Shown here: piece after piece, positions 1-36,980 of the stretch
Position numbering within the stretch: position 1 is the first letter of the stretch
Layout: every line of letters starts with the position of its first letter
Virus record (IMG/VR): IMGVR_UViG_3300035492_000302
Span: 1-36,980 of that record
Reading direction: 5' to 3' (one strand)
Source of the DNA: a virus
Length of the DNA stretch: 36,980 nt
Notes under the pieces: model-generated
Databases searched by the model: none
What the model was told of the DNA's origin: nothing
Seen by the model: only the letters and a program-made list of their open reading frames with translations
Position numbers and translations under genes: made by a program

Positions 1-127
1 CCGCGCATCTTGCTCAGCGCCAGCAGATCATGAAGCGTTGATTTTTTGACGGCGGCACCCTTGGTTTCGTAGTCGTGCAGGGCATCGGCCCATTCCTTGA
101 TCTTGACGACCAGACGATCTGCGGCGT
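1..127. repeat. Terminal overlap, left copy (identical to 36854..36980)
   Basis: Compared base by base: ccgcgcatcttgctcagcgcc...gatctgcggcgt is identical at both ends. The copy lies inside a coding gene. Confidence 0.95.
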
Positions 128-452
128 CGCCTTTTCCCTTCGCTCGCATGTTCGCGATGCTGATGCGGCACAGGTAGATCACCACGCGGTCCAGCTGTAT
201 GCACAAAACATTTTGATCCTGGGGGGTACGAGTACCCCCCGTGAGGAAAAAATCGGGCACTTTCAGGTGAGAAACGGCATAAAGATTGACGTGATCTTCC
301 TGTTGGAGCGTCCTTTTTGCGCTTCGCCAATCAGTCCCCGCGAAGTCCGATACGCGTTTAGCCTCCACGTAGTCGGTTCCTTGATAACGGATCACGGGCA
401 GAGTGAGCTCGTGAATGCGAACGATGTCAACGATTTGTGCTGTGGCATTCAT
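1..452 (-). CDS. P22 Ant N-terminal-domain-like protein, N-terminal 150 codons (gene wraps the contig junction)
   Basis: My own translation from the ATG at 452, which forms an ATGA overlap with the upstream stop: MNATAQIVDIVRIHELTLPVIRYQG...VLCIQLDRVVIYLCRISIANMR...KEWADALHDYE. The frame stays open to position 1 and continues in frame at 36853. It is paralogous to 449..1090 and 32579..33160. It is missing from the ORF track because it runs off the window edge. Confidence 0.6.
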   Translation of the reverse strand, partial: MNATAQIVDIVRIHELTLPVIRYQGTDYVEAKRVSDFAGTDWRSAKRTLQQEDHVNLYAVSHLKVPDFFLTGGTRTPQDQNVLCIQLDRVVIYLCRISIANMRAKGKGDAADRLVVKIKEWADALHDYETKGAAVKKSTLHDLLALSKMR

Positions 453-1090
453 GCGCGCTCTCCTTCCAGTGGCAGTTCCGTCTGGGGCTCGGGCGGCACG
501 GTGATGCCCAGTTGCTCGAACATCAGGTCGAGCGCCTGGCTGGCAGCTGCCCGCTTGCGCTGACATGCGATCAGCGAAAGAGATTTACTGGCATTGATCA
601 GCTGGGCAAGGTCGCGGATGGCGCCGGGCTTGGCGGCAAATCCCCGAGATTCATAGGCATCGAGCACCCTTCCCCATTCGATCTTGAGCGCCAGCCAGTG
701 ATCGGCGGCGTCTTCCTTGCCCATGCTGCGCATGCGGGCGGTGTTGATGCTCATCATCCAGGCCAGGGACTGGTCTTTGCGGATGCAGAGCAGGTCGGTG
801 TCACGGGAATCGACGCCTGATTTAGTCGCCTTAAGGCGACTAATTTCCGTTGAGGAAGGTTTTTTTTGCTCGCAAAGAAGTGCGATGACCGGCCACGGGA
901 TGGTTTTGGTGCCGAACTGGCGCACATTTTCCGGGCTAAAAACCGTGGCTCGGGTCCTTCTCCAATTCAGACACGCCACGTCAGAAAGCGGCCGCAACGG
1001 CACATACTCCACATCTTCGTACTTCAGCAGCGGCAGATTGACGCCGTGAAACTCCAGGACGGCGATGAGCTTTGTTTTGCTGGTATTCAT
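449..1090 (-). CDS. P22 Ant N-terminal-domain-like protein (paralog 2)
   Basis: I chose the internal start M67 of ORF 449..1288: ATG at 1090 with a GGAGA SD 8 nt upstream. Sequence: MNTSKTKLIAVLEFHGVNLPLL...LLCIRKDQSLAWMMSINTARMR. This resembles the P22 antirepressor N-domain pattern (CLPL...WLFSINPEKVR) as I remember it. Confidence 0.6.
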   Translation of the reverse strand: MNTSKTKLIAVLEFHGVNLPLLKYEDVEYVPLRPLSDVACLNWRRTRATVFSPENVRQFGTKTIPWPVIALLCEQKKPSSTEISRLKATKSGVDSRDTDLLCIRKDQSLAWMMSINTARMRSMGKEDAADHWLALKIEWGRVLDAYESRGFAAKPGAIRDLAQLINASKSLSLIACQRKRAAASQALDLMFEQLGITVPPEPQTELPLEGERA

Positions 1091-1472
1091 GCGTGTTCTC
1101 CGGAACAGCTGTTGTTGTGGTTCTGCGCATCGAGGGCGGCCAGCAGTTTCTTGGCGGCTGAGAGCATGGGCTCGATACGCGGGCCAGTCCGGCGCGCAGC
1201 TGCTGCGTAAAACGCCTGAGCGCATCGAGCGGCGCGGCTTTGCCGGTGCGCGCCTGCCATTGCTCAAACAGGGTGATAACGCCTTCAATGGCGGAGGCTG
1301 CGCACCAGGGCGTGCCTTTCACGTACACGATGGCCGTGCCGTGATCGTCGACCAGCACTGTGCCGGTGGTGAGCACCTGGCTGGCGATGGCCCGGATGGG
1401 CTGAATCATGTTCATAGCCCACACGGGTGCTGGAATTGCCAGGGCGCGCTGAAAGGTTTTTCGATGGGTCAT
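981..1472 (-). CDS. Hypothetical early protein; the 3' third is probably out of frame (see finding)
   Basis: 163-aa ORF. The first ~100 aa look protein-like with high GC3. The tail is R/P/T-rich and overlaps the next gene by 110 nt. An alternative frame ends in an ATGA coupling at 1087-1090. Confidence 0.45.
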   Translation of the reverse strand: MTHRKTFQRALAIPAPVWAMNMIQPIRAIASQVLTTGTVLVDDHGTAIVYVKGTPWCAASAIEGVITLFEQWQARTGKAAPLDALRRFTQQLRAGLARVSSPCSQPPRNCWPPSMRRTTTTAVPENTHEYQQNKAHRRPGVSRRQSAAAEVRRCGVCAVAAAF

Positions 1473-1542
1473 GGCTAAGCGCTAAAAAAGCCGACGGCAA
1501 CGCACAGGCCTGTTGGCCTGCGCCTGCGTAGTGGCATGGGTG

Positions 1543-1941
1543 TCAGTGGGCGGCTTGCTGCGTGGTGCCCGCCTGAACGGGCATGAGGCTGCGGCGCGCC
1601 TCAAGCAGGTTGATGGTGTCCAGGTAGTTGACTAGCGCCTTTGCGCTGACCACCAGGGTGCGACCACTGCGATGGTCGTTAACGAACACCACGTAACTGG
1701 TACTGCGATCAACGTCGATGCACACGCTGTGCTTGGCGCTTTCGTACTCGCCGATCGTTTGCGCGGCGAGCGTTTCGGCTGCGTGGGCGCTGATGTCGGC
1801 CTGTGAGTGAATGTAGGCCAGAGTTTGCTCAAGTACGCGGGCGCGATCCGGCCCCAGCACCTTGGTCAAGGCGCTGGTGTAGCGCAGGCGTACAAATTCC
1901 ATGGTGTTGATGCGCAGCTCTTTGTAGGCTTCGGGTGTCAT
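1543..1941 (-). CDS. Hypothetical early-operon protein
   Basis: Internal start M21 of ORF 1543..2001 (ATG at 1941, AGGAAG SD). No family recognised. Confidence 0.55.
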   Translation of the reverse strand: MTPEAYKELRINTMEFVRLRYTSALTKVLGPDRARVLEQTLAYIHSQADISAHAAETLAAQTIGEYESAKHSVCIDVDRSTSYVVFVNDHRSGRTLVVSAKALVNYLDTINLLEARRSLMPVQAGTTQQAAH

Positions 1942-1966
1942 GGCGGGCTTCCTTTTTGAAATGCCG

Positions 1967-2236
1967 TTACAGCGGCAGGTTGATTTGCCGGGGATCGTCA
2001 AGCACTTGCTGGTGACGCCGGCGGTTGACGTGCGGCGACAAGGGCACCATCACGTTGGGGTCGGGATCGGGGGGCAGGTTCAGCGAACGATTGGCTTCAA
2101 GCGTGGCCACCCAGGCGTAGTTGCAGTCCAGGTTGCGACAGGTGAAGGTCAGCTCACGCATGGTTCTGGACATTTCCCGGCTGCGACGCACGATGGCGAC
2201 ATGACCGCAGTAGGGACAGGCCATAGAAATCACCAT
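1967..2236 (-). CDS. ogr: Ogr/Delta-family zinc-finger late-gene activator
   Basis: CPYCGHVAIVRRSREMSRTMRELTFTCRNLDCNYAW matches the P2 Ogr pattern CPxCxH..A..R.SR......E....C.N..C...F/W. The true start may be M5 at 2224, which has a GGTGAT SD. Confidence 0.8.
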   Translation of the reverse strand: MVISMACPYCGHVAIVRRSREMSRTMRELTFTCRNLDCNYAWVATLEANRSLNLPPDPDPNVMVPLSPHVNRRRHQQVLDDPRQINLPL

Positions 2237-2238
2237 AA

Positions 2239-2484
2239 TCAGGCCAGATCGTCGTCGGGGTTACCTGCCACGGCGCGGATAGCGTCCGCTTCGCTTGCGC
2301 CAGATTGCTCGTTCTCGCGGGCAGCACGAATGGCGCGCACGATGATCATGCGGGCCATGGTCGACACTGACCGGTAGTCGGCCTTGGCAAAGCGGCTAAG
2401 TTCGGCAAGCTCTTGCGGGTTCAAGCGCAGCCCGACCATGCGTTCGATGCGCTGTGTGGCGGATTGCTTAGCGGTGTGTTTCAT
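2239..2484 (-). CDS. Ribbon-helix-helix-like DNA-binding protein, first gene of the early operon (Cox/Cro analogue)
   Basis: Internal start M30 of ORF 2239..2571 (ATG at 2484). MKHTAKQSATQRIERMVGLRLNPQELAELSRFAKADYRSVSTMARMIIVRAI has an RHH-like beta-alpha-alpha layout. It is divergent from the repressor gene. Confidence 0.55.
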   Translation of the reverse strand: MKHTAKQSATQRIERMVGLRLNPQELAELSRFAKADYRSVSTMARMIIVRAIRAARENEQSGASEADAIRAVAGNPDDDLA

Positions 2485-2518
2485 GGCGTAATAGGTGCTT
2501 AAAGTTGGTGTATGTGTG

Positions 2519-2547
2519 ATTGTGGTGCGGAATTTCTCACCAGTCAA
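2519..2547 (-). promoter_or_regulatory. Candidate early promoter Pe with an operator-like dyad in the spacer
   Basis: On the minus strand: TTGACT (2547->2542), a 17-nt spacer, then CACAAT (2524->2519). The spacer is the 18-bp dyad GGTGAGAAATTCCGCACC (2524..2541). Confidence 0.4.
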
Positions 2548-2593
2548 TACTTTTAGTGGATTTATTTTCACCTTAATGGCAGAGAGGTGCGGT

Positions 2594-2989
2594 ATGCGTG
2601 AAGAAATAGGTGCGCGCTTGCGTGAAGAACGCGAGCGTATGGGGATGTCTCAGACGGCCTTTGCGGGCATTGGCGGCGGATCAAAACGCCAGCAGATCGA
2701 GTGGGAGAAAGGCGCATCAACGCCTTCTTCTGAGTTCATGGCCGTGCTGGCCAAGGCTGGGGTCGATGTGCTGTACGTGTTAAGCGGCCGGCGCGAGCCT
2801 GATGTGCCGGCAACGCTGGAGCTGTATGCGCAGTGCTGGCTTGCGGTTGATAGTTACCTGCAGCAGGCAGGCAAGCACCTGCCTACTGACAAGAAACACC
2901 TGGCGGTTGAGGCGCTGTTTGAGCTGGCCCAGCAAGGTCATAGCGACCTGGACAAACTATCGGCCAACATTCTGAGGCTTGCCGCCTAG
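2594..2989 (+). CDS. XRE-family HTH repressor (CI/C-like immunity repressor)
   Basis: Internal start M34 of ORF 2495..2989 (ATG at 2594, GAGAGG SD). MREEIGARLREERERMGMSQTAFAGIGGGSKRQQIEWEKG...LAKAGVDVLYVLSG is a typical HTH_XRE sequence. It is divergent from the early operon. Confidence 0.8.
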   Translation: MREEIGARLREERERMGMSQTAFAGIGGGSKRQQIEWEKGASTPSSEFMAVLAKAGVDVLYVLSGRREPDVPATLELYAQCWLAVDSYLQQAGKHLPTDKKHLAVEALFELAQQGHSDLDKLSANILRLAA

Positions 2990-3086
2990 GGTTAGTGCCC
3001 AGAAAATGTTGTGCGCAAGCGGCAATGTTTGGGTTATGTTTATAAAAATAGTAACTTTATTTTTCAAACCATAACATTGAGCACCC

Positions 3087-3398
3087 ATGAAGGACTTTAT
3101 TAGCACCCCCACTTACCTTCGCCTTGTCAGCCCTGAAAAAACTGCCGAGAACGATCCGCCTGCCGATCCTGCCACTCTCCTGGCGGGGCTGCTGGCCCAG
3201 GCGCAGCCCGCAAGCTCACCCTCGGACCCTTGCCGCTTGTGCCAGCATCGGCCGGTTGAGCAAGTCATCGAGGGCGACGGTAATGTGCAGCTGCTGAGCC
3301 GCTCGGCGGCGCGTCAGGTGATTCGAGGCAATGGCAATGTGCAGGCCGATCTGGGCGCATGGCGGCGGTTCGTCAGCCTTCGTCGTCAAGGTCGGTAG
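3087..3398 (+). CDS. Hypothetical small protein, moron-like
   Basis: 103-aa ORF behind an AT-rich stretch (about 3040-3086). It contains the internal repeat VIEGDGNVQ / VIRGNGNVQ. It is convergent with D and overlaps it by 26 nt. Confidence 0.4.
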   Translation: MKDFISTPTYLRLVSPEKTAENDPPADPATLLAGLLAQAQPASSPSDPCRLCQHRPVEQVIEGDGNVQLLSRSAARQVIRGNGNVQADLGAWRRFVSLRRQGR

Positions 3399-4407
3399 TT
3401 TCGTCGGCCGCCTCGGCCGTCAGGGTTTCCATTTCGAGCGTACTGATCAACCCAGCGTCTGAAAGCTTGTGCACCACGCGATGCAAGATCCAGTCATTTG
3501 TGTTGATGGGCGGCTTCATGTCGGGAAAGCGCATGGGCGTTTGGGGGGCCAGCTGGGGCATGCCTTTGGCCAGCGTATAGCTGAAAGTGGCCAGACCGCG
3601 CTGAATGCGCTGCCATTCGGCCCTGGCTTCGCGCAGTGCATCTTCTTCGCTGGCAAAGGTGTCGCGCAGCCGCTTTGCATTGCCTGATTGACCCACCAGC
3701 ACGCCGCGTCGCTTGGCCCGGTCAGGGTCGTGCCAGTAGGCACGCACGCCGCTGTAGGAATCGCGGTCGGCGATGTGGTAGCGGTGATCGTCGCCCTGAG
3801 CACGCACGATGGCGACCGGTTCGATATCAACGCCAGAGCGGGTTCTTGCTTCGTGTGCCGGCACAAACAGCAGATGTCCGGATTTGACGGTGGCCACCGC
3901 GTCAAAGCGCTTCCCCAGGCGTCGAACGAAGGCCAGGTCGCTTTCAGTTTGGTCGATGTGCTCGATCAGCGTGTCGGCATCTTTGCCGACGCTGGCCGTC
4001 AGGTTGTGCTCGCTGGCGATCGCCTGCAGGACCTGCCCCACTGTTTGCTGATGCCAGCTGCGCTCTTTACGCACCCGCATCGAGGCCAATAGATCAACGC
4101 TGCGGGCGGTAAGGCTGAGCGTGTCTGGAGCGCCTCGGTGCTCTACTTCGTCAACAACAAACTGGCCCTTGTCGATCAGGCCCGTGCGCTCCCAGCCAAG
4201 AGCAACCGAGAGCTTTGCGCCGCGCGGTGGTATGGCCAACTTGCCATCCAGATCGCTGATCTCGATGGTGAGCTGGTCCAGTTCTTCGGTTCGGCATTCG
4301 GTGACCGACAGCTCGATCAGGCGCGGGGCGATGACGCCTGACAGGTCCTGGCCATCGAGCGTAACTTGCCAGATAGGCCGGTTGTAGCCTGGGGCGCTCA
4401 AGATCAT
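3373..4407 (-). CDS. D: Tail protein D (late control gene D family)
   Basis: 344 aa, the last gene of the FI-FII-E-T-U-D block, with an ATGA overlap with U. The N-terminus MILSAPGYNRPIWQVTLDGQDLSG is gpD-like. Confidence 0.85.
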   Translation of the reverse strand: MILSAPGYNRPIWQVTLDGQDLSGVIAPRLIELSVTECRTEELDQLTIEISDLDGKLAIPPRGAKLSVALGWERTGLIDKGQFVVDEVEHRGAPDTLSLTARSVDLLASMRVRKERSWHQQTVGQVLQAIASEHNLTASVGKDADTLIEHIDQTESDLAFVRRLGKRFDAVATVKSGHLLFVPAHEARTRSGVDIEPVAIVRAQGDDHRYHIADRDSYSGVRAYWHDPDRAKRRGVLVGQSGNAKRLRDTFASEEDALREARAEWQRIQRGLATFSYTLAKGMPQLAPQTPMRFPDMKPPINTNDWILHRVVHKLSDAGLISTLEMETLTAEAADETTDLDDEG

Positions 4408-4844
4408 ACAAAGGCCTCGGTCAGACTGCTGGCCAGGGTGCCAAGCATGGCGGCCATGTCGACGCGATCATCATCCACTCGTTTGAGCGACAGGGTGAAT
4501 TCGATGCGCCGTGGCGCGCCGTCAGCAAAGAACAGCGAGGCAGTTTCGGCCAGGTCGAGAATGACCCAGGCGCCATAGACGCGCCCAGTGCCATCGACCA
4601 GCACCCAGGCCTTGCCCGAGTTGCCCATTTCACGCAAGGCATCGAGCGACAGCCGCGTGCCAGCCAGCTGAGGCAGCAGCACGCCCGGCAAGGTAATGGT
4701 GTCATCACCCGGGCCAGTGAACTGATGCGCGTCGCGGGCTCCAACGCGCGATGCGCTTGGGTGCTTCCAGGCGGTTTTGCGCTGAAGCTCCTGGTAGACC
4801 AGGGTTTCCAGGTTAAACACGAACATGCCAAGAGCCATCATCAT
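4404..4844 (-). CDS. U: Tail protein U
   Basis: MMMALGMFVFNLETL... resembles the P2 gpU N-terminus. Its position between T and D fits. Confidence 0.85.
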   Translation of the reverse strand: MMMALGMFVFNLETLVYQELQRKTAWKHPSASRVGARDAHQFTGPGDDTITLPGVLLPQLAGTRLSLDALREMGNSGKAWVLVDGTGRVYGAWVILDLAETASLFFADGAPRRIEFTLSLKRVDDDRVDMAAMLGTLASSLTEAFV

Positions 4845-4849
4845 GGGGG

Positions 4850-7800
4850 TCAGTCTCCGTAGTCGTACATGGATGAACGCATGCGCGCTGCTTTCTGGCG
4901 ATCGCGCCGCTCCAGCTCTGCTCGCACGGCCAGTGCGATTTCGCGCGGGTCTGCGCCAGGCGCAGGCGTGATTTGAATGGTAATGGTGTCGCCCTGTATG
5001 ACAGCTGGCACCGCCGGCGCGCGGGCAGCCAGGGGCGGGCGCCGATCGATGCGCGGCGCTGGAACACTAAGCTGGCCGAGCGTTTGATGTACGGCTCGCT
5101 GCATGCCTATGGCGTCAGGCTGCAAGGCCATGGCTGGCGATGCCAGGCCAATGGCGCCGGCACCGATGGCGCCAGCGGCCAGCTGACGCACGGCCCTGGC
5201 CACACTATCCTGCTCGCGCTCGATACCGAGTGCCGCACCCTGGCCCATAAAGCCGCCCATTTGCATGAAGACGCGGCTTGGCGAATTGATTCCAAGCGTT
5301 TCCTGAAACCATTTGACCGCGCTGTCAGCGGTATTGATTACAGCGTCTTTGACCGATCCTGCCATGCTTTTGATGCCGTTGGTCAGGCCGTTGATCATAT
5401 CGGTGCCGAACCCCATAAAGGTGGCGGGCAGCGAGCCAAACCAGGCGAACACGCTGGAGAACACCGATTTGAAGGTATCGAGCGGCGCCCAGTTGTTGAT
5501 GAACTGCGTTACCGCTGCCACACCCTGGTTGAACAGGGTTTTAATGGTTTCCCAAAGTTCGGAGAAAAAAGCTTTGATCGGCTCCCAGTACTGGTAGATA
5601 AGCCAGGCGGCGCCAGCGATCAGACCGATGGCAATGCCGATGGGGTTGGCGAACAGGGCCTTGCCTACGCCCAGCAGCACCGAACCGACCAGGCGCAGCG
5701 CCGGTACCAGCGTGCCCCGGAAGACGCCGCCCAGCCATGCCGCCGCTTTGCCTAGCGGATTCAGCAGGCCGCGAAGGCCACCCAGAAGGCCCAGTAGCGA
5801 ACCGGCGCGGATCCCGATCAGCGACATGGCGTACCGCATGGTGGCAAGGGGCAGCAACACGGCTCCGATGGCCAGGCCAAGCGAGCCGAGCAAAGCAAAC
5901 AGCCCGGCCAGCACCGCCACGACTTTAAAGATCGTGGAGGTGAGCTCTGGGTTGGCTTTCACCCAATCGCCGATCTTGACGGTGGTTTCCCCCAACAGTT
6001 TGATCAGCTCTTTTAGATCGGGCGCAACAGTGCGGCCGATATCGGCCAGCATGTTGGTGAAGCTGCCCCCGGCCGCATCCATGTGGTTGGTCAGGGTTTT
6101 GAGGTCTTCGTTGATGCGCTGCTGCAGGGAAGCCTGGCCACCCATTTTCTGGGCCATTTCCCGGTAGCCCTCGATGCCCCTGGCCATCATGGTATTGATG
6201 ACTTGCAGCGTTTCAGCATCGTCACCAAACAGATCGGCAGTTATTTGTACGCGCTGGGCGCTGGTGAGTTTTTCGAGCTGCTTGAGCTGGGCAAACATTT
6301 TCTCCAGCCCGCCGAATTCGCCCTTGCCGTCGGTAAAGTCAAACTTGATGCTGCTGCCCATGGCCTTCAGATCATCATTAACCGATTTGACATCATCAAC
6401 CTTGAGCGCGCCTTGTATGGCTTTGCGCAGCGCGTTACCTGACTGTTCGCCGGCCATGCCCGCCTGGTCAAACATGGCCAGCAAGGGCGCAAGCTCCTGC
6501 ACAGCGGCCAAGCCTTCCTTGCGCATCAAACTGAGCGCTGGCGCTACCTTGGTAAAGCCCTGCAGCATATTGCGCGGGTCGGTGCCGGCGTAGTAGGCGC
6601 GCTGGATGGTGTCCATCAGCGAAAGCATGTCGGCCTCGGTGGTGCGCGTGGCGTCTTGCATTTTGGCGCTGAACTCGGCGGCATCATCGGCCTGCATTTT
6701 GAACAGCACGCCAGCGTAAGCGGTCGCCTCGCCCAGCCCGCCCAGGATCGCTGTATTGCTCATGCCTTGGCGCTTGAGCATAGTCATCATGTTCTGGAAG
6801 TCAGCCGTGGTGCCGGGCAGGATATCGCCCAGCTCTTTGGCCAGCTCGGCTACCCGCTCGAATTCCTGGCTAACCTGGCCGTCACTGGTCATCATAGAGA
6901 CGCGCAGGCTGGACTCGGCACTTTCGTTGGGCGCGAAGGCATCGACCACGCCACGCAAGGGGCGCGATAAGGCATAAGCCGAACCCAGACCAGCCGCACC
7001 GCTTGCGGCCAGCCCAGTGGCCGTTTGCGAGAGCTGCTGGTACTTGTCGCGCGCCTGGTTAAGGCGGTTTTGTTGTTCAGTCAGGCGGCGCAGACTGTCG
7101 CGCTGGGCGTTAATCTGCGTGGTGGTCGCGCTGACCCGGCTGGCCAGGCTGGCCTCTTCGCCCGCCAGATCTTTGGTACCGATGCCGGCACTATTCAATT
7201 CGCGCTTGAGCTCGCGCAGCCGGTTGCTGCCTTTGGAGAACTCGCTCGATAGTCGCTGGTGGCGCGACCGAGCCTCGTTTAGCTGCTGGCCAAGCGCATC
7301 GACCGGGCCGGATGCCGCCTTGTACTCGTTGCTGGTAAGCGTAAGCTGACGGCGCGATTCGCGCAGCTGCTGTCCACTGGCGCGGTACTGCTCACGTAAG
7401 GCGCGCTGTTGGCGCTCCTGGGCAATTTGGTCGTTCAGTACATCGTTGTACTCGCCGTGCAGCCGGTCGTACTCGATGCGCAGCTTGGCCACATCGCCGG
7501 TGCCGCTGCGCATTTGGTCACTCAGGGCATTCATGCGCCGCCCAAGATCAGCCTTGCGCCGGCCAGTTTGCTCAACCTGCTGCTGCATCTGCAGCATCTG
7601 CATTTTGTTGGCGCGGTAGGCCGCGGACAGCTCGTTAGTGCGCTGTTTGACGCTTTGCATCAGCTCGCGTAACGGGCGGATGCTGGCGCTGGCCTGGTAA
7701 AACTCCCTGGCCAGAGCATCCGCCTTGGACCGAGCATCTTGCATGGCTGCGCCGGTGTTTTGCATGGCCTGGCGAAGCTCGCGAAATTCAGCCAGGTCGC

Positions 7801-7948
7801 GTTGCGCCCGGCCCAAGTCTTTGAGCTGGTCACTCAGCCGGCGAAACTCGGCAGCCGTGTCCCGTGCCCCGCCAAATATCTTGCGCATCGGCGCTGACAG
7901 CTTGTCAAGAGCGGAAAGTTGAACTTCCAATTTCAGCGTGTTGCTCAT
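4850..7948 (-). CDS. T: Tail tape measure protein
   Basis: 1032 aa with a coiled-coil-rich N-terminal half and a hydrophobic G/A/L-rich central region. It lies directly downstream of E/E+E'. Confidence 0.9.
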   Translation of the reverse strand: MSNTLKLEVQLSALDKLSAPMRKIFGGARDTAAEFRRLSDQLKDLGRAQRDLAEFRELRQAMQNTGAAMQDARSKADALAREFYQASASIRPLRELMQSVKQRTNELSAAYRANKMQMLQMQQQVEQTGRRKADLGRRMNALSDQMRSGTGDVAKLRIEYDRLHGEYNDVLNDQIAQERQQRALREQYRASGQQLRESRRQLTLTSNEYKAASGPVDALGQQLNEARSRHQRLSSEFSKGSNRLRELKRELNSAGIGTKDLAGEEASLASRVSATTTQINAQRDSLRRLTEQQNRLNQARDKYQQLSQTATGLAASGAAGLGSAYALSRPLRGVVDAFAPNESAESSLRVSMMTSDGQVSQEFERVAELAKELGDILPGTTADFQNMMTMLKRQGMSNTAILGGLGEATAYAGVLFKMQADDAAEFSAKMQDATRTTEADMLSLMDTIQRAYYAGTDPRNMLQGFTKVAPALSLMRKEGLAAVQELAPLLAMFDQAGMAGEQSGNALRKAIQGALKVDDVKSVNDDLKAMGSSIKFDFTDGKGEFGGLEKMFAQLKQLEKLTSAQRVQITADLFGDDAETLQVINTMMARGIEGYREMAQKMGGQASLQQRINEDLKTLTNHMDAAGGSFTNMLADIGRTVAPDLKELIKLLGETTVKIGDWVKANPELTSTIFKVVAVLAGLFALLGSLGLAIGAVLLPLATMRYAMSLIGIRAGSLLGLLGGLRGLLNPLGKAAAWLGGVFRGTLVPALRLVGSVLLGVGKALFANPIGIAIGLIAGAAWLIYQYWEPIKAFFSELWETIKTLFNQGVAAVTQFINNWAPLDTFKSVFSSVFAWFGSLPATFMGFGTDMINGLTNGIKSMAGSVKDAVINTADSAVKWFQETLGINSPSRVFMQMGGFMGQGAALGIEREQDSVARAVRQLAAGAIGAGAIGLASPAMALQPDAIGMQRAVHQTLGQLSVPAPRIDRRPPLAARAPAVPAVIQGDTITIQITPAPGADPREIALAVRAELERRDRQKAARMRSSMYDYGD

Positions 7949-8393
7949 GCGTCGTTCCCGTTTCGAAGCCGTGCGCGTTCTCGCCAGGCCATCAATTCTG
8001 AAATATCAAAGTGCTCCATGGCCGCCGGCGGCCAATGGAACACAACCGCGATGTCTGCCATCGCCGACTCTACGTCCGCAGGGATTCCCGCAGCGCCCTC
8101 TTGAGCAAAAAAGCGCTGACCGCCTGACCGCACGAAGCCAGATCAGCCAAGTCAAGCGCTGCCGCCTCGGCCTCCGTGATCGATGGCGTGGTCACACGCG
8201 GCAGAAGGCGCGTTAGGGTGGTGACATCCATTTCGGCCAGGTTACCCAATGACAGCCCGCGCAGTTCGCCGGCTCGCGGCTTTCTAATGCTCAACGTAGT
8301 GATCTGGGTTTCGCCGCGAACGATGGGCTCATCAAGCTCGACTATTCGGGTGTTGGCGTCGGTGTCGATGACATCTGTTTGTTGCTTGCTCAT
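7945..8393 (-). CDS. Tail assembly chaperone E+E' (-1 frameshift product)
   Basis: The slippery heptamer T_TTT_TTG (8112->8106) sits in frame GCT TTT TTG of E. The -1 frame continues as FAQEGAAGIPADVES...RNGNDA (ORF 7945..8133) and ends in an ATGA overlap with the T start. Confidence 0.75.
8070..8393 (-). CDS. E: Tail assembly chaperone E
   Basis: Internal start M14 of ORF 8070..8432 (ATG at 8393, AGGAAG SD). It contains the slippery TTTTTTG near its 3' end. Confidence 0.8.
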   Translation of the reverse strand: MSKQQTDVIDTDANTRIVELDEPIVRGETQITTLSIRKPRAGELRGLSLGNLAEMDVTTLTRLLPRVTTPSITEAEAAALDLADLASCGQAVSAFLLKRALRESLRT

Positions 8394-8456
8394 GGTGACT
8401 TCCTTTGTTGTCTGGGTATGTTGCGCCAGCACGCATCGCTGCGCCTGGCGCGTTTG

Positions 8457-8972
8457 TTAGATACCGATCGCTCGCCGGTGCTCGGCCATGCGGTCAACGC
8501 CGCCAAAGTTCTCGATGCCGTTCAGGACATCGATTTCGCACAGCACTTCACCATCGAGCGTTTCTTTGTAGTAGATGGCTTCGGTGGTGATTGTCTTGTT
8601 CGAGTCTTCGCCGGTTTTGTACTCGCCAGAGTCAATTTCACTGTGCCGCCCGCGCACGACGATCTCCACGGCGCCGACCTGACCAGTGTCATCACGCTGC
8701 ACCGAACCGACAAAACGCAGCAGCACGCCGCCAGCGTTGGCGACACCCATTTGTTTGATCACTTGCGAGTCGTAGCCACCAATGACCCACTTCATTTGAA
8801 GCCCGTCATCTTCCAGGCCGTGGTCGACCTTGGCCGCACCGCTCATGCCAGCGCCGCGAAAAGACTCCATTTTTCTGGCCAGGCTGGGACGATTAAATGA
8901 TTCGGCCTCGCCCACGTAGGATCGGCCTTCGTTAAAGATGTTCAGGTGTTTGAGTTTCGCTGGTAATCCCAT
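8457..8972 (-). CDS. FII: Tail tube protein FII
   Basis: Start M5 of ORF 8457..8984 (GGAGAT SD). It lies downstream of the sheath gene and shows gpFII-like length and order. Confidence 0.85.
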   Translation of the reverse strand: MGLPAKLKHLNIFNEGRSYVGEAESFNRPSLARKMESFRGAGMSGAAKVDHGLEDDGLQMKWVIGGYDSQVIKQMGVANAGGVLLRFVGSVQRDDTGQVGAVEIVVRGRHSEIDSGEYKTGEDSNKTITTEAIYYKETLDGEVLCEIDVLNGIENFGGVDRMAEHRRAIGI

Positions 8973-9024
8973 GGTGATCTCCAAAATTTAAGCGTGACCG
9001 GCCCGCCAGATGCGGGCCAGCGGG

Positions 9025-10200
9025 TTAGGCGTTGATGCGCTGGGAAAAATCAAGCAGGTAGCGATCCGTGATGCGCTGCTGGAACTGCAGGTTTTCCAAC
9101 GGCGGCACGGGCGTGTAGTCGTAATCGATCGTGAGCTTTCCCGATTTCAGGTTATCGACGTTGTTGTACTGCTCGTCGTACCAGGCCACACCGTCGATGA
9201 TGTAGCCGCGCACGCGCAAATCGGCGAATTTGCGGTTAATACCTTCGATAATGTCTTTGATCAGCGATGGGTGCATCGGCTGGTCTACCGCCCACATGTG
9301 AGCCTCGGCGATGGTGTCGGCCAGCACTTGGGCCGTGCGCGTGTAGTTCTCGAACGGGAAAAGGCTTTGCGGGCCGGCGCAGGTGCGCGATCCCCAGAAA
9401 CGAAAACCGGTGCTGTTGATCAAAGTCGTGACGTCGTTTTCGTTCAGGTAGCCCGCATCGGTGGCAGGATCCTGCAGATCCCAGAAAACATCTTTGCTGA
9501 TGCCTGTGACGCCATTGACAACGTAGTTCGACAGCGTTTTGTGCCAGCCGATTTCCTGGTCGATCTTGGCGCGCAAGCCCATGGCCACCGCCACGCTGGA
9601 CATGCCTTGTTCGGCGTTGGCCACAGTATCCCAACTGGTCCAATCTGGCCAGATAACCATAAGCTCGCGTTGGCCGAAAGTTTCGCGGTAAAGCGTGGCC
9701 TCTTCCTTGGTTGCGCACTCCCATGCCGAAACGTAGCCGAACGCGCGCAGCTGCTGTGCAATGGTGGCCAGGGCCACCGCAACGGGCTCTGAATCGAGAA
9801 ATGGCGCGCCCAGGATACGCGGTTTGACCTGAAGACGCGACTGGGCAGCCAGCAAGGCACGCATGCCGGTGTACTGGCCGGTGGGCGATGTGCCGCCGAT
9901 CACGTTGCTGGTGGTTTCTTCAGGCGTCAGGCCTTCAGCCACGCGAACCACAACCGTGACAGGTTTGGTCTGGCTGGCGATCGCTTCGAGCGATTTCCGT
10001 AGCGTCCCTTGCGTTCCAGCCGATCCGATGCCGGTCAGGATGTTGGTCAGAAGTACCGGCGTATCAAGCGGAAAAACGTCGGCATCAGCGTCTTCGGCCG
10101 TTGCAATCAATCCGACCACAGCCGTTGAAACGGTGCGGATGGGGCGCGTGCCCTGGTTGATTTCGAGGACTCGGACGCCGTGGTGATAATCGGTTGTCAT
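9025..10200 (-). CDS. FI: Contractile tail sheath protein FI
   Basis: 391 aa starting MTTDYHHGVRVLEINQGTRPI, a typical sheath N-terminus. It is followed by tube, E and T. Confidence 0.9.
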   Translation of the reverse strand: MTTDYHHGVRVLEINQGTRPIRTVSTAVVGLIATAEDADADVFPLDTPVLLTNILTGIGSAGTQGTLRKSLEAIASQTKPVTVVVRVAEGLTPEETTSNVIGGTSPTGQYTGMRALLAAQSRLQVKPRILGAPFLDSEPVAVALATIAQQLRAFGYVSAWECATKEEATLYRETFGQRELMVIWPDWTSWDTVANAEQGMSSVAVAMGLRAKIDQEIGWHKTLSNYVVNGVTGISKDVFWDLQDPATDAGYLNENDVTTLINSTGFRFWGSRTCAGPQSLFPFENYTRTAQVLADTIAEAHMWAVDQPMHPSLIKDIIEGINRKFADLRVRGYIIDGVAWYDEQYNNVDNLKSGKLTIDYDYTPVPPLENLQFQQRITDRYLLDFSQRINA

Positions 10201-10202
10201 AG

Positions 10203-11267
10203 TTACGCTCCAATGGTGGCGGTGGTAAGAGGAAAGGAACTGAGCAAGTGCGAGCGCAGCCCATAGGTCTGGGCGTGACTAGCGTGTGCAATCCAGCTTT
10301 GAATCACTGGCTGGATCTGCGAAAGCGTGATGCGACGATCGCGGTACAAGCGCTGGAATCGGCGCAACTTTGTTTTCATGCATTTAATGCTGTCAACACG
10401 CAGGCGCCGATGGGTTGGGTAGATTCGATAACCAAGAAAGTCCAATGCGCGCCCGTTGTTTATCCCGATAGGGAAAACCTGGGTTTTATGGTTGGTTCGC
10501 AAGCGCAGCTGCGACCACAGAAAGCTTTCGATGCGTCGGCGTATCTCGTGCAGATGGGTCTTGTCGTGGTGAACCACCACAAAATCATCCATGTACCGGC
10601 AGTAGTAACTCTGGCCAAGATCGTGCTTGACGTACATGTCAAGCTCATGCAGATAGATGTTGGCGCACAGCTGCGAGGTCAGGTTGCCAATGGGAAGGCC
10701 GACCGGCGCGAGTGAGCCTGGCAGCGTGCAAGCGCTGTCGATGATGTTGTCCATCAGGGCAAGGGTGCTTTGGCAGGCGATGTGCCGGCGCAGCAGCTTT
10801 TTAATAATGCCGTGGTCAATGGAAGCGAAGTACTTGCTGATGTCTGCCTTGAGAACGTACACCCTTCCGTGCGATCGATTGACGTTGCGCAAGAAAGTCT
10901 GAGCGCGATTGGCGCCACTGTGCATGCCGCGCCCAACACGGCAGGCGTAGCTGTCGTGGATGAACCGCGCCTCCCAGATCGGTTCGATGACCGAGAACAC
11001 GGCGTGTTGAACAATGCGGTCGCGAAACGGCAGGGCTGCGACCATGCGGGTTTTGGGCTCGTGCACGTAGAACGTGTGATATGAGCCCGTTTGATAGGTG
11101 CCCCAGATCAGCTCGTTTTGAAGTTGGATCAGCTCGCATTCAAGATCGCGCTCGAAGAGCTGAACCTGCGCGTTGTCGCGCTTGCCTTTTCTGGCTTTCA
11201 GGTACGAACGGTACAGATTCTCAAAATCATAGATCTGCTCAAAAAGGTTGGTGTAGGTAACTGCCAT
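10203..11267 (-). CDS. DGR reverse transcriptase
   Basis: I chose the internal start M108 of ORF 10203..11588 (ATG at 11267). Motifs: YMDDFVVV catalytic box and IGNLTSQLCANIYL, the DGR-type (I/L)GxxxSQ motif. TR and avd lie immediately upstream. Confidence 0.9.
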   Translation of the reverse strand: MAVTYTNLFEQIYDFENLYRSYLKARKGKRDNAQVQLFERDLECELIQLQNELIWGTYQTGSYHTFYVHEPKTRMVAALPFRDRIVQHAVFSVIEPIWEARFIHDSYACRVGRGMHSGANRAQTFLRNVNRSHGRVYVLKADISKYFASIDHGIIKKLLRRHIACQSTLALMDNIIDSACTLPGSLAPVGLPIGNLTSQLCANIYLHELDMYVKHDLGQSYYCRYMDDFVVVHHDKTHLHEIRRRIESFLWSQLRLRTNHKTQVFPIGINNGRALDFLGYRIYPTHRRLRVDSIKCMKTKLRRFQRLYRDRRITLSQIQPVIQSWIAHASHAQTYGLRSHLLSSFPLTTATIGA

Positions 11268-11419
11268 GGTCCTGCTTTGGTTGGCGGCCGCGCCGACTTT
11301 CGCAGGGCTACTGGCCTGCGCGGCCTGTTCAGTGTTTCGGCTTTTTGGGCCGGGGATGGCGCGTCCTTTTGAAGGTGCGCTGTCACGCGGCCCGTAAGCC
11401 ACGTGCTTCTGGCATCGCT

Positions 11420-11539
11420 CAAGAGCGGGGCGAAACCCGATGTTGTTGTTGGCGTTGGAGCGCGGATTGTTGAGGTTCAGCGCAGAGGGGCCTGCGTTGG
11501 CACCGTTGTTCCAATTGCCCCCACGAATCGGGAATCGCT
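11420..11539 (-). repeat. DGR template repeat (TR)
   Basis: 120 nt that align without gaps to 11982..12101. It starts 22 nt after the avd stop and is non-coding despite being in frame with the RT ORF. Confidence 0.9.
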
Positions 11540-11560
11540 GTAACGCACCACCCGTAAGCA

Positions 11561-11917
11561 TCATTCGGAGCGTGACCATTTGATCCATCCTCCGACCATG
11601 CGCCCGATTTCCGCCAAGTGGCGTGCCCAGATCTCGTACTTTTTGGTGTCCATGTACTGCAATGAATGCGCCAGGCGCACCATCGATCTGAGCAAATCAA
11701 GCTCGGCGTCAAGATCCTGCAGCGTCGTTTTTTTGTGGTACCGCTTATTGGTCACCACAATCAGGCGCAGTACGCGCAGCATGCTCAAACGTATTTCCGC
11801 AGCGAGCACATGGCGCTCGTGCTTTGGAAACTGGCGAAGCGCTACGTAGCCGTACTGAATCATTGCCTCACACTTTTGGCGAATCTGCAGGTCGTTTTGA
11901 TTGGCGTCGTTGGTCAT
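11561..11917 (-). CDS. avd: DGR accessory variability determinant (Avd)
   Basis: 118-aa basic helical protein. ...ARHLAEIGRMVGGWIKW resembles the Avd C-terminal helix (EVGRILGSWI in BPP-1, from memory). It lies between the target gene and TR. Confidence 0.8.
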   Translation of the reverse strand: MTNDANQNDLQIRQKCEAMIQYGYVALRQFPKHERHVLAAEIRLSMLRVLRLIVVTNKRYHKKTTLQDLDAELDLLRSMVRLAHSLQYMDTKKYEIWARHLAEIGRMVGGWIKWSRSE

Positions 11918-11931
11918 GATCGGTTTTATGA

Positions 11932-11951
11932 GGCTGCGCTACCGCGCAGCC
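11932..11951 (-). promoter_or_regulatory. GC-rich hairpin/cruciform downstream of VR (DGR target-recognition element)
   Basis: ggctgcgc tacc gcgcagcc forms a perfect 8-bp stem with a 4-nt loop, about 30 nt 3' of the VR end. Confidence 0.6.
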
Positions 11952-11973
11952 ATCAGATATCACGCTCCAAATT

Positions 11974-13083
11974 TCAGGCTACAAAAGCGGGGCGAAACCC
12001 GAAGGAGTTGTCGGCGTGGGAGCGCGGAAGGCTGAGGTTCAGCGCAGAGGGGCCCGCGTTGGCACCGTCGGTCCAATTGCCCCCACGAACCGGGAATCGC
12101 TCGCCGTGGTTACGGACATACAGCGTGCCCTCGTGCGTTCCGTCGATTGGATACAAATACAACGACTTGAGGATCCCTGGAGCCGTAACGCTGGCCTCGG
12201 ATGTAAGTGAGCTAAAGGGTGTATTGCCGTCCGTGCCGACCGTGTTTGCGTCGTCGCCCGGCGTACCTTTCTGGAACTCGATAACAGAGTTCAGGCGCGG
12301 CACGTTGCTGACTGCGCTGGTAGCGTCGTACTTGGCTGTGCCGACGCTGCCTGGGTCAACCAGGGCGCCGTCGCTTAGGCGAATCGCGCGCCATGCCGAA
12401 GAGCTCACGCCCATGTCGACGCTGGCCAGAACTGCATCGTTGTTGGCAATGACTTGAATCTCTCCATCAACTAGGCGCATACCAGGAGAGAACTCCCATA
12501 CGTTACCGACAAGATCAGCGATGCCGGTAGGCAGACCGTTGTGACGCCAGCTGGCCGGGCCACTGCCTGTAAAGATGCGCGGATTACCGGCACTTGACGG
12601 GGCAAGGCCACCATCGATGCGCCGGCCAGTTTCCCATGTGGCCGCATGCGAGCGTCCGAAGTTCGTGTTGCCGCGAACAGCAACGTTGTTTGTAGCTTTG
12701 TTCTTCCACATCCACAGCGCCAAAGCAGCGTAAGTCGCATTGGTGCACACGTGCCAGCCTGTGCCATTGGCGCGTGCATATGTTTGTGCTTGCGCCACGG
12801 TAAGCGATACGCTGACATCAACGCCGGGCAAGCTCAGTGCCTGGCCGTCACGCACCGTTGCTTGGTACATGCCAACGAAAATTTCAGGGATCTCCTGACC
12901 GTTGACAATAAAGGCCTCGTGAACACCCGTACCAAGGCTGGGATCGATGTCTTCCTTGCGAAATTTTGGAAGCACATAGACATAAACTGGGTGACTGTTG
13001 TTCTGTGTGTACAAAACGGTGTTCAGGCCACCGCTGGCCGCTTCTACAGCAGCGCGCAGGTTGTCTTTGGTGAAAATACTCAT
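11974..13083 (-). CDS. DGR target protein (Mtd-like receptor-binding tail fibre protein, FGE/C-type-lectin-like C-terminus)
   Basis: 369 aa with a GGAGAT SD. It contains GNVWEF (formylglycine-generating-enzyme-type fold motif). The C-terminus RFPVRGGNWTDGANAGPSALNLSLPRSHADNSFGFRPAFVA is VR-encoded. Confidence 0.85.
   Translation of the reverse strand: MSIFTKDNLRAAVEAASGGLNTVLYTQNNSHPVYVYVLPKFRKEDIDPSLGTGVHEAFIVNGQEIPEIFVGMYQATVRDGQALSLPGVDVSVSLTVAQAQTYARANGTGWHVCTNATYAALALWMWKNKATNNVAVRGNTNFGRSHAATWETGRRIDGGLAPSSAGNPRIFTGSGPASWRHNGLPTGIADLVGNVWEFSPGMRLVDGEIQVIANNDAVLASVDMGVSSSAWRAIRLSDGALVDPGSVGTAKYDATSAVSNVPRLNSVIEFQKGTPGDDANTVGTDGNTPFSSLTSEASVTAPGILKSLYLYPIDGTHEGTLYVRNHGERFPVRGGNWTDGANAGPSALNLSLPRSHADNSFGFRPAFVA
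11982..12101 (-). repeat. DGR variable repeat (VR) at the 3' end of the target gene
   Basis: It differs from TR at plus-strand positions 12003, 12005, 12006, 12012, 12018, 12029, 12030, 12032, 12055, 12069, 12071 and 12090. Every one of these is a T in plus-strand TR, which is an A in the sense strand. Confidence 0.9.
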
Positions 13084-13122
13084 TGCTTAATCTCCAGGGT
13101 GAGTGTCTTTTGGGTCGCGCCG

Positions 13123-13458
13123 TTAGCTGCGCGGCCAGACTGTGATTTCTACGGTGTCCGGATCAAGATCGAGCGGAACCAGTGTTTGCGTGCTATTGGG
13201 CTCGCCCTGCTCGTTGGTGCCGAGCTCGTCGACGGTTTCGGTGCGATAAGCCCGCGCCGGAATGCGTATGTTCAGAACGAACGCGCCTGGGCCATCCAGG
13301 CTGAGGCTGCCGTCAGTGTTCCGATACACGTCGACAATGCGCTCACTATCGTCCTGGTAGTCAGTCGCGTCGATGATGAGCTCGCCCACACTGATGACGG
13401 TGCCGTCGACTGAAAAGTCGCTATGCGGGCCGGGGCCCATGGTTTTGATCATGGCCAT
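13123..13458 (-). CDS. Hypothetical tail-fibre-module protein
   Basis: 111-aa ORF tightly packed between fibre genes. No family recognised. Confidence 0.5.
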   Translation of the reverse strand: MAMIKTMGPGPHSDFSVDGTVISVGELIIDATDYQDDSERIVDVYRNTDGSLSLDGPGAFVLNIRIPARAYRTETVDELGTNEQGEPNSTQTLVPLDLDPDTVEITVWPRS

Positions 13459-13463
13459 GATGT

Positions 13464-14390
13464 TCAGATCTCCATAAGGTTGATAGACCAGCGCAGAACC
13501 ACCGCATCGGCAGCGCTGGCAAGGGTTACACGAAAGCCGTTGCTCGCCCGGGCGCTGATAGACAACGCATCCGATGGCAATGGCGCGCCCGTGGCAGAGA
13601 GCGCATCGAGCGTGAGCCTGTAGCCATCGTTCGGTAAGGAATAGGGAAGCGCCACGAGAATGCTGGCCGGGCTGTTTAGTACGGCAGGGAAGCTTGCTTC
13701 GACGCGGCGAACATCTGTCATGGAAACCGAGTCGAGGGATGGATCGACGCTTGATGTGTTGCCAGCGGGTACGGTGATCCGATACAGCGCCAGCGCATCA
13801 GCGGGTGCGTCGACCCCGAGCATGGTCACGCCAAACTCAATGCCCTCGACTGCAGCGGCGTTTTCGCGCAGGTACACGGTGCATGTCTGGTTGGTTGCGC
13901 CCGGGTTGGGCGGCACCGATGCAGCATTCAGACGTTCGCGCACTGAAAAGCGCCGCCCCTTGAGAAACAGAACGCCGGCAGCCAGATTCAGGTTCCGCGC
14001 TGCATTAGTTGATTTTGTGACCGACAAGCCAGAGACTACGCCGCGATTGGCCAACTCAATCTGCCCTGACTGGTGGCGGTAACGAAGCGTTTTGCGCAAC
14101 TCAGTATCGGCCAGCGCGCTGCGCTCCAAAAGGTCGCGGACAAAGTAGTGCAAGGCGTTCTGATAGTCATGATCCTGAGAGCCGATGCGCTGATCCATCC
14201 CGGCAAGCCGGTTAGGTAATGAGCCGCTGTCGCCAGCCGCTGACTCAAGCTCTTGCTCTACCGCAGTTTGTCGATTATCAAGATCTGCAAAATTCTGGTC
14301 TATTTCTTCGTAGCGCGTGTTCCACAACGATGGAACAGCATCAGGCTCGTTGTTTGGGATGGGGGTGATATTTTGATTCGGCAAGGTCAT
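13464..14390 (-). CDS. Putative tail fibre protein
   Basis: 308 aa. The call rests on its position after the collar-domain gene and on the N-terminal PSLWNTRYEEIDQNFADLDNR, which is fibre-like. Confidence 0.5.
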   Translation of the reverse strand: MTLPNQNITPIPNNEPDAVPSLWNTRYEEIDQNFADLDNRQTAVEQELESAAGDSGSLPNRLAGMDQRIGSQDHDYQNALHYFVRDLLERSALADTELRKTLRYRHQSGQIELANRGVVSGLSVTKSTNAARNLNLAAGVLFLKGRRFSVRERLNAASVPPNPGATNQTCTVYLRENAAAVEGIEFGVTMLGVDAPADALALYRITVPAGNTSSVDPSLDSVSMTDVRRVEASFPAVLNSPASILVALPYSLPNDGYRLTLDALSATGAPLPSDALSISARASNGFRVTLASAADAVVLRWSINLMEI

Positions 14391-14404
14391 GGTGGTGTTC
14401 TCCG

Positions 14405-14782
14405 TTAATAGCGCAGGGTGATGCTGATTTCGTAGCGCTCGTCGCTTTCCTTGAGCTTGGGTGCGAAGGTTTTGAAGCCGACAACTTTTCCGTCCTCGTC
14501 CAGCAGCGCGGCCTCGGAGACGCGCGCGCCCACAAGCTCGGCCTCCTCCAGCGCTCCCCTGCCGGTGGTTTCAAGCGCGTCGCGGGTGACAGTTGTCAGT
14601 GGTTTACGCAGCAGCTCGTTCCAGAGCGTGGTGCGGTTCGGATCCGGCGATTTCGGTGTGAGATCGGGGTTGTGCCCGCCATCGCCAAATGCCATGTAGA
14701 AAATGCGCTTGACTGGCGTGCCGTCATGAGCCTGGCGTGCCAGGCGAAGACGGTAGTCGTAAGCGGTGACCGCTTCAGCCAT
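14405..14782 (-). CDS. Tail-collar fibre N-terminal-domain protein (P2 gpH N-domain-like)
   Basis: IFYMAFGDGGHNPDL...LWNELLRK resembles the P2 H N-terminus (MAVGDGGG...L..EVWR). It lies directly after gene I. Confidence 0.6.
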   Translation of the reverse strand: MAEAVTAYDYRLRLARQAHDGTPVKRIFYMAFGDGGHNPDLTPKSPDPNRTTLWNELLRKPLTTVTRDALETTGRGALEEAELVGARVSEAALLDEDGKVVGFKTFAPKLKESDERYEISITLRY

Positions 14783-16223
14783 AGGATGCTCCCTTGATAA
14801 TCGTGATTAATGAGTGTGGACGCGCCCTTGCCCCCAGGCCCCAGTGGCCGTCCAGGCGCAGGCGACGGGGGGTATCGGTCAGTGGTTCGTAGGTCGCCCC
14901 GTTCATGTCGTAGGCAAGATCGAAGTGGCCCAGCCTGGGCGCAACCTGAAACCTGACCTGGCCAAGGTGCCACGAACCATCCAGGCGACGATGCCGGTAG
15001 CCAAGCTTGGCGGCACGCAGCCTGCCAAGGCGCTCCGGGCTGACGCTGATGTTCTGGCTGGCATCTATCGTGGCTGCGCTGTACGCAGGCAATGGCGTGT
15101 CGCGCCCGATACGAAACCCAAAAGGCTGGCGTCGGCGAGGGGCGCCCACGCGCCAGCTGGCGTCAAGGCGAACCCATGGCGCCAGGCGATTGGGGCGCGA
15201 CGGCAGGCGCGTTGCATTGAGCGGGTAGCTCAAGCTGGTGCTGTCGTGGTAGGTCACAGCCACCCCGATTGGCTGCTCAATGCGTGTTTGCGAGCGCATC
15301 AAGTTATGACTGTCAGCGTCGATCAGGCGAGACCCAAGACGCCAAGATCCGTCCAGACGCCGATCTTTTTGGCCCAAGCGCATGCATGGGCCAACTATCG
15401 TTGGCGCACCATGAATCTGGGCCAGCAGGTGGCTTTGAATCGTGCACTGGCGCAGTGCCAGACCGGGCTTGGCGCCGACTGTCTGACCTAGCCTGAAAGA
15501 TCCGAATGGGCGTGGCAAGGTCACAGTGCTGCCGTCTTTTCCAAGCTGGAACTTGGCATCGTCGTAGTCGCTCAGCACCAGATTGCACCAGGGGTACCTG
15601 CCGGTCGTCTGCTTTTGCAGCAAGGCCCTGGACTGCACCACGATGAGCACCCTGATCAGTAGCGAGAGCACGTACGAATAGATCGGCACCGAACGCTGCG
15701 GTTTCCATGCGTCGATCAGCCGGCGTGCCTGCTCAATGGCTTTGGGGTGCTCCGCCTGAGCAAGATCAAGCTGCACGATGAACTGCGCCCAGTGCTGGAT
15801 TTGAGGCACGCCAGCAACAGCGTCGATCGGGCCGATCTTTTTTGATCCGTCCAGAGACCAGGTGCCGTCTAGGTTCAGTGCGCCAAGCGCATCGTAGATG
15901 GCTCGTTGCTCTTTTTGTTCAATGATGCGCGCGGTCAGCCCCGATCGCTGCACTGCACGCTTTACAGCCCACACCGTGCCGCGCCGGCGATGCAAGGCGA
16001 TTTGACTTGCTACAGCTTCGCGCTTGACCTGCTCGGACCAGTTTTCTTCCCATTCATCGGCGGCAACCGTCCAAGCCAGCCAGGGCAGAAGCTCAATCGG
16101 GCAATCCCATGGGCTCCAAAGAGACCGAATGGGTACCGGTATATCACTGATCTGGCCAAGAACTGACGCGATCGCCCTTTCAACCGGGCTTGCGCTGGGC
16201 GGCAGGAGGTCACGCCTGTCCAT
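14775..16223 (-). CDS. I: Baseplate/tail protein I with a ~300-aa C-terminal extension
   Basis: The N-terminal ~185 aa (LPPSASPVERAIASV...LLPWLAW) are gpI-like. The C-terminal part carries RLDGSWxLG repeats. Confidence 0.75.
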   Translation of the reverse strand: MDRRDLLPPSASPVERAIASVLGQISDIPVPIRSLWSPWDCPIELLPWLAWTVAADEWEENWSEQVKREAVASQIALHRRRGTVWAVKRAVQRSGLTARIIEQKEQRAIYDALGALNLDGTWSLDGSKKIGPIDAVAGVPQIQHWAQFIVQLDLAQAEHPKAIEQARRLIDAWKPQRSVPIYSYVLSLLIRVLIVVQSRALLQKQTTGRYPWCNLVLSDYDDAKFQLGKDGSTVTLPRPFGSFRLGQTVGAKPGLALRQCTIQSHLLAQIHGAPTIVGPCMRLGQKDRRLDGSWRLGSRLIDADSHNLMRSQTRIEQPIGVAVTYHDSTSLSYPLNATRLPSRPNRLAPWVRLDASWRVGAPRRRQPFGFRIGRDTPLPAYSAATIDASQNISVSPERLGRLRAAKLGYRHRRLDGSWHLGQVRFQVAPRLGHFDLAYDMNGATYEPLTDTPRRLRLDGHWGLGARARPHSLITIIKGASYG

Positions 16224-17094
16224 GAGTGACCGCCGTTACGTTGATCGATACGCATTTTGGCGCTGTACGCTTTGCCGATTCGATGATGATGTCTTGCGCG
16301 CCCTGCGGAAGCTCGGGGGAAAGCAGTTGGACCTCGGTTACGCCTGGCTGCCTCAAGGCGGCGTATAGGCCTGACTTTGTGACACTACCCTCGATGACAT
16401 TGGTCTGTCTGTCATGCTCGGCCAAAGCCGCAATGGCTGCCTGGCGTACGACCTCACCCTCGGGTCCGGCCAGTGTGTGGATGATCGCGTTAACCTGGTA
16501 CGCCGTTACGATGGCGTGCTCGACGATGATCTCGTCGTTTAAGGGCCTGACGTCCTCTGGGGAAAGCTGCGCGTCCACCGACTGGAGTACCTCTTCGATA
16601 CCCAGGCCGGTGCGAGTAAGTACAGTCACCAATACTTTGCCCGCGTCGCGCCCTGACAGGCCTGTCTGGACAGCAACATCTTTGATGTTTTCGTGCGCCT
16701 GCATGGCCAGGGCGCGGTAGGCTTTGCCTGGCCCGGCAACCGATAGTTTGTAAGGGCTTTGCTGGATTCTGGGCCGGTATTCCTCATCAGGCTCATCATT
16801 TTTGCGCTCGACATCCAGCAGCGCACCCAGGTGATCGAGCGTGCTGTCGCGCGCGTATGCAAGCAGCACGTCCATTGCCGAGCGATTCACGAGTTCGCGC
16901 AGCAAAAGCTCGCGATAGGCATTCTCTTGCACCAGCTTTGTCAGTGGATCCGACTCGATCTGCAGCGCCTCTTCGAGCTCTGGCTTGGCCTGGACAAGCG
17001 CGGCAACGCGCTGCAAAAAGATCGTCTCGAAGTCGCTCTTTTGCACGACACCAGGAAATGGCAGCTTTGAAAGGTCAATAACGTTCTGACTCAT
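16210..17094 (-). CDS. J: Baseplate protein J
   Basis: 294 aa, between W and I; gpJ-like order and length. Confidence 0.8.
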   Translation of the reverse strand: MSQNVIDLSKLPFPGVVQKSDFETIFLQRVAALVQAKPELEEALQIESDPLTKLVQENAYRELLLRELVNRSAMDVLLAYARDSTLDHLGALLDVERKNDEPDEEYRPRIQQSPYKLSVAGPGKAYRALAMQAHENIKDVAVQTGLSGRDAGKVLVTVLTRTGLGIEEVLQSVDAQLSPEDVRPLNDEIIVEHAIVTAYQVNAIIHTLAGPEGEVVRQAAIAALAEHDRQTNVIEGSVTKSGLYAALRQPGVTEVQLLSPELPQGAQDIIIESAKRTAPKCVSINVTAVTHGQA

Positions 17095-17432
17095 ACTTGC
17101 CTGCCGATAGGAAAAGAGGCATTTATCGCACGGCCGTCACTGCGTGTGCCCTCGACAACGAGGGTCAACTCGGCACCATCGATTTTTTCGGTGTAGACGC
17201 GAGTCAACCGCACACGAGGCTCCCAGCGCATCAGGGCGGTGGCGCTGGCCGCGTACAGCTGCACATGTGTACGGGCATTGATCGGCGCGTCGATGAGTTC
17301 GGGCAATAAACTGCCATACTCTCGGCGTTCGATACGCGTGCCCAGTGGTGTGAGCAGGATGTCAAAAATTGATTGGCGAATATGATCCAGATCGCTAATC
17401 GGTTTGCCGGTTTGTGCGTTCATTCCGATCAT
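17091..17432 (-). CDS. W: Baseplate protein W (gp25-like)
   Basis: 113 aa. GKPISDLDHIRQSIFDILLTPLGTRIERREYGS is the GPW/gp25 motif. Confidence 0.85.
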   Translation of the reverse strand: MIGMNAQTGKPISDLDHIRQSIFDILLTPLGTRIERREYGSLLPELIDAPINARTHVQLYAASATALMRWEPRVRLTRVYTEKIDGAELTLVVEGTRSDGRAINASFPIGRQV

Positions 17433-18073
17433 TGCGGCCCCTCTGTCAAGGCACCGCCCTGAAGCACACCGCCGTGGACATGCAGATGCACCACGATGCC
17501 GTTCGATTCAAGATCGCCGTCTTTGTGGGTGATATTCCCGCTGATCGATGTGGCGTTGCCCTTGCCGTTTTTGCCGCTCATGCCAGCCAGGTAGGACAAG
17601 AGGCCTTCGATGGTGTGCTTTCCGGTCGAAGTGGTCTGATCGGCATCCAGAGTGATAGTTGGCACCTTGATGTGCACGTGCTCGCTGGCTTGAATGAACA
17701 GGGACTTGATGCCCGTGATGCTCATCGCGCCGGTGGCATGGTTGTGTTTCAGGTTGGCGCCATCAGGGAAATCGCAGACCGTTTCATCGGGGCTATCCGA
17801 GGGCGCAGGATGCTCGTCTTGAGAAAGACCGCCCAGAACCAAGGCGCCCGAAAGATCACCGCCCGGAGAAAGGAGTACCACCTGCTCACCGATGGTGGGC
17901 GGGTTCCAGGTGCGAGTGTCGCCGGCGCGCACTTCGAAGTAGCGCAACCATTGTGTCGTAATGCCGCCGGTCTTTACGCGCACGCGCGCAGGACGAACAT
18001 GCTTTACCTGGTCGATTCGGCCAAGGCGTATCATGTTCTCGAAGCGGCGTAAAAGTTCGGTCAGGTCTTTCAT
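17429..18073 (-). CDS. V: Baseplate spike protein V
   Basis: 214 aa starting MKDLTELLRRFENMIRLGRI..., the first gene of the V-W-J-I block. Confidence 0.85.
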   Translation of the reverse strand: MKDLTELLRRFENMIRLGRIDQVKHVRPARVRVKTGGITTQWLRYFEVRAGDTRTWNPPTIGEQVVLLSPGGDLSGALVLGGLSQDEHPAPSDSPDETVCDFPDGANLKHNHATGAMSITGIKSLFIQASEHVHIKVPTITLDADQTTSTGKHTIEGLLSYLAGMSGKNGKGNATSISGNITHKDGDLESNGIVVHLHVHGGVLQGGALTEGPQ

Positions 18074-18159
18074 GCGGGCAATGGTGCCGGTGGTTGTTCA
18101 TGTATGCAGCAAGGCTCGTGCCAGATGCCGGTCATTACCTATCGATGCGGTAATGCGCG

Positions 18160-18618
18160 CTATTTAGACGGGCTCAAGTAGGAAAGCAGTTCGTCGCGAA
18201 TTAGTTCAATGTCCTGGTCTGTCAGGCCAAGCAGCTCACGCGGCGGGGTCACATACGTGGTGCCTCGATGCCTGCGCTTAGACCCGTACTGATGGCGCCT
18301 GGCGATCACGGCAGCGCGCCCGCTAAAGCCCACTTCGATCGCATCAAGCCCGGCGTCAACACGCAAAAACTTGCGTGTGCGCAGCTTGGCAAACATGCTT
18401 TTTCTTCGGATATGGCCGGCTTTTTCCATGAATTTTTTGCTGCTCTTGGCGCGTGGCTGAAAAGCGCCGCCGTCCGGGTTTCTCTGTGCAGCGATGCGCC
18501 TTTGCTGTGAGCGGCGCAGCTGCTGGCCAACAGCTCGGGTAATGCGCTGGCGCTGCGCCGGGTCGGCTTTGGCTAAAAGCGCTCCAGCCCAGTCTTCTAG
18601 AGCCACCAGGTCTGTCAT
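18160..18618 (-). CDS. S: Tail completion / virion morphogenesis protein S
   Basis: Start M8 of ORF 18160..18639, with an ATGA overlap with the R stop. It is a basic, gpS-like protein. Confidence 0.75.
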   Translation of the reverse strand: MTDLVALEDWAGALLAKADPAQRQRITRAVGQQLRRSQQRRIAAQRNPDGGAFQPRAKSSKKFMEKAGHIRRKSMFAKLRTRKFLRVDAGLDAIEVGFSGRAAVIARRHQYGSKRRHRGTTYVTPPRELLGLTDQDIELIRDELLSYLSPSK

Positions 18619-19109
18619 AGCGCTGCCTTGACTTCCCACTCGCCCACAAGCTCATCGCGCACGTACAGTTGCCAATGCTCATTGACTAGAGGAAAGTCAG
18701 GATCAGGGGGCTCAGGCACATGCAAGGCCCTCAGGTCGCCCGGTTTATCCGGGTTGGCCGACACAAGCACGCGTTCGGTCAGATCCAACTCAAGCGACAG
18801 ATCAAACGTCTGCTGGTTCAAGAACTCGACTTCAAAGCGGATGGCACCCTGGCGCTTTTGGGCGTTAGTCATCAGATCAGGCTGGTTCACGCGCAGCCAG
18901 GCCAGCAGCGGCACCATGATGGCGTCAGGGTGCCCGGAAAAGTCCGTGAGCACCACATTCAGGGTGTACTGATACTCAAACGACAGGCTTAGCGACCCGG
19001 TGCTGACAATGCGACCGGCATCAGCAAAAACGTGGATCCTGTCCGGATTCTTTCGCAGCGTCGGGTTGGCGGCCACCAGGTGATCGCGCAAGCTCTTGGG
19101 TTTAATCAT
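18615..19109 (-). CDS. R: Tail completion protein R
   Basis: 164 aa. Its position between the lysis genes and S matches P2. Confidence 0.75.
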   Translation of the reverse strand: MIKPKSLRDHLVAANPTLRKNPDRIHVFADAGRIVSTGSLSLSFEYQYTLNVVLTDFSGHPDAIMVPLLAWLRVNQPDLMTNAQKRQGAIRFEVEFLNQQTFDLSLELDLTERVLVSANPDKPGDLRALHVPEPPDPDFPLVNEHWQLYVRDELVGEWEVKAAL

Positions 19110-19629
19110 GACCGGCCTCGATCGCGCGTGACCAGCCGGCGGCTAGTCGGAGTCTGTTGGCGAGCTCGTCAGCATCTTTTGCCACGCTCTCATATTCTCG
19201 GCGGCATGCTTCGAGTACCACCCAGGGGGCTTGAGCGGCATCGATATTTCCGGCGGAGGACTGGGCCAACTGGCGGGCTTTATTTCGCTCGGCGGCGATG
19301 AGACGGCGCAGCCGGTCAGACTCATCGCGAGCAGTATCAAGAGCCAGCGCCGTTTCCTGCTGTGCCCGAAGGTAGTTTTCACGTTCTTTCTCCATTTCGC
19401 GCTGTCGCAGCTGCTCAAGCTCCCGATAGCGCGCCTCGATCTGGCGGGCATTGCGTTCAATGGCGACCATTTGGGTGGCTACGTCTTCGCGCAACTGGCT
19501 GATCCTCGCCTGGTGACGCCAGTTTTGTACGGCCCAGACGCCAGAGGCCACCGCCAGCGTGACACTAATGGCGAGATACAACGGCAGCCTAGCCGTCAGA
19601 ATCGATCGGATCAGCATCGCGCACCTCAA
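19102..19629 (-). CDS. i-spanin (Rz-like)
   Basis: An N-terminal TM segment (LPLYLAISVTLAVASGVWAV) is followed by a long coiled coil. An o-spanin gene is embedded in it. Confidence 0.75.
   Translation of the reverse strand: MRCAMLIRSILTARLPLYLAISVTLAVASGVWAVQNWRHQARISQLREDVATQMVAIERNARQIEARYRELEQLRQREMEKERENYLRAQQETALALDTARDESDRLRRLIAAERNKARQLAQSSAGNIDAAQAPWVVLEACRREYESVAKDADELANRLRLAAGWSRAIEAGHD
19143..19382 (-). CDS. o-spanin (Rz1-like lipoprotein), embedded in the i-spanin gene
   Basis: An alternate frame inside Rz has the lipobox LLAMSLTG|C followed by a Pro-rich mature part. The proposed GTG start at 19382 has a GGAGAAAG SD 4-5 nt upstream. Confidence 0.65.
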   Translation of the reverse strand: MKTTFGHSRKRRWLLILLAMSLTGCAVSSPPSEIKPASWPSPPPEISMPLKPPGWYSKHAAENMRAWQKMLTSSPTDSD

Positions 19630-20029
19630 GCCAGACAGACTGGCGATTCAATCTGGCCAGCATTTCCTTTAAAGCAGCCTTACTGGCCAACACGGCGTTT
19701 TGCCGATAGAGCTGGCCACGGCGCAGGCCCACAAGAATGCAGCCATCTGAATCGGTCTTAAAGCCCTTCTTCCTGTCGCCTGCCAGATTGCCCGCATGAA
19801 AAAGGATGGCCGAGCGCCCCTTGACCTCGCGCACCCAGTACGTCATGCCGAACTTTGGCGAGACATGGGCCATGGCCTTGTAGGTACCGGCAGGTATACG
19901 CGAAAGACCGCGCCAGTTGTCGCGCCAGGGAAGCTCGATGGTCTGACACTGCCAGCCATCGGGCAGGGTCAGCACGCCGTACGTTCCTTGGTCGGTTCCC
20001 TGTTCGCGCACCAGGGTCATGGTAGGCAT
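19589..20029 (-). CDS. Putative endolysin (peptidase-like; H...SDGC motif)
   Basis: Internal start M40 of ORF 19589..20146. It lies between the holin and the spanins. AILFHAGN...SDGCILVG resembles a YkuD-like H/GC active-site pattern. The family assignment is uncertain. Confidence 0.45.
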   Translation of the reverse strand: MPTMTLVREQGTDQGTYGVLTLPDGWQCQTIELPWRDNWRGLSRIPAGTYKAMAHVSPKFGMTYWVREVKGRSAILFHAGNLAGDRKKGFKTDSDGCILVGLRRGQLYRQNAVLASKAALKEMLARLNRQSVWLEVRDADPIDSDG

Positions 20030-20040
20030 GTCTGTCTGGC

Positions 20041-20466
20041 TCACTTCTCGCCCCTGAAGGCACGCAACGCGTCGGCCAGCCAGTCGCCGGCATCCTCGTT
20101 TTGCAAGCGTGAGGTCCAGCGAATGTAGCCGCCGATAATCCACCATGACGGCAAGCCGGCGATGAGCATGCAGGGCCCAAGCACGTAAAACATGCTCAGA
20201 CTCGGGTACTCAAAGCCGCTTAAGCTGGCCAGCCAGTGTGCCGAATCAAGAACGCCAGGCGCCCAGGCGATCAGCAGCGCAGCCAACAATGGCCCGAAAA
20301 TAAACGAACACACCACCGTCGTGCAGATCCGTATGACGAACTCGCGCGTGGTTCGTGGGGGCATGATGAGCAGGCCCCAAATAGCGGCGAGCGCCGCTGG
20401 CACCCCGAATCCGGCTGCGATTTTTAGGGCGGCCCAGCCTGCGCCGGCTCCTGATCCTGGTTCCAT
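20041..20466 (-). CDS. Putative holin (multi-TM membrane protein)
   Basis: I chose M28 of ORF 20041..20547, which has a GGAAGG SD 8 nt upstream. It has three to four hydrophobic segments and is the first gene of the lysis cassette after X. Confidence 0.6.
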   Translation of the reverse strand: MEPGSGAGAGWAALKIAAGFGVPAALAAIWGLLIMPPRTTREFVIRICTTVVCSFIFGPLLAALLIAWAPGVLDSAHWLASLSGFEYPSLSMFYVLGPCMLIAGLPSWWIIGGYIRWTSRLQNEDAGDWLADALRAFRGEK

Positions 20467-20537
20467 GTGCATTCCCTTCCTGTTGTCTATGGTTGATGTT
20501 CTCGCGATGCGTTGCATAAAACCTCCGCTGCAAGTGG

Positions 20538-20744
20538 TTAATCCCAAAGCCGCACGACCGGTACGTTGACCGGCTCAGGATTGATCTCGGGCAGAATCAC
20601 GGGCGTACCATGAGCCAGTATCGGACCCTGTTCAAGTGCGGCTGGGTTCAGTTCAATGGCCTTTTCCACCATGCCGCGCGTCTTGCGCAAATAGCGCCAG
20701 CAGATGGCATCAAGGGTGTCGTTTTGTTGTGCGTAGACCAGCAT
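20538..20744 (-). CDS. X: Tail protein X
   Basis: 68 aa; MLVYAQQNDTLDAICWRYL...GTPVILPEI is gpX-like (LysM-type). Confidence 0.85.
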   Translation of the reverse strand: MLVYAQQNDTLDAICWRYLRKTRGMVEKAIELNPAALEQGPILAHGTPVILPEINPEPVNVPVVRLWD

Positions 20745-21226
20745 CAGATCAGCTCCACAGTCAGGTGGGCTCGACCTACTATGTCCAGCACGGCCCAGCG
20801 GGCATTTCGGCGAGCGTCCGAGATCGAATCGGCAAGCTCATCGGCAAGACGGTCTCCGGCGCCGGTCGTATCAAAATCGCGATACCGCTCAATCAGGTCA
20901 GCGCGTGCGGCGTAGTAAACGGCGCGCTTGTAGTGGCTAAGCAAAACGCTGGCTTCGTTGATCTGCGCCGCCGGCACCAGGTCAAGACTCGTATAGCCCG
21001 CATCGATCTGCGCCTGTTTCCAATCGGCCAGATCGCGATTGGTCAGCGCCATTGCCACAACGATGGATTCAAGCAGACGATCATTGCTTACGGTGCCATC
21101 GAGCCGAACGACCCGGCGCACGTCGCTCAGATCGACATCAGGAAAGAAGCCGTCGTTTTTTACTGGCTGCGGTTCCTGACTCTCGACCCACTGGTGCTGG
21201 GGTTCGGTAGTGGCCATAAAGCTCAC
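20744..21226 (-). CDS. L: Head completion protein L
   Basis: 160 aa, between M and X; gpL-like. Confidence 0.8.
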   Translation of the reverse strand: MSFMATTEPQHQWVESQEPQPVKNDGFFPDVDLSDVRRVVRLDGTVSNDRLLESIVVAMALTNRDLADWKQAQIDAGYTSLDLVPAAQINEASVLLSHYKRAVYYAARADLIERYRDFDTTGAGDRLADELADSISDARRNARWAVLDIVGRAHLTVELI

Positions 21227-21322
21227 TGCAATCTCCTGAAGTCGGCGGTGGGCGGGCTTCGGGTCTGGAAAAGGAGGAAACCAAACCGTCAGCCCGCGCC
21301 GCCGTGCGCCGTGGGGTGCTCG

Positions 21323-21991
21323 TTACGCCGGCAAAGATCCGGCTTTTTTCAGTTCTGTTTCAATCGAAGTGATTTCGCGCTTGACGCCGCTTCGTTCGTC
21401 CAGGTCCAGGGCTCTGCGAAGGTTGGCCAAGGCGCGCTCCGGGTCTGCCTGGCGCAAGCAAAGGCCAGCAGCTTTGTACAGTTTGGCTTTCGCCTGGTCG
21501 GGCATGTCGCGCTCGGCAAGCATGCTGAGCGCCCGCTCAATCACAGCCGTTTCAAAATGGCCGTTTTCAAGGCGCAAGGCACTCAAGGCGGCATCGCCGA
21601 TTTCATCGGCCAGCATCGTTGGTACGTCGCGGTTGTACTGATCGGGAAGCGTCAGGCCATGGTCAATGACGTACTGCGCGACATCAAGACCGCGTTCGTA
21701 GTCGCCCACATCGATATACCAGACAAGCACACTGGTCAAAACATCATCCTGACCGCCTCGGCCAGACTCCAGCACCCCGGTTACCCAGGCCTCGTAGTCG
21801 GGCAGCAGCTCGCGCTTGACCTCAATCTTGCGCTCAATCGATTGGACGTCCTTGAGGCGCTGACGGTCGGTGTGCAGCTTGGCAAGCATAAGTTCGTAGG
21901 CATTGCCCTGCGGCTGGTCGCCTGGCTCAGACCGGGCGGCGAGCGAGCCCGCCATTACCCGCTGAAAGTGTCGTTGTGCTGGGCTAACCAT
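21323..21991 (-). CDS. M: Terminase small (endonuclease) subunit M
   Basis: 222 aa, downstream of N; gpM-like order and length. Confidence 0.8.
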   Translation of the reverse strand: MVSPAQRHFQRVMAGSLAARSEPGDQPQGNAYELMLAKLHTDRQRLKDVQSIERKIEVKRELLPDYEAWVTGVLESGRGGQDDVLTSVLVWYIDVGDYERGLDVAQYVIDHGLTLPDQYNRDVPTMLADEIGDAALSALRLENGHFETAVIERALSMLAERDMPDQAKAKLYKAAGLCLRQADPERALANLRRALDLDERSGVKREITSIETELKKAGSLPA

Positions 21992-21996
21992 AGTCG

Positions 21997-23022
21997 TCAG
22001 ACTCCGCCGGTATCGGCAGTAATTTCGATGTTTTCAAGCAGGCAGCCTGCACCGAAGTCCTCGACGACGTACGCATCGTTTGAGGACTCGTAGTTCTCGA
22101 TTCGGTCTCGACGTGGGTTGTCCATGATGTGGCGCCGGCGTGCGCCGATCTGGTAGTAGATCGACAAATTATCCAGCGGGGTGATCATGATGGTCTTGGC
22201 CGGGAAGAACGGCACGGCTACAGCGGTCAAACCGCCAAGGCGCTTCTGGCTCATAATGACCTGGGCGGCCAGTGTGTCGGTTGGCTTGTGATCGGCGTCG
22301 ATCAATGTGAAGTACTTCTCGTGCAGCAAATCGCGTGAAACCAGCGCCACCAGGCCTGGGCTCTGGCGATGCCAGGGGTCAATCAATGAGGCTACTGCGT
22401 CAAACACCAAGGCGTCCAGGTTCTTGTAGTCGCCGGCGCTGCCGATCGCGATTTTGCCACTGGCCGGCACCACTTCGGCAAGCACACGCGCCGGCGCAGA
22501 CTCACGATAGTGCTGCAACCAACCTTTGTTTACGTCTTGCAAAAGCGGGTTCGTGGTTCGGTTCGATGTGGGCGCGCGCGAGGTTCCGTTAAAACCGACC
22601 ATCATGCGGTCAAGCGACTGGCGCAGCAAAATAGCATCGCGCATGCGCGCCTGAAAATCGGGAAACTTGGCCCACGCATCGATTTTTGCGTATCGAACGT
22701 GCGTGTCATAGTTCATCTGGGTGCAGTTGTAAGGCTGATCATCCAGGGTGGATGGGTCGGTTGTTTGGCGATCGGTCGTGGTTGTGTCGGTAGTGCCGGC
22801 AATGGTGCTGCCAATGCCCAGCCCGAGCTTTTCGCCCTGCTGCTCGCGCACGCCGATAATGTTGATTCGCCCAAGGAACTCGTTGGACTCTTGCAGTTTG
22901 GTTTCTAAGCGCTGCTGAACCGAGGGTTCTACAGTGAATTGCGTGTTGGCGTCAGGGATGCCGTTGAGCTTGGCTACTTGCTCGACATAGGCGTTGAACG
23001 CGGCGCGGGTATCGTTATGCAT
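21997..23022 (-). CDS. N: Major capsid protein N
   Basis: 341 aa, between O and M; P2-family capsid length and order. Confidence 0.85.
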   Translation of the reverse strand: MHNDTRAAFNAYVEQVAKLNGIPDANTQFTVEPSVQQRLETKLQESNEFLGRINIIGVREQQGEKLGLGIGSTIAGTTDTTTTDRQTTDPSTLDDQPYNCTQMNYDTHVRYAKIDAWAKFPDFQARMRDAILLRQSLDRMMVGFNGTSRAPTSNRTTNPLLQDVNKGWLQHYRESAPARVLAEVVPASGKIAIGSAGDYKNLDALVFDAVASLIDPWHRQSPGLVALVSRDLLHEKYFTLIDADHKPTDTLAAQVIMSQKRLGGLTAVAVPFFPAKTIMITPLDNLSIYYQIGARRRHIMDNPRRDRIENYESSNDAYVVEDFGAGCLLENIEITADTGGV

Positions 23023-23058
23023 TCGGTGCTCCGGGTAGTGATAGGTGTCTGTCGGTGA

Positions 23059-23922
23059 TCAGATGTCGGTCAGAATCGCGCCGGTGCCGCCACTGGAAAG
23101 CGGGCGTTTCGGCTGATCATCCGGTGTCTTTTCGAGCCTCTGACGAAACTCGCGAAACTCTTTGGCCAGGGTCTCAATTTCTTTGCTTACATCGACATCG
23201 GCGACCGGCGTGGCTGACGCTGTGTTCTTGAATTTGCGCAGTTGCTCATCGAGCTGGCCAACATGCTCGGTCAAGGCCTCAATGGCTTCGTAAAGATCGT
23301 CTAAGTTCTCATCGGCCTGGGCGCGACTGGCGCGGCTAAAGCGTGCAAGCATTTCCTTGACGCGATCAGCGATTCCCGAGGGCTCCTCGTCCTCGCTGAA
23401 CTCAAGCGTGGCCTCCAGGGCTTCAGAGAAAAGGCAATCTTGCGAAGTCTTGCGAGCGGAAAAAGGCGACGCCTCAGGCTTTTGGCGTGCAAACTCAAGC
23501 ATCTGGGTACCCAAAGACGCGGGGCTGTCGGTCACCGCCAGGCCGGTCAGGTAGGCTTTACCAGTCTCAGCAAATTTGGGGGCTACCTCGATCGATGTGT
23601 AGATTTTCTGACGCTTTTTGTTGATCTCGATCAGCTCAGGCGTGGGGGAGATTTGCGCGAACAGCGCAAGCTTTCCTTCTTCGACTTCTCGGGCTTCAAG
23701 GGCAAGCACATCACCATAGGCGCGAAAGTCGCTGTCAGGGTAAATGCCGCGAATGTGCTCAAGCCAAATGCGCGCACCATAGGTCTGGGGGTCATACGTG
23801 TTGGCCATCTGCTCGATCCAGTCACGCTGGATGTGGCGGCCGTCAGTGCTTGCACCTTCGGTGGCTACGCGGAACCACTTGGATTTGAACTTCTTGGCCT
23901 GGGGGGATTGAGGTTTTTTCAT
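23059..23922 (-). CDS. O: Capsid scaffolding protein O
   Basis: Internal start M36 of ORF 23059..24027: MKKPQSPQAKKFKSKWFRVATEGASTDGR is a gpO-like N-terminus. It is divergent from P. Confidence 0.8.
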   Translation of the reverse strand: MKKPQSPQAKKFKSKWFRVATEGASTDGRHIQRDWIEQMANTYDPQTYGARIWLEHIRGIYPDSDFRAYGDVLALEAREVEEGKLALFAQISPTPELIEINKKRQKIYTSIEVAPKFAETGKAYLTGLAVTDSPASLGTQMLEFARQKPEASPFSARKTSQDCLFSEALEATLEFSEDEEPSGIADRVKEMLARFSRASRAQADENLDDLYEAIEALTEHVGQLDEQLRKFKNTASATPVADVDVSKEIETLAKEFREFRQRLEKTPDDQPKRPLSSGGTGAILTDI

Positions 23923-24103
23923 GGGGCAGTCCTGGACAATGACATGGGCAAGTAAGCGCCGGCGGCCTAGGTGGCCGTTGTGTACATAGTTGTGCAGGAT
24001 GGTCGCGGTTAGGCCGCAGTGGCTCAACCCGTGATCGCGGTTTTGTCAGTCATTACCTAAGCGCCAGAGGGAAAGGTGTACGGCGGGCAAAGACAATGCG
24101 GGC

Positions 24104-25864
24104 ATGCTTGAATCGATGCCCCCGCCCCAACATGACAACCGACGACTGGCCCGTTTTCTTTATTTTCAGGGCTGGCGCATCTCGTCGATCGCCGAATACT
24201 TGGGCGAGGCGCGCACGACCGTTTCAAGCTGGAAAGAGCGCGATGACTGGGAAAAGGTGCCGCCGGTCGAGCGTATCGAGCTGGCACTTGAAGCAAGGCT
24301 TGTCCAGCTGATCGTCAAGCCGGAAAAAACCGGCGGAGACTATAAAGAAATCGATTTGCTGGGTCGCCAGGCCGAACGTTTGGCAAGGATACGTCGGTAC
24401 AACAACGGTGGCAATGAACTTGATCTGAACCCGAAAATCGCCTCACGCAACGCCTCGCCCAAGCGCAAGTACATGCGCAACGAGTTCAGCGAAGAGCAGG
24501 CCCAGAAGCTGTCAGACGCTTTCCGTGATTCGCTTTTTGACTACCAGAAAGTGTGGCTGCGCAACAGCAGCCAGCGCACCCGGGTCATCCTAAAAAGCCG
24601 ACAGATCGGGGCCACCTGGTACTTTGCCCGCGAGGCGCTGGCTGACGCCATCGAGACGGGCCGCAATCAGATCTTTCTTTCGGCCTCCAAGGCGCAGGCG
24701 CACGTTTTCAAACAGTACATCGTGCAGTTCGCCCGCGAAGCGGCCGACGTCGATCTAAAGGGCGATCCTATTGTTTTATGGAATGGCGCGCACCTCTATT
24801 TTCTAGGCACCAATGCGCGCACGGCCCAGGGCTACCACGGAAATTTTTACTTCGACGAATTTTTCTGGACGAACAAGTTTCAAGAGTTGAACAAAGTGGC
24901 CAGCGGCATGGCCATGCACAAGAAGTGGCGCAAAACCTACTTCAGCACACCCAGCAGCACCAGCCACGAGGCCTACCCATTCTGGAACGGAGAAATGTTC
25001 AACAAGCGCCGGCAAAAGGCCGATAAGCGGTTGTTTGATGTATCGCACCAAGCACTGGCTGGCGGGCGCGTGTGCCCTGACCAGGTGTGGCGCCAGATCG
25101 TCACCATCATGGATGCCGAGGCCGGAGGTTGCGACCTTTTCGACATCGATGAGCTGCGCAACTATGAGTACAGCCCGGAAGATTTTCAGAACTTGTTGAT
25201 GTGCCATTTCATCGACGATACGGCCTCGATATTTTCTTTTTCCGAACTGCAGCGCTGCATGGTCGACTCCTGGGAAGAGTGGTCGGATTTCAAGCCGTTT
25301 GCTATACGCCCGGCAGGTCACCGAGCAGTGTGGATCGGCTACGACCCGTCACACACTGGTGACAGTGCGGGTCTAGTGGTGGTGCTTCCCCCGGGCATCA
25401 CAGGAGGCAAGTTTCGCGTGATCGAGCGCCACCAGTTTCGGGGCCTGGACTTTGCTGCGCAGGCCGAATTCATTGAGGGTCTGACAAAAAAATACAACGT
25501 GCAATACATCGGTATCGACTCGACCGGCCTTGGCCAGGGCGTTCTGCAGCTGGTCAGACAGTTCTACCCGGGGGTGCGCGAGCTGAACTACTCGCCCGAA
25601 GTAAAAACCCGCCTGGTGCTCAAGGCCAAAGACGTTATCAGTAAAGGGCGCCTGGAGTTCGATGCCGGATGGACCGATATGTGTCAGTCGTTCATGACCA
25701 TACGCAAAACGCTCACGGCCAGCGGGCGCAAGGTCACCTACGACGCCAGCCGTAACGAAGAAACCGGCCACGCCGACCTGGCCTGGGCATGCATGCACGC
25801 ACTCGATAACGAGCCGCTTGAGGGCAGCTCGGGACACAACAGAAGCTTTATGGAGATCTCCTGA
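24104..25864 (+). CDS. P: Terminase large (ATPase) subunit P
   Basis: 586 aa. RRLARFLYFQGWRISSIAEYLG...SSWKERDDW is a gpP-like N-terminus. The start could instead be M5 at 24116. Confidence 0.9.
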   Translation: MLESMPPPQHDNRRLARFLYFQGWRISSIAEYLGEARTTVSSWKERDDWEKVPPVERIELALEARLVQLIVKPEKTGGDYKEIDLLGRQAERLARIRRYNNGGNELDLNPKIASRNASPKRKYMRNEFSEEQAQKLSDAFRDSLFDYQKVWLRNSSQRTRVILKSRQIGATWYFAREALADAIETGRNQIFLSASKAQAHVFKQYIVQFAREAADVDLKGDPIVLWNGAHLYFLGTNARTAQGYHGNFYFDEFFWTNKFQELNKVASGMAMHKKWRKTYFSTPSSTSHEAYPFWNGEMFNKRRQKADKRLFDVSHQALAGGRVCPDQVWRQIVTIMDAEAGGCDLFDIDELRNYEYSPEDFQNLLMCHFIDDTASIFSFSELQRCMVDSWEEWSDFKPFAIRPAGHRAVWIGYDPSHTGDSAGLVVVLPPGITGGKFRVIERHQFRGLDFAAQAEFIEGLTKKYNVQYIGIDSTGLGQGVLQLVRQFYPGVRELNYSPEVKTRLVLKAKDVISKGRLEFDAGWTDMCQSFMTIRKTLTASGRKVTYDASRNEETGHADLAWACMHALDNEPLEGSSGHNRSFMEIS

Positions 25865-26874
25865 TGCAACAAACAGAATCAACGCCTCACATCGAGGCCT
25901 TCACCTTCGGGGATCCGGAATCTGTTCTGGACCGCTCGCAAATCATGGACTACATAGAGGCCTGGTCTAACGGTAAATGGTACGAGCCCCCGATCAGCTT
26001 TGACGGTCTGGCCAAGTCGTTTCGCTCCAGCCCGCACCACTCATCGGCCATCTATGTGAAGCGCAACATACTGTCTTCAACGTTCATACCGCACAAACTG
26101 CTCAATCGAGACACGTTCTCGCGCTACGCCACCGATTATCTGGTTTTCGGCAACGCCTACCTGGAAAAACGCAACAGCCTGGCGCAAAGCACCCTGATGC
26201 TGGAGCACTCGTTGGCCAAGTACATGCGCCGCGGCGTCGACCTGCAAACCTACTACTTCGCACACAGCTGGGGCAAAGAGCATGAGTTCAAGCCAGGCAG
26301 CATCTTTCACCTGCGCGAGCCAGATATCAATCAGGAAATTTACGGGCTGCCCGAATACTTGGGCGCGCTGCATTCGGCCTGGTTGAACGAGTCGGCCACG
26401 CTATTCAGGCGCAAGTACTACAAAAACGGATCGCACGCCGGATACATCCTGTATGTGACAGATGCGGCGCACGACATGAAAGACATCGACGGCCTTAGAA
26501 AGGCTGTGAAGGAAAGCAAGGGGCCAGGGAACTTTCGCAACCTTTTTATGTACGCGCCTGGCGGCAAAAAAGAAGGAATCCAGGTCATCCCGTTGTCCGA
26601 GGTGGCCGCCAAGGATGAGTTCTTCAACATCAAGGCAGTGACCCGCGACGATCTGCTGGCGGCGCACAGGGTGCCGCCTCAGCTGCTGGGCATCGTGCCC
26701 AACAACGTTGGCGGTTTTGGCGATGTAGAAAAAGCGGCCCAGGTATTCGTCCGCAACGAGCTTGGCCCGCTTCAATCACGAATGAAACAACTTAACGAAT
26801 GGCTGGGTGAAGAAGTGGTGCGCTTCGAGCCGTACACCATCGTGCCTCCCGCTCAGGAAACGCCAATCATTTGA
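25864..26874 (+). CDS. Q: Portal protein Q
   Basis: 336 aa, with a TGATG overlap with P. It resembles P2/PBSX-family portal proteins. Confidence 0.9.
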   Translation: MQQTESTPHIEAFTFGDPESVLDRSQIMDYIEAWSNGKWYEPPISFDGLAKSFRSSPHHSSAIYVKRNILSSTFIPHKLLNRDTFSRYATDYLVFGNAYLEKRNSLAQSTLMLEHSLAKYMRRGVDLQTYYFAHSWGKEHEFKPGSIFHLREPDINQEIYGLPEYLGALHSAWLNESATLFRRKYYKNGSHAGYILYVTDAAHDMKDIDGLRKAVKESKGPGNFRNLFMYAPGGKKEGIQVIPLSEVAAKDEFFNIKAVTRDDLLAAHRVPPQLLGIVPNNVGGFGDVEKAAQVFVRNELGPLQSRMKQLNEWLGEEVVRFEPYTIVPPAQETPII

Positions 26875-26890
26875 CCCGGCGAAAAAGCAA

Positions 26891-26919
26891 AAGGGCCGCG
26901 TTGCTGTGGCCCTTTTTTT
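26891..26919 (+). terminator. Rho-independent terminator after Q (probably bidirectional)
   Basis: aagggccgcg ttgc tgtggccctt stem followed by T7. The reverse strand also has a T-rich tail (TTTTGCTTTTTC). Confidence 0.7.
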
Positions 26920-26953
26920 CGTCCTGTTAATGGCCAGGACAAAATGCCCTTCC

Positions 26954-27151
26954 CTACTGCCGTTCTAGAAGCGCCCTTTCGTGAGCCTGGTTCAGGCGGT
27001 CAACCCAGGGCTGCATCAGTGCATGTACGTGATGTCCCGGAACCTGCTCGCCATCTACCTTGGCCAGCAGATCCTGCAGGGCTAGCAAGCCGATCAAGGC
27101 GTCTTCCATCAAATCGAAGTACACCCGTGTGTGAAGTGGCTGGTTAATCAT
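26954..27151 (-). CDS. Hypothetical 65-aa protein downstream of ant
   Basis: Internal start M29 of ORF 26954..27235. It overlaps the ant stop by 8 nt. Confidence 0.45.
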   Translation of the reverse strand: MINQPLHTRVYFDLMEDALIGLLALQDLLAKVDGEQVPGHHVHALMQPWVDRLNQAHERALLERQ

Positions 27152-28064
27152 GGCTGCCTCCGGTGTGATGATCTGCCGCACCTTGGAACACAGCGCCTTG
27201 ATCGTCGCTTTCTGATGTGCCGCTAGAGCTTTCACCCCAGGCCTGCGGCGCCCTTTCCTCGTTCTTGAACAGCCAGCAGCGCACTGACTTTTCCGTCAGT
27301 CCACTGTTGACCACGGTGCCTGGCGAAAGAAAGCGGGGTCGGCGGCTGGCCCGCATGGCGCGCAACAGATCCTTTCGGCTCATGGCGTTAATACCGCAGG
27401 CGTGCGCGGCATCCAGCAGCAGGTTCGGGTTGATGGCGATCAGCTCTGGATCACGCGAGTGGTTCATAGGGTAGCCGGCAGCGCCAAGCACTGCCACCAG
27501 ATCCCAGAACCGGCCAACGATGGGCGGTTCGCCCGGATCATTCTTGCCGATGGCCGACATGGGCGGGGTCTCGATGCCCTGGGCCAACAGCACGACGTTA
27601 AGTTGCTCCCAAAGCGTCTTGCGAACGACTGGATGGGTTTCAACCTTGAGCTTGTCCATCAGGCGCCAGCTGTGCCGCTGGCCAGCATAGTCGGGTCGCG
27701 GCTTCTTGCCTGGCATGATGTAGCTGCCGGTTTTGCGCAGGGTAGGCAGTACGTCTTCAAACACCCAGCGCTCGAACCGTTCGGCCGCCGGCAGGTGGCT
27801 GTTGACCATCAGCCGGAACATATCGGGCTCGCTGATAATGCGAGCCTCTTGTATCCGCCCCAGACTATCCACGATGGGGTGGTGTTTCACCACCCCACGG
27901 CAATGCTGCTTAAGCGCATTCACCGTGTCGCTGTAGCCCAACGCTTCGGCAACATCTTTGCCAACAAACCATACCTTGCCGTCTTCGTAAACGGTACGTA
28001 CAGCCTGCTGCTCGAATTCAAAGGTGGTGATCTGGGCGGAGTCGCCCTGGTAGTGTTCAGTCAT
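27144..28064 (-). CDS. BRO-N-domain antirepressor-like protein with a primase-C-terminal-like domain
   Basis: The N-terminus FEFEQQAVRTVYEDGKVWFVGKDVAEALGYSD is the Bro-N pattern. Residues ~186-267 align with the last ~96 aa of the primase-helicase (FWD..., NHxR.P..IA.N, VVNS, RCW.F). Confidence 0.8.
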   Translation of the reverse strand: MTEHYQGDSAQITTFEFEQQAVRTVYEDGKVWFVGKDVAEALGYSDTVNALKQHCRGVVKHHPIVDSLGRIQEARIISEPDMFRLMVNSHLPAAERFERWVFEDVLPTLRKTGSYIMPGKKPRPDYAGQRHSWRLMDKLKVETHPVVRKTLWEQLNVVLLAQGIETPPMSAIGKNDPGEPPIVGRFWDLVAVLGAAGYPMNHSRDPELIAINPNLLLDAAHACGINAMSRKDLLRAMRASRRPRFLSPGTVVNSGLTEKSVRCWLFKNEERAPQAWGESSSGTSESDDQGAVFQGAADHHTGGSHD

Positions 28065-28071
28065 GGTAGAG

Positions 28072-28337
28072 CTCCTGTGAGATTAAACCCAGCCGCCCGA
28101 TGCTAAACGGGGTGGGCAGGGCACGTGCGGGTTAGCATACCGGTCACAGGGTCCGGCGGGCCTTGCGGCCCCCCGCACGGCCTGCCCATAGAAGGCAATG
28201 CCATGAGGAGCACCAAAAGCCGCGTACCAATCTAGTGATGGCGCGGCTATTAGCGCCTGTGAACTCGGGATGCTAAACCCGACTGCCAATGGTATTGGCA
28301 GTGCCCTGACGATAGCCCGGGAAGGCGAACAAGTCAA
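28072..28337 (-). promoter_or_regulatory. ant leader: promoter, a1/b1, hairpin plus U-run, c4-like core, a2/b2 over the SD
   Basis: Elements in minus-strand order: promoter TTGACT-17-TATCGT (28337->28309); a1 at 28281->28267; b1 at 28262->28256; hairpin 28248->28218 followed by UUUU; a2 at 28112->28099; b2 at 28080->28074, overlapping the SD AGGAG at 28076->28072. Confidence 0.65.
28112..28190 (-). ncRNA. c4/CI-type antisense RNA core, copy 1
   Basis: The ~79-nt core folds into four elements: P1 GGGCAGG/CCUGCCC, P2 UGCGGG/CCCGCA, hairpin GGGCC-GCAA-GGCCC and hairpin CCGG-ACCCUGUGA-CCGG. It carries b' (CCUGUGA) and a' (AUGCUAACCCG), which are complementary to the flanking a1/b1 and a2/b2. It is paralogous to 36488..36569, with compensatory stem changes. 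Confidence 0.7.
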
Positions 28338-28373
28338 GACTGGAAGGCTGTTAAGCCATCCCGATGAGCTTTG

Positions 28374-28403
28374 ATTGTAGCAAAAGGTGCGTTTAATCGC
28401 ACC
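28374..28403 (-). promoter_or_regulatory. Second upstream promoter candidate with an 18-bp palindromic operator
   Basis: Extended -10 TGCTACAAT (28382->28374) lies directly downstream of the perfect palindrome GGTGCG-TTTAAT-CGCACC (28386..28403). The palindrome arms match the Pe dyad at 2524..2541. Confidence 0.35.
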
Positions 28404-28599
28404 ATTTTTATTTATAGGTGCGCAACATCGCAAGCGCATGGGCTCAAACGCTTGGCTGGCAGGCATCCCAGGATTTTCGCACCAGGCACGCCCAGCAGGC
28501 CCTCTTTCAGCACCTACGCCCCAAGAATCGCGCTACCCTCCGCGCCTGCGATCAAAGTTTGTTGCAAACGCCAAGACGCAACGGACACGACGATGGGAT

Positions 28600-28945
28600 G
28601 GGTAAAAATAAAAGTTGACCTTCGGAACAGTGTAACCTTCGAAATCGTCAGGTTTTCGACTATCTAACTTGTTGATTTCATGCCTGTTTTTTGGTCACGG
28701 TAGCAGCGTCACCTGACGTAACCTGTACTGTAACCGAAATACTAAGCCTATGATTTTTATAGATATTATTTTTTAAAAAAGTTTCTATCATCTACCGTAA
28801 TCGGGTCACGCTCCGATTACATAAAAAGTTACCGTACTACAAATTATTAAAACAAGGCGCAGTCTATCTATCCAGGCATTTCATTACCTAAGTTATAAAA
28901 GTTACAGTGTTCCCGACACCCCCCAGCCTAAATTTTTAATCTACA
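28600..28945. other. AT-rich non-coding island with iterated motifs (candidate attP arm, origin or cos region)
   Basis: No credible ORF. Motif copies: GTTAC(A/C)GT-type elements inverted at 28628-28636, 28717-28723 and 28727-28735, and direct at 28828-28836 and 28901-28909; TAAAAGTT at 28609, 28822 and 28896; inverted repeat gtaatcgg/ccgattac at 28797-28820. An extremely AT-rich centre lies at 28745-28790. Confidence 0.5.
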
Positions 28946-29143
28946 AAGAGCCGGGCAAACTACCTCGATCTGTTGCTGAACACTGCTCTTGCCCAGCTGT
29001 TGCAGGCGACGTCATCGGTCGCAGTCTCACCCTGTTTATGGCCAATGAATAAGGCCGCGCTAATGTGGCCCGGTTGACCTGGTAAACGCGCCTGGCCAAG
29101 GCCGCTTGGCACCTGGCCACAAGTAGTCTTGGCGTATTTTTTT

Positions 29144-29154
29144 GGGGGACTTTT
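29144..29154 (+). repeat. GGGGGACTTTT 11-mer, P-arm copy (candidate integrase arm-type site)
   Basis: Exact 11-mer, extendable to the 14-mer GGGGGACTTTTGGG shared with 29402..29415. It lies ~130 nt upstream of the tRNA-like core. Confidence 0.45.
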
Positions 29155-29282
29155 GGGTAAGTTTTCTGTACACGACTGTGCAGGACAGTACAAAACGGTG
29201 TATCAGAGCGCACATTTAGGTAGTAAGACGTGCGAAAATACGCTATATATCAAGGCGTTATGTGCGGCTTTTATCACCCTTA

Positions 29283-29331
29283 TTGGCTACGAACCAAGGG
29301 GTCGTGGGTTCGAATCCTGCCAGCCGCGCCA
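29283..29331 (+). other. attP core: 3' portion of a tRNA-Arg(ACG) gene (anticodon arm to CCA)
   Basis: ttgg-CTACGAA-ccaa anticodon arm (anticodon ACG), T-loop GGTTCGAATCC, acceptor 3' strand plus gCCA. It closely resembles the E. coli tRNA-Arg(ACG) 3' half as I remember it. The upstream part lacks a D-arm, so it is not a complete tRNA. Confidence 0.55.
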
Positions 29332-29360
29332 GAATTGCCCTGTTAAATCAACAGGTTAAA

Positions 29361-29397
29361 ACCGCCTAGGGGCGCAATCCCTAGGCGGTTTTTCTTT
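29361..29397 (+). terminator. Strong hairpin plus T-run (bidirectional terminator; contains the int stop codon)
   Basis: accgcctaggg gcgcaat ccctaggcggt is an 11-bp perfect stem followed by TTTTTCTTT. On the minus strand it is followed by TTTTAA. Confidence 0.65.
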
Positions 29398-30583
29398 GTG
29401 TGGGGGACTTTTGGGGGACTTTTCCGCCAACAACCTCGATCTGCGATCGGCGCAATATGGCCAGCAGATTGATAGTCTCCCCCACGCAACCCTCTTCTTT
29501 GATCAGTTCCAGTGCCGCATAAACTTCGCGGATCTGGGCTACTGCGTAATGGCTGGTCATGTCTCGTTTCGAGTGCCAAAGAATCTCATCTTGCGTACGC
29601 TCGGAAACGCCGGCGTTTCGCAAGCGCATTCCGACCGTGTGCCGCAAGTCGTGAACGTGCAGATCGCCCAGCCCTGCAGAGGCTCTGGCGTTCTGCCAGG
29701 CCGTGTTGTGCATATCACTGATCGGCAAGTACTTTGGCTTGCTGCCGAGCTTATTTGACACGCGCCTTGACCAGGTAAACACCCGCTCAGGGTGGCGGCC
29801 GCGCTGCGCGTCAATGATCTGCTGCCCAAGGCTGTTGCAAAAAAGAAGCCGTTCGGACTTGCGGCCTTTGACGTACTCACGCGGCACCACAAAAACCGAG
29901 ACTGTCGTCTGTTCAGACAGGGGCACCTGAACTTCCCAGCGCCAACGTAGCTGGCACACGACATTCTTACGGGCACCGCTGTTCAGGCAGAACATGGCCA
30001 TGTCGACCAGGTGGGTCGGCAGGTGCTGCATCAACAACTTTTGTTCGGCCCATGTGATTGGCTGTGGTGCGCGCTGGTCGCTCAGATCAAGCATCGTTAT
30101 TTTGGGTGCCGATTCCAGCCAGGTCAGACGATTCTCAGGAAACCGCCATTGGGTCGCCGCCAGGCGAAGGATCCTGCCGACAATCGATAGCGTGTTGTTC
30201 AGGGTTTTGTTTTTGATGCCCTGGCGCTTACGCTCGCGAATGAAGCCGGCAAGTGTTTCGTCGCATATATCCTGAAGTGTTAAAGAGCCCAGCCTCTGAA
30301 CGACCGGCAGTAACAGATAGGCGTCTGTTTCAGCCGATGGCATGTTTTTGGCTTCTTTCTCTTCCAGATAACGGGTTGCTGCGCGCTCGAAGGTGACATC
30401 CGGCCTTGCGGCCGGGTTGTCGGAAAACTGCTGGATGCTGAATTGTTCCCGCGTCAGGTAGTCTCTCGCCTGCCTGTGATCCGTAAAGCCACGCTTTCGA
30501 ATGCGCCTGTTTCGGTACTGACAGTCGACCTGCCATGTGCCGTCCGATTCCTGGTAGATGCCTGTTTGTTTGACTCGTACCAT
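29381..30583 (-). CDS. int: Tyrosine recombinase / phage integrase
   Basis: 400 aa. The C-terminal catalytic-region motifs HDLRHTVGMRL and ...LWHSKRDMTSHY (R..HxxR..Y pattern) are present. It is adjacent to the tRNA-like attP. Confidence 0.9.
   Translation of the reverse strand: MVRVKQTGIYQESDGTWQVDCQYRNRRIRKRGFTDHRQARDYLTREQFSIQQFSDNPAARPDVTFERAATRYLEEKEAKNMPSAETDAYLLLPVVQRLGSLTLQDICDETLAGFIRERKRQGIKNKTLNNTLSIVGRILRLAATQWRFPENRLTWLESAPKITMLDLSDQRAPQPITWAEQKLLMQHLPTHLVDMAMFCLNSGARKNVVCQLRWRWEVQVPLSEQTTVSVFVVPREYVKGRKSERLLFCNSLGQQIIDAQRGRHPERVFTWSRRVSNKLGSKPKYLPISDMHNTAWQNARASAGLGDLHVHDLRHTVGMRLRNAGVSERTQDEILWHSKRDMTSHYAVAQIREVYAALELIKEEGCVGETINLLAILRRSQIEVVGGKVPQKSPTQRKTA
29402..29423 (+). 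repeat. GGGGGACTTTT x2 in tandem, P'-arm copies (inside the int 3' end)
   Basis: Two abutting exact copies ~75 nt downstream of the core. Confidence 0.45.
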
Positions 30584-30792
30584 TTCATTTCTCCTGAATT
30601 GGCACGCTTACTACCTGCAACCAGTTTATACCGATCCCAAAAATCATCGAGGTCCTGCTTTTCGTAAATTATGGATGTACCGGCGCGCACAGCTTTGTCG
30701 CGCAGCTGCGGAATGACAGTTTGCTCAAAGAACCTGCGGCCCACGCCCAGGTAGGCCTGGGCTTCTTTGGTCGTGAATCCGCGCTTGATCAT
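30454..30792 (-). CDS. Excisionase/AlpA-like HTH protein
   Basis: The N-terminal 55 aa (TTKEAQAYLGVGRRFFEQTVIPQL...IYEKQDLDDFW) look like a Xis/MerR-type HTH. The 3' 130 nt overlap int, so the true C-terminus is uncertain. Confidence 0.5.
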   Translation of the reverse strand: MIKRGFTTKEAQAYLGVGRRFFEQTVIPQLRDKAVRAGTSIIYEKQDLDDFWDRYKLVAGSKRANSGEMKWYESNKQASTRNRTAHGRSTVSTETGAFESVALRITGRRETT

Positions 30793-31115
30793 TGGTTGAG
30801 ACCGTCAGCTGTTGAAATGTATTTTTCCATTGCCAAATCGATTTCGGCGTCGGCAAGTTTGCCAGTTAAAACTCGGTAACTGGCCGGATCGCACGCCCAG
30901 TCAACCCGAGTAATGCAAATGTCAACGGATCCATCGCTTTCGGGTTTGGTGGCGTGTCGATATCGCTCTGCATTTTTCTTCCAAGTCTGGACGTCTGGCG
31001 ATTGCATGGCGGCGCGGTAACCGGCAAGAAATAGTTGCCAGTGCGTGTGCCATGGCCATAAACCGTTATGCATTACCCAGAGATCAAAGGCCTCTTGTTC
31101 ATGCGGATCGTTCAT
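30789..31115 (-). CDS. Hypothetical protein
   Basis: 108-aa ORF, ATGA-coupled on both sides. Confidence 0.5.
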   Translation of the reverse strand: MNDPHEQEAFDLWVMHNGLWPWHTHWQLFLAGYRAAMQSPDVQTWKKNAERYRHATKPESDGSVDICITRVDWACDPASYRVLTGKLADAEIDLAMEKYISTADGLNQ

Positions 31116-31786
31116 GCGGAGATCTCCTTTTCAAATGCGCCGATCAGGTTCATAAAGCGTTGAAGGCGCTGGTATTCGGTTGGATCAAGTTTGATGCTGG
31201 CCCAGTTTTTGGTCAGGATGATGGCGCCATTGCTGTGCCACAAAAAAGCAAATGGCTGGCCCGGGGAAAGCTCAGACGACTCTTCTGGCTGCGGGCCTGA
31301 GCTGGTGGCCGAAGCTGTGGCCCCTGCGTCAACAGCGGGCACGGGATTTCGGTCAGACTTTTTGTGATTGATGCGTCGGGGCGTTCCCGCATCGATATCG
31401 ACGCCTGCAGGCGTTTGCGCCTGGCTGGCGACTGGCGGCCGCACAGCCGCTCTGGCCAGCAGACCTTGCCGAGGCTGCAGGTTAGGCTTGGCCCGCTCTG
31501 CGGGTTGTGGCTGCGCCCGTTCCTGATGAATTGGCTCGTCGTCGTCACGCGGCAAGGGCGTGCCGTCACCAAGGGCGAAGTGGTACAGACCGTTGATTTT
31601 TTTCTTTCTCAGCAGGCCGTGATCGATCGACTTGTTCAGTGCCGTGATGACTGCCGAAGAAGGCTGATCCATGGCGGCCGATAGCGGGCCGCTGGCGATC
31701 CATTTGCCCTCTGGCAAAGTTTTCAGGTATTGGATGACACGCCAGGCCAACGTAGCTGGGTGTGGGGTGTAGTCTTTGTTAGTCAT
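31112..31786 (-). CDS. Hypothetical protein (possible N-terminal winged helix, disordered middle)
   Basis: 224-aa ORF in the operon with a P/A/Q-rich central region. Confidence 0.5.
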   Translation of the reverse strand: MTNKDYTPHPATLAWRVIQYLKTLPEGKWIASGPLSAAMDQPSSAVITALNKSIDHGLLRKKKINGLYHFALGDGTPLPRDDDEPIHQERAQPQPAERAKPNLQPRQGLLARAAVRPPVASQAQTPAGVDIDAGTPRRINHKKSDRNPVPAVDAGATASATSSGPQPEESSELSPGQPFAFLWHSNGAIILTKNWASIKLDPTEYQRLQRFMNLIGAFEKEISA

Positions 31787-31817
31787 GGTTCACCTGGTGC
31801 AATTCGGTTGACTGGTG

Positions 31818-32024
31818 TCACTCATCAAAGGGCACAGACTTTTCTTTTAGGCACTTTGTGCACTGAACGGTTTTGGTGCCGTTCCAGGCAATGCCTAGTG
31901 TTTTCCATTGTTGGTGCCGGCAGAACAGGCGCTGGATAAGCACCAGAATGATCAGAAGGACCCAAACGGAAAAGCCGATGAGCGGCAGCAGTATCCCGAT
32001 GAGCAAGGCGGTATGAAGTTCCAT
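31818..32024 (-). CDS. Small membrane protein with a Cys-rich tail
   Basis: 68 aa: one long hydrophobic stretch (LLIGILLPLIGFSVWVLLIILVLI) followed by C...CxxC. Confidence 0.45.
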   Translation of the reverse strand: MELHTALLIGILLPLIGFSVWVLLIILVLIQRLFCRHQQWKTLGIAWNGTKTVQCTKCLKEKSVPFDE

Positions 32025-32026
32025 GG

Positions 32027-32479
32027 TCAGGCCTCTTTAAATTGGTTGATCTTACGGGCCGGCTCCTGGCCGATCAGGGCCGCTTGCCAGGCGGTGTCGT
32101 CGTGCTTTGACCACATAGGGTCGCCAGGCCGGTAGCCGGCAATGACCTTGCCCAGCGTAATAAGTGCTTGGGCAGCGGTAATGGTGACCTTGGGCACGGC
32201 AGGGTCGATGCCTGCCCACAGTGGCGGTTTGTCGATCGCCTGCAAGGCGATGTCGACGCTCAGGCCGTGGCCTTCGGGCATTCTGGCCAGTTGTCCGGCC
32301 AGCATGCGCAGCTGGGCGGCTTGCAGTTCATTGTGCACCAGGCTGGCGTGATGCTCTTTGAGCAGCTTCTCGATTTTGTGCTCGAACTCGGCAAAGGACA
32401 TCAGACGATCCTTTTGCCCTTTGCTCAGGCTGTCACAGTAGGCGTGCATGGCGCTCATGATGTCGCGCTTTCGGTTCAT
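32027..32479 (-). CDS. Hypothetical protein
   Basis: Internal start M27 of ORF 32027..32557 (ATG at 32479). Confidence 0.5.
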   Translation of the reverse strand: MNRKRDIMSAMHAYCDSLSKGQKDRLMSFAEFEHKIEKLLKEHHASLVHNELQAAQLRMLAGQLARMPEGHGLSVDIALQAIDKPPLWAGIDPAVPKVTITAAQALITLGKVIAGYRPGDPMWSKHDDTAWQAALIGQEPARKINQFKEA

Positions 32480-32578
32480 ATTCACGGGTCGACCTCTTTG
32501 GGTAAGGTGTGGGTTGAAGGGCTGGCAGCGGTGCGAAGAGATAGACCTGCATCGCACATTAAGTGATTGGTTCTGTGT

Positions 32579-33160
32579 TTACTGGTCGCCCGCCTGGTCG
32601 AGCAGGTCAGGCTGGTACGGAATGCCGAGTTCGCCGGCAGCTTTTCCGATCATTCGATCAAGCAACTGGCGATCTTTGCTTGAGGCCAGTGCTGTCTTCG
32701 TTCTTAGAAGAGAGTTCACCAACATGTATTGGCGGCGCGTAGCGTCTTGCGCCCGAGCATGATTCAGGTTGAAGGCTGCGCCCAGCTGTTCGTAGTCATG
32801 CAGGGCGTCTGCCCACTCTTCAAGTTTTTGCTCCAGGAATTCCGCTGATGACTCGTTACCATTAACGCGCACTCGCTCCGGATTGATAGACATCAGATAA
32901 GCGGCAACGCGCGAAATTAGAATGCAGGTTTCCTCTCTTTTTTGACCACCTGCACCCCCCTTAAGTAGGGTGCAGACCCCCAAAAATCTGACCAGATAAG
33001 GGTTGCCAGTCACTTTTTTTCGCTGCTGTTCCCAGCGCAGGCCAAATAATTCAACGATGGGCTTAAGCGGTGTACAGTCTTCGCCCTTGTTGTTTTTGAC
33101 CACATCCAGTTGCATGCCTGCGTAGTTGATCGAAATGGTAAGTCGATTGTTTTCGTTCAT
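32579..33160 (-). CDS. P22 Ant N-terminal-domain-like protein (paralog 3)
   Basis: TCILISRVAAYLMSINPERVRVNG...EEWADALHDYE; shares these motifs with the two paralogs at the contig junction. Confidence 0.6.
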   Translation of the reverse strand: MNENNRLTISINYAGMQLDVVKNNKGEDCTPLKPIVELFGLRWEQQRKKVTGNPYLVRFLGVCTLLKGGAGGQKREETCILISRVAAYLMSINPERVRVNGNESSAEFLEQKLEEWADALHDYEQLGAAFNLNHARAQDATRRQYMLVNSLLRTKTALASSKDRQLLDRMIGKAAGELGIPYQPDLLDQAGDQ

Positions 33161-33199
33161 TGGTAAAGCTCCTTTTCGCTGGTTTTCTGCCTTACCCGG

Positions 33200-33493
33200 T
33201 TAGTCGTCGTCACCGCTTGCGCGGCGTTTTATGTCGGGCTGGGCGCTGTTTTTGCCGGGCAGCGGGCTGATGTATAGGGTGTTGCCCTGGGCGTGCAGGT
33301 TGTAGCGCCGATGCGGGTCGGCCTGGTTGGCTTGTGCCAGGTTAAGCAGGCAGGTGGCGATGGCCGGATTCTGCATGGCCTGTTCCAGGGTGCCGCGAAG
33401 GCGCGCCTGGCGATGCGCTTGCTGCAGCTCATGCCAGGTGGCCTTTCCCTGACGGCGGGCTGCCGGGACGATGATTTTTTCTGTATCGCTCAT
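33200..33493 (-). CDS. Hypothetical protein
   Basis: 97-aa ORF with an ATGA overlap with the primase stop. Confidence 0.5.
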   Translation of the reverse strand: MSDTEKIIVPAARRQGKATWHELQQAHRQARLRGTLEQAMQNPAIATCLLNLAQANQADPHRRYNLHAQGNTLYISPLPGKNSAQPDIKRRASGDDD

Positions 33494-36192
33494 TTGGCTG
33501 TGACTCCCTTCTCAAAGACCCAGCAACGCTCCGATGTGCTGATGTTTTTTAGTTCGCGGGCCTTGATGGCGCTGTTGACGACTTTCTGGCCCATGTAGCG
33601 ATGGCGCTTGCTGGTTTTGAGCAAGGCCTTGAGTTCGCGCAGCGGTGGCATTTGTTGTTTGTGCTCGATGGCCACCTGCAGCACGTGGTTCAGGTTCAGG
33701 GCGATTTCCTGCGGGCTGCGGGCGTGGTTAAGCGTGGGCTTTTCTTCGTCACCGTTCAGGTAGTAGTACATGTCCCAGAACTCTTGCACCATGGGGTGAT
33801 CGGAGTCGATGGCTTGCTCGCGCTGCTTGGCCATGGCCAGGATTTGCAGCCGCAGTTGCTGGTGCTGTTCGTCGCTGAGGCGAACGACCAGGCGCAGCGC
33901 GTCGGCCAGCGCCAGCAGCTGGCCATGGCATTTGGCGATACGTACGGTGCGGATCTCGGGATCTTGCAGCAGCTGGCGCTCGTACATGGGCGCTTTTTCG
34001 TCGACCAGTTCTAGTATCTGGGCCTCACGCAAGGTGGCCGCCAGAATGAAGCCCGAAACCGTATCCATGGGCATGCGTTCGAGCAGCTTGGCTGCCTCGG
34101 CGGTGTCGCGGCTTTGTGTGGAACGGTCAAAGTACAGATGCACGATACGCGTCATGACCGCATCGGAGGCCGAAACAGGGTTGTTCTGGCTGATAACGAT
34201 AGCCCCGCGAAAGGGCGGCTCGTAGGTTTCGTTGCCGCCGTTGGCTACGCCACGGCTGCGCACGCTGCGCCCGTTATAAGCGGTTTTCAGCTCGTCCCAG
34301 TCAAAGGCGCGCACCTTGGGGTTGTTCTCGCCGGTTTGCTCACGGTCTGACTCGATCAGTACGACCGGCATGCCCGAGACCTGGGCAAAGTTGCGCGCCC
34401 GGGCTGCGGCCGTGGATTTTGACGGGTCAAAGCCTTCGTAGTCTTGCCGACCGAACAGCTTCCACATGAATTCGATCAGCGTGGTTTTGCCTGACCCGGC
34501 CTCCCCTACGATCTCAAGGAAAGGGAACGATTTCTGGCTGGCGCGGATCTGCTCGGCAAACAGGCTGCCAAACCAGAACGTGAGCGCGGCCAGCCCTTTA
34601 GCACCAAAGGCACTGGCCATCGGTTCGATCCAGCCACGGTCGTATTCGGTGCGATCGTCGTTGATCTGCAGGTTGACCGACTGGCTGAGCGTCTTGACCG
34701 AGAGCTTGCCCATGTCGAAATAGTCTTCGTCGTTGATCTTGTGCACCTTGCCCTTGGCCACCGCGAGCTTGCCCAGGATGTAGCAGCCGTACTCGCGGCT
34801 GTAGCCGGTGTAGTCGACGGTTTCGACCTGTTTGATGGCGTACAGCTGGCGCTCCAGGGCGCGATCAAGGTGCATGTTCGAGCCCGAATACATGGCCCCA
34901 GGCGCGATGGCCAGCAGGCGTTTTTTGAATTCCGAGGCGCTGGACAGCTGCGCGCTGGTGAAGGTGTTCTTGACGGCGCCGCCGTCGTGGGGGAATTCCA
35001 CCCGGAAGTAGTACCAGGACTCGTCGGTAATGCGGTTGGCCTGGTAGTACAACGGGTAAGGGTGGCAGTTGGCGATTTGCCGGATGCCGCCCGATTCTTG
35101 CATGGCCTGCTCGCGCAGCTGCTCGGGATCCATGTCGGGGTGCTCTTCGGCGATGCGGTCAAGCGCCCGGTGATAGGCATCGACGTTCAGGCTGAACCAG
35201 TACAGCCGACGGCCGAACTCAAATTCAAATTCGCTGCGTTTGGGGTTGTGGCCATACATGAGCATGGCTTTCTCGGTGGCCGTCTGGGCCATGAGCAGCG
35301 CACCGTTATACAGATAGTCTTTCAGGCCTTCGGTGCCTAGCCTGTGCTTGGTGGCGTCGGGCTCGGACCGATCGAGCATGTGCAGGTCGTTCCAGTCTTG
35401 CTTGCGCTGACCCTGCTGGCCAATGAACGCGGCCTTGGCTGGCCAGCCGTCGGTGCGGGCGCGTGTAACGTGCTTGCGCATGTAGTCGCGCCCTGCTTTG
35501 TCGCCGTCGTATGCAAAAACGAGTTTGACCGGGTTGCCGCCGCGTTCTTCGAGCAGCTTGGCCAAGGCCTCGTGCGGGTAGTTGCTGCAGCTGATGTTGG
35601 CCGCCGCTGCCACACCGTGGTGCCACAGCGCGATGGCATCAAAGATGCCTTCGACCAGCCACAGCTCTTCGGTCTGCGTCAGATCCAGGCCAGGCGGCGT
35701 CCACCACTGGCCACGAAAGGTGCCCCCGCGCTGGATGTGCGCTTTCATCTTGCCAAAGCGCTCGGGCTGGTCGATCAAGCGCTCCCACCAGGTGTTGGCC
35801 ACTTTGAAGCGCACGGTGGCCGAACCGATCTGGCGTGCCGGGTCGAAAAAGTTCTCTTGGGTGTAGGCCCCGCGCAGGCGGGCGATGTCAAAGCCCCGGC
35901 CGATGGCCAGATAGGCATCGGCAGCGGCGTTGGGGTTGGTGGTTTGTTCGGTGGCGTAGCGCTTGGACCAGTTTTCAAACAGGTCGGGGTACAGCTCTTT
36001 AACGTGGGCCTCGTAGCCGCAGTTATTCAAGCGACCACATTTGACCACCCAGGGCGATTCGGCATGCGTCCAGAGCTCTTTCTTGCGGCACGATGGGCAG
36101 ATGCCCCCGCGCAGGTAGCCGGCGCGTTCCTTGAACTCGAATTCGGTCAGGCGGTCGCTGAGCTCTTTCAAAAGGGCGTCATTCATGCTCAT
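33490..36192 (-). CDS. Primase-helicase (P4 alpha-like replication protein)
   Basis: I chose M53 of ORF 33490..36348. Motifs: Zn ribbon CPSC...CGRLNNC; TOPRIM-like LVEGIFDAIAL and YDGDKAGRD; Walker A GEAGSGKTT. Confidence 0.85.
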   Translation of the reverse strand: MSMNDALLKELSDRLTEFEFKERAGYLRGGICPSCRKKELWTHAESPWVVKCGRLNNCGYEAHVKELYPDLFENWSKRYATEQTTNPNAAADAYLAIGRGFDIARLRGAYTQENFFDPARQIGSATVRFKVANTWWERLIDQPERFGKMKAHIQRGGTFRGQWWTPPGLDLTQTEELWLVEGIFDAIALWHHGVAAAANISCSNYPHEALAKLLEERGGNPVKLVFAYDGDKAGRDYMRKHVTRARTDGWPAKAAFIGQQGQRKQDWNDLHMLDRSEPDATKHRLGTEGLKDYLYNGALLMAQTATEKAMLMYGHNPKRSEFEFEFGRRLYWFSLNVDAYHRALDRIAEEHPDMDPEQLREQAMQESGGIRQIANCHPYPLYYQANRITDESWYYFRVEFPHDGGAVKNTFTSAQLSSASEFKKRLLAIAPGAMYSGSNMHLDRALERQLYAIKQVETVDYTGYSREYGCYILGKLAVAKGKVHKINDEDYFDMGKLSVKTLSQSVNLQINDDRTEYDRGWIEPMASAFGAKGLAALTFWFGSLFAEQIRASQKSFPFLEIVGEAGSGKTTLIEFMWKLFGRQDYEGFDPSKSTAAARARNFAQVSGMPVVLIESDREQTGENNPKVRAFDWDELKTAYNGRSVRSRGVANGGNETYEPPFRGAIVISQNNPVSASDAVMTRIVHLYFDRSTQSRDTAEAAKLLERMPMDTVSGFILAATLREAQILELVDEKAPMYERQLLQDPEIRTVRIAKCHGQLLALADALRLVVRLSDEQHQQLRLQILAMAKQREQAIDSDHPMVQEFWDMYYYLNGDEEKPTLNHARSPQEIALNLNHVLQVAIEHKQQMPPLRELKALLKTSKRHRYMGQKVVNSAIKARELKNISTSERCWVFEKGVTAK

Positions 36193-36436
36193 GCCTGCCC
36201 CCGTTGATCTGGGCCAGGTACAGCGCCTCGGCTTGTTCCTGGGCGGCTTTGACGCGGGCAGCCTGGTTGGCCAGCACGATGCCCAGGCTTTCGAGCCTGA
36301 TGCCGTCTGCGGCCGCGCTCTGGCCGCCGGCATTGGCCAGTTCGGCAATCAGGCGCAGTTCGTGGTGAAGGGTGTAAAGGTTCTGTTCGAGCGTGTGCAG
36401 CTCGTGCGCGAGCGCGCTGGGGTGTTTACCAGTCAT
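36179..36436 (-). CDS. Small coiled-coil leader protein, translationally coupled to the primase gene
   Basis: 85 aa with an AAGGAG SD. Its 3' end overlaps the primase start by 14 nt. Confidence 0.55.
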   Translation of the reverse strand: MTGKHPSALAHELHTLEQNLYTLHHELRLIAELANAGGQSAAADGIRLESLGIVLANQAARVKAAQEQAEALYLAQINGGRHEHE

Positions 36437-36442
36437 GACTGA

Positions 36443-36719
36443 CTCCTTTTGTCGTGGTAGGAGTCCACCGCCTCGCTGCTAAACGGGGTGGGCGGACACA
36501 TGCGGGTTAGCAGACCGGGACAAAGGAACCGGCAGGGGCTTGCGCCCCTCCCGCACGGCCCGCCCATAGAGGGTGCCATGCTGCTGCGCACAGACGAAAA
36601 GAAAGCCGCGTGAACGGGATTTTGGCGGCTGTGCGCCTTTGTCATCCGGGCTGCTAAACCCGTGCGCTGGTTGTTTGCCAGCACAGGGGAAGTATAGCCC
36701 GGATGTAGCGGTTGGTGAA
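36443..36719 (-). promoter_or_regulatory. Primase-operon leader: promoter, a1/b1, hairpin plus U-run, c4-like core, a2/b2 over the SD
   Basis: Elements in minus-strand order: promoter TTCACC-17-TATACT (36719->36691); a1 at 36662->36648; b1 GACAAAGG at 36643->36636; hairpin 36630->36604 followed by UUCUUUU; a2 at 36488->36475; b2 GACAAAAGG at 36453->36445, overlapping the SD at 36448->36443. Confidence 0.65.
36488..36569 (-). ncRNA. c4/CI-type antisense RNA core, copy 2
   Basis: The ~82-nt core folds into four elements: P1 GGGCGG/CCGCCC, P2 UGCGGG/CCCGCA, hairpin AGGGGC-GCAA-GCCCCU and hairpin CCGG-UUCCUUUGUC-CCGG. It carries b' (CCUUUGUC) and a' (CUGCUAACCCG). Confidence 0.7.
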
Positions 36720-36735
36720 GGGTGTGATGCACGGG

Positions 36736-36980
36736 TCAAGCCTCCAGTGGCAGTTCCGTCTGGCCAGACAGCGGCACAGGCACACCCATTTCTGCATAGA
36801 TTTGGTGTATCAGTGTGGTTAGCGAGGCCCGCTCGCGCGGGCAGCTCGTATGGCCGCGCATCTTGCTCAGCGCCAGCAGATCATGAAGCGTTGATTTTTT
36901 GACGGCGGCACCCTTGGTTTCGTAGTCGTGCAGGGCATCGGCCCATTCCTTGATCTTGACGACCAGACGATCTGCGGCGT
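36736..36980 (-). CDS. C-terminal part of the junction-spanning P22 Ant N-like gene (same gene as 1..452)
   Basis: The frame continues from position 1 through 36853 to the TGA at 36738->36736: ...MRGHTSCPRERASLTTLIHQIYAEMGVPVPLSGQTELPLEA. The full gene is 570 nt (189 aa). Confidence 0.6.
   Translation of the reverse strand, partial: AADRLVVKIKEWADALHDYETKGAAVKKSTLHDLLALSKMRGHTSCPRERASLTTLIHQIYAEMGVPVPLSGQTELPLEA
36854..36980. repeat. Terminal overlap, right copy (identical to 1..127)
   Basis: Same 127-nt string as 1..127. This is consistent with an assembler overlap on a circular molecule. Confidence 0.95.

Follow-up and report, generated by a model that had tools for sequence, protein, structure and literature searches.

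The window analyzed here is a 36,980-nucleotide stretch of viral DNA (IMG/VR record IMGVR_UViG_3300035492_000302, positions 1 to 36,980). On its minus strand, positions 10203 to 13083 carry, in this order, a target gene with a variable region (VR) at its 3' end, a hairpin, the avd gene, a template region (TR), a noncoding spacer (Sp), and a reverse transcriptase (RT) gene, each part being found where the original prediction had placed it. The target stop codon is separated from the avd ATG by 56 nt, the avd stop codon from TR by 21 nt, and TR from the RT ATG by 152 nt (predicted as ~150 nt). All three open reading frames are intact and full length. The predicted resemblance to the canonical BPP-1 arrangement is borne out: order and orientation match those of mtd (VR)-avd-TR-Sp-brt in phage BPP-1, where the spacer has 144 nt. 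The same layout is found in Vibrio phage VHML, Pseudomonas phage Bise, and a Craterilacuibacter prophage (L006). The cassette is a genuine, textbook diversity-generating retroelement (DGR), an ordinary example of a well-known kind, and the region very probably represents a complete BPP-1-type DGR within the late tail operon of a temperate, P2-like phage.

Reverse transcriptase, Avd, and the repeat pair

The RT (positions 10203 to 11267, minus strand; 354 aa) contains the Pfam domain RVT_1 and matches phrog_1423 with 473 bits. Its start was set at the ATG that aligns with the first residue of both the BPP-1 enzyme, bRT, and the RT of the nearest relative. Among solved structures, the best match is bRT (PDB ID 8UB7; E value of 1.3e-60, 209 bits, residues 4 to 339), compared with 4.2e-19 for the best group II intron RT. 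The two phage enzymes are 38% identical. As predicted, the RT contains a YMDD motif (10584 to 10595, minus strand; residues 225 to 228) and a DGR-type IGNLTSQ motif (10671 to 10691, minus strand; residues 193 to 199), the latter an instance of the [I/V/L]GxxxSQ signature. It shares YMDD, IGxxxSQ, and the equivalents of R74 (within 11046 to 11060, minus strand) and I181 with bRT, and groups by sequence with the DGR RTs.

The top NCBIfam match of this protein is a group II intron RT/maturase model (144.6 bits), so that an origin from such an intron, complete or fragmentary, that had inserted among the tail genes was considered. However, this score is less than half of the 300-bit cutoff, the motif is IGxxxSQ and not QGxxxSP, and Rfam searches at E values of ≤1 detected no group II intron RNA family across positions 10000 to 13300. 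Such an origin is extremely improbable. The NCBIfam models for group II intron, retron, and DRT enzymes all score below their cutoffs.

The avd gene (accessory variability determinant; 11561 to 11917, minus strand) encodes a 118-aa homolog of the BPP-1 Avd. It passes the curated equivalog model DivGenRetAVD (NCBIfam NF033474) with 127.9 bits against a cutoff of 80, and matches Pfam bAvd (1.1e-32), phrog_3206 ("Avd protein of DGR"), and Bbp7 (PDB ID 4DWL).

A repeat finder returns a single 120-nt direct repeat with 89% identity. The avd-proximal copy is TR (11420 to 11539, minus strand), and its counterpart in the 3' end of the target frame (369 aa) is VR (11982 to 12101, minus strand). Read on the minus strand, the two differ at 13 positions, 12 of which have A in TR and G, C, or T in VR; given 27 adenines in 120 nt, the probability of at least 12 of 13 mismatches falling on A is 1.9e-8 (hypergeometric). 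The remaining mismatch is a C-to-T difference 4 nt from the 3' end. Almost all TR adenines (25 of 27) occupy codon positions 1 and 2, the 11 AAY codons cannot mutate to stop codons, and 11 of the 12 changes at adenines alter the amino acid. The fraction of substituted adenines (12/27, 44%) is close to the 52% misincorporation per adenine measured for bRT-Avd (PMC7826257), which supports the identification of the cassette as a DGR. The BPP-1 TR differs in length (134 nt).

The RT might alternatively be a defense enzyme of the retron, Abi, or DRT type, as in the variable locus of P2-like coliphages, with the repeat being incidental. The Orf570 RT of prophage P2-EC30 offers a precedent, being described as a functional enzyme that inhibits T5 infection and is encoded at a highly variable P2-like coliphage locus (Odegrip 2006). 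In P2, the Z/fun locus has been cited as accessory or as a site of antiviral defense, and PADLOC and the NCBIfam DRT and retron models do match the protein below threshold. However, all the DRT, retron, and Abi scores are far too low (Drt3a, 82.8 versus a cutoff of 200; retron St85, 58.5 versus 235). Taken with the much closer affinity of the RT to bRT and the genuine Avd and A-biased TR/VR pair (P of about 2e-8) that flank it, these scores effectively refute a defense-type RT, which retains next to no probability.

Hairpin, spacer RNA, and proposed mechanism

The 3' end of VR is an IMH-like segment (11982 to 12000, minus strand; GGGTTTCGCCCCGCTTTTG), and its TR counterpart, IMH* (11420 to 11438, minus strand), reads ...GCTCTTG. 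The sole non-A mismatch, C in TR and T in VR, falls inside this segment, and an identical C/T difference is found at the identical place in L030, L006, L007/L008, and VHML. Located 30 nt downstream of VR is a target-site hairpin or cruciform (11932 to 11951, minus strand) that can be read directly from the sequence as GGCTGCGC-GGTA-GCGCAGCC, the 8-bp GC-rich stem being closed by a 4-nt loop. It obeys the experimentally derived rule for phage DGR hairpins (a GC stem of 7 to 10 bp and a GRNA loop, 4 to 34 bp from VR; PMC3240598) and is preserved in the relatives by compensatory stem changes; the VHML version is GGCGCAC-GGTA-GTGCGCC. BPP-1 also has a GRNA-loop hairpin, but only a few nucleotides from VR.

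The spacer (11268 to 11419, minus strand) is a structured noncoding RNA of 152 nt between TR and the RT gene. A full-length match to the Rfam family RT-14 (RF02921) at 11285 to 11425 scores 48.1 bits, exactly the gathering score; the spacer of the nearest relative (L006) scores 51.7 bits, and that of VHML gives no RT-14 match at E values of ≤0.01. The BPP-1 spacer, in contrast, matches a sister family, Phage_DGR (RF03022).

Three covarying helices are predicted in this region, all of kinds defined in BPP-1. The first, 15 nt after TR, is an 8-bp stem capped by a UACG tetraloop (11385 to 11404, minus strand), with compensatory changes in 7 of 8 pairs. A UACG-capped stem-loop is also present in the BPP-1 spacer, in which an Avd-binding stem-loop of this type has been described (bioRxiv 10.1101/2023.10.23.563531); the present stem-loop is a candidate Avd-binding element. 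The second is a long-range duplex of 12 pairs between a strand just upstream of TR (11542 to 11553, minus strand) and spacer nucleotides 55 to 66 (11354 to 11365, minus strand; GACGCGCCAUCC); 7 of its 12 pairs show compensatory changes among four elements. By analogy, it is the same kind of structure as the BPP-1 "cPRT Stop" duplex, which joins sequences up- and downstream of TR (bioRxiv 10.1101/2023.10.23.563531). The third is a small 4-bp stem-loop (11338 to 11352, minus strand) with 3 covarying pairs, followed by AAACAC, which fits the "stem-loop followed by adenosines" of the stop element in the same report. Also in common with BPP-1 is a 3' hairpin with an AGUAGC...GCGAA motif. Overall, the three helices are 94.8% paired, with compensatory changes in 17 of 24 pairs, in a comparison that comprises four sequences, from which the structure itself was partly derived. 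None of 500 shuffles reached this pairing, and slid controls gave 32 to 51%.

These features suggest the following mechanism. The avd-TR-spacer region would be transcribed, and the RT and a pentameric Avd would assemble on the spacer RNA. Candidate contact elements, namely, the UACG-capped stem-loop just 3' of TR, the duplex clamping the TR flanks, and the small stem-loop with its adenosines, are present, as shown by sequence and covariation; their role in assembly is proposed by analogy with BPP-1. As in BPP-1, reverse transcription would be self-primed by the RNA, starting from a nucleotide of the spacer that pairs close to the GC-rich 3' end of TR. The RT would then copy TR faithfully, making errors only opposite adenines; the A-only TR/VR differences and the conserved equivalents of R74 and I181 indirectly show this adenine specificity. 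Finally, the IMH-like 3' end and the GRNA-loop hairpin downstream of it would direct the replacement of VR by the mutagenized cDNA, with the C-for-T difference in IMH* probably protecting TR.

Target protein and its genomic slot

The target gene (11974 to 13083, minus strand; 369 aa) encodes a member of the TaqVP family. It is a full-length homolog of the Thermus aquaticus protein TaqVP (PDB ID 5VF4; E value of 1.6e-98, residues 4 to 368), with the alignment extending over the GNVWE motif and the VR at the C terminus, and it matches phrog_2889 with 404 bits. The signature on which the assignment to FGE/C-type-lectin-like proteins had been based, GNVWEF, is present at residues 193 to 198 (12490 to 12507, minus strand), and the TaqVP crystal structure has the FGE-type C-type-lectin fold. 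The protein does end in VR, which encodes residues ca. 329 to 368 and stops 5 nt short of the stop codon. The PDB search found only TaqVP, with no Mtd detected as a sequence homolog. The T. aquaticus DGR shares its genetic structure with the present one. T. aquaticus, however, is a thermophile from a different phylum, and the TaqVP homolog here is encoded in a phage tail operon.

The target is the last gene of a series that is conserved in relatives. It begins with a P2 gpI-like baseplate gene (14775 to 16223), followed on the minus strand by p125 (14405 to 14782), with a weak match to the N-terminal domain of tail-collar fiber proteins, and by p308 (13464 to 14390) and p111 (13123 to 13458), which travel with the target. 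Phage Bise, L030, L032, and L034 all conserve the p125/p308/p111 series. The p308 model (pLDDT of 84) has three long N-terminal helices and then a β-strand region, with no significant match in PDB; neither p308 nor p125 has recognizable structural homologs. These three proteins presumably represent the fiber base, shaft, and adaptor. Judging from gene order, the target is probably the distal receptor-binding protein of the tail fiber on the virion, and the DGR most likely rewrites the tip of this protein. By changing 13 codons (11 AAY and 2 ATY) for the ligand-binding surface at the C terminus of this protein with a C-type-lectin fold, an active DGR could generate as many as about 1e14 variants, allowing progeny phages to sample new host receptors.

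A working DGR might instead diversify a protein that acts inside the cell or on the lysogen. TaqVP is monomeric and has no signal sequence, and its crystallographers speculated about an intracellular action; a homolog in the Pseudoalteromonas phages ACA1 and ACA2 gave unexpectedly high spectrum counts, prompting the remark that there is "something more to the story" (PMC10612066); and the tail location of the present protein is derived from gene order, not structural placement. However, a virion protein requires no signal peptide, and the gene belongs to the late tail operon of a lineage that lacks P2 H/G-type fiber genes for the same job; preceding it are the gpI-like baseplate gene and one whose product has a fiber N-terminal domain. 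Homologs are found in the tail modules of many phages, and ACA1 and ACA2, whose hosts differ, themselves differ almost only in the homologous protein (PMC10612066). A role away from the virion is therefore quite unlikely, and the receptor-binding assignment is preferred.

Downstream, the cassette is bounded by the FI-like tail sheath gene (9025 to 10200, minus strand; Pfam Phage_sheath_1 and related domains), whose ATG lies 2 nt past the RT stop codon. The gene order in P2 is H, G, terminator, fun(Z), pF, FI. The original prediction that the cassette fills the Z/fun-equivalent slot holds for its position between the fiber genes and FI but not for the target, which is not part of the add-on. 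In a Janthinobacterium P2-like prophage, an I/126-aa/304-aa/100-aa/TaqVP-like series leads directly to the sheath gene, and avd, TR, and RT are all absent, indicating that only the avd-TR-spacer-RT segment is the add-on. The target is a resident tail-fiber-tip gene of the phage lineage, not an accessory gene dropped into the slot. While P2 fun(Z) shares the gene-order position, fun(Z) and Orf570 serve in lysogenic conversion or defense, and fun(Z) has the opposite orientation; the occupant here, in contrast, is codirectional, lies 2 nt from FI, and is a mutagenic retroelement serving the adjacent fiber gene.

Related cassettes and activity

The layout described here is already documented in VHML and in P2-like Pseudoalteromonas phages, for which a DGR adjoining the receptor-binding gene was described in 2023 (PMC10612066). 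VHML (Vhmlvirus; target ORF35) has a P2-type tail module in the order V, W, J, I, short fiber protein, target, (avd/TR), RT, FI, FII, and its target (TaqVP family), RT, and Avd are 37%, 47%, and 41% identical, respectively, to those of the present phage. However, the rest of its genome is not P2-like (PMC10612066), an extra open reading frame separates RT from FI, and no partner genes of the p308 and p111 kinds were detected in it.

ACA1 and ACA2 resemble the present phage in being P2-like and temperate, in having a receptor-binding protein that forms its own polypeptide apart from the gpH N-terminal domain, and in diversifying it with a neighboring avd-TR-RT whose TR is open in frame with RT (PMC10612066). 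The split-fiber arrangement of the present phage is the same as in that report. The targets are 35% identical; the ACA phages differ in having a gammaproteobacterial host and a 43% GC genome. According to the authors of that study, no other characterized P2-like phage has a DGR (PMC10612066), but the combination is not unique to ACA1 and ACA2, as both the present phage and the Craterilacuibacter prophage (L006) have it. BPP-1 itself is a podovirus-like Rauchvirus, whereas the present phage is a P2-like myovirus.

The closest target in an isolated phage (51% identity) is that of Bise, with a corresponding series of I, a small protein, proteins of about 309 and about 106 aa, target, avd, TR, and RT. 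The Bise cassette, however, is at the genome end, followed by a methylase gene and not the sheath gene, and its RT is only 37% identical.

Because public data hold no VR variants of the present element, its current activity can only be inferred; we consider it likely that this copy is active now. The three other assemblies with this element have exactly the same TR, and the two others that contain VR (SRR11791769 and SRR11791770) have exactly the same VR. An A-tolerant TR/VR pattern search had no match in IMG/VR or JGI metagenome contigs, and the target forms a single-sequence 90% cluster among about 15 billion proteins. This uniformity of VR in every public assembly containing it could also reflect a recently inactivated or dormant DGR in which retrohoming has stopped and VR is frozen. 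The avd frameshift in the sister element of an Endozoicomonas metagenome-assembled genome (L008) and the frameshifted RT of one ACA prophage copy (PMC10612066) indicate that DGR decay does occur in this group. However, public sampling, with two sequencing runs plus a single short contig, is far too small to reveal variants. In the present element, moreover, the three reading frames are preserved, as are the residues relevant to catalysis and fidelity, the TR, the IMH, the hairpin, and the helices of the spacer, so that inactivation appears unlikely.

Variation of the expected kind is seen in relatives of this DGR. The Bise target cluster, which shows population-level VR hypervariation, has 151 members at 90% identity; the 13 sampled are near-identical outside VR and hypervariable only at its asparagine-codon positions, a pattern that argues for DGR activity at the family level. 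Two Endozoicomonas elements have an identical TR and a VR that differs at 16 positions, 15 of which are TR-A sites.

The cassette and its proteins

Positions 10203-13083 of the window carry, on the minus strand, the complete diversity-generating retroelement (DGR) that had been predicted. The target gene (11974-13083), which ends in the variable region (VR), is followed by a DNA hairpin, avd (accessory variability determinant; 11561-11917), the template region (TR; 11420-11539), a spacer (11268-11419) and the reverse transcriptase (RT) gene (10203-11267), the same arrangement as in BPP-1. The RT motifs, an A-biased TR/VR pair, Avd, the 3'-end IMH sequence, the hairpin and a structured spacer are all found. 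Judged by these features, the cassette is a canonical DGR of a known type.

The RT (354 aa) contains the DGR signature IGNLTSQ (aa 193-199), of the [I/V/L]GxxxSQ type, and the catalytic YMDD (aa 225-228) and belongs to phrog_1423 (473 bits). Among solved structures, its top match is the BPP-1 enzyme, bRT (8UB7; E 1.3e-60 over residues 4-339), whereas the top group II intron RT scores only 4.2e-19, in agreement with the original assignment to the DGR type. It also has equivalents of bRT R74 and I181, two residues shown to promote adenine mutagenesis (PMC7826257). The RT passes no NCBIfam model, which places it outside the group II intron and retron families. A group II intron RT/maturase is rejected by a TIGR04416 score of 144.6 bits against a cut-off of 300 and by the lack of any Rfam intron RNA family at E<=1. 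A defence RT of the retron, DRT or Abi kind is likewise rejected, with all NCBIfam models far below their cut-offs (Drt3a, 82.8 versus 200; retron St85, 58.5 versus 235) and no Rfam retron RNA. In PADLOC, the RT draws only generic RT matches and the neighbouring genes draw none.

Avd (118 aa) passes the NCBIfam DGR-Avd equivalog model NF033474 (127.9 bits versus a cut-off of 80) and also matches the Pfam bAvd family (1.1e-32) and the Bbp7 structure.

A 461-aa open reading frame (10203-11588, minus strand) starts inside the end of avd, spans TR in the reading frame of VR together with the whole spacer, and enters the RT gene; as a result of this read-through, gene callers annotate a 458-aa RT (as in L003). 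No such TR-RT fusion protein is found in the Craterilacuibacter prophage, Vibrio phage VHML or BPP-1, and the read-through is probably incidental. A similar frame is present in the ACA phages of Pseudoalteromonas (PMC10612066).

The 369-aa target aligns end to end (residues 4-368 against 8-384; E 1.6e-98) with TaqVP, the Thermus aquaticus DGR variable protein, which has an FGE-type C-type-lectin fold (PDB 5VF4 paper). The VR of TaqVP lies at its C-terminal end, at amino acids 341-374 in the numbering of that paper, and the VR-encoded stretch of the target (about aa 329-368) aligns with about residues 345-384 of the deposited chain. The target, originally described as FGE/C-type-lectin-like and ending in VR, is thus assigned by homology to the FGE-type C-type-lectin-fold variable proteins (TaqVP / Mtd / TvpA class), with VR as the predicted C-terminal ligand-binding surface. 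It has no direct Pfam match, FGE-sulfatase included; PF03781 is on record for many of its homologues. The protein falls in phrog_2889 (404 bits), and full-length homologues are found in 47 phage records, from phages of Klebsiella, Vibrio, Pseudoalteromonas, Aeromonas, Pseudomonas, Bacillus, Clostridium and Faecalibacterium.

The TR/VR repeat and signs of diversification

TR (11420-11539) and VR (11982-12101) form a single 120-nt direct repeat with 89% identity, VR lying at the 3' end of the target frame and ending 5 nt short of the stop codon. The coding strand shows 13 mismatches. Twelve of them fall on TR adenines (hypergeometric P = 1.9e-8 for at least 12 of 13, given 27 A in the 120-nt TR) and are read in VR as G (5 times), C (4 times) or T (3 times). 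The adenines are found at codon position 1 or 2 in 25 of 27 cases, and TR includes 11 AAY codons, which cannot mutate to a stop. An altered amino acid results from 11 of the 12 A-site changes, and the theoretical repertoire is ~1e14 proteins. Of the 27 TR adenines, 12 (44%) are substituted in VR, a share near the 52% misincorporation per adenine that was measured with the BPP-1 enzyme (PMC7826257). No other TR-like copy of at least 50 nt, as expected for a second target, is found within the window.

The remaining mismatch, C in TR and T in VR, is located four bases from the 3' end of the repeat, which reads GGGTTTCGCCCCGCT(T/C)TTG (TR, ...CGCCCCGCTCTTG; VR, ...CGCCCCGCTTTTG). The identical difference is found in the identical place in four diverged relatives. 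By this pattern, it behaves like the IMH*/IMH distinction that protects TR from overwriting. The GC-only run of the element is 8 nt, shorter than the 14 of the BPP-1 IMH.

Exact-protein look-ups with Avd, the small upstream gene product p111 and the sheath protein retrieve two SRA runs, a JGI contig of 1 kb and nothing else; VR is identical wherever it is present, in two other assemblies. A TR/VR pattern with N at each adenine matches nothing in IMG/VR or the JGI metagenome contigs, and among about 15 billion proteins the target is the one member of its 90% cluster, with no variant at that level of identity. The intactness of every part of the DGR speaks against decay. In one of the two runs carrying this phage (SRR11791770), the assembly is broken within the RT gene, not at the TR/VR repeat (L004 and L027).

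Relatives provide the variation. In the target cluster of Pseudomonas phage Bise (151 members at 90% identity), 13 sampled proteins are near-identical over ~330 residues and hypervariable only at the asparagine-codon positions of VR. Two Endozoicomonas elements that are 94.5% identical overall share identical TRs, and 15 of their 16 VR differences lie at TR-adenine positions. To judge from these patterns, the DGR mechanism clearly runs in both groups.

Targets of the Bise cluster (P0062/P0121) that are at least 90% identical outside VR are found in genomes of Pseudomonas aeruginosa, Citrobacter freundii, Citrobacter farmeri and Aeromonas hydrophila, so that one phage type appears to span genera with VR as the main difference. 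In one of the Endozoicomonas elements (L008, from a metagenome-assembled genome), a single-base insertion at ~1599 relative to the other (L007) shifts the frame of avd, and avd, TR and RT read as one frame; either the sequence is misassembled or this DGR has been inactivated.

Spacer RNA and target-site hairpin

The 152-nt spacer matches the Rfam family RT-14 over its full length with 48.1 bits, exactly the gathering score; the spacer of the nearest relative scores 51.7 bits. The BPP-1 spacer matches a separate family, Phage_DGR (104.7 bits). The two consensus structures have in common a UACG-capped stem-loop right after TR and a 3' hairpin with AGUAGC...GCGAA. RNA elements of the BPP-1 spacer kind are widely conserved (bioRxiv 10.1101/2023.10.23.563531).

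Three helices are predicted in the window: a 12-bp duplex between the 12 nt directly upstream of TR (11542-11553) and spacer nt 55-66 (11354-11365), the UACG stem-loop (11385-11404), and a 4-bp stem-loop followed by AAACAC (11338-11352). Covariation was assessed in an alignment of the window with three relatives, namely, a sister element (L030), the Craterilacuibacter prophage (L006) and an Endozoicomonas element (L007). In these four sequences, from which the structure was itself partly read, standard pairs make up 94.8% of the cells of the three helices versus 71.6% in shuffles, and compensatory changes affect 17 of the 24 pairs; none of 500 shuffles attains this level. With the partners slid by 1-3 columns as a control, 32-51% are paired. 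The spacer accordingly carries the predicted RNA structure characteristic of a DGR.

Predicted duplexes of the spacer with the 3' end of TR lacked specificity and were discarded as a guide to the priming nucleotide. In BPP-1, priming occurs at Sp A56, directly 5' of the duplex strand. By analogy, the candidate priming nucleotide lies within the invariant AAAAGG at spacer nt 50-55. This segment could pair with the invariant CUCUU of TR, and cDNA synthesis would then start just 5' of the TR-specific C.

The target-site hairpin (11932-11951), 30 nt past VR, has an 8-bp stem and reads GGCTGCGC-GGTA-GCGCAGCC. In BPP-1, Guo et al. showed that the downstream hairpin is necessary for retrohoming, and phage DGR hairpins follow a rule of a 7-10 bp GC stem and a 4-nt GRNA loop located 4-34 bp from VR (PMC3240598); the hairpin of the window conforms in stem, loop and distance. 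It is kept, with differing stems and compensatory changes, in L030, L006, L007, phages Bise and VHML, and a further relative (L009), the stems being GACTGCGC/GCGCAGTC, GGGTGCGC/GCGCACCC, CGTGCGC/GCGCACG, GGGTGC/GCACCC, GGCGCAC/GTGCGCC and GGCGTGTC/GACACGCC.

An (A/T)TCTGA motif is found 2-4 nt upstream of the hairpin (window 11952-11981), with a frequent second copy closer to the stop codon. Diverged elements retain this motif after the stop codon of the target (the window, L030, L006, L007, L009 and a Janthinobacterium prophage, L034). In that DGR-less prophage, a comparable ATCTG-plus-hairpin remnant stands behind the TaqVP-like gene.

The host phage and its fibre module

The window, a JGI metagenome contig of 36,980 bp, carries a P2-like (Peduoviridae-type) temperate phage. 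Its capsid protein shares 62% identity with the P2-family capsids of Burkholderia and Ralstonia phages, the portal and terminase genes form a pair on the opposite strand beside the capsid genes, and the tail genes follow the P2 order (baseplate V, W, J and I, then sheath, tube, tape measure, gpU and gpD). The phage also encodes an integrase and a primase. No phage record is similar to the window at the DNA level; the closest genomic relative of the RT is found in the Craterilacuibacter prophage (70% identity).

The stretch from the gpI-like gene to the sheath gene contains, on the minus strand throughout, three small genes, p125 (14405-14782), p308 (13464-14390) and p111 (13123-13458), followed by the target, avd and RT. 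In P2, the genes H and G, a terminator, fun(Z) on the opposite strand and the pF promoter precede FI, and the cassette occupies the equivalent position. The literature counts the Z/fun locus of P2 among accessory and defence loci, and a highly variable locus in P2-like coliphages was once reported to encode an RT, Orf570. The original placement of the cassette in this variable slot before FI holds for its position; it does not extend to the target, which is found without a DGR in the Janthinobacterium lividum prophage (GCA_001854915.1, 6609-9443). There, V, W, J and I (488 aa) are followed by genes for proteins of 126, 304 and 100 aa and then by a 372-aa TaqVP-like protein (43% identical), running straight to the sheath gene; no avd, RT or TR copy is found within 7 kb. 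By this comparison, the target is not an accessory gene, and the insertion comprises avd-TR-spacer-RT only. The four-gene module of this prophage represents a natural DGR-less counterpart.

The p125-p308-p111-target series recurs in L030, phage Bise and a Burkholderia element. P2 H/G-type fibre genes are absent from this lineage, and p125 shows weak similarity to the N-terminal domain with which fibre proteins bind the baseplate. On these grounds, the products of all four genes most likely make up the fibre, the lectin-fold protein being its tip. No similarity is seen between p125 and VHML ORF34, and neither p125 nor p308 has sequence relatives in the PDB. The predicted model of p308 is confident (pLDDT 84), with three long N-terminal helices and then a β-strand region, and has no structural neighbours of significance; we infer a role in the fibre.

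Taken together, these data are compatible with a combined reading that is offered tentatively, as slightly more apt to fail than to hold. In this P2 sub-lineage, a TaqVP-type protein and three partners would form a resident fibre-tip module that exists with and without a DGR, and avd-TR-spacer-RT would be a detachable unit gained or lost at the fibre/sheath junction. TaqVP would then be a phage receptor-binding protein, and the RT-14 RNA a functional counterpart of the BPP-1 spacer with all three cryo-EM-defined elements, priming from AAAAGG (spacer nt 50-55) on the TR CUCUU, just 3' of the end of TR/VR identity.

Such a cassette, in the corresponding position within a P2-type tail module, has been on record since VHML. 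ACA1 and ACA2, described in 2023, are genuine P2-like Pseudoalteromonas phages with a DGR on a split-off receptor-binding protein; according to the authors' statement, no other P2-like phage characterised by then carried one (PMC10612066). The Craterilacuibacter prophage has the same gene order as the window (RT 70%, Avd 77% and sheath 65% identical); it and the window phage show that DGRs in P2-like phages recur beyond ACA1 and ACA2. The understanding of DGRs is unchanged by any of these findings, and the added value is modest: one clean, fully parsed DGR inside a true P2-like phage, a tail context for the crystallised TaqVP, and a connection of Rfam RT-14 to the RNA elements that, as cryo-EM has shown, control reverse transcription in DGRs. 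The DGR-less sister prophage alongside suggests that the diversified protein is the normal fibre tip of the lineage, and the natural pair of fibre modules with and without a DGR makes it possible to ask what advantage a phage gains from a DGR.

The RT stop (TAA) is separated from the sheath ATG by 2 nt (window 10198-10205), with no intergenic room for a P2-type pF promoter or activator site, so that transcription of the sheath operon must either pass through the DGR or start at a promoter within the RT gene. The corresponding gap is ~760 nt in L006 and ~72 nt in the DGR-less L034. A consensus scan for promoters and terminators gave no excess of sites over shuffled sequence and none within the cassette on the coding strand.

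The gpI-like baseplate protein (14775-16223, minus strand) has 482 aa versus 176 aa in P2, and its extra ~300 C-terminal residues hold about five copies of an LDGxWxLG motif. The 488-aa protein at the equivalent position in L034 contains a Tail_P2_I domain.

A Burkholderia multivorans element (L032; GCA_002981295.1, 8306-14800) encodes a TaqVP-family target (48% identical) with p126/p305/p108 partners. Downstream of the target are two tandem avd-RT pairs and an integrase; upstream are a VgrG-like spike and large unannotated proteins, with no P2 baseplate. This arrangement may represent a duplicated DGR in an element of a different kind.

Follow-up and report, generated by a model that had tools for sequence, protein, structure and literature searches.

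The prototype diversity-generating retroelement (DGR) is that of Bordetella phage BPP-1, a podovirus, with the layout mtd-avd-TR-brt. Its target gene, avd, template region (TR), spacer and reverse transcriptase (RT) gene lie in this order on one strand, the variable region (VR) encodes the C-terminus of the target protein, and TR and VR mismatch at adenines only. BPP-1 also has a GC-rich IMH core, including a (GC)14 element (PMC3240598), and a GC-rich hairpin whose loop is of the GRNA type. Its spacer RNA contains a tetraloop hairpin directly after TR and takes part in an upstream:downstream duplex; a 'cPRT Stop' duplex is described in 10.1101/2023.10.23.563531.

Two further systems are relevant. 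The Vibrio phage VHML, a P2-like myovirus (Vhmlvirus), carries a DGR within the gene series J, I, tail fibre, FGE/SUMF1-like target, (avd), RT, sheath FI, tube FII, E and T, and is among the hairpin-bearing DGRs listed in PMC3240598. TaqVP, the variable protein of a Thermus aquaticus DGR (PDB 5VF4), has a C-type lectin (CLec) fold and is monomeric in the crystal; its authors proposed a possible intracellular role (10.1101/432187).

The locus and its carrier

The window, that is, the whole stretch of 36,980 nucleotides that was analysed, has ends that overlap by 127 nt, from which we derive a circular genome of 36,853 bp. Its P2-type genes, recognized by Pfam, comprise capsid, GPO scaffold, gpP terminase, portal, V/W/J/I baseplate, sheath/tube, gpD and integrase. 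The carrier is thus a circular 36.85-kb P2-like temperate phage (myovirus), and we are highly confident that it contains a complete, canonical DGR (Table 1). It shows a familiar system in textbook form rather than a new one. It extends the list of well-preserved phage DGRs by one and calls for no conceptual change.

All the BPP-1 features of gene order, VR placement, mismatch pattern, IMH core, hairpin and spacer RNA named above recur in the window. Two dimensions nearly coincide: the spacer is 152 nt here and 144 nt in BPP-1, and the spacer contributes Sp46-54 to the TR:Sp duplex here and Sp47-56 in BPP-1. In contrast, the target has no detectable sequence similarity to Mtd, the carrier is a P2-like myovirus, unlike the podovirus BPP-1, and TR is 120 nt with 27 adenines rather than 134 nt. 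The distance from VR to the hairpin also differs, 30 nt here, with a 7-nt periodic array in the gap, compared with 4 nt.

VHML has a tail-module gene order identical to that of the locus (J-I-fibre-target-(avd)-RT-sheath-tube) and resembles it in a GGTA-loop hairpin preceded by TAACTG-type repeats, and in its DGR target, which is 37% identical to the present one over the full length. However, the nucleotide match is only ~70-74% and patchy, the VHML target is longer (410 aa versus 369 aa), an extra VHML ORF lies between the RT and sheath genes, and the host is Vibrio.

Table 1. Features of the DGR and neighbouring genes, with their positions in the window.
Feature	Positions	Strand	Evidence
gpI-like gene	14775-16223	-	Tail_P2_I match
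Tail-collar-like protein, 125 aa	14405-14782	-	upstream tail-fibre/baseplate context
308-aa protein	13464-14390	-	upstream tail-fibre/baseplate context
111-aa protein	13123-13458	-	upstream tail-fibre/baseplate context
Target (variable protein) gene, 369 aa, TaqVP-family C-type-lectin-fold (by homology)	11974..13083	-	ORF; PDB 5VF4 and phrog_2889 matches
Variable region (VR), 120 nt	11982..12101	-	12 adenine-templated differences from TR
IMH core, GC-rich 14-mer GGGTTTCGCCCCGC at VR 3' end	11987..12000	-	identical to TR 11425-11438
Periodic array, six consecutive 7-nt units: TTTGTAG CCTGAAA TTTGGAG CGTGATA TCTGATG GCTGCGC	11944..11985	-	
Hairpin/cruciform GGCTGCGC-GGTA-GCGCAGCC	11932..11951	-	8-bp GC-rich stem, GRNA tetraloop
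avd, accessory variability determinant, 118 aa	11561..11917	-	NF033474 and PF22296 matches
RNA segment GGGUGGUGCGU just upstream of TR, pairs with 11354-11364	11543..11553	-	covariation
Template region (TR), 120 nt	11420..11539	-	gapless repeat comparison
Spacer (Sp) of DGR RNA, 152 nt	11268..11419	-	covariation on alignments A2 and A3
Sp hairpin, UACG loop, analogous to Avd-binding stem-loop	11385-11404	-	
Sp strand CUUCAAAAG, pairs with TR 3' end 11417-11425, template:primer duplex	11366-11374	-	
Sp strand pairing with 11543-11553	11354-11364	-	
Small Sp stem-loop, then A-run	11337-11353	-	
Possible long Sp stem	11286-11325	-	single-sequence fold only
DGR reverse transcriptase, 354 aa	10203..11267	-	RVT_1, 8ub7 and phrog_1423 matches
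Tail sheath gene, immediately downstream of RT	9025..10200	-	Phage_sheath_1 and Phage_sheath_1C matches

Template and variable repeats

Adenine-only mismatches to all three other bases are the accepted footprint of DGR mutagenic retrohoming. When the gapless comparison of TR and VR (offset 562) was recomputed, 13 mismatches were found in 120 nt. Twelve of these fall exactly where the preliminary description had placed them (11441, 11443, 11444, 11450, 11456, 11467, 11468, 11470, 11493, 11507, 11509 and 11528), and all twelve are plus-strand T in TR, i.e., sense-strand adenines. The sense-adenine count of TR gives 27, with 12 substituted and 15 unchanged, as had been stated. Replacement by all three other bases was likewise confirmed (A>G at five sites, A>C at four and A>T at three, on the sense strand), and the reported preference for AAC/AAT codons corresponds to nine of the 12 changed adenines, the remaining three lying in ATT, in ATC and in the third position of GCA. 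Re-translation returned both quoted peptides, that of TR and that of VR.

The earlier account speaks of no other internal mismatch, a wording that allows for a difference at 11423, near the repeat end. This thirteenth mismatch, sense C in TR and T in VR, is located in the IMH/IMH* zone, 4 nt from the 3' end of the repeat. We do not regard it as a counter-example, because it is 3' of the predicted cDNA start, belongs to the IMH/IMH* region, and occurs as the identical C/T difference in most relatives.

Chance can be excluded as the source of this pattern, since Fisher's exact test for adenine versus non-adenine mismatch sites gives p = 1.9e-8 and all 12 internal mismatches would fall on the 27 adenines with a probability of 1.6e-9. 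The third-position change GCA>GCG is silent and would not arise from selection acting on the protein. The same asymmetry is found in the family: across 41 TR/VR pairs, mismatches affect 510 of 998 A, 27 of 1534 C, 4 of 1371 G and 17 of 886 T.

These observations bear on a rival origin, in which a segment was simply duplicated and its copies diverged through point mutation, gene conversion or selection, reverse transcription playing no part. The presence of a direct repeat is all that speaks for this origin, whose probability we regard as negligible. The restriction of all 12 internal mismatches to template adenines (p ~1e-9, one of them silent), the RT and Avd genes adjoining the repeats, and the adenine asymmetry in the 41 relatives all argue against it, and the adenine-only, three-base spectrum effectively refutes it. 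Nor can a deaminase account for the changes, since A is replaced by G, C and T alike.

The past mutagenic homing proposed in the preliminary description is instead supported by the adenine-only three-base pattern, the silent change and the adjoining, intact-looking machinery. Read from the sequence, this pattern demonstrates homing in this lineage, and it bears on the past event alone, neither on its date nor on its continuation. The 27 TR adenines are distributed over 11 AAY codons, two ATY codons and four others, giving a coding capacity of ~1.4e14 peptide variants. Within the whole window no additional VR-like copies were found.

Reverse transcriptase and Avd

Besides matching the RVT_1 profile and phrog_1423 (E 4e-141), the RT has as its best PDB match 8ub7, a 328-aa reverse transcriptase (E 1.3e-60), compared with 4e-19 for group II RTs. 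With BPP-1 Brt it shares 38% identity over the full length (338 aa), and it contains both IGNLTSQ and YMDD, corresponding to the I/LGxxxSQ and YMDD motifs of the DGR clade. The Brt residues K29, F66, R74, I76, I181, G182, Q187, D138, D215 and D216 are named in 10.1101/2023.10.23.563531; in the Brt alignment all are conserved except I76, which is replaced by V. Assignment as a group II intron or retron RT was rejected, with 144.6 bits against a cutoff of 300 for group II intron RT and 58.5 bits against a cutoff of 235 for retron St85, and an Rfam search found no intron or retron RNA.

The RT begins with MAVTYTNLF. A 461-aa ORF reaching 11588 was rejected as the real RT gene because the start codons of relatives align with the one at 11267; the longer ORF is an open frame through Sp and TR. 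The accessory protein scores 127.9 bits against NF033474 DivGenRetAVD (cutoff 80) and 1e-32 against PF22296 bAvd, and shares 28% identity with its BPP-1 counterpart. The closest Avd/RT relatives come from Pseudogulbenkiania and Craterilacuibacter, with 70% RT identity. The RT, Avd and target ORFs are all intact.

The variable protein

VR makes up the last 40 codons of the target gene, and thus the protein C-terminus. The target matches 5VF4 over residues 4-368 (E 1.6e-98, or 5.5e-160 with a family profile) and phrog_2889 (E 1e-120), and there were no direct Pfam or NCBIfam matches. The fold assignment follows from the homology to 5VF4, the CLec-fold protein TaqVP, which extends over the full length of the target. 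The two proteins share the C-terminal VR, the RGGxW...RS...G.RPAFV scaffold and AAY-encoded variable positions. They differ in the number of variable residues, 13 encoded by AAY/ATY here versus nine in TaqVP, and in setting, as the present target occupies a phage tail-fibre slot whereas TaqVP has been discussed as possibly intracellular.

The target gene lies between baseplate gene I and the tail sheath gene, and the upstream module (13123..16223) has PHROG tail matches and is conserved in relatives. It is this gene position that suggests a tail-fibre role. The diversified product is a TaqVP-type C-type-lectin protein from the tail-fibre slot, and, since the target is encoded there, changes in VR would alter receptor binding and host range. 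The solved member of the TaqVP family has no assigned function; a full-length homologue in a P2-like tail-fibre slot favours a receptor-binding role for the family.

RNA helices and cis elements

Folding of the upstream region with the spacer was noisy (z ~0), and alignment-based pair counting was used instead. The covariation alignment contained 18 sequences from relatives. On alignments A2 and A3, 94% and 84% of cells were paired, compared with 41-55% in slid controls, and none of 500 shuffles reached the observed pairing. Five DGR RNA helices are 80-100% paired and show compensatory changes. In the TR:Sp duplex, a U-A pair is changed to C-G in seven of the 18 sequences. The duplex between 11543-11553 and 11354-11364, which has 11 bp in the window, is paired in 80.6% of cells on alignment A3 with compensatory changes in seven of its 11 pairs; it is analogous to the 'cPRT Stop' duplex. 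A possible long 3' spacer stem, the candidate RT-binding stem, appears only in the single-sequence fold and lacks support from the alignment, where just 57% of it is paired. The 18-sequence covariation supports, from an independent DGR lineage, the RNA elements seen by cryo-EM in BPP-1.

At the VR end, the 14-mer GGGTTTCGCCCCGC is the IMH core and is analogous to the (GC)14 element of BPP-1. IMH and IMH* share this core and separate after GCT, where TR continues with CTTGAGCG and VR with TTTGTAGCC; the same division into a core and a divergent part is found in relatives. The GC-rich inverted repeat with a 4-nt GRNA loop is found downstream of VR only, the arrangement that serves as a criterion for this DGR element in PMC3240598. 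It has a DNA fold z of -2.6, and its stems covary among relatives, with GATA, GGTA, GAGA or GAAA as loops.

By analogy with BPP-1, we propose that an RNA spanning the avd 3' end, TR and the spacer would fold around the RT and an Avd pentamer, with the spacer strand CUUCAAAAG pairing with the TR 3' end. cDNA synthesis would be cis-primed from the spacer, starting at about the G at 11426, and the RT would misincorporate opposite template adenines. The adenine-mutagenised cDNA would then replace VR, at the target gene's 3' end; its guides would be the GC-rich IMH core, the GRNA hairpin and the sequence lying between these two.

VR alleles

Two other assemblies that cover VR (L001 and L002; independent, from two runs) carry the same VR allele as the window. 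A third contig from another sample (L003, JGI) starts inside VR and has A instead of the window's T at the variable site 12003, a hint of a second allele that consists of a single base at the contig end. The A>N degenerate TR/VR pattern had no match in viral_contigs or metagenome_contigs, and the VR 3' flank had none in metagenome_contigs. Avd and the 111-aa neighbour, used as queries, led to the same phage only.

The contig VR might be an assembly chimera of coexisting alleles, in which case the 12-site pattern would be no real haplotype. The window was assembled from a metagenome and its ends overlap by 127 nt, and assemblers break or merge at hypervariable regions, as L003 does by breaking inside VR. 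However, the identical VR was assembled independently in two runs and its reading frame is intact, so that we consider a chimera very improbable.

It is also conceivable that the DGR is a relic, with homing ancestral, the element now inactive and VR a fixed allele. The single VR allele in the two covering assemblies and the single member in the target's 90% cluster would fit this, and decay does occur in the family, since the relative L012 has 11 non-adenine TR/VR mismatches. Conversely, the present locus has intact RT, Avd and target ORFs, conserved catalytic and template-contacting RT residues, intact cis elements and RNA helices, and zero internal non-adenine mismatches, and the contig from another sample has a different base at a variable site. 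We judge a relic unlikely; by analogy with BPP-1, the DGR may still be active at present.

The periodic array between VR and hairpin

The gap between the IMH core and the hairpin is filled by an array with a period of 7-8 nt, of the form (A/T)(A/T)ATCTG / NYTG. In the window it starts at the VR end, includes the TGA stop codon and reaches into the hairpin. It is the window's only run of at least six TG at 7-nt spacing (0.005 expected per shuffle), and no comparable array follows TR.

VHML also has the array, and so do most of 37 relatives with a DGR, which range from Proteobacteria to Firmicutes. In the 37 relatives TCTG is 14.5-fold enriched after VR, and the CTG-to-CTG spacing is 7 nt in 38 cases and 8 nt in 26. 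The BPP-1 IMH contains a weaker version, and its TR copy (IMH*) is without the central CCTGA.

The array is probably the family equivalent of the IMH '21-bp element'. More tentatively, and with rather more doubt than confidence, it could be an undescribed family-wide target-site determinant that gives this element its sequence meaning. In that case, recognition of the array during cDNA integration would fall to the DGR ribonucleoprotein or to a host factor. Alternatively, the array may work post-transcriptionally, in the manner of the TAACTGA heptamer repeats of Beggiatoaceae and Cyanobacteria (PMC4679880). As a candidate for DGR target recognition, the array is concrete and mutable. It is missing in eight of nine examined target homologues with no detected Avd/RT, and at one Janthinobacterium locus, where no avd was detected, the array and hairpin are kept upstream of a sheath gene.

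Template and variable repeats

The template repeat (TR) and variable repeat (VR) of the diversity-generating retroelement (DGR) form a gapless 120-nt direct repeat with 89% identity (11420-11539 and 11982-12101), the sole long direct repeat within the window besides the terminal overlap. The window search found no additional VR-like copy. Recomputing the comparison gave 13 mismatches in total. The preliminary description had placed twelve of these at plus-strand T positions, and all twelve recur exactly; with all genes of this region on the minus strand, they are sense adenines of the downstream copy, the TR. Its count of 12 substituted and 15 unchanged adenines among the 27 in the TR sense strand was likewise reproduced. 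All three other bases appear as replacements (A>G, n=5; A>C, n=4; A>T, n=3), as had been claimed, and the changed adenines lie mostly in AAC/AAT (Asn) codons (9/12), with the rest in ATT, ATC and the third position of GCA, where the change is silent. Both peptides previously quoted for the TR and VR are correct. The difference between A and non-A sites is highly significant (Fisher's exact test, p = 1.9e-8), and the probability that 12/12 internal mismatches hit adenines by chance is 1.6e-9, a pattern that supports the earlier reading of past mutagenic homing. The TR can encode 4^27 DNA variants, or ~1.4e14 peptide variants.

The earlier statement that no other internal mismatch exists also stands, the 13th (11423; C in the TR, T in the VR) being located 4 nt from the repeat 3' end. 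Among 41 clean TR/VR pairs of relatives, 510/998 TR adenines are mismatched, compared with 27/1534 C, 4/1371 G and 17/886 T. The majority of the C mismatches are that of the window: GCT is followed by CT(T/C)G in the TR and by TT(T/C)G in the VR. Because this C/T mismatch recurs across relatives, 11423 represents a family-wide difference between the VR 3' element (IMH) and its TR counterpart (IMH*), and is no exception to adenine specificity. A separate case is the Stutzerimonas stutzeri relative, with 11 non-adenine and 14 adenine mismatches; this DGR may be in decay, or its VR may have drifted once homing was lost.

The VR in Logan assemblies SRR11791769 and SRR11791770 is identical to that of the window. 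Another contig, of 996 nt and from JGI 3300035493, opens within the VR at window position 12003; its first base is A where the window has T, and the remainder is identical to the window. Position 12003 is a variable, adenine-templated site, and the difference is limited to this one terminal base of the contig. This start is compatible with a second VR allele, and also with breakage of the assembly where the sequence is hypervariable. Lookups of viral and metagenome contigs, the protein cluster and neighbours retrieved no VR alleles beyond these three sources.

Cassette and target protein

On the minus strand, the order is the 369-aa target gene, hairpin, avd, TR, a 152-nt spacer (Sp) and the reverse transcriptase (RT) gene. 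Avd, the accessory variability determinant, scores 127.9 bits against the NCBIfam equivalog cutoff of 80. The RT shares 38% identity over its full length with Brt, the RT of the prototype DGR phage BPP-1, and its best match of solved structure is 8ub7 with eight sister entries, a reverse transcriptase of 328 aa (E 1e-60). Group II intron RTs match at E 4e-19 only, well behind 8ub7, and assignment as a group II or retron RT was rejected, the protein scoring under both family cutoffs. The cryo-EM study of Brt named residues contacting template and nucleotide (10.1101/2023.10.23.563531); together with the catalytic aspartates, these are kept in the window RT (K29, F66, R74, I181, G182, Q187, D138, D215 and D216), and I76 is replaced by V. 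Translation of the RT starts at 11267, with an ATG that lines up with the MAKTY start in relatives. A 461-aa ORF (10203-11588, minus strand), whose frame stays open across the spacer and TR, was rejected as the RT gene. Owing to this open frame, ORF finders and public gene annotation report an "RT" of 458-461 aa with the TR included (458 aa in Logan).

Pfam and NCBIfam searches with the target protein returned no match. It is, however, homologous over its full length to TaqVP, the variable protein of the Thermus aquaticus DGR (PDB 5VF4; E 1.6e-98 with a single sequence, 5.5e-160 when a 43-sequence profile is used). TaqVP adopts the FGE subtype of the C-type-lectin fold, and its VR is C-terminal (10.1101/432187). 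At least 749 of 8,000 candidates scored are relatives at E ≤ 1e-5, mostly of ~365 aa. In the family alignment, the columns lacking a majority residue are the AAY/ATY-encoded positions of the window TR, set in the scaffold RGGxWxxGxxAG...LxLxxxRSxxxxxxGxRPAFV.

The internal geometry is that of the BPP-1 cassette, with a spacer of 144 nt in BPP-1 vs 152 nt here. The cultured P2-like myovirus VHML, a Vibrio phage with a known DGR, has the same order as the window (J, I, tail fibre, FGE-like target, RT, FI, FII), and the two targets share 37% identity. The P2-like phage of the window carries a canonical BPP-1/VHML-type DGR whose target is of the TaqVP type. The DGR itself is an already known kind of system, and only the periodic array described below possibly adds something new.

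Coordinates and properties of features in the window
Feature	Coordinates	Strand	Remark
RT gene	10203-11267	-	Brt homologue
avd	11561-11917	-	NCBIfam DGR Avd equivalog match
Target gene	11974-13083	-	369 aa; VR is last 40 codons
Small stem-loop	11337-11353		Adenosines follow it
Upstream duplex	11543-11553 + spacer 11354-11364		First strand just 5' of TR
TR:Sp duplex	11417-11425 + spacer 11366-11374		TR 3' end CUCUUGAGC, spacer CUUCAAAAG; covariation
TR:Sp 2-bp extension			Alignment pair counting
Hairpin right after TR	11385-11404		UACG loop; compensatory changes in 6/8 pairs
Hairpin past VR	11932-11951	-	GGCTGCGC-GGTA-GCGCAGCC; 30 nt past VR
Six exact 7-nt units (NYTG + 3 nt)	11944-11985	-	TTTGTAG CCTGAAA TTTGGAG CGTGATA TCTGATG GCTGCGC
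Integrase	29381-30583		
C4 antisense RNA (P1/P7-type immunity RNA)	28108-28193	-	Rfam above gathering score
C4 antisense RNA (P1/P7-type immunity RNA)	36484-36571	-	Rfam above gathering score

DGR RNA

The window and 17 relatives were aligned over the TR 3' end plus spacer and over the whole avd-3'/TR/spacer RNA. RNAalifold and direct pair counting on these alignments supported five helices: 84-94% of cells are paired vs 41-55% with partners slid, and 0/500 shuffles attained the observed pairing. In the TR:Sp duplex, a U-A pair switches to C-G in 7/18 sequences. The BPP-1 RNP contains an Avd-binding stem-loop, a template:primer duplex (Sp47-56) and a cPRT-Stop duplex with a stem-loop (10.1101/2023.10.23.563531). 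The window helices match these elements in order and position, the template:primer strand being Sp46-54. If BPP-1 is a guide, cDNA synthesis would begin at about G11426, directly 5' of the TR:Sp duplex; the 11423 mismatch, falling within the duplex-forming segment, would then not be copied into cDNA. A possible long 3' stem (11286-11325) is present in the single-sequence fold but only 57% paired on the alignment.

Hairpin and periodic array past the VR

The hairpin past the VR conforms to the rule published in PMC3240598 (GC-rich stem of 7-10 bp with a GRNA loop, at a distance of 4-34 bp from the VR). Hairpins of relatives have differing stems and GATA, GGTA, GAGA or GAAA loops. The array of 7-nt units fills the stretch between the VR end and the hairpin and is the sole such run in the window, with 0.005 expected per shuffle. 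A 7-8-nt periodic (A/T)ATCTG array is conserved past the VR in DGR-bearing relatives: in 37 of them, TCTG is enriched 14.5-fold in the 45 nt past the VR, and successive CTGs are spaced by 7 or 8 nt in 64/81 cases. VHML carries akin TAACTG-type units past its VR, and the BPP-1 IMH reads TCTG..CCTGA..CTTG, the middle unit having been lost from its IMH*. The array is likely the version of the 21-bp IMH element found in this family, and a candidate target-site determinant. Searches by term, in two DGR papers and more widely, turned up no mention of this periodicity. The array resembles the TAACTGA heptamer repeats that PMC4679880 describes 5' of start codons in Beggiatoaceae and Cyanobacteria, with function unknown.

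The array is absent in 8/9 examined target homologues without detected Avd/RT, and a plain terminator takes its place in two Pseudomonas loci (L022 and L028). A Janthinobacterium locus (L035, 5080-5200) retains the array and hairpin directly 5' of the sheath gene, with avd/RT not detected there; this arrangement points to loss of the DGR, or to a target that is served in trans.

Distribution and phage context

The scan of relatives took one genome per species and yielded 80 loci, 55 with Avd and 54 with the RT downstream, and the module gpI-p125-p308-p111-target-avd-RT-sheath-tube is common to many. In the P2-like prophages L022, L028 and L041, a TaqVP-like tail gene is followed directly by the sheath gene, and avd/RT were not detected.

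The first 127 nt of the window (1-127) recur without change at its other end (36854-36980); the assembly is therefore circular, with 36,853 bp. It encodes P2-family capsid, GPO scaffold, gpP-type terminase, portal, gpD and integrase, together with baseplate V/W/J/I, sheath and tube proteins. The DGR is flanked by gpI and three small tail-fibre-region genes on one side and by the sheath gene on the other. Of the two C4 antisense RNA copies, ~80% identical to each other, one lies just 5' of a Bro-N protein gene and the other 5' of a 952-aa Toprim primase-like gene.

Follow-up and report, generated by a model that had tools for sequence, protein, structure and literature searches.

The leader of the antirepressor-like gene ant raises the question of how this gene would be kept silent in a lysogen, and whether an antisense RNA of the C4/CI type could be responsible. 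The DNA analyzed here, referred to as the window, is the whole 36,980-nucleotide stretch of the IMG/VR virus record IMGVR_UViG_3300035492_000302. The ant leader was described in the initial annotation as an a1b1 - c4(a'b') - a2b2 switch of the kind known from phage P1. Based on the results below, the leader is very probably a C4/CI-type antisense-RNA cassette that silences ant of a temperate P2-family phage; we infer the processing, stability and repression steps from related systems.

Phage and Genomic Setting

The window represents a single circular P2-family phage of 36,853 bp (with a 127-nt exact terminal repeat on the contig), and the P2-like Q-P / O-N-M-L and tail genes, an alpha-like primase, int, attP and cos are all present on one molecule. 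By sequence, the phage can be assigned to the P2 family (Peduoviridae), phiCTX/phiRSA1 type: its portal is 65-68% identical to Peduoviridae portals, and its single-phage plan of primase, int, attP, cos, moron and Q is shared by phiCTX and phiRSA1. The ant cassette occupies the moron slot, with cos on one side and the portal gene Q on the other. No tRNA genes were found in the window, in which only a tRNA 3'-end-like fragment beside int, representing attP, was detected. Two features of this setting are relevant to the cassette:

2495-2989, plus strand: HTH repressor gene of the phage
28386..28403, no strand assigned: hairpin resembling a bidirectional terminator, shortly before the cassette promoter (GGTGCG...CGCACC, 6 pairs, T-runs on both strands)

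Transcription arriving from the int/attP/cos side would be kept out of the cassette by this hairpin.

Elements of the ant Leader

All elements listed in the initial annotation (a1, b1, hairpin and U-run, core, a2, b2) were recovered where it had placed them. In transcription order, with all coordinates on the minus strand, the first part of the cassette consists of:

28309..28337, minus strand: sigma70-like promoter (-35 TTGACT 28337-28332, 17-nt spacer, -10 TATCGT 28314-28309; 9/12 matches)
28282..28302, minus strand: 5' hairpin ACUGCCAAUACCAUUGGCAGU, first stem of the IsrK/c4-a1b1 module, paired in the isrK and c4-a1b1 alignments and present in the minimum-free-energy fold
28281-28267, minus strand: a1 CGGGUUUAGCAUCCC
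28266..28281, minus strand: a1 target hairpin CGGG-UUUAGCAU-CCCG, whose loop holds the target; a1 covaries with a'
28262-28256, minus strand: b1 UCACAGG, a perfect 7-nt complement of b'
28215..28248, minus strand: leader terminator, GC-rich hairpin AGCCGCG...CGCGGCU (28248-28219) followed by UUUU (28218-28215)

This promoter is the sole promoter-like site within 27900-28700. The predicted transcription start lies at about 28302, where position 1 of the isrK model aligns; the match to the c4-a1b1 model begins in the -10 region, and DNA homology to the closest relative (L002) starts at 28291. The c4-a1b1 model (RF03163) matches the a1 region over its full length with both hairpins aligned (32.9 bits, E 2.2e-6, gathering score 46.7), and the isrK model (RF01394) matches hairpin 1, a1, b1 and the terminator with three hairpins aligned (33.7 bits, E 2e-5, gathering score 50). 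The c4-a1b1 motif is recognizable, though sub-threshold.

The leader terminator, with its 7-bp stem, 16-17-nt loop and only four U, is weak and was missed by a simple terminator scan, yet in the isrK alignment it coincides with the model's terminator. It is kept, with compensatory stem changes, in L002, in the second cassette of the window and in the Bordetella phage, and a hairpin with a U-run lies between b1 and C4 in 28 of 36 cassettes. A transcript ending at this site would be a short RNA of about 85-90 nt that carries a1b1, the counterpart of IsrK or of the P4 seqA RNA.

The second part of the cassette contains the core and the targets at the ribosome-binding site:

28108..28193, minus strand: C4 antisense RNA core (RF01695; 62.0 bits, gathering score 45, model positions 1-87/87, E 7.9e-10 for the whole window)
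28188-28113, minus strand: closing stem of the core
28150-28144, minus strand: b' loop CCUGUGA
28138-28128, minus strand: a' AUGCUAACCCG, with the 3' tail of the core being ACCCC
28112-28099, minus strand: a2 CCCCGUUUAGCAUC
28096..28111, minus strand: a2 target hairpin CCCG-UUUAGCAU-CGGG (4 bp), in which the base facing the variable a' position covaries with a'
28080-28074, minus strand: b2 UCACAGG, overlapping the ant Shine-Dalgarno sequence AGGAG (28076-28072), 7 nt before the ATG
28064, minus strand: ant start codon ATG

The full-length match above the gathering score agrees with the C4 identity proposed earlier; of the two covariance models that had been suggested as checks, C4 thus exceeds its gathering score and c4-a1b1 falls below. 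With a covariance model of our own (R1), the core scores 85.4 bits. Folded alone, it forms the closing stem and two hairpins (-51 kcal/mol, z -4.3); in this single-sequence fold, hairpin 2 carries b' in its loop and a' is part of the joining strand, in agreement with the Rfam C4 alignment. Among 40 homologs, compensatory changes (both sides changed, pair kept) were detected in 15 of the 22 core pairs. As regards the predicted processing, the visible traits are a tRNA-like closing stem and a conserved 3' ACC(C) tail. In the minimum-free-energy fold of the unprocessed leader, a1/b1 pair with a'/b' in cis and the C4 closing stem is broken, so the order of folding and processing matters.

Antisense Pairing and Its Specificity

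The duplex between a' and a1 is by far the strongest (-20.2 kcal/mol), compared with -7.2 kcal/mol for a'/a2. That a2 pairs with a' over only 7 bp had been noted in the initial annotation and is correct; in addition, a2 is presented in the loop of a 4-bp hairpin, like a1. Because of this short pairing, b'/b2 would be the main contributor to repression at the ribosome-binding site. The distance from a' to the start codon is 61-71 nt in homologous cassettes. No ORF intervenes between b2/Shine-Dalgarno and the ant ATG, and thus no icd-like leader ORF to which ant expression could be coupled is present.

Chance complementarity was evaluated with dinucleotide-preserving shuffles of the two flanks (n = 20,000). 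A single 7-nt complement recurs in 3-13% of the flank shuffles; both b sites together were obtained in 31/20,000, both a sites in 102/20,000, and all four in 0/20,000. GTTTAGCAT was found just twice in the window, both times in the ant cassette leader. The antisense pairing of a'/b' with a1/b1 and a2/b2 is not chance.

Specificity was evaluated in 36 distinct C4 cassettes by comparing own with mismatched pairs (10,000 permutations). The longest b'/b2 complement averages 7.17 nt in own and 3.88 nt in mismatched pairs, and the longest b'/b1 complement 5.72 and 3.86 nt, respectively; neither own value was reached in any permutation (0/10,000 each). At a', triple compensatory changes with a1 and a2 were observed: the variable base is C, with G in both targets, in other cassettes and A, with U in both, in the ant cassette; L002 matches ACGCUAA in a' with UUAGCGU at each of the two targets, and the Ralstonia phage YO037_1 matches UUCUCAC with GUGAGAA at each. 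This covariation across relatives bears out the proposed a1b1 - c4(a'b') - a2b2 logic. These comparisons place specificity mainly in b', with a' as a largely conserved anchor. Since b2 lies on the Shine-Dalgarno sequence in essentially all cassettes and b'/b2 covariation is stronger than that of b'/b1, the pattern points to selection on ribosome-binding-site pairing.

The ant Gene and the Second Cassette

The gene controlled by the leader is as follows:

27144..28064, minus strand: ant, encoding a 306-aa protein (BRO-N, aa 9-126; C-terminal domain, aa 181-267)

The N-terminal part of Ant matches Pfam Bro-N (7e-22), and the protein matches phrog_130 (Ant), among the PHROG 'anti-repressor Ant' families. 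At the level of annotation, ant thus encodes a BRO-N antirepressor homolog, in line with the initial annotation. No close relatives of Ant were found in IMG/VR, and no full-length Ant was found in isolated phages, in which the BRO-N part alone matches. The C-terminal domain, predicted with pLDDT >90 in an AlphaFold model, resembles a primase C-terminus rather than known repressor-binding domains: it is 32% identical to residues 852-946 of the phage's own primase (E 1e-9). The C-terminal domain of P4 alpha binds the origin. A PDB sequence search with the C-terminal part of Ant gave no match, and Foldseek with the C-terminal model against the PDB gave a best E of 3e-3 (DdrC) and retrieved no primase origin-binding domain, so a link with origin binding rests on the 32% identity to the primase of the window. 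Ant homologs were also found beside P4-alpha-like primases.

A second, paralogous C4 cassette is present in the window:

36443..36719, minus strand: second cassette, heading the replication operon of orf79 and the P4-alpha-like primase
within 36443..36719, minus strand: promoter TTCACC-17-TATACT
36662-36648, minus strand: a1
36643-36636, minus strand: b1 GACAAAGG, then a terminator
36571-36484, minus strand: C4 (Rfam C4 61.3 bits), with b' CCUUUGUC and a' CUGCUAACCCG
36488-36475, minus strand: a2
36453-36445, minus strand: b2, on the Shine-Dalgarno sequence

This cassette scores 41.4 bits with c4-a1b1 and 40.6 bits with isrK. No C4 was found upstream of related primases in five viral contigs, L009 or L012. 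The b' of the ant copy differs from that of the second copy at several positions, and the change in a' is compensated in a1 and a2; b pairing favors the own sites in each of the two cassettes, and a pairing is nearly shared between them. One extension of these observations, which we regard as doubtful, is that the two C4 riboregulators of the phage are insulated from each other, one gating the replication operon and the other the accessory Ant, with the ant copy driven away from the specificity of the other. What the switch governs might then be a protein that competes or cooperates with the primase at the origin, instead of or besides a classical antirepressor.

C4 Cassettes in Other Genomes

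In viral contigs, the ORFs that come first downstream of C4 encode BRO-N (7), ORF6N (4), P22_AR_N (2), AntA (2), Rha (2), KilA-N and ANT proteins, and in 10 bacterial genomes C4 precedes BRO-N genes; C4 ahead of antirepressor genes is common in prophages. No C4 was found in phiRSA1, RSY1, KS14, phiCTX or Milagro. In the Ralstonia (pro)phage YO037_1 (Peduoviridae, GenBank), a C4 of 62 bits lies about 500 nt from the portal gene, which is the same cos-Q slot; it has its own a1/b1/terminator/a2/b2, its a'/b' specificity differs from that of the window, and the downstream ORFs are small and not BRO-N. In the Bordetella avium phages vB_BaM-IFTN3-9, which are not P2-like in that region, a C4 (53 bits) with a'/b' specificities unlike those of the window directly precedes the gene of a BRO-N protein, which is annotated as a Rha-family antirepressor, and an AntA/B gene. 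The C4 cassettes of these Bordetella phages and of YO037_1 carry no annotation.

The initial annotation held that such a switch was not expected in a P2-type phage with a protein repressor. The frequency of C4 before antirepressors and the Ralstonia P2-family record with C4 in the same slot argue against this view, and the combination is not very surprising because an antirepressor needs a protein repressor as its target. P1 also has a protein repressor.

Proposed Mechanism and Alternatives

In the mechanism we favor, transcription would start at about 28302 from a constitutive-looking sigma70 promoter, and the leader successively presents a1 (in a hairpin loop) and b1, the intrinsic terminator, a three-way-junction RNA of about 77-86 nt that displays b' in the loop of a hairpin and a' within the strand joining the stems, and finally a2 (in a hairpin loop) and b2 over the ant Shine-Dalgarno sequence. 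By analogy with P1/P7 c4, P4 CI and Gifsy-1 IsrK/STnc1160, transcripts reading through the terminator would be processed to a stable C4 RNA. The 5' end of the C4/CI RNA is made by RNase P in P1 and P4. By the same analogy, pairing of a'/b' with a2/b2 would occlude the ribosome-binding site, and no Ant would be made in the lysogen. C4 would also pair with a1/b1 on nascent leaders and, together with the terminator, bring about autoregulation by premature termination, as in P4. The short a1b1 RNA would compete with a2b2 for C4, so that ant, as with IsrK, would be turned on by an excess of a1b1 RNA or when C4 is lost. The resulting Ant would inactivate the HTH repressor (2495-2989, plus strand), and the early operon would be derepressed.

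It is possible, and we hold it only tentatively, that P4-like termination is the main control, with C4 acting on a1/b1 (and a2/b2) of the nascent leader to end transcription prematurely at the leader terminator, ant being governed through transcript elongation and masking of the ribosome-binding site being secondary. The hairpin and U-run kept between b1 and the core, the strength of the a'/a1 duplex, the second copy heading the primase operon exactly like P4 CI and the description of P4 immunity quoted in PMC4825925 are consistent with such control. However, the location of b2 and the stronger covariation of b'/b2 point to the ribosome-binding site, and since the terminator precedes the C4 gene, full termination would stop C4 synthesis too.

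An activation switch of the IsrK type, in which the short a1b1 RNA acts in trans (anti-antisense or remodelling) to free the ribosome-binding site and turn ant on under particular conditions, seems rather unlikely. It agrees with the isrK match in both cassettes and with the fact that a1b1 and a2b2 compete for one set of a'b' surfaces; in Gifsy-1, translation of AnrP increases about 140-fold when IsrK is supplied in trans, and prophage induction requires IsrK (PMC4825925). On the other hand, the isrK match stays below the gathering score, and an orf45-like coupled ORF is absent, since b2 sits on the Shine-Dalgarno sequence of ant itself.

A P2-like helper prophage adjoining a P4-like satellite, with C4 RNAs as helper-satellite cross-talk, is very improbable: the integrase, an AlpA-like gene, the P4-alpha-like primase and the CI-like RNA are indeed grouped at 29381-36740, and Ant homologs do occur beside such primases, but this candidate was rejected on the basis of the terminal repeat, which indicates one circular molecule, and of the phiRSA1/phiCTX maps with the same single-phage plan, and the tRNA-like fragment by int is attP rather than a prophage junction. 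The chance that the leader is protein-coding is negligible, for although a 127-aa ORF (28083-28466, minus strand) is open across it, this frame is not kept open in the closest relative, against which the indels are 1-2 nt long, the homology begins at the predicted transcription start and not at the ORF start, and structured-RNA models fit with covariation.

Significance

With silencing at the ribosome-binding site as the favored mechanism, the ant cassette is a clear but ordinary new example of a known phage antirepressor-silencing device, and the established picture of how C4 RNA works is unchanged by it. It provides sequence-verified C4/CI/IsrK-type RNA control in the P2 family, a group better known for protein switches (C/Cox), and indicates that the cos-Q moron slot can house a self-contained RNA-gated antirepressor module. 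The comparative covariation is direct evidence for b' as the specificity determinant and a' as a common anchor, and three literatures (P1 c4, P4 CI and Gifsy-1 IsrK) are joined to one architecture. C4 cassettes are often unannotated in phage records or masked by spurious CDS calls.

Comparison With Known Systems

In P22, the sar RNA is likewise a small antisense RNA that blocks translation of an antirepressor (ant) mRNA (PMC12197685). Unlike the window cassette, sar is a true cis-antisense RNA from the opposite strand and has neither a C4 fold nor a duplication of a/b targets.

The c4 system of P1/P7, with an approximately 77-nt processed RNA whose a'/b' face a1/b1 and a2/b2, was reportedly worked out by Citron and Schuster in 1990 and 1992. 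The immI region (c4 - icd - ant1/ant2) and the window cassette have in common an approximately 77-nt processed antisense RNA (predicted here) encoded within the leader of its own target operon, a'/b' complementary to a1/b1 upstream and a2/b2 downstream with b2 at the ribosome-binding site, and an antirepressor (here by annotation) as the regulated product, which acts, or in the window would act, on a separate protein repressor (PMC12197685; PMC8546580). The c4 RNA pairs around the ribosome-binding site and blocks ant expression (PMC12197685). Differences in a'/b' give heteroimmunity. In contrast to immI, the window cassette has no icd-like ORF, b2 being on the Shine-Dalgarno sequence of ant itself, and contains an intrinsic terminator between b1 and the core; its Ant combines BRO-N with a domain like the primase C-terminus, and it is carried by a P2-family myovirus that integrates, as opposed to a plasmid prophage.

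P4 immunity (seqA - CI RNA/seqB - seqC) involves the same Rfam family and the same order of promoter, upstream target, CI and downstream target, with leader terminators coupled to the RNA, and the second cassette of the window precedes a P4-alpha-like primase operon. This immunity is said to have been elucidated by Deho, Sabbattini, Briani and Forti between 1992 and 2000. P4 CI is described as acting by transcription termination and not by masking of a ribosome-binding site, whereas the downstream target in the window overlaps the Shine-Dalgarno sequence and the element is a full phage, not a satellite; P4 immunity is summarized in PMC4825925.

The Gifsy-1 system of Salmonella (IsrK - orf45/STnc1160 - AnrP) likewise comprises a short terminator-ended 5' RNA, a processed complementary RNA and an antirepressor gene, and read-through of the terminator gives the mRNA; IsrK was likened to P4 seqA by the authors (PMC4825925). 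In this lambdoid prophage, the middle RNA is translated as a 45-codon ORF, to which translation of anrP is coupled, and emphasis is placed on activation by IsrK, whereas the middle RNA of the window is a clear C4 by Rfam and has no coupled ORF. The likeness to P1 immI proposed initially holds for the a1b1 - a'b' - a2b2 layout. Considered as a whole, however, the arrangement of promoter, a1b1, terminator, C4 and a2b2 on the Shine-Dalgarno sequence resembles P1 immI no more than it does P4 immunity and Gifsy-1 IsrK/STnc1160/AnrP, and is closer to the latter two because of the intrinsic terminator before the core and the lack of an icd-like ORF.

Organization of the ant Leader

The leader of the antirepressor gene ant was read on the minus strand across 27400-28700 and each motif was placed by script. 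In the element names, a' and b' are the antisense sites in the core, a1/b1 the upstream targets and a2/b2 the downstream targets. In transcription order, the region comprises:

28337-28332 and 28314-28309, minus strand: promoter, -35 TTGACT and -10 TATCGT, 17 nt apart
28302-28282, minus strand: 5' hairpin
28281-28266, minus strand: a1, CGGG-UUUAGCAU-CCCG
28262-28256, minus strand: b1, UCACAGG
28248-28215, minus strand: GC-rich hairpin followed by UUUU (leader terminator)
28193-28108, minus strand: structured core (C4), placed also by the Rfam C4 model
28111-28096, minus strand: a2, CCCG-UUUAGCAU-CGGG
28080-28074, minus strand: b2, UCACAGG, overlapping AGGAG (28076-28072), with the ant ATG (28064) 7 nt on
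27144-28064, minus strand: ant, BRO-N domain (Pfam 7e-22; PHROG antirepressor families)

Every leader element proposed in the initial annotation, which had described a P1 c4/P4 CI-type antisense switch, was thus recovered in its place, and the ant promoter is the only sigma70-like site within 27900-28700. Folded alone, the core forms a closing stem and two hairpins (-51 kcal/mol, z = -4.3), in which b' (CCUGUGA) is the loop of the second hairpin and a' (AUGCUAACCCG) lies in the joining strand.

Model Matches and Chance Expectation

The covariance-model check proposed for the core gave a full-model match to Rfam C4 (RF01695) at 28108-28193 on the minus strand, with 62.0 bits (gathering score 45). 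The companion check with c4-a1b1 (RF03163), a sensitive regional scan, gave a sub-threshold match at 28262-28315 (E 2e-6), its 32.9 bits falling under the gathering score of 46.7. In the same scan, isrK (RF01394) matched 28213-28302 with E 2e-5 and 33.7 bits, under its gathering score of 50. This alignment runs from the 5' hairpin through the a1 hairpin and b1 to the terminator hairpin and its U-run, which marks the opening part of the leader as a predicted IsrK/seqA-like short RNA module.

When both flanks of the core were shuffled 20,000 times with dinucleotide content kept, each 7-nt complement of a' or b', taken singly, arose in 3-13% of cases; the two b sites arose jointly in 31, the two a sites jointly in 102, and all four complements in none (0/20,000). 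The sequence GTTTAGCAT occurs in the whole window at the two a sites only. Because the bare 7-mer TCACAGG shows no window-wide enrichment, the chance argument rests on position and joint occurrence.

Covariation Among Related Cassettes

A pattern search of IMG/VR for the a' region returned 80 loci, which were pooled with Bordetella phage vB_BaM-IFTN7 (L001, OM293956) and the two copies in the window to give 74 distinct sequence contexts. A C4-context filter was passed by 43 of these, including 3 chance matches in other sequence; after their removal, 36 cassettes with distinct b' segments were compared. The longest perfect complement of the b' loop averaged 7.17 nt in its own b2 window versus 3.88 nt in foreign ones, and 5.72 nt versus 3.86 nt for b1; neither own-pair mean was reached in 10,000 permutations (0/10,000). 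At the single base allowed to vary in a', 35 cassettes have C, with G as its partner in a2 (35/35) and in a1 (all 26 cassettes where the pattern located a1), while in the ant copy it is A, with U in both targets. In L002, the closest relative (leader 77% and Ant 61-62% identical), a' is ACGCUAA and is matched by UUAGCGU in both a1 and a2. The three a sites and the three b sites covary. Compensatory changes were found in 15 of the 22 core pairs (40 sequences), a hairpin and U-run separate b1 from the core in 28/36 cassettes, and the first start codon lies 61-71 nt past a' in related cassettes.

Evolution of the homologous regions as protein-coding sequence, the alternative raised in the initial annotation, is rejected: the 127-aa ORF across the ant leader is interrupted in L002, and indels are of 1-2 nt. 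The C4 match, the shuffles and the covariation support the C4-type antisense-switch reading of this leader, with its duplicated targets, its terminator and its overlap of b2 with the ribosome-binding site.

Genome Context and the cos-Q Slot

An exact 127-nt terminal direct repeat (1-127 = 36854-36980) is present: assembled as a circle, the window is a complete P2-family phage genome of 36,853 bp. Across the circular junction runs an ORF of 227 aa (36736..566, minus strand), of which the 189-aa version that begins at an internal Met is P22_AR_N-like. The repeat, together with the plan of phiRSA1 and phiCTX (both Peduoviridae), rules out a P4-like satellite (int, AlpA-like gene, primase, second C4) in the right part of the window, beside a P2-like helper. 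Gene order in these two phages is exactly that of the window, all on one phage: Q-P/O-N-M-L, the tail genes, D and the repressor are followed by the early operon with its alpha-like primase, by int, attP and cos, and, ahead of Q, by a moron (accessory) gene that has a promoter of its own. The relevant features are:

2495-2989, plus strand: HTH repressor, divergent from the early operon with RHH and Ogr/Delta genes
28386-28403: predicted bidirectional terminator, which would insulate the ant cassette
~28531-28549, minus strand: candidate cos, GGCGCGGAGGGTAGCGCGA
~29290-29335: candidate attP, tRNA 3'-end-like sequence ending GCCGCGCCA, directly after the int stop

The repressor and its divergent early operon bear out the protein lysogeny switch that had been claimed. 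The tRNA 3'-end-like sequence, to which the 45-nt attP of phiRSA1 corresponds, is probably attP; the window has no complete tRNA. The cos assignment is probable, and is taken solely from resemblance to the P2 and phiRSA1 cohesive ends. In phiCTX the slot of the ant cassette is taken by ctx, and in phiRSA1 by type VI effector genes; an Ant homolog again adjoins the portal gene of a P2-like prophage at L002/L003, L004-6 and L007. In L007 (2929-5141), which is a P2-like prophage of Cupriavidus, defence genes (GmrSD and HEPN) lie between the two, and therefore the cos-Q slot is also a defence hotspot; neither C4 nor sRNA-Xcc1 was detected upstream of the L007 ant.

The Ant Protein

The C-terminal domain of Ant (aa 181-267) shares 32% identity (E 1e-9) with the end of the window's P4-alpha-like primase, its last ~95 residues; 27144-27524 encodes Ant aa 181-306, and the compared primase C-terminus is 33490-33800. 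A confident AlphaFold model depicts the domain as a helix/strand winged-helix-like unit, for which PDB searches by sequence and by fold yielded no decisive match. Full-length homologs were found in metagenomic and genomic contigs only, and none in isolated phages; in L009 and L012 they also adjoin alpha-like primases, and in L004 the counterpart of the C-terminal domain is a separate ORF. The window's Ant carries an extra low-confidence tail of ~35 aa, overlapping a 93-aa ORF (26954-27235). The early operon also contains three paralogous P22_AR_N-like ORFs on the minus strand (449-1288, 36736..566 and 32579-33160). Two of these lie immediately upstream of the second C4 cassette, and the BRO-N Ant brings the phage's antirepressor-like genes to four.

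A Second C4 Cassette

Covariance models revealed a second, paralogous cassette:

36443-36719, minus strand: complete a1b1-terminator-C4-a2b2 cassette

It scores 61.3 bits with C4, 41.4 with c4-a1b1 and 40.6 with isrK, and heads an operon of orf79 and the P4-alpha-like primase, as is known from P4. The b' of this cassette (CCUUUGUC) matches the cassette's own b1 (GACAAAGG) and b2 and differs in specificity from that of the ant copy; the two a' sites are one compensated base apart. By duplex energy, b pairings reach -11.4 to -14.7 kcal/mol with own sites versus -5.4 to -9.4 with those of the other cassette, and a pairings hardly discriminate (about -20 versus -18). No C4 was found at the related primase loci sampled or in five other sampled P2-family phages.

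Distribution of C4 Cassettes

ORFs after C4 in viral contigs are mostly of antirepressor type (BRO-N 7, ORF6N 4, P22_AR_N 2, AntA 2, Rha 2, KilA-N, ANT), and our own C4 model (R1) found C4 in front of BRO-N genes, at a distance of 40-700 nt, in 10 bacterial genomes. One of these, that of Burkholderia lata, has a tandem pair of C4-BRO-N modules (chromosome 1, 6812-8108), another case of multiple cassettes in one element. In Bordetella avium phages vB_BaM-IFTN3-9, C4 lies upstream of an AntA/B gene and of a BRO-N protein whose annotation is antirepressor (Rha family); the opposite-strand "integrase" or "hypothetical protein" CDS annotated over C4 in IFTN7 (2963-3472), IFTN3 and IFTN9 is probably a mis-annotation. 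Ralstonia phage YO037_1 (ON170081, Peduoviridae) has a 62-bit C4 with complete a1/b1/terminator/a2/b2 ~500 nt from the portal gene. This cassette (9960-10200) occupies the cos-Q slot, is unannotated in GenBank, and is followed by small ORFs with no BRO-N; its a' (UUCUCAC) is quite unlike the others, with GUGAGAA in both a1 and a2. C4 and isrK matches also stand side by side in a Xylella genome annotation (PMC12189769).

In L004, a related P2-like prophage, Rfam sRNA-Xcc1 takes the place of C4 (6167-6254 and 7875-7962) and shares its three-way fold. The loop of hairpin 2 in sRNA-Xcc1 (CUAGUUG or CUAUCU) complements the Shine-Dalgarno region of the ORF that follows (CAACUAGGAGG or AGAUAGGAGG), and loop and region covary between the two copies. 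sRNA-Xcc1 may be a C4-type leader antisense RNA, and not solely a trans-acting virulence sRNA.

Proposed Mechanism and Comparison With Known Systems

P1/P7 c4 (PMC12197685), P4 CI and Gifsy-1 IsrK/STnc1160/AnrP (PMC4825925) serve as models for how the ant switch would work. By analogy with these systems, read-through transcripts would be processed to a stable C4, which would mask the ant ribosome-binding site through b'/b2, assisted by a'/a2. Pairing of C4 with a1/b1, together with the terminator, would provide feedback and a short a1b1 RNA competing for C4; such competition is physically plausible, since a1/b1 pair in cis with a'/b' when the whole leader is folded to minimum free energy. Ant, once made, would counteract the phage repressor. 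Control may combine translational block, termination (as in P4) and short-RNA activation (as in IsrK), the sequence being compatible with any balance of the three.

The presence of this switch in a P2-type phage had been considered unexpected; the Ralstonia record, and the fact that C4 generally accompanies antirepressor genes, make it less so. The ant cassette is a new member of a family that is well known, in a type of host phage that is somewhat less so; of greater interest are that one phage has two C4 cassettes of different specificity and that Ant has a primase-like domain at its C-terminus.

Follow-up and report, generated by a model that had tools for sequence, protein, structure and literature searches.

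The immI region of phages P1 and P7, in which the c4 antisense RNA is found together with icd and ant, was reportedly described by Citron and Schuster in 1990. In the P1 annotation, promoters are followed by an a1 hairpin, b1, a terminator-like hairpin, the c4 RNA of about 77 nt, a2 and, on the RBS, b2; icd, which overlaps ant, lies downstream of c4. P1 and P7 represent specificity variants, arising via compensated changes in the recognition sequences a' and b' and in all four of their targets. The CI RNA of satellite P4 (seqA/seqB/seqC) has the same layout, with a1/b1 ahead of the C4 element and a2/b2 on the RBS behind it, and heads an operon ending in a Toprim primase-helicase (the alpha primase operon). 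P4 control works by premature transcription termination. With the Rfam C4 model the CI RNA reaches 74.9 bits, and the P4 leader scores as isrK, the leader RNA of Salmonella Gifsy-1 (RF01394); the Rfam entries for the P1/P7 c4 system are RF01695 and RF03163. This c4/CI family, known from P1/P7, has been catalogued across Proteobacteria together with an a1b1 motif (Weinberg 2010, PMC2864571).

We analysed a window of 36,980 nucleotides (IMGVR_UViG_3300035492_000302) that carries two modules of this kind. The window is one circular P2-like phage of 36,853 bp, a 127-nt terminal overlap closing the contig. Its layout and gene order match phage Smp131, with a single set of P2-type genes and one attP, and both c4 copies therefore belong to one complete P2-like temperate phage genome. 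The attP core (29283-29332, no strand assigned) equals the 3' end of tRNA-Arg(ACG) and is identical in 50 of 50 nt to the tRNA-Arg(ACG) genes flanking related prophages in L010, and in 47 of 49 nt in L089. It is located between the integrase gene (29381-30583, Pfam) and module 1, so that upon integration the modules come to lie at opposite prophage ends. The HTH repressor of this phage is encoded on the plus strand (2495-2989), while the integrase gene and all features described below are on the minus strand. In our reading, which we hold to be very likely, this phage possesses two paralogous c4/CI-type antisense-RNA immunity modules, each acting mainly on its own operon.

Both C4 RNA copies (28108-28193 and 36484-36571) match Rfam RF01695, with 62 and 61.3 bits (E about 1e-9) at a gathering score of 45 bits. 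Aligned to the annotated 77-nt P1 c4, copy 1 would give a mature RNA of 77 nt (28111-28187); the one predicted for copy 2 has 79 nt (36487-36565). The folds of these predicted RNAs have MFEs of -50.5 kcal/mol (z = -4.2) and -52 kcal/mol (z = -4.5), respectively, and leave a' and b' unpaired. In copy 1, a' is GGUAUGCUAA (28132-28141) and the b' loop is ACCCUGUGA (28144-28152); their counterparts in copy 2 are GGUCUGCUAA (36507-36516) and UUCCUUUGUC (36519-36528). Every sequence quoted in a preliminary description of this DNA was located on the minus strand, including the compensatory stem differences between copies 1 and 2 (GGGCAGG/CCUGCCC versus GGGCGG/CCGCCC, and GGGCC/GGCCC versus AGGGGC/GCCCCU). 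Both copies retain the GCAA loop and the GCCGG/CCGGU stem. Among 19 distinct C4 sequences, 99.5% of alignment cells are paired and two-sided changes occur in 17 of 23 pairs; none of 500 shuffled alignments reached the observed covariation, and slid controls were about 40% paired. Selection at the RNA level, proposed in the same description, is thus backed by the Rfam matches, by covariation within the RNA and by the intermolecular co-variation reported below. It is well supported that both elements are structured RNAs and not coding sequence.

A consensus scan placed a promoter-like site of module 1 (TTGACT-17-TATCGT, 28309-28337) at the position corresponding to the annotated c4 promoter of P1, just upstream of the a1 hairpins. 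The leader (28213-28315) matches the c4-a1b1 model with 32.9 bits (E 2.5e-5) and the isrK model with 33.7 bits (E 2.3e-4), values that are significant yet sub-threshold. In this leader, a first hairpin (28282-28302) is followed by one whose loop presents a1 (TTAGCAT, 28270-28276), then by b1 (TCACAGG, 28256-28262) and by a terminator-like hairpin that has a U run (28215-28248). The leader fold (z = -4.8) keeps a1 unpaired in the loop, and a1 and b1 are exact complements of a' and b'. Searching for the sequences and their complements, we found the downstream targets at 28072-28106, with a2 TTAGCAT at 28100-28106 and b2 TCACAGG at 28074-28080. The latter overlaps the Shine-Dalgarno sequence AGGAG (28072-28076), followed by an ATG at 28062-28064. 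The gene starting there (27144-28064) encodes a Bro-N antirepressor-like protein of 306 aa (Pfam Bro-N, E 7e-22), which also matches PHROG anti-repressor Ant families. The C-terminal domain of this protein (aa 181-267) is similar to the C-terminal end of the primase encoded by the same phage (BLASTP E 1e-9, with 32% identity across 96 aa). A positional orthologue, consisting of C4 and a Bro-N gene adjoining the portal gene, is present in another phage (L283). Since an icd-like leader ORF is absent from module 1, its mechanism may be purely translational.

Module 2 has its promoter-like site (TTCACC-17-TATACT, 36691-36719, consensus scan) in the gap after an upstream P22_AR_N-like gene, where one site was found against 0.2 expected. 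The leader (36599-36697), made up of a hairpin, an a1 hairpin, b1 and a terminator-like hairpin that has a U run, scores 41.4 bits (E 7e-8) as c4-a1b1 and 40.6 bits (E 4e-6) as isrK, both under the gathering score. Here a1 is TTAGCAG (36651-36657) and b1 is GACAAAGG (36636-36643); the downstream targets found by the same search (36445-36482) are a2 TTAGCAG (36476-36482) and b2 GACAAAAGG (36445-36453). Compared with b1, b2 has one additional A, which must bulge out of the duplex with b'; without interruption, at most 6 nt match there. This b2 overlaps the Shine-Dalgarno sequence of orf85 (36179-36436; ATG at 36434-36436), and in both modules b2 overlaps AGGAG/AAGGAG, 7-8 nt ahead of the start codons. 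Small and conserved, orf85 would be the gene directly gated by copy 2. It occupies the same position as icd in P1, and its 3' end overlaps the start of the primase gene (overlap ATGAGCATGAATGA). No match to it was found in Pfam or PHROG; homologues of 89-92 aa (31-37% identity) precede the primase in three other P2-like phages (L173, L170 and L169), where C4, small ORF and primase form positional orthologues of module 2. The downstream cargo is a Toprim primase-helicase of 900 aa (33490-36195; Pfam Toprim_2/Toprim_3), which matches PHROG_1139 DNA primase with 1146 bits and shares 47-54% identity with its counterparts in phiCTX and Ralstonia phage RSY1 and 45% with the Smp131 primase.

The 7-nt a sites have no other occurrence on the RNA strand of the 37-kb genome. 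In 18 modules from different phages, P1 included, the summed complementarity of a' and b' to their own four sites was 528 nt; the permuted mean was 340 nt, and not one of 20,000 permutations came up to the observed value. Stretches of 6-10 nt complementary to a' and b' were present in both flanks of all 18 modules and of most of 23 more. A matrix of whole-flank duplex energies was noisy: of 17 rows, the cognate pair came out best in only 11 for the downstream flank and in only 14 for the upstream flank. Among close relatives the scaffold is retained and a or b has changed along with all of its targets; a, for example, is TTGGAAG in L173 and TTGGCAG in L170, where b is AACAACGG. Chance as the origin of both modules is excluded.

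We infer the following mechanism. Each module would have its own constitutive-looking promoter and yield a transcript that carries, in this order, the leader with a1, b1 and the terminator-like hairpin, the C4 RNA (about 77-79 nt), a2 and b2. Like its counterparts in P1 and P4, the C4 RNA is presumably excised by RNase P. The junction sequence a' and the loop b' of the processed RNA would then pair with a2 and b2 in the mRNA of its own operon and, because b2 covers the RBS, translation of the first downstream gene would be blocked; by polarity, downstream transcription would probably be curtailed too. In the leader, pairing with a1/b1 probably either exerts feedback on the terminator there or titrates the RNA. 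Module 1 would gate the Bro-N antirepressor-like protein, which is a P1-type use and might be directed against the HTH repressor of this phage, and module 2 would gate orf85 and the overlapping primase-helicase, a P4-type use by which replication might be kept off both in the lysogen and in relatives that superinfect it. If each RNA acts mainly on its own operon, the phage has two separately controlled switches.

That each RNA recognises only its own operon, as the preliminary description proposed, is plausible from the pairing potential. Between the copies b' is clearly different and a' differs by one base, each being matched at its own four sites, so that action mainly on the own operon would be expected. 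Alternatively, the RNAs might not be orthogonal and might cross-bind the a sites, forming one cross-regulated circuit, for instance with a shared or titrated RNA pool, in which the b' difference would merely tune repression strength. With only one terminal base distinguishing the two a' sequences, and six of seven pairs left in the cross combination, an initial cross-module a'/a contact could form, and the a-site energies barely differ (cross -7.4 to -9.5, cognate -8.3 to -12.0 kcal/mol). Moreover, two modules of the P1-like phage vB_EcoM-Ro157c2YLVW (NC_050153.1) have identical a sites and different b sites; shared a specificity within one genome is therefore tolerated in nature. The b sites here, however, overlap the RBS and differ clearly, with contiguous complements to b' of 6-8 nt in cognate but 3-5 nt in cross combination, and b2 energies of -9 to -11 against -5 to -6 kcal/mol. 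Per module, contiguous complements are 7/7/7/7 and 7/7/8/6 nt (cognate) versus 6/6/5/4 and 6/6/3/4 nt (cross). At a2+b2, cognate duplexes have energies of about -19.5 and -18.3 kcal/mol, cross duplexes of about -13.5 and -13.0 kcal/mol, a gap of about 5-6 kcal/mol. Among natural sites that are otherwise identical, such as TTGGCG(T/G/A) and TTGGCA(G/T), the last a-site base also varies, and a' matches it in every case; this suggests that the position contributes to discrimination. Finally, P1 and P7 are heteroimmune with only two bases differing in a' and two in b' (PMC6906374); the divergence found here is similar overall and concentrated in b'. We therefore regard a single cross-regulated circuit as possible but doubtful.

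Weinberg et al. raised a possible cis-regulatory use for some c4 RNAs (PMC2864571). Applied to this phage, the elements would work mainly in cis, as leaders or attenuators of their own transcripts rather than as diffusible immunity RNAs acting in trans, a1/b1 and a2/b2 pairing with a'/b' of the same molecule and so switching the leader terminator or access to the RBS. All sites do belong to a single transcript and fall within about 250 nt of each other, with a terminator-like hairpin between b1 and C4. The homologous C4-type RNAs of P1, P7 and P4, however, undergo processing and work in trans; the three-helix scaffold, which is very stable and has RNase P-type ends, is conserved; and between-phage immunity predicts the rapid, compensated turnover of specificity that close relatives show. 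Mainly cis action thus seems improbable to us. That one copy is a decaying duplication remnant, or that copies from two mobile elements (phage and satellite) were assembled together, might be suggested by the integrase gene between the copies and the P4-like arrangement of module 2, but is highly improbable and largely refuted by the closed contig with its single P2-type gene set and one attP, the Smp131-like gene order, the similar Rfam scores, the retention of all four matching target sites and the positional orthologue of each copy in other P2-like phages.

The two modules may now be set against known systems. With P1/P7 immI they share the Rfam family, the order of parts, the origin of specificity variants by compensated changes in a'/b' and all four targets and, in module 1, an antirepressor-type gene as target; the P7 a site, TTAGCAG, is that of module 2. 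P1/P7 differ in being 94-kb plasmid prophages, whereas ours is a 37-kb integrating P2-like myovirus with two modules per genome, the first lacking an icd-like leader ORF and the second gating a primase operon instead of ant. P4 resembles module 2 in its operon, and its b site, TTCACAGG(AG), is that of module 1; yet P4 is an 11.6-kb satellite without structural genes, and its primase is only remotely similar (23-25% identity in Toprim and P-loop segments). Both leaders match the isrK model (hairpin, a1 hairpin, b1, terminator) below its gathering score of 50, whereas isrK and C4 stand in tandem above threshold in P4, L106 and L117.

Pairs of modules also have precedents. The two c4-icd modules of Ro157c2YLVW have compensated b sites (GATTGTG and GTACATG), but both precede icd-type genes. 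In Azorhizophilus paspali (L054), a convergent pair of modules separated by 1.2 kb has different a as well as different b sequences, each module matching its own targets, and a genome table of Xylella fastidiosa De Donno contains two C4 matches 11 kb apart (PMC12189769). None of these is a P2-like phage pairing an antirepressor-like target with a primase-operon target, a combination of which we found no description in the literature, nor did we find a paper analysing pairs of c4 modules as dual immunity. The novelty of a duplicated, diverged RNA-immunity pair was nevertheless overstated as originally worded, since the c4/CI family is long known, P4 CI scores as C4, and two-specificity pairs exist in Ro157c2YLVW and L054. 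The pair described here clearly adds a new example to a known mechanism; the mechanism itself is not new.

Searching the window against Rfam gave exactly two matches above the gathering score, and both are C4 antisense RNAs (RF01695) on the minus strand. Copy 1 (28108-28193) scores 62.0 bits and copy 2 (36484-36571) scores 61.3 bits; each is a full-length match to the model and passes its curated gathering score of 45 bits. The known RNAs of the C4 family are released from a longer precursor by RNase P and act in trans as repressors of about 77 nt; their processing, Rho-dependent polarity and the termination seen in P4 are all established in the literature. Alignment to the annotated c4 RNA of P1 predicts mature lengths of 77 and 79 nt, for which 5' ends would be expected at 28187 and 36565. 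The predicted mature RNAs fold with -50.5 kcal/mol (z = -4.2) for copy 1 and -52 kcal/mol (z = -4.5) for copy 2, and the minimum free energy structures of both have the three-helix C4 shape, with a GCAA tetraloop and with the recognition sequences a' and b' unpaired. The features of a C4 fold, namely a long P1, a P2 capped by a stable tetraloop, a P3 with the b' loop and a' in the P3-P1 junction, are present in both RNAs. The two cores share about 88-90% identity, and divergence is far greater in the flanks.

Read on the minus strand, copy 1 carries a' GGUAUGCUAA and the b' loop ACCCUGUGA. Its targets, on the same strand, are a1 TTAGCAT (28270-28276) and b1 TCACAGG (28256-28262) in the upstream leader, and a2 TTAGCAT (28100-28106) and b2 TCACAGG (28074-28080) downstream. 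In copy 2, a' reads GGUCUGCUAA and the b' loop UUCCUUUGUC; the minus-strand targets are a1 TTAGCAG (36651-36657) and b1 GACAAAGG (36636-36643) upstream, a2 TTAGCAG (36476-36482) and b2 GACAAAAGG (36445-36453) downstream. Neither a-site heptamer has any other occurrence on the RNA strand of the genome. All sequences quoted in the preliminary description were thus found on the minus strand, and the compensatory stem differences that it reported between the copies are borne out by the same reading.

Both modules, each consisting of a C4 RNA and its flanks, have the canonical P1 layout: a promoter-like site, a leader, the C4 RNA, a2 and b2. The sigma-70-like sites, both on the minus strand, are TTGACT-17-TATCGT (28337-28309) in module 1 and TTCACC-17-TATACT (36719-36691) in module 2. 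Each leader contains, in this order, a hairpin, a second hairpin with a1 in its loop, b1 and a terminator-like hairpin followed by a U run, and exact complements of a' and b' stand at a1 and b1 upstream of both C4 RNAs. The leaders match the c4-a1b1 model (RF03163) with 41.4 bits (E 7e-8) in module 2 and 32.9 bits (E 2.5e-5) in module 1, both below its gathering score of 46.7, and the isrK model with 40.6 and 33.7 bits respectively, also with small E-values and below the gathering score. Downstream, a2 begins 3-4 nt past the predicted 3' end of the C4 RNA, and b2 overlaps in both modules the Shine-Dalgarno sequence (AGGAG/AAGGAG) located 7-8 nt before an ATG.

The gene directly following module 1 (27144-28064, minus strand) encodes a 306-aa Bro-N protein that matches PHROG anti-repressor Ant families. 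Residues 181-267 of this protein align with residues 801-895 of the phage primase (BLASTP, 32% identity, E 1e-9), and there is a weak match to the C-terminus of PHROG_1139 'DNA primase' as well. Since a C-terminal domain is common to the Bro-N protein and the primase, the products of both RNA-gated genes may share a binding partner or DNA site. Downstream of module 2 lies a small ORF, orf85, which is kept in relatives at 31-37% identity and whose end overlaps the start of the gene for a 900-aa primase-helicase at 33490-36195 on the minus strand. The early region also encodes three paralogous proteins on the minus strand (32579-33160, 36736-36853 joined to 1-452, and 449-925). Two have a match to P22_AR_N, an antirepressor N-terminal domain, and one of the three spans the circular junction of the contig and ends directly upstream of the module 2 promoter.

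The preliminary description had proposed that each RNA recognizes only its own operon. Whole-flank duplex energies proved too noisy in the GC-rich flanks to serve as a measure of orthogonality, and counts of contiguous complement together with a permutation test were used instead. At a1 as well as at a2, the cognate complement is 7 nt in both modules, and the cross complement 6 nt in both directions. At b1, cognate complements of 7 nt (module 1) and 8 nt (module 2) compare with 5 nt for the copy 1 RNA on module 2 and 3 nt for the copy 2 RNA on module 1. At b2, module 1 has a cognate complement of 7 nt and module 2 one of 6 nt without interruption, or 9 nt if a bulge is allowed, against 4 nt for either cross combination. 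Taken together, the a2 and b2 duplexes come to about -19.5 and -18.3 kcal/mol in the cognate and to -13.5 and -13.0 kcal/mol in the cross combinations.

The main rival to orthogonality is partial cross-talk through the a sites, where six of seven positions remain complementary in the cross pairs and from which almost nothing of the energy gap arises; nearly all of it comes from b. On the other side, the terminal position of the a site is variable among otherwise identical natural sites (TTGGCG[T/G/A], TTGGCA[G/T]), which hints that this one base contributes to discrimination. Phages P1 and P7 offer a useful scale. According to our alignment, they differ by two bases in a' and two in b', each compensated at a1, a2, b1 and b2, and their heteroimmunity has been ascribed to minor immI differences (PMC6906374). 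The total divergence of the window pair is similar to that of P1 and P7, but it is concentrated in b', with a' differing at one terminal base only, A28138 in copy 1 against C36513 in copy 2 on the RNA strand. Overall, we consider it rather probable that the two RNAs would be functionally orthogonal.

Selection at the RNA level, claimed from the two copies alone, was examined over homologs. The two window copies served to build a covariance model, which was then iterated and which retrieves P1 c4 and P4 CI as well. Among 19 distinct C4 sequences from different phages, in an alignment fitted to the model, 99.5% of cells are paired (about 40% in slid controls), and both sides change in 17 of 23 pairs; none of 500 shuffles reaches this. 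Stronger testimony comes from the recognition sequences. The sequences of a' and b' vary among 18 modules, P1 included, and find their complements in both flanks of the same module: the mean contiguous complement is 6.9-7.8 nt for cognate versus about 4.6 nt for non-cognate combinations. Summed over these 18 modules, cognate complementarity amounts to 528 as compared with a permuted mean of 340, and none of 20,000 permutations reaches 528. The claim is therefore right, on the strength of the paired changes and of the match between a' or b' and targets. A further 23 modules with near-identical scaffolds mostly display the same match. We rejected a protein-coding reading of the conserved blocks, because the RNA models account for the ORFs of 127, 99 and 86 aa that overlap them.

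Very close relatives of module 2 are instructive here. Their scaffolds are 95-97% identical, and the specificity has been switched together with all targets: the a site is TTGGAAG in locus L173 and TTGGCAG in locus L170, where b is AACAACGG. Such shifts proceed through compensated substitutions at five places at once, in a' or b' and in the matching target sites, which makes these relatives a compact natural case of RNA-RNA co-evolution. Selection for heteroimmunity would be expected to produce just this, a switched specificity on a kept scaffold.

That both RNAs belong to one genome is correct. Positions 1-127 are identical to 36854-36980; the window is therefore a contig that closes into a circle of 36,853 bp, and this genome segment is also present in a JGI metagenome contig (L002). 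It encodes the full P2-type virion module (portal, terminase, capsid, sheath, tape-measure and gpD genes), with portal and terminase divergent from the O-N-M-L genes and with the gene order of Stenotrophomonas phage Smp131, a layout that recurs in related loci. Besides these genes, it has an Ogr_Delta activator (1967-2236), an HTH repressor candidate (2495-2989), a Toprim primase-helicase and a tyrosine integrase. A 50-nt stretch at 29283-29332 is identical in all 50 positions to the 3' end of the tRNA-Arg(ACG) gene flanking a related prophage in locus L010 (47/49 in L089), and we therefore place the attP core there, just downstream of the integrase gene. Structural gene order, activator and integrase with attP identify the phage as P2-like (Peduoviridae). 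A phage and a P4-like satellite lying side by side are ruled out by the circular contig with its 127-nt overlap, the single attP and the Smp131 gene order. In an integrated prophage, the two modules would lie at opposite ends. At 29358-29392, a strong hairpin resembling a terminator overlaps the stop codon of the integrase gene. Iterons or an origin were sought in the low-GC gap at 28200-29400, where nothing convincing was found.

The closest primase homologs come from Burkholderiales, including Alcaligenaceae, Achromobacter and Bordetella, and the window is probably a phage of this order. Among named phages, the most similar C4 cores are those of Bordetella avium phages, located upstream of antirepressor genes. 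Megablast of the 10-kb region against phages gave matches only within the primase gene (about 72%).

Next, we examined how the modules are distributed among relatives. These searches covered 5 single-query viral loci and 160 alignment-anchored primase loci, only 10 of which contain C4 within 10 kb, and only L106 and L117 have it upstream of the primase. Rfam C4 was sought in the 7 loci of this set with the most similar primases and found in none. Targeted look-ups of the closest primase relatives revealed C4, small ORF and primase in L173, L170/L171 and L169, and no C4 in L172. No C4 stands beside the portal gene in 80 portal-anchored relatives searched with the custom model and default search filters. 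Absence calls refer to the custom model, default filters and flanks of 10 kb or less; the sensitivity of the model was adequate, since it detects P1 c4 and P4 CI. In a prophage locus, the two module positions cannot be seen together.

With the single Bro-N protein as query, no relatives were found in IMG/VR. A large protein search retrieved L283, which has C4, and L284 and L285, which lack it. L283 contains the closest full-length Bro-N homolog (62% identity) in the same genomic place and, upstream of it, a module 1-type C4 whose sites read a = TTAGCGT and b = TCACAG. Positional orthologs of each module thus occur in other P2-like phages. The window phage combines the two lineages and has no recent tandem copy.

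Paired modules were detected in other genomes, too. Azorhizophilus paspali (L054) possesses two convergent C4 modules 1.2 kb apart, at 21059-21156 (+) and 22315-22422 (-), differing in both a and b, each matched to its own targets. The P1-like phage vB_EcoM-Ro157c2YLVW (NC_050153.1) has two c4-icd modules, one at about 360-600 on the minus strand (L287) and one at about 100-340 (L288), with the same a site TTAGCAG and with compensated, different b sites GTACATG and GATTGTG; the record has no annotation for either c4 RNA. A Silanimonas MAG (L033) contains an identical tandem C4 duplicate (13365-13465 and 14627-14727, about 1.26 kb apart), possibly an artefact of assembly. Two C4 matches 11 kb apart are listed in a Xylella genome table (PMC12189769), and Acinetobacter baumannii has many diverged C4-like sRNAs (PMC5320573).

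Other RNA families were encountered in these loci. Smp131 (L001) has no C4; at 24352-24439, inside an annotated 'anti-repressor' ORF about 1 kb upstream of the primase, it matches the Rfam family sRNA-Xcc1 (73.5 bits, model length 87), which is listed beside C4 and isrK matches in the Xylella tables. Further Rfam matches are Burkholderiales-2 in Bordetella phage IFTN7 (L174, 1425-1498), int-alpA in A. paspali (16914-16980) and abiF in L106 (7173-7222).

Taken jointly, these observations permit a wider reading, which we put forward tentatively: the small P2-like phage may run two insulated RNA-immunity channels on one scaffold, a P4-type brake on the replication operon and a P1-type brake on a Bro-N protein carrying the C-terminal domain of the primase. 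Because of this shared domain, a common partner or the replication origin might be where the two gated proteins come together. Diversifying selection for heteroimmunity would act on the specificity positions, namely the final base of the 7-nt a site and the b loop. If this is true, the modules form a natural library of orthogonal sRNA-target pairs; should the window pair be orthogonal in vivo, ready-made sRNA/target pairs on a constant scaffold would be available from it and its relatives. Apart from that, c4/CI RNA immunity in P2-like phages gains a clean example that can be annotated in full, in which automated annotation would call spurious ORFs over both RNAs (for example 28083-28466 and 36433-36732).

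The c4/CI mechanism is textbook knowledge for P1/P7 and P4, and the window modules reveal no new mechanism. In P1, the annotated order is promoters, a1 (7 nt), b1, the 77-nt c4, a2, b2 and icd overlapping ant. Unlike P1 immI, module 1 has the Bro-N gene directly after b2, without icd; in module 2 a small ORF does overlap the next gene, but this gene is a primase and not ant. Neither module is thus a c4-icd-ant unit of the P1 type in the strict sense, with icd overlapping an antirepressor gene. The b sites of P4, TTCACAGG(AG) (L176, 8393-8400 and 8646-8653), are those of module 1 (28074-28080, 28256-28262), and the P7 a site TTAGCAG is that of module 2. It looks as if the space of usable a and b 'words' is small, their convergence being probably driven by the Shine-Dalgarno constraint on b2.

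The preliminary description regarded such a diverged pair as undescribed for P2-like phages, which overstated its novelty: diverged module pairs exist elsewhere, and the C4 family has already been described with its structure, its a1b1 motif and its broad occurrence among prophages of Proteobacteria (Weinberg 2010, PMC2864571). We found no description of a P2-like phage with P1-type and P4-type modules of diverged specificity, and what the window presents is a new combination of a known kind.

The resemblance to P4 is close in arrangement. The C4 model gives 74.9 bits for the CI RNA of P4, and the P4 leader is a match to isrK; both lie upstream of an operon that ends in the alpha primase, and a1/b1, the RNA and a2/b2 on the ribosome-binding site follow each other as in the window modules. 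On these grounds, we regard module 2 as a P4-type and module 1 as a P1-type deployment. Module 2 is indeed a C4-family RNA in the leader of a primase-helicase operon, and such RNAs precede primase operons also in L173, L170, L169, L106 and L117. The relation between the P4 alpha primase and the window primase is only remote, and P4 is a helper-dependent satellite, whereas the window phage has full P2-type virion genes. One RNA scaffold can therefore be used in the manner of P1, on an antirepressor, and in the manner of P4, on a primase operon, within the same genome.

Follow-up and report, generated by a model that had tools for sequence, protein, structure and literature searches.

A predicted c4/CI-type antisense-RNA cassette directly upstream of the replication genes of a P2-like phage

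Results

The stretch of DNA analyzed here (36,980 nt, IMG/VR record IMGVR_UViG_3300035492_000302, positions 1 to 36,980; hereafter the window) belongs to a full-size, temperate P2-like phage, as the original prediction had proposed for the P2-like character: its terminase shares 68-69% identity with the phiCTX and KS14 enzymes, and the 36.9-kb phage carries a full P2-like morphogenesis module. An XRE-type repressor is encoded divergently from an Arc/Ogr early operon. On the minus strand, a junction-spanning gene that starts at position 452 (-) of the window and runs through the 127-nt terminal overlap is followed by an RNA cassette (cassette B), an 85-aa leader open reading frame (ORF) and a 900-aa primase-helicase (Table 1). 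The latter has a Toprim domain and a Walker-A motif (GEAGSGKT), and shows distant collinear similarity to P4 alpha, with 23-25% identity in two segments (Toprim and P-loop). Its start has a weak Shine-Dalgarno sequence (SD), and its ATG (36192) overlaps the 3' end of the leader ORF (stop at 36179) by the 14 nt anticipated earlier. The leader ORF is preceded by the SD AAGGAG, 6 nt before its ATG at 36436.

The leader ORF displays coding-type GC3 and GC2 (GC by codon position 0.74/0.40/0.77, against 0.61/0.41/0.79 for the primase), a pattern absent from the ORF that covers the RNA. In a search of 5.8 billion proteins it returned itself alone; it has no match in Pfam or PHROG and a single weak one below threshold in NCBIfam (XAC0095, 20.1 bits vs 34), shows no homology by hhalign to seven leader ORFs of related c4-primase loci, and could not be aligned with P1 Icd. 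As it is an orphan with no homology to the related leaders or to Icd, the case for its translation comes down to its SD and its composition, both of which suggest that it is translated.

Table 1. Positions in the window of the two RNA cassettes, their parts and the neighboring genes
Feature	Position	Strand	Remarks
Junction-spanning upstream gene, 189 aa, 3' part	36736..36980	-	weak P22_AR_N match
Cassette B	36443-36719	-	
Promoter B	36691..36719	-	-35 TTCACC 36719-36714, 17-nt spacer, -10 TATACT 36696-36691
5' hairpin (hairpin 1), cassette B	36684-36664	-	part of c4-a1b1 motif 36647..36684
a1 box, cassette B	36662-36647	-	CGGGTTTAGCAGCCCG; hairpin CGGG-UUUAGCAG-CCCG, in c4-a1b1 motif
b1 box, cassette B	36643-36636	-	GACAAAGG; exact complement of b' loop
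Terminator-like hairpin, cassette B	36597..36630	-	AGCCGC(14-15-nt loop)GCGGCU, then UUCUUUU; isrK model alignment
C4 antisense RNA core, copy B	36484..36571	-	RF01695; P1 stem, P2 hairpin, P3 hairpin
b', copy B	36526-36519	-	CCTTTGTC (RNA CCUUUGUC); in P3 loop of core B
a', copy B	36513-36503	-	CTGCTAACCCG (RNA CUGCUAACCCG); single-stranded, 3' junction of core B
a2 box, cassette B	36488-36475	-	CCCCGTTTAGCAGC / CCCCGUUUAGCAGC; box matching and octamer count
b2 box, cassette B	36453-36443	-	GACAAAAGGAG; contains AAGGAG SD of 85-aa ORF
85-aa leader ORF	36179..36436	-	ORF list; positionally like P1 icd
Primase-helicase, 900 aa	33490..36192	-	phrog_1139 DNA primase, 1145 bits; Toprim_2
Cassette A	28072..28337	-	paralogous to cassette B
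Promoter A	28337-28309	-	position homologous to promoter B
a1 box, cassette A	28281-28266	-	
b1 box, cassette A	28262-28256	-	
Terminator-like hairpin, cassette A	28248-28213	-	
C4 core, copy A	28193-28108	-	RF01695, 62 bits
a2 box, cassette A	28112-28099	-	
b2/SD, cassette A	28080-28072	-	
Bro-N antirepressor-type gene, 306 aa, cargo of cassette A	27144..28064	-	profile searches

The core of cassette B aligns with the whole of the Rfam model RF01695 (model positions 1-87 of 87) at 61.3 bits, against a cut-off of 45, and that of cassette A reaches 62 bits (E = 1.2e-09 and 7.9e-10, respectively, for the whole window). The presence of a second, paralogous element of the c4/CI type is thus borne out, both copies scoring above the family threshold in the covariance-model check on the minus strand. 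Core B is a member of a curated family that any standard annotation would flag. In isolation it folds with a minimum free energy (MFE) of -52.5 kcal/mol (z = -5.21) into a P1 stem enclosing the P2 (GCAA loop) and P3 hairpins; core A folds with z = -4.3, and in the MFE structures of both, which have the C4 family architecture, a' and b' are unpaired. When the full leaders are folded, a1/b1 pair with a'/b' in both copies (z = -4.95 and -5.31), b1 of cassette B pairing in cis with b'.

The a' and b' segments of the C4 RNA are complementary to the upstream a1/b1 boxes and to the downstream a2/b2 boxes, with b2 at the ribosome-binding site; in cassette B it lies on the SD of the 85-aa ORF, in agreement with the original prediction. 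The a-box octamer GTTTAGCA occurs four times in the 37-kb window, exactly in a1 and a2 of both copies, where 0.76 occurrences are expected; four were reached in none of 100 shuffles.

Upstream of the core, promoter B is the sole sigma-70-like site reported by a promoter scan in 36100-36980 (shuffle mean 0.2), and its -10 falls within a block, CCGGGCTAT, common to both copies. The Rfam model c4-a1b1 (RF03163), which consists of two hairpins, the second bearing a1 in its loop and being directly followed by b1, aligns with cassette B in full (1-53) at 41.4 bits, below the cut-off of 46.7 (local E = 3.2e-09), and both hairpins are present in the predicted fold. The isrK model (RF01394, a P4 SeqA-like leader with two 5' hairpins, a terminal terminator hairpin and a U-run) aligns end to end at 36599-36684, terminal hairpin and U-run included, at 40.6 bits, likewise below its cut-off of 50 (E = 1.7e-07), the terminator loop being 14 nt long instead of the roughly 4 nt of the model. 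This hairpin, which occupies the position of P4 t1 and of the IsrK 3' end, was found through the isrK alignment, whereas a simple terminator scan did not report it because its loop exceeds 8 nt. All the blocks listed beforehand (-10, hairpins, a1, b1, core, a2 and b2) were found in their proposed places on the minus strand.

The coexisting ant-directed copy is also real: cassette A directly precedes a Bro-N antirepressor-type gene. The C-terminal ~90 aa of the Bro-N protein resemble the C-terminus of the primase (32% identity over 96 aa, E = 1e-09); a fragment search for this common Ant/primase C-terminal domain was empty, and sequence searches of the PDB were uninformative. The expected block-by-block alignment with 28072-28337 was obtained, cassette B and 28050-28350(-) showing 79% column identity over 324 columns. 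The regions of ~290 nt align from the -35 box through the start codon, and because the likeness extends into the first 7 nt of the cargo ORFs, the cassette behaves like a unit that can be transferred whole.

The two copies differ in the boxes that would set their specificity. Copy B combines b' CCUUUGUC with b1 GACAAAGG and b2 GACAAAAGG, and copy A combines b' CCUGUGA with UCACAGG in both b1 and b2; at one a position, a C in a' of copy B faces a G in a1/a2, where copy A has an A facing a U. The b'-b1 duplex of copy B is predicted by RNAduplex at -14.2 kcal/mol and the b'-b2 duplex, which has a one-A bulge, is weaker (-12.0 kcal/mol). Since these three-way compensatory changes keep each copy's own a/b complementarity, the c4-A and c4-B RNAs look largely orthogonal, although cross-pairing between A and B is only 2-5 kcal/mol worse than cognate pairing.

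Similar arrangements recur elsewhere. Among 121 c4 cores collected from IMG/VR by a c4-centered pattern search, nine (about 7%) have a homologous primase (43-54% identical) downstream on the same strand, and a few others precede other replication-type genes, e.g., AAA_25/DnaB-like or Rep_O. The nine primase-linked cores score 75.8-89.6 bits for C4, and c4-a1b1 and/or isrK are above threshold in seven of these cassettes. In the seven examined in detail, an ORF starts 64-67 nt after the core (7/7), a leader ORF of ~75-98 aa is present in six, and the b'/b1/b2 boxes are lineage-specific and covary (7/7). The mean b'-b2 duplex energy is -16.6 kcal/mol for cognate and -11.7 kcal/mol for non-cognate pairs. 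In a set of 116 cassettes, the mean length of the longest complementary run is 8.5 with cognate and 6.2 with non-cognate loops downstream, and 7.9 and 6.5 upstream. Because MAFFT alignments, whether of entire cassettes or of the cores, placed the b boxes and the 5' strand of P1 out of register, box complementarity was measured by scripts.

Searches that started from primase relatives missed this arrangement, which only the c4-centered search found. No C4 lies near the primase in the ~45%-identity relatives from IMG/VR and GTDB genomes (L002-L008), nor in the eight isolate representatives (RSY1, a Halomonas phage, vB_BpuM-ZY1, ESSI2_ev239, phiCTX, Smp131, UFJF_PfPro and phi3), so that the c4-primase arrangement occurs in 0/8 of the isolate-phage groups tested. 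A DNA search of isolate phages with a relative's cassette returned c4 cores of P1/P7-like and Stx phages only, with no cassette-plus-primase, and full-text literature searches gave no paper tying c4 RNA to a primase in prophages. Because the isolate-phage relatives of the primase have no C4 nearby, replication modules of this type can do without the cassette. In the Logan contig L020, identity jumps from ~75% to 100% within the c4 core, which marks a recombination joint.

Discussion

In this study, we have described two C4-family cassettes in one P2-like phage, and we propose, with a probability of about 0.7, that 36443-36719(-) is a complete and functional-looking c4/CI-type antisense-RNA cassette placed directly before the replication genes and working in the following manner. 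A constitutive sigma-70 promoter would transcribe the leader, and many transcripts would probably stop at the terminator-like hairpin, yielding a short, IsrK/SeqA-like RNA containing a1 and b1. Read-through transcripts would hold the ~88-nt C4 core, which may be processed out as in P1 and P4; in this family, a mature RNA of ~77-90 nt is typically processed out of a longer leader transcript. Mature c4-B would expose b' in the P3 loop and a' at the junction, and could pair with a2 and b2, either in cis or in trans on another transcript of this kind, the upstream a1/b1 serving as a competing or autoregulatory target. As b2 contains the SD of the 85-aa ORF, such pairing is expected to block its translation, and since the primase start appears to depend on translational coupling (weak SD, 14-nt overlap), the primase-helicase would be silenced along with it, probably with a contribution of Rho-type polarity as in P1 icd-ant. 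In a lysogen, or in a superinfecting homologous genome, the replication genes would thereby be kept off independently of the protein repressor. Cassette A would act likewise on the Bro-N antirepressor-type gene, through its different b boxes and one a position.

The closest layout is that of the immI operon of phages P1 and P7, in which c4 RNA is reportedly followed by icd and ant1/2 (Citron & Schuster 1990). P1 immI (NC_005856) belongs to the same Rfam family as cassette B and has the same order of elements (promoter, a1, b1, c4, a2, b2, short leader ORF and overlapping cargo), with b2 at the ribosome-binding site of the leader ORF and 51 nt between the c4 3' end and the leader ATG, compared to 48 nt here. 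The two differ in cargo, an antirepressor in P1 and a primase-helicase in cassette B; in the leader ORF, which is not homologous to Icd; in the leader/cargo overlap (4 nt in P1, 14 nt here); and in the host phage, which here is P2-like rather than P1-like and carries two cassettes per genome. Moreover, no C1-type operator is known upstream of cassette B. P1 and P7 are heteroimmune and differ by covarying boxes, as do copies A and B.

In the case of P4, the CI RNA is itself a C4 member (74.9 bits), the leader upstream of it matches isrK, a terminator separates the upstream target from the RNA, and the RNA lies, together with seqA, seqB and seqC, in the leader of the operon encoding the primase-helicase (the left, alpha operon), whose replication genes are controlled via CI/seqA/seqC (PMC4825925); the concept of immunity at the level of replication would be common to both. 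P4 acts by premature termination, whereas the predicted target of the cassette B RNA is the SD of an ORF overlapping the primase; in P4, alpha is separated from the RNA region by four annotated genes, where cassette B has one overlapping leader ORF. P4 is also an 11.6-kb satellite without a protein immunity repressor, unlike the present 36.9-kb phage with its XRE-type repressor, in which the combination typical of P4-like satellites (alpha-type primase, no structural genes, no protein repressor) is not found. The P4 CI paradigm put forward originally therefore holds for the target, a primase operon with a C4 member in its leader, and does not extend to the geometry, which looks P1-like rather than centered on termination. 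At the level of sequence, cassette B matches P1 in its layout (SD occlusion and coupling) and P4 in its cargo (replication). The regulator is thus a known one, and its target a less usual one.

Two further systems are relevant to the transcripts expected from cassette B. In the IsrK/STnc1160-orf45-anrP region of Salmonella Gifsy-1 (PMC4825925), as predicted here, a short terminated IsrK-like leader RNA is followed by a C4-like processed RNA and by a small ORF whose translation gates the downstream gene; there, however, it is an antirepressor-type gene whose translation the short RNA activates, replication genes play no part, and cassette B is below threshold for isrK. In Burkholderia cenocepacia J2315, dRNA-seq found ncS23 (isrK) with its own transcription start site and ncS24 (C4) without one, in one transcription unit (PMC4603805), which is the transcript pattern predicted for cassette B, at a different locus of a betaproteobacterial genome.

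The alternative that survives best, although we consider it several times less probable than the mechanism above, is a P4-like mode in which pairing of c4-B with a1/b1 and a2/b2 promotes premature transcription termination, both at the t1-like hairpin and at Rho-dependent sites further downstream, with SD occlusion in a secondary role. The core is separated from b1 by a terminator-like hairpin and U-run, at the place of the terminator in the isrK model; such a hairpin recurs, with longer U-runs, in the examined primase-linked relatives (L095 excepted), and CI of P4, from the same Rfam family, has been described as acting by termination (PMC4825925). The position of b2, exactly on the SD and with P1-like spacing, argues instead for translational control, as does the fixed distance of 64-67 nt from core to ATG across the examined lineages, a pattern expected from selection on translation initiation. 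The two modes are not exclusive, because the translational block in P1 causes polarity.

We regard it as improbable that copy B is functionless, left behind by recombination from cassette A or from the cassette of another phage and without any role in primase regulation. The identity between the copies, reaching into the cargo ORFs, the recombination joint inside the core of L020 and the absence of any cassette from most primase relatives would all fit such an origin; against inertness, copy B has an intact promoter, intact stems throughout and four intact target boxes, the copy-specific three-way compensatory changes have been maintained, and the arrangement with covarying b boxes has been kept in about six diverged lineages. 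Somewhat less probable still is that c4-B has its main targets in other elements, such as competing P2-like phages or P4-like satellites with matching boxes, and serves in trans as an inter-element weapon or a means of cross-immunity rather than for self-regulation. The near invariance of the a' box across many cassettes, the occurrence of c4 cassettes in P4-like elements as well (L099 and L113) and the stability of some non-cognate b'-b2 pairs, which equals that of cognate ones (-15.8 kcal/mol for b' of copy B with b2 of L132/L109), could be read in this sense; nevertheless, its own a1/b1 and a2/b2 are the targets that are best placed and specific to the copy, this genome has no further a-box, and we identified no candidate partner element. 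That the region is simply protein-coding (ORF 36433-36732, 99 aa, GTG start) and its RNA-like features incidental is very improbable: a frame is open, and similar ORFs over c4 appear in the gene calls for L020 and for Bordetella phage IFTN4, but its GC by codon position is flat (0.58/0.58/0.68, compared to 0.61/0.41/0.79 in real genes), the L020 variant differs by indels of 1, 2 and 3 nt and by a GCAA-to-UUCG stem-loop swap that preserves the RNA structure and not the protein, and the Rfam match is strong.

Replication immunity, like the regulation ascribed to cassette B, is what we infer from the antisense-RNA reading, and because the phage also encodes an XRE-type repressor, the c4-B RNA is probably an extra layer and not the sole determinant of immunity. 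We tentatively extend this to a wider and rather speculative reading, in which portable "RNA locks" of ~290 nt, spanning promoter to start codon, are joined by recombination to different cargo genes. In such a scenario, one lock would gate the leader ORF and the primase-helicase and the other the Bro-N protein; the gated proteins would share a C-terminal domain and could have a DNA or protein target in common. The dual, orthogonal lock of this P2-like lineage would secure lysogeny on top of the protein repressor, and L020 would represent a recombinant arisen in nature, with its immunity specificity exchanged.

Should the RNA function in the predicted manner, c4/CI-type control would extend beyond the antirepressors of P1/P7 and the satellite P4, as a reusable cassette that full-size P2-like phages, too, place directly on their replication genes. 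For annotation, the ORFs called over c4 regions would be spurious. Two orthogonal cassettes in one genome would constitute a compact natural pair of programmable translational repressors, and would offer a tractable system in which to follow the divergence and recombination of RNA-based immunity specificities.

Results

Anatomy of the cassette and its paralogue

The original prediction of a second, paralogous c4-type RNA is borne out by two lines of evidence. In a covariance-model search, the Rfam C4 antisense RNA (RF01695; cut-off, 45 bits) matches over the full model at 36571-36484(-) with 61.3 bits, in cassette B, upstream of an 85-aa leader ORF and a primase-helicase gene, and at 28193-28108(-) with 62 bits, in cassette A, upstream of a Bro-N antirepressor-type gene (Ant). 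The regions around the two cores, moreover, align from the -35 box as far as the first 7 nt of the downstream ORFs, with identity in 79% of 324 columns. All the blocks for which a correspondence had been claimed were found in place, including b2 on the Shine-Dalgarno (SD) sequence of the leader ORF. With a permissive threshold, leader B aligns end to end with c4-a1b1 (RF03163; 41.4 bits, cut-off 46.7, E = 3e-09) and isrK (RF01394; 40.6 bits, cut-off 50, E = 2e-07), whose terminator hairpin and U-run align at 36630-36597.

Features of the two cassettes, their surroundings and related loci
Feature	Coordinates	Strand	Remark
Promoter B, TTCACC-17-TATACT	36719-36691	-	sole promoter-like site in last 880 nt
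Promoter A, TTGACT-17-TATCGT	homologous to promoter B	-	promoter scan
5' hairpin, cassette B	36684-36664	-	
a1 hairpin, cassette B	36662-36647	-	
b1, cassette B	36643-36636	-	
Terminator-like hairpin + UUCUUUU, cassette B	36630-36597	-	
b' in core B	36526-36519	-	
a' in core B	36513-36503	-	
a2, cassette B	36488-36475	-	
b2, cassette B	36453-36443	-	contains AAGGAG SD, 6 nt 5' of ATG 36436
Gene 5' of cassette B, 189 aa	452-1 then 36853-36736	-	weak P22_AR_N match; spans contig junction
Integrase	29381-30583	-	
XRE-type repressor	about 2594-2989	+	divergent from minus-strand early operon
Shared C-terminal part, Ant	27240-27542	-	residues ~181-267; cassette A cargo, Bro-N
Shared C-terminal part, primase	33508-33795	-	residues ~800-894; cassette B cargo
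Open frames over c4, window	36433-36732; 28083-28466	-	
Open frame over c4, L010	4957-5262		
Open frame over c4, L009	5004-5513		
Open frame over c4, L020	23-307		

The isolated cores are predicted to fold as the C4 family does (z-scores, -5.2 and -4.3). Besides the P1 stem, each has a P2 hairpin capped by GCAA and a P3 hairpin whose loop carries b', and a' and b' are unpaired in both. In the minimum-free-energy folds of both whole leaders (z = -4.95 and -5.31), the upstream targets a1/b1 are paired in cis with a'/b'. The two copies diverge through coordinated box changes: b', b1 and b2 read CCUUUGUC, GACAAAGG and GACAAAAGG in B and CCUGUGA, UCACAGG and UCACAGG in A, and the variable position of a' is C in B, facing G in a1 and a2, and A in copy A, facing U in both. 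Genome-wide, the a-box octamer GTTTAGCA occurs at just four sites, a1 and a2 of both copies, against 0.76 expected. Cross-copy b'-b2 duplexes are weaker than the cognate ones in both directions (b' of B on b2 of A, -9.9 versus -12.0 kcal/mol; b' of A on b2 of B, -7.7 versus -12.9 kcal/mol), and by these sequences the cassettes are apparently orthogonal.

Genome context

Positions 1-127 equal 36854-36980, an exact 127-nt terminal overlap that makes the contig circular, with a true length of 36,853 bp; the same phage is also present as a second contig (L019, JGI sample 3300035491). Judged by its genes, it is a temperate, P2-like (Peduoviridae-type) phage. Its large terminase shares 68-69% identity with its counterparts in phiCTX and Burkholderia phage KS14, and its portal, major head and tail proteins match P2-type PHROGs. 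The early operon runs, on the minus strand, through Arc-like, Ogr-like, two unknown and two weakly P22_AR_N-like genes to cassette B, followed 3' by the 85-aa ORF, the 900-aa primase-helicase, more small genes and int.

The early-region genes at 449-925(-), 452..36736(-) and 32579-33160(-) comprise two matching P22_AR_N (189 and 193 aa), with the motif EWADALHDYE in common, and a 158-aa ORF without any family match; a 21-nt stretch, TCCAGTGGCAGTTCCGTCTGG, repeated at about 465-485 and 36743-36763, encodes a TELPLE tail common to the 158- and 189-aa ORFs. The stretch of ~1 kb that separates int from cassette A (28340-29380) contains no convincing ORF, a search for tRNA there gave none, and a bidirectional terminator-like hairpin lies at 28386-28403. 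This gap is presumably the attP region; integration within it would put cassette A and the Bro-N gene at one prophage end, adjoining the portal gene.

Leader ORF and primase

The 85-aa ORF (ATG 36436, end 36179, minus strand) is of coding-type composition (GC1/2/3 = 0.74/0.40/0.77, against 0.61/0.41/0.79 for the primase). As the PHROG match of the primase starts about 8 residues past ATG 36192, this is its likely start, in agreement with the 14-nt overlap originally proposed; upstream of it there is only a weak GGCGG. The ORF is an orphan with a weak, sub-threshold match to NCBIfam XAC0095 (20.1 bits, cut-off 34, E = 4.9e-4). Related c4-primase loci have leader ORFs of ~86 aa that make up a separate family, marked by an invariant YEL within a conserved YELLR-like motif, and no relatedness of the window ORF to them was detectable.

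The C-terminus of Ant matches that of the primase (~90 aa common, 32% identity over 96 aa, E = 1e-09), as well as the end of the phrog_1139 profile and, in six related loci, the C-terminus of the primase. Thus, both RNA locks may gate proteins using the same domain, possibly a DNA- or partner-binding one.

Comparison with P4 and P1

In the annotated P4 genome, C4 matches the CI RNA region, 8420-8507(-), with 74.9 bits, and isrK the leader directly upstream; this makes the P4 CI RNA a member of that curated family. The operon whose leader contains it ends with alpha, a primase, and the CI/seqA/seqC termination mechanism has been summarised (PMC4825925). In the case of P1, the annotated order is promoter, a1, b1, c4 (77 nt), a2, b2, icd (73 aa) and ant1. 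There, ant1 overlaps icd by 4 nt, whereas in copy B the primase overlaps the leader ORF by 14 nt, and the leader-ORF ATG lies 51 nt past the c4 3' end in P1 (icd) and 48 nt past it in copy B. Copy B is thus built like P1 immI with a P4-like cargo: of the P4-like control first proposed, the target type stands, but the architecture is that of P1. The c4 and c4-a1b1 motifs are spread in proteobacterial prophages, with 593 and 87 examples (Weinberg et al. 2010, PMC2864571), and dRNA-seq of B. cenocepacia J2315 found a transcription unit that includes both a C4 RNA and an isrK-like RNA, the latter having its own TSS (PMC4603805).

Recurrence and cargo

Primase-centred searches found no C4 upstream of the primase in relatives at ~45% identity or in eight isolate-phage groups. 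A c4-centred pattern scan of IMG/VR gave at least 120 loci with 121 cores (L021-L140), nine of which, among the matches listed, have a primase (43-54% identical) downstream on the same strand and represent about six distinct lineages. With the C4 model, these nine reach 75.8-89.6 bits, above-threshold c4-a1b1 and/or isrK matches accompany seven of them, and overlapping-ORF chains run from leader to primase in six. In each of the seven cassettes examined in detail, an ORF starts 64-67 nt past the core, and in six of them it is a leader of ~75-98 aa. All seven have lineage-specific b'/b1/b2 triplets, and all but L095 also carry a terminator hairpin and T6-T7 run. Primase-linked triplets include CCUGUAUC/GAUACAGG/GAUACAGGAA, CCUAUUCCC/GGGAAUAGG/GGAAUAGGAG and CCUAAGUCC/GGACUUAGG/GGCUUAGGAA. 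Cognate b'-b2 duplexes average -16.6 kcal/mol versus -11.7 kcal/mol for non-cognate ones, and across 116 cassettes own flanks are paired better by cognate than by non-cognate loops.

The first ORF of at least 100 aa downstream of each of 99 cassettes (IMG/VR loci, L021-L140) is mostly antirepressor-type (Bro-N 13, Rha 10, ORF6N 8, KilA-N 5, AntA 4, P22_AR_N 2), with DUF6124 (5) and Rep_O (1) among the others; large ORFs downstream also encode Toprim primases, AAA_25/DnaB-like proteins and DUF3987. Survey and c4-primase loci together indicate that cassettes with replication cargo recur but are in the minority; our literature search found no description of such cargo apart from P4.

In one locus (L042), two cassettes lie within 2.5 kb of each other. 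The P4-like elements L099 (2771-2974) and L113 (2537-5087) from IMG/VR carry c4-a1b1/isrK and C4, followed by ORFs of 775 and 812 aa with weak similarity to P4 alpha; an int-alpA RNA (RF02996) is also present in L113. An sRNA-Xcc1 match lies inside an annotated anti-repressor gene of Stenotrophomonas phage Smp131 (L016, 1947-2034), and in Bordetella avium phages (L009, 7649-7722; L010, 7279-7352) Burkholderiales-2 RNA and the c4 cassette are separated by about 2.5 kb.

A variant contig and ORFs called over c4

Positions 1-320 of contig L020 (Logan SRR11791769_58322) were compared with window 36420-36760(-). Identity with the window is 100% in the 3' half of the c4 core and across the leader ORF and primase sequence that follows (2,449 nt), and just ~75% upstream, where promoter, a1 and b1 differ. 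The P2 loop of L020 is UUCG, versus GCAA in the window, and its b', CCGUUGUU, is poorly matched to b2 (-8.8 kcal/mol); the contig is either a natural recombinant joined within the core or an assembly chimera. Gene finders, as well as GenBank records of Bordetella avium phages, treat open frames across c4 cassettes as protein-coding, and in IFTN7 and IFTN9 the feature beneath the c4 match is labelled 'integrase'; these calls are probably annotation artefacts.

Discussion

We propose that a constitutive promoter yields a leader RNA, part of which would stop at the hairpin resembling the P4 terminator t1, giving a short RNA bearing a1/b1, and that read-through transcripts would be processed to C4 RNA. 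The complementary b' and a' of this RNA would pair in vivo with b2 and a2, masking the SD of the 85-aa ORF. Given its weak GGCGG and its overlap with the end of that ORF, the primase ATG should need coupling and be silenced too, with Rho polarity possibly adding to the effect, as in P1. As targets, the a1/b1 boxes would compete or serve autoregulation, a role that has been proposed for P1 and demonstrated for P4 t1. Since a protein repressor is also present, the RNA is best seen as a second, replication-level lock, which would act also on a superinfecting genome of the same type.

A P4-like mode that relies mainly on termination, with which the terminator-like hairpin is compatible, seems unlikely, and could coexist with SD masking. 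That copy B is an inert duplicate is quite improbable, given its intact parts, copy-specific compensation and conserved synteny. A mainly trans-acting role against other elements is highly improbable, as the present data give no pointer to any partner element. A protein-coding region is hardly credible, being contradicted by the composition of the 99-aa ORF over the RNA (36433-36732, minus strand; GC1/2/3 = 0.58/0.58/0.68, not coding-type) and by the pattern of indels and tetraloop swap in L020.

SD masking with translational coupling is the reading we favour; as far as sequence analysis goes, the original prediction was essentially right and the cassette is real. The RNA belongs to a curated, widespread family, its architecture is known from P1 and its target type from P4. 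Modestly new are the predicted direct coupling of a leader ORF to a primase-helicase in full-size P2-like phages, the recurrence of the c4-leader-primase arrangement in uncultivated relatives and the presence of two apparently orthogonal cassettes within one genome.
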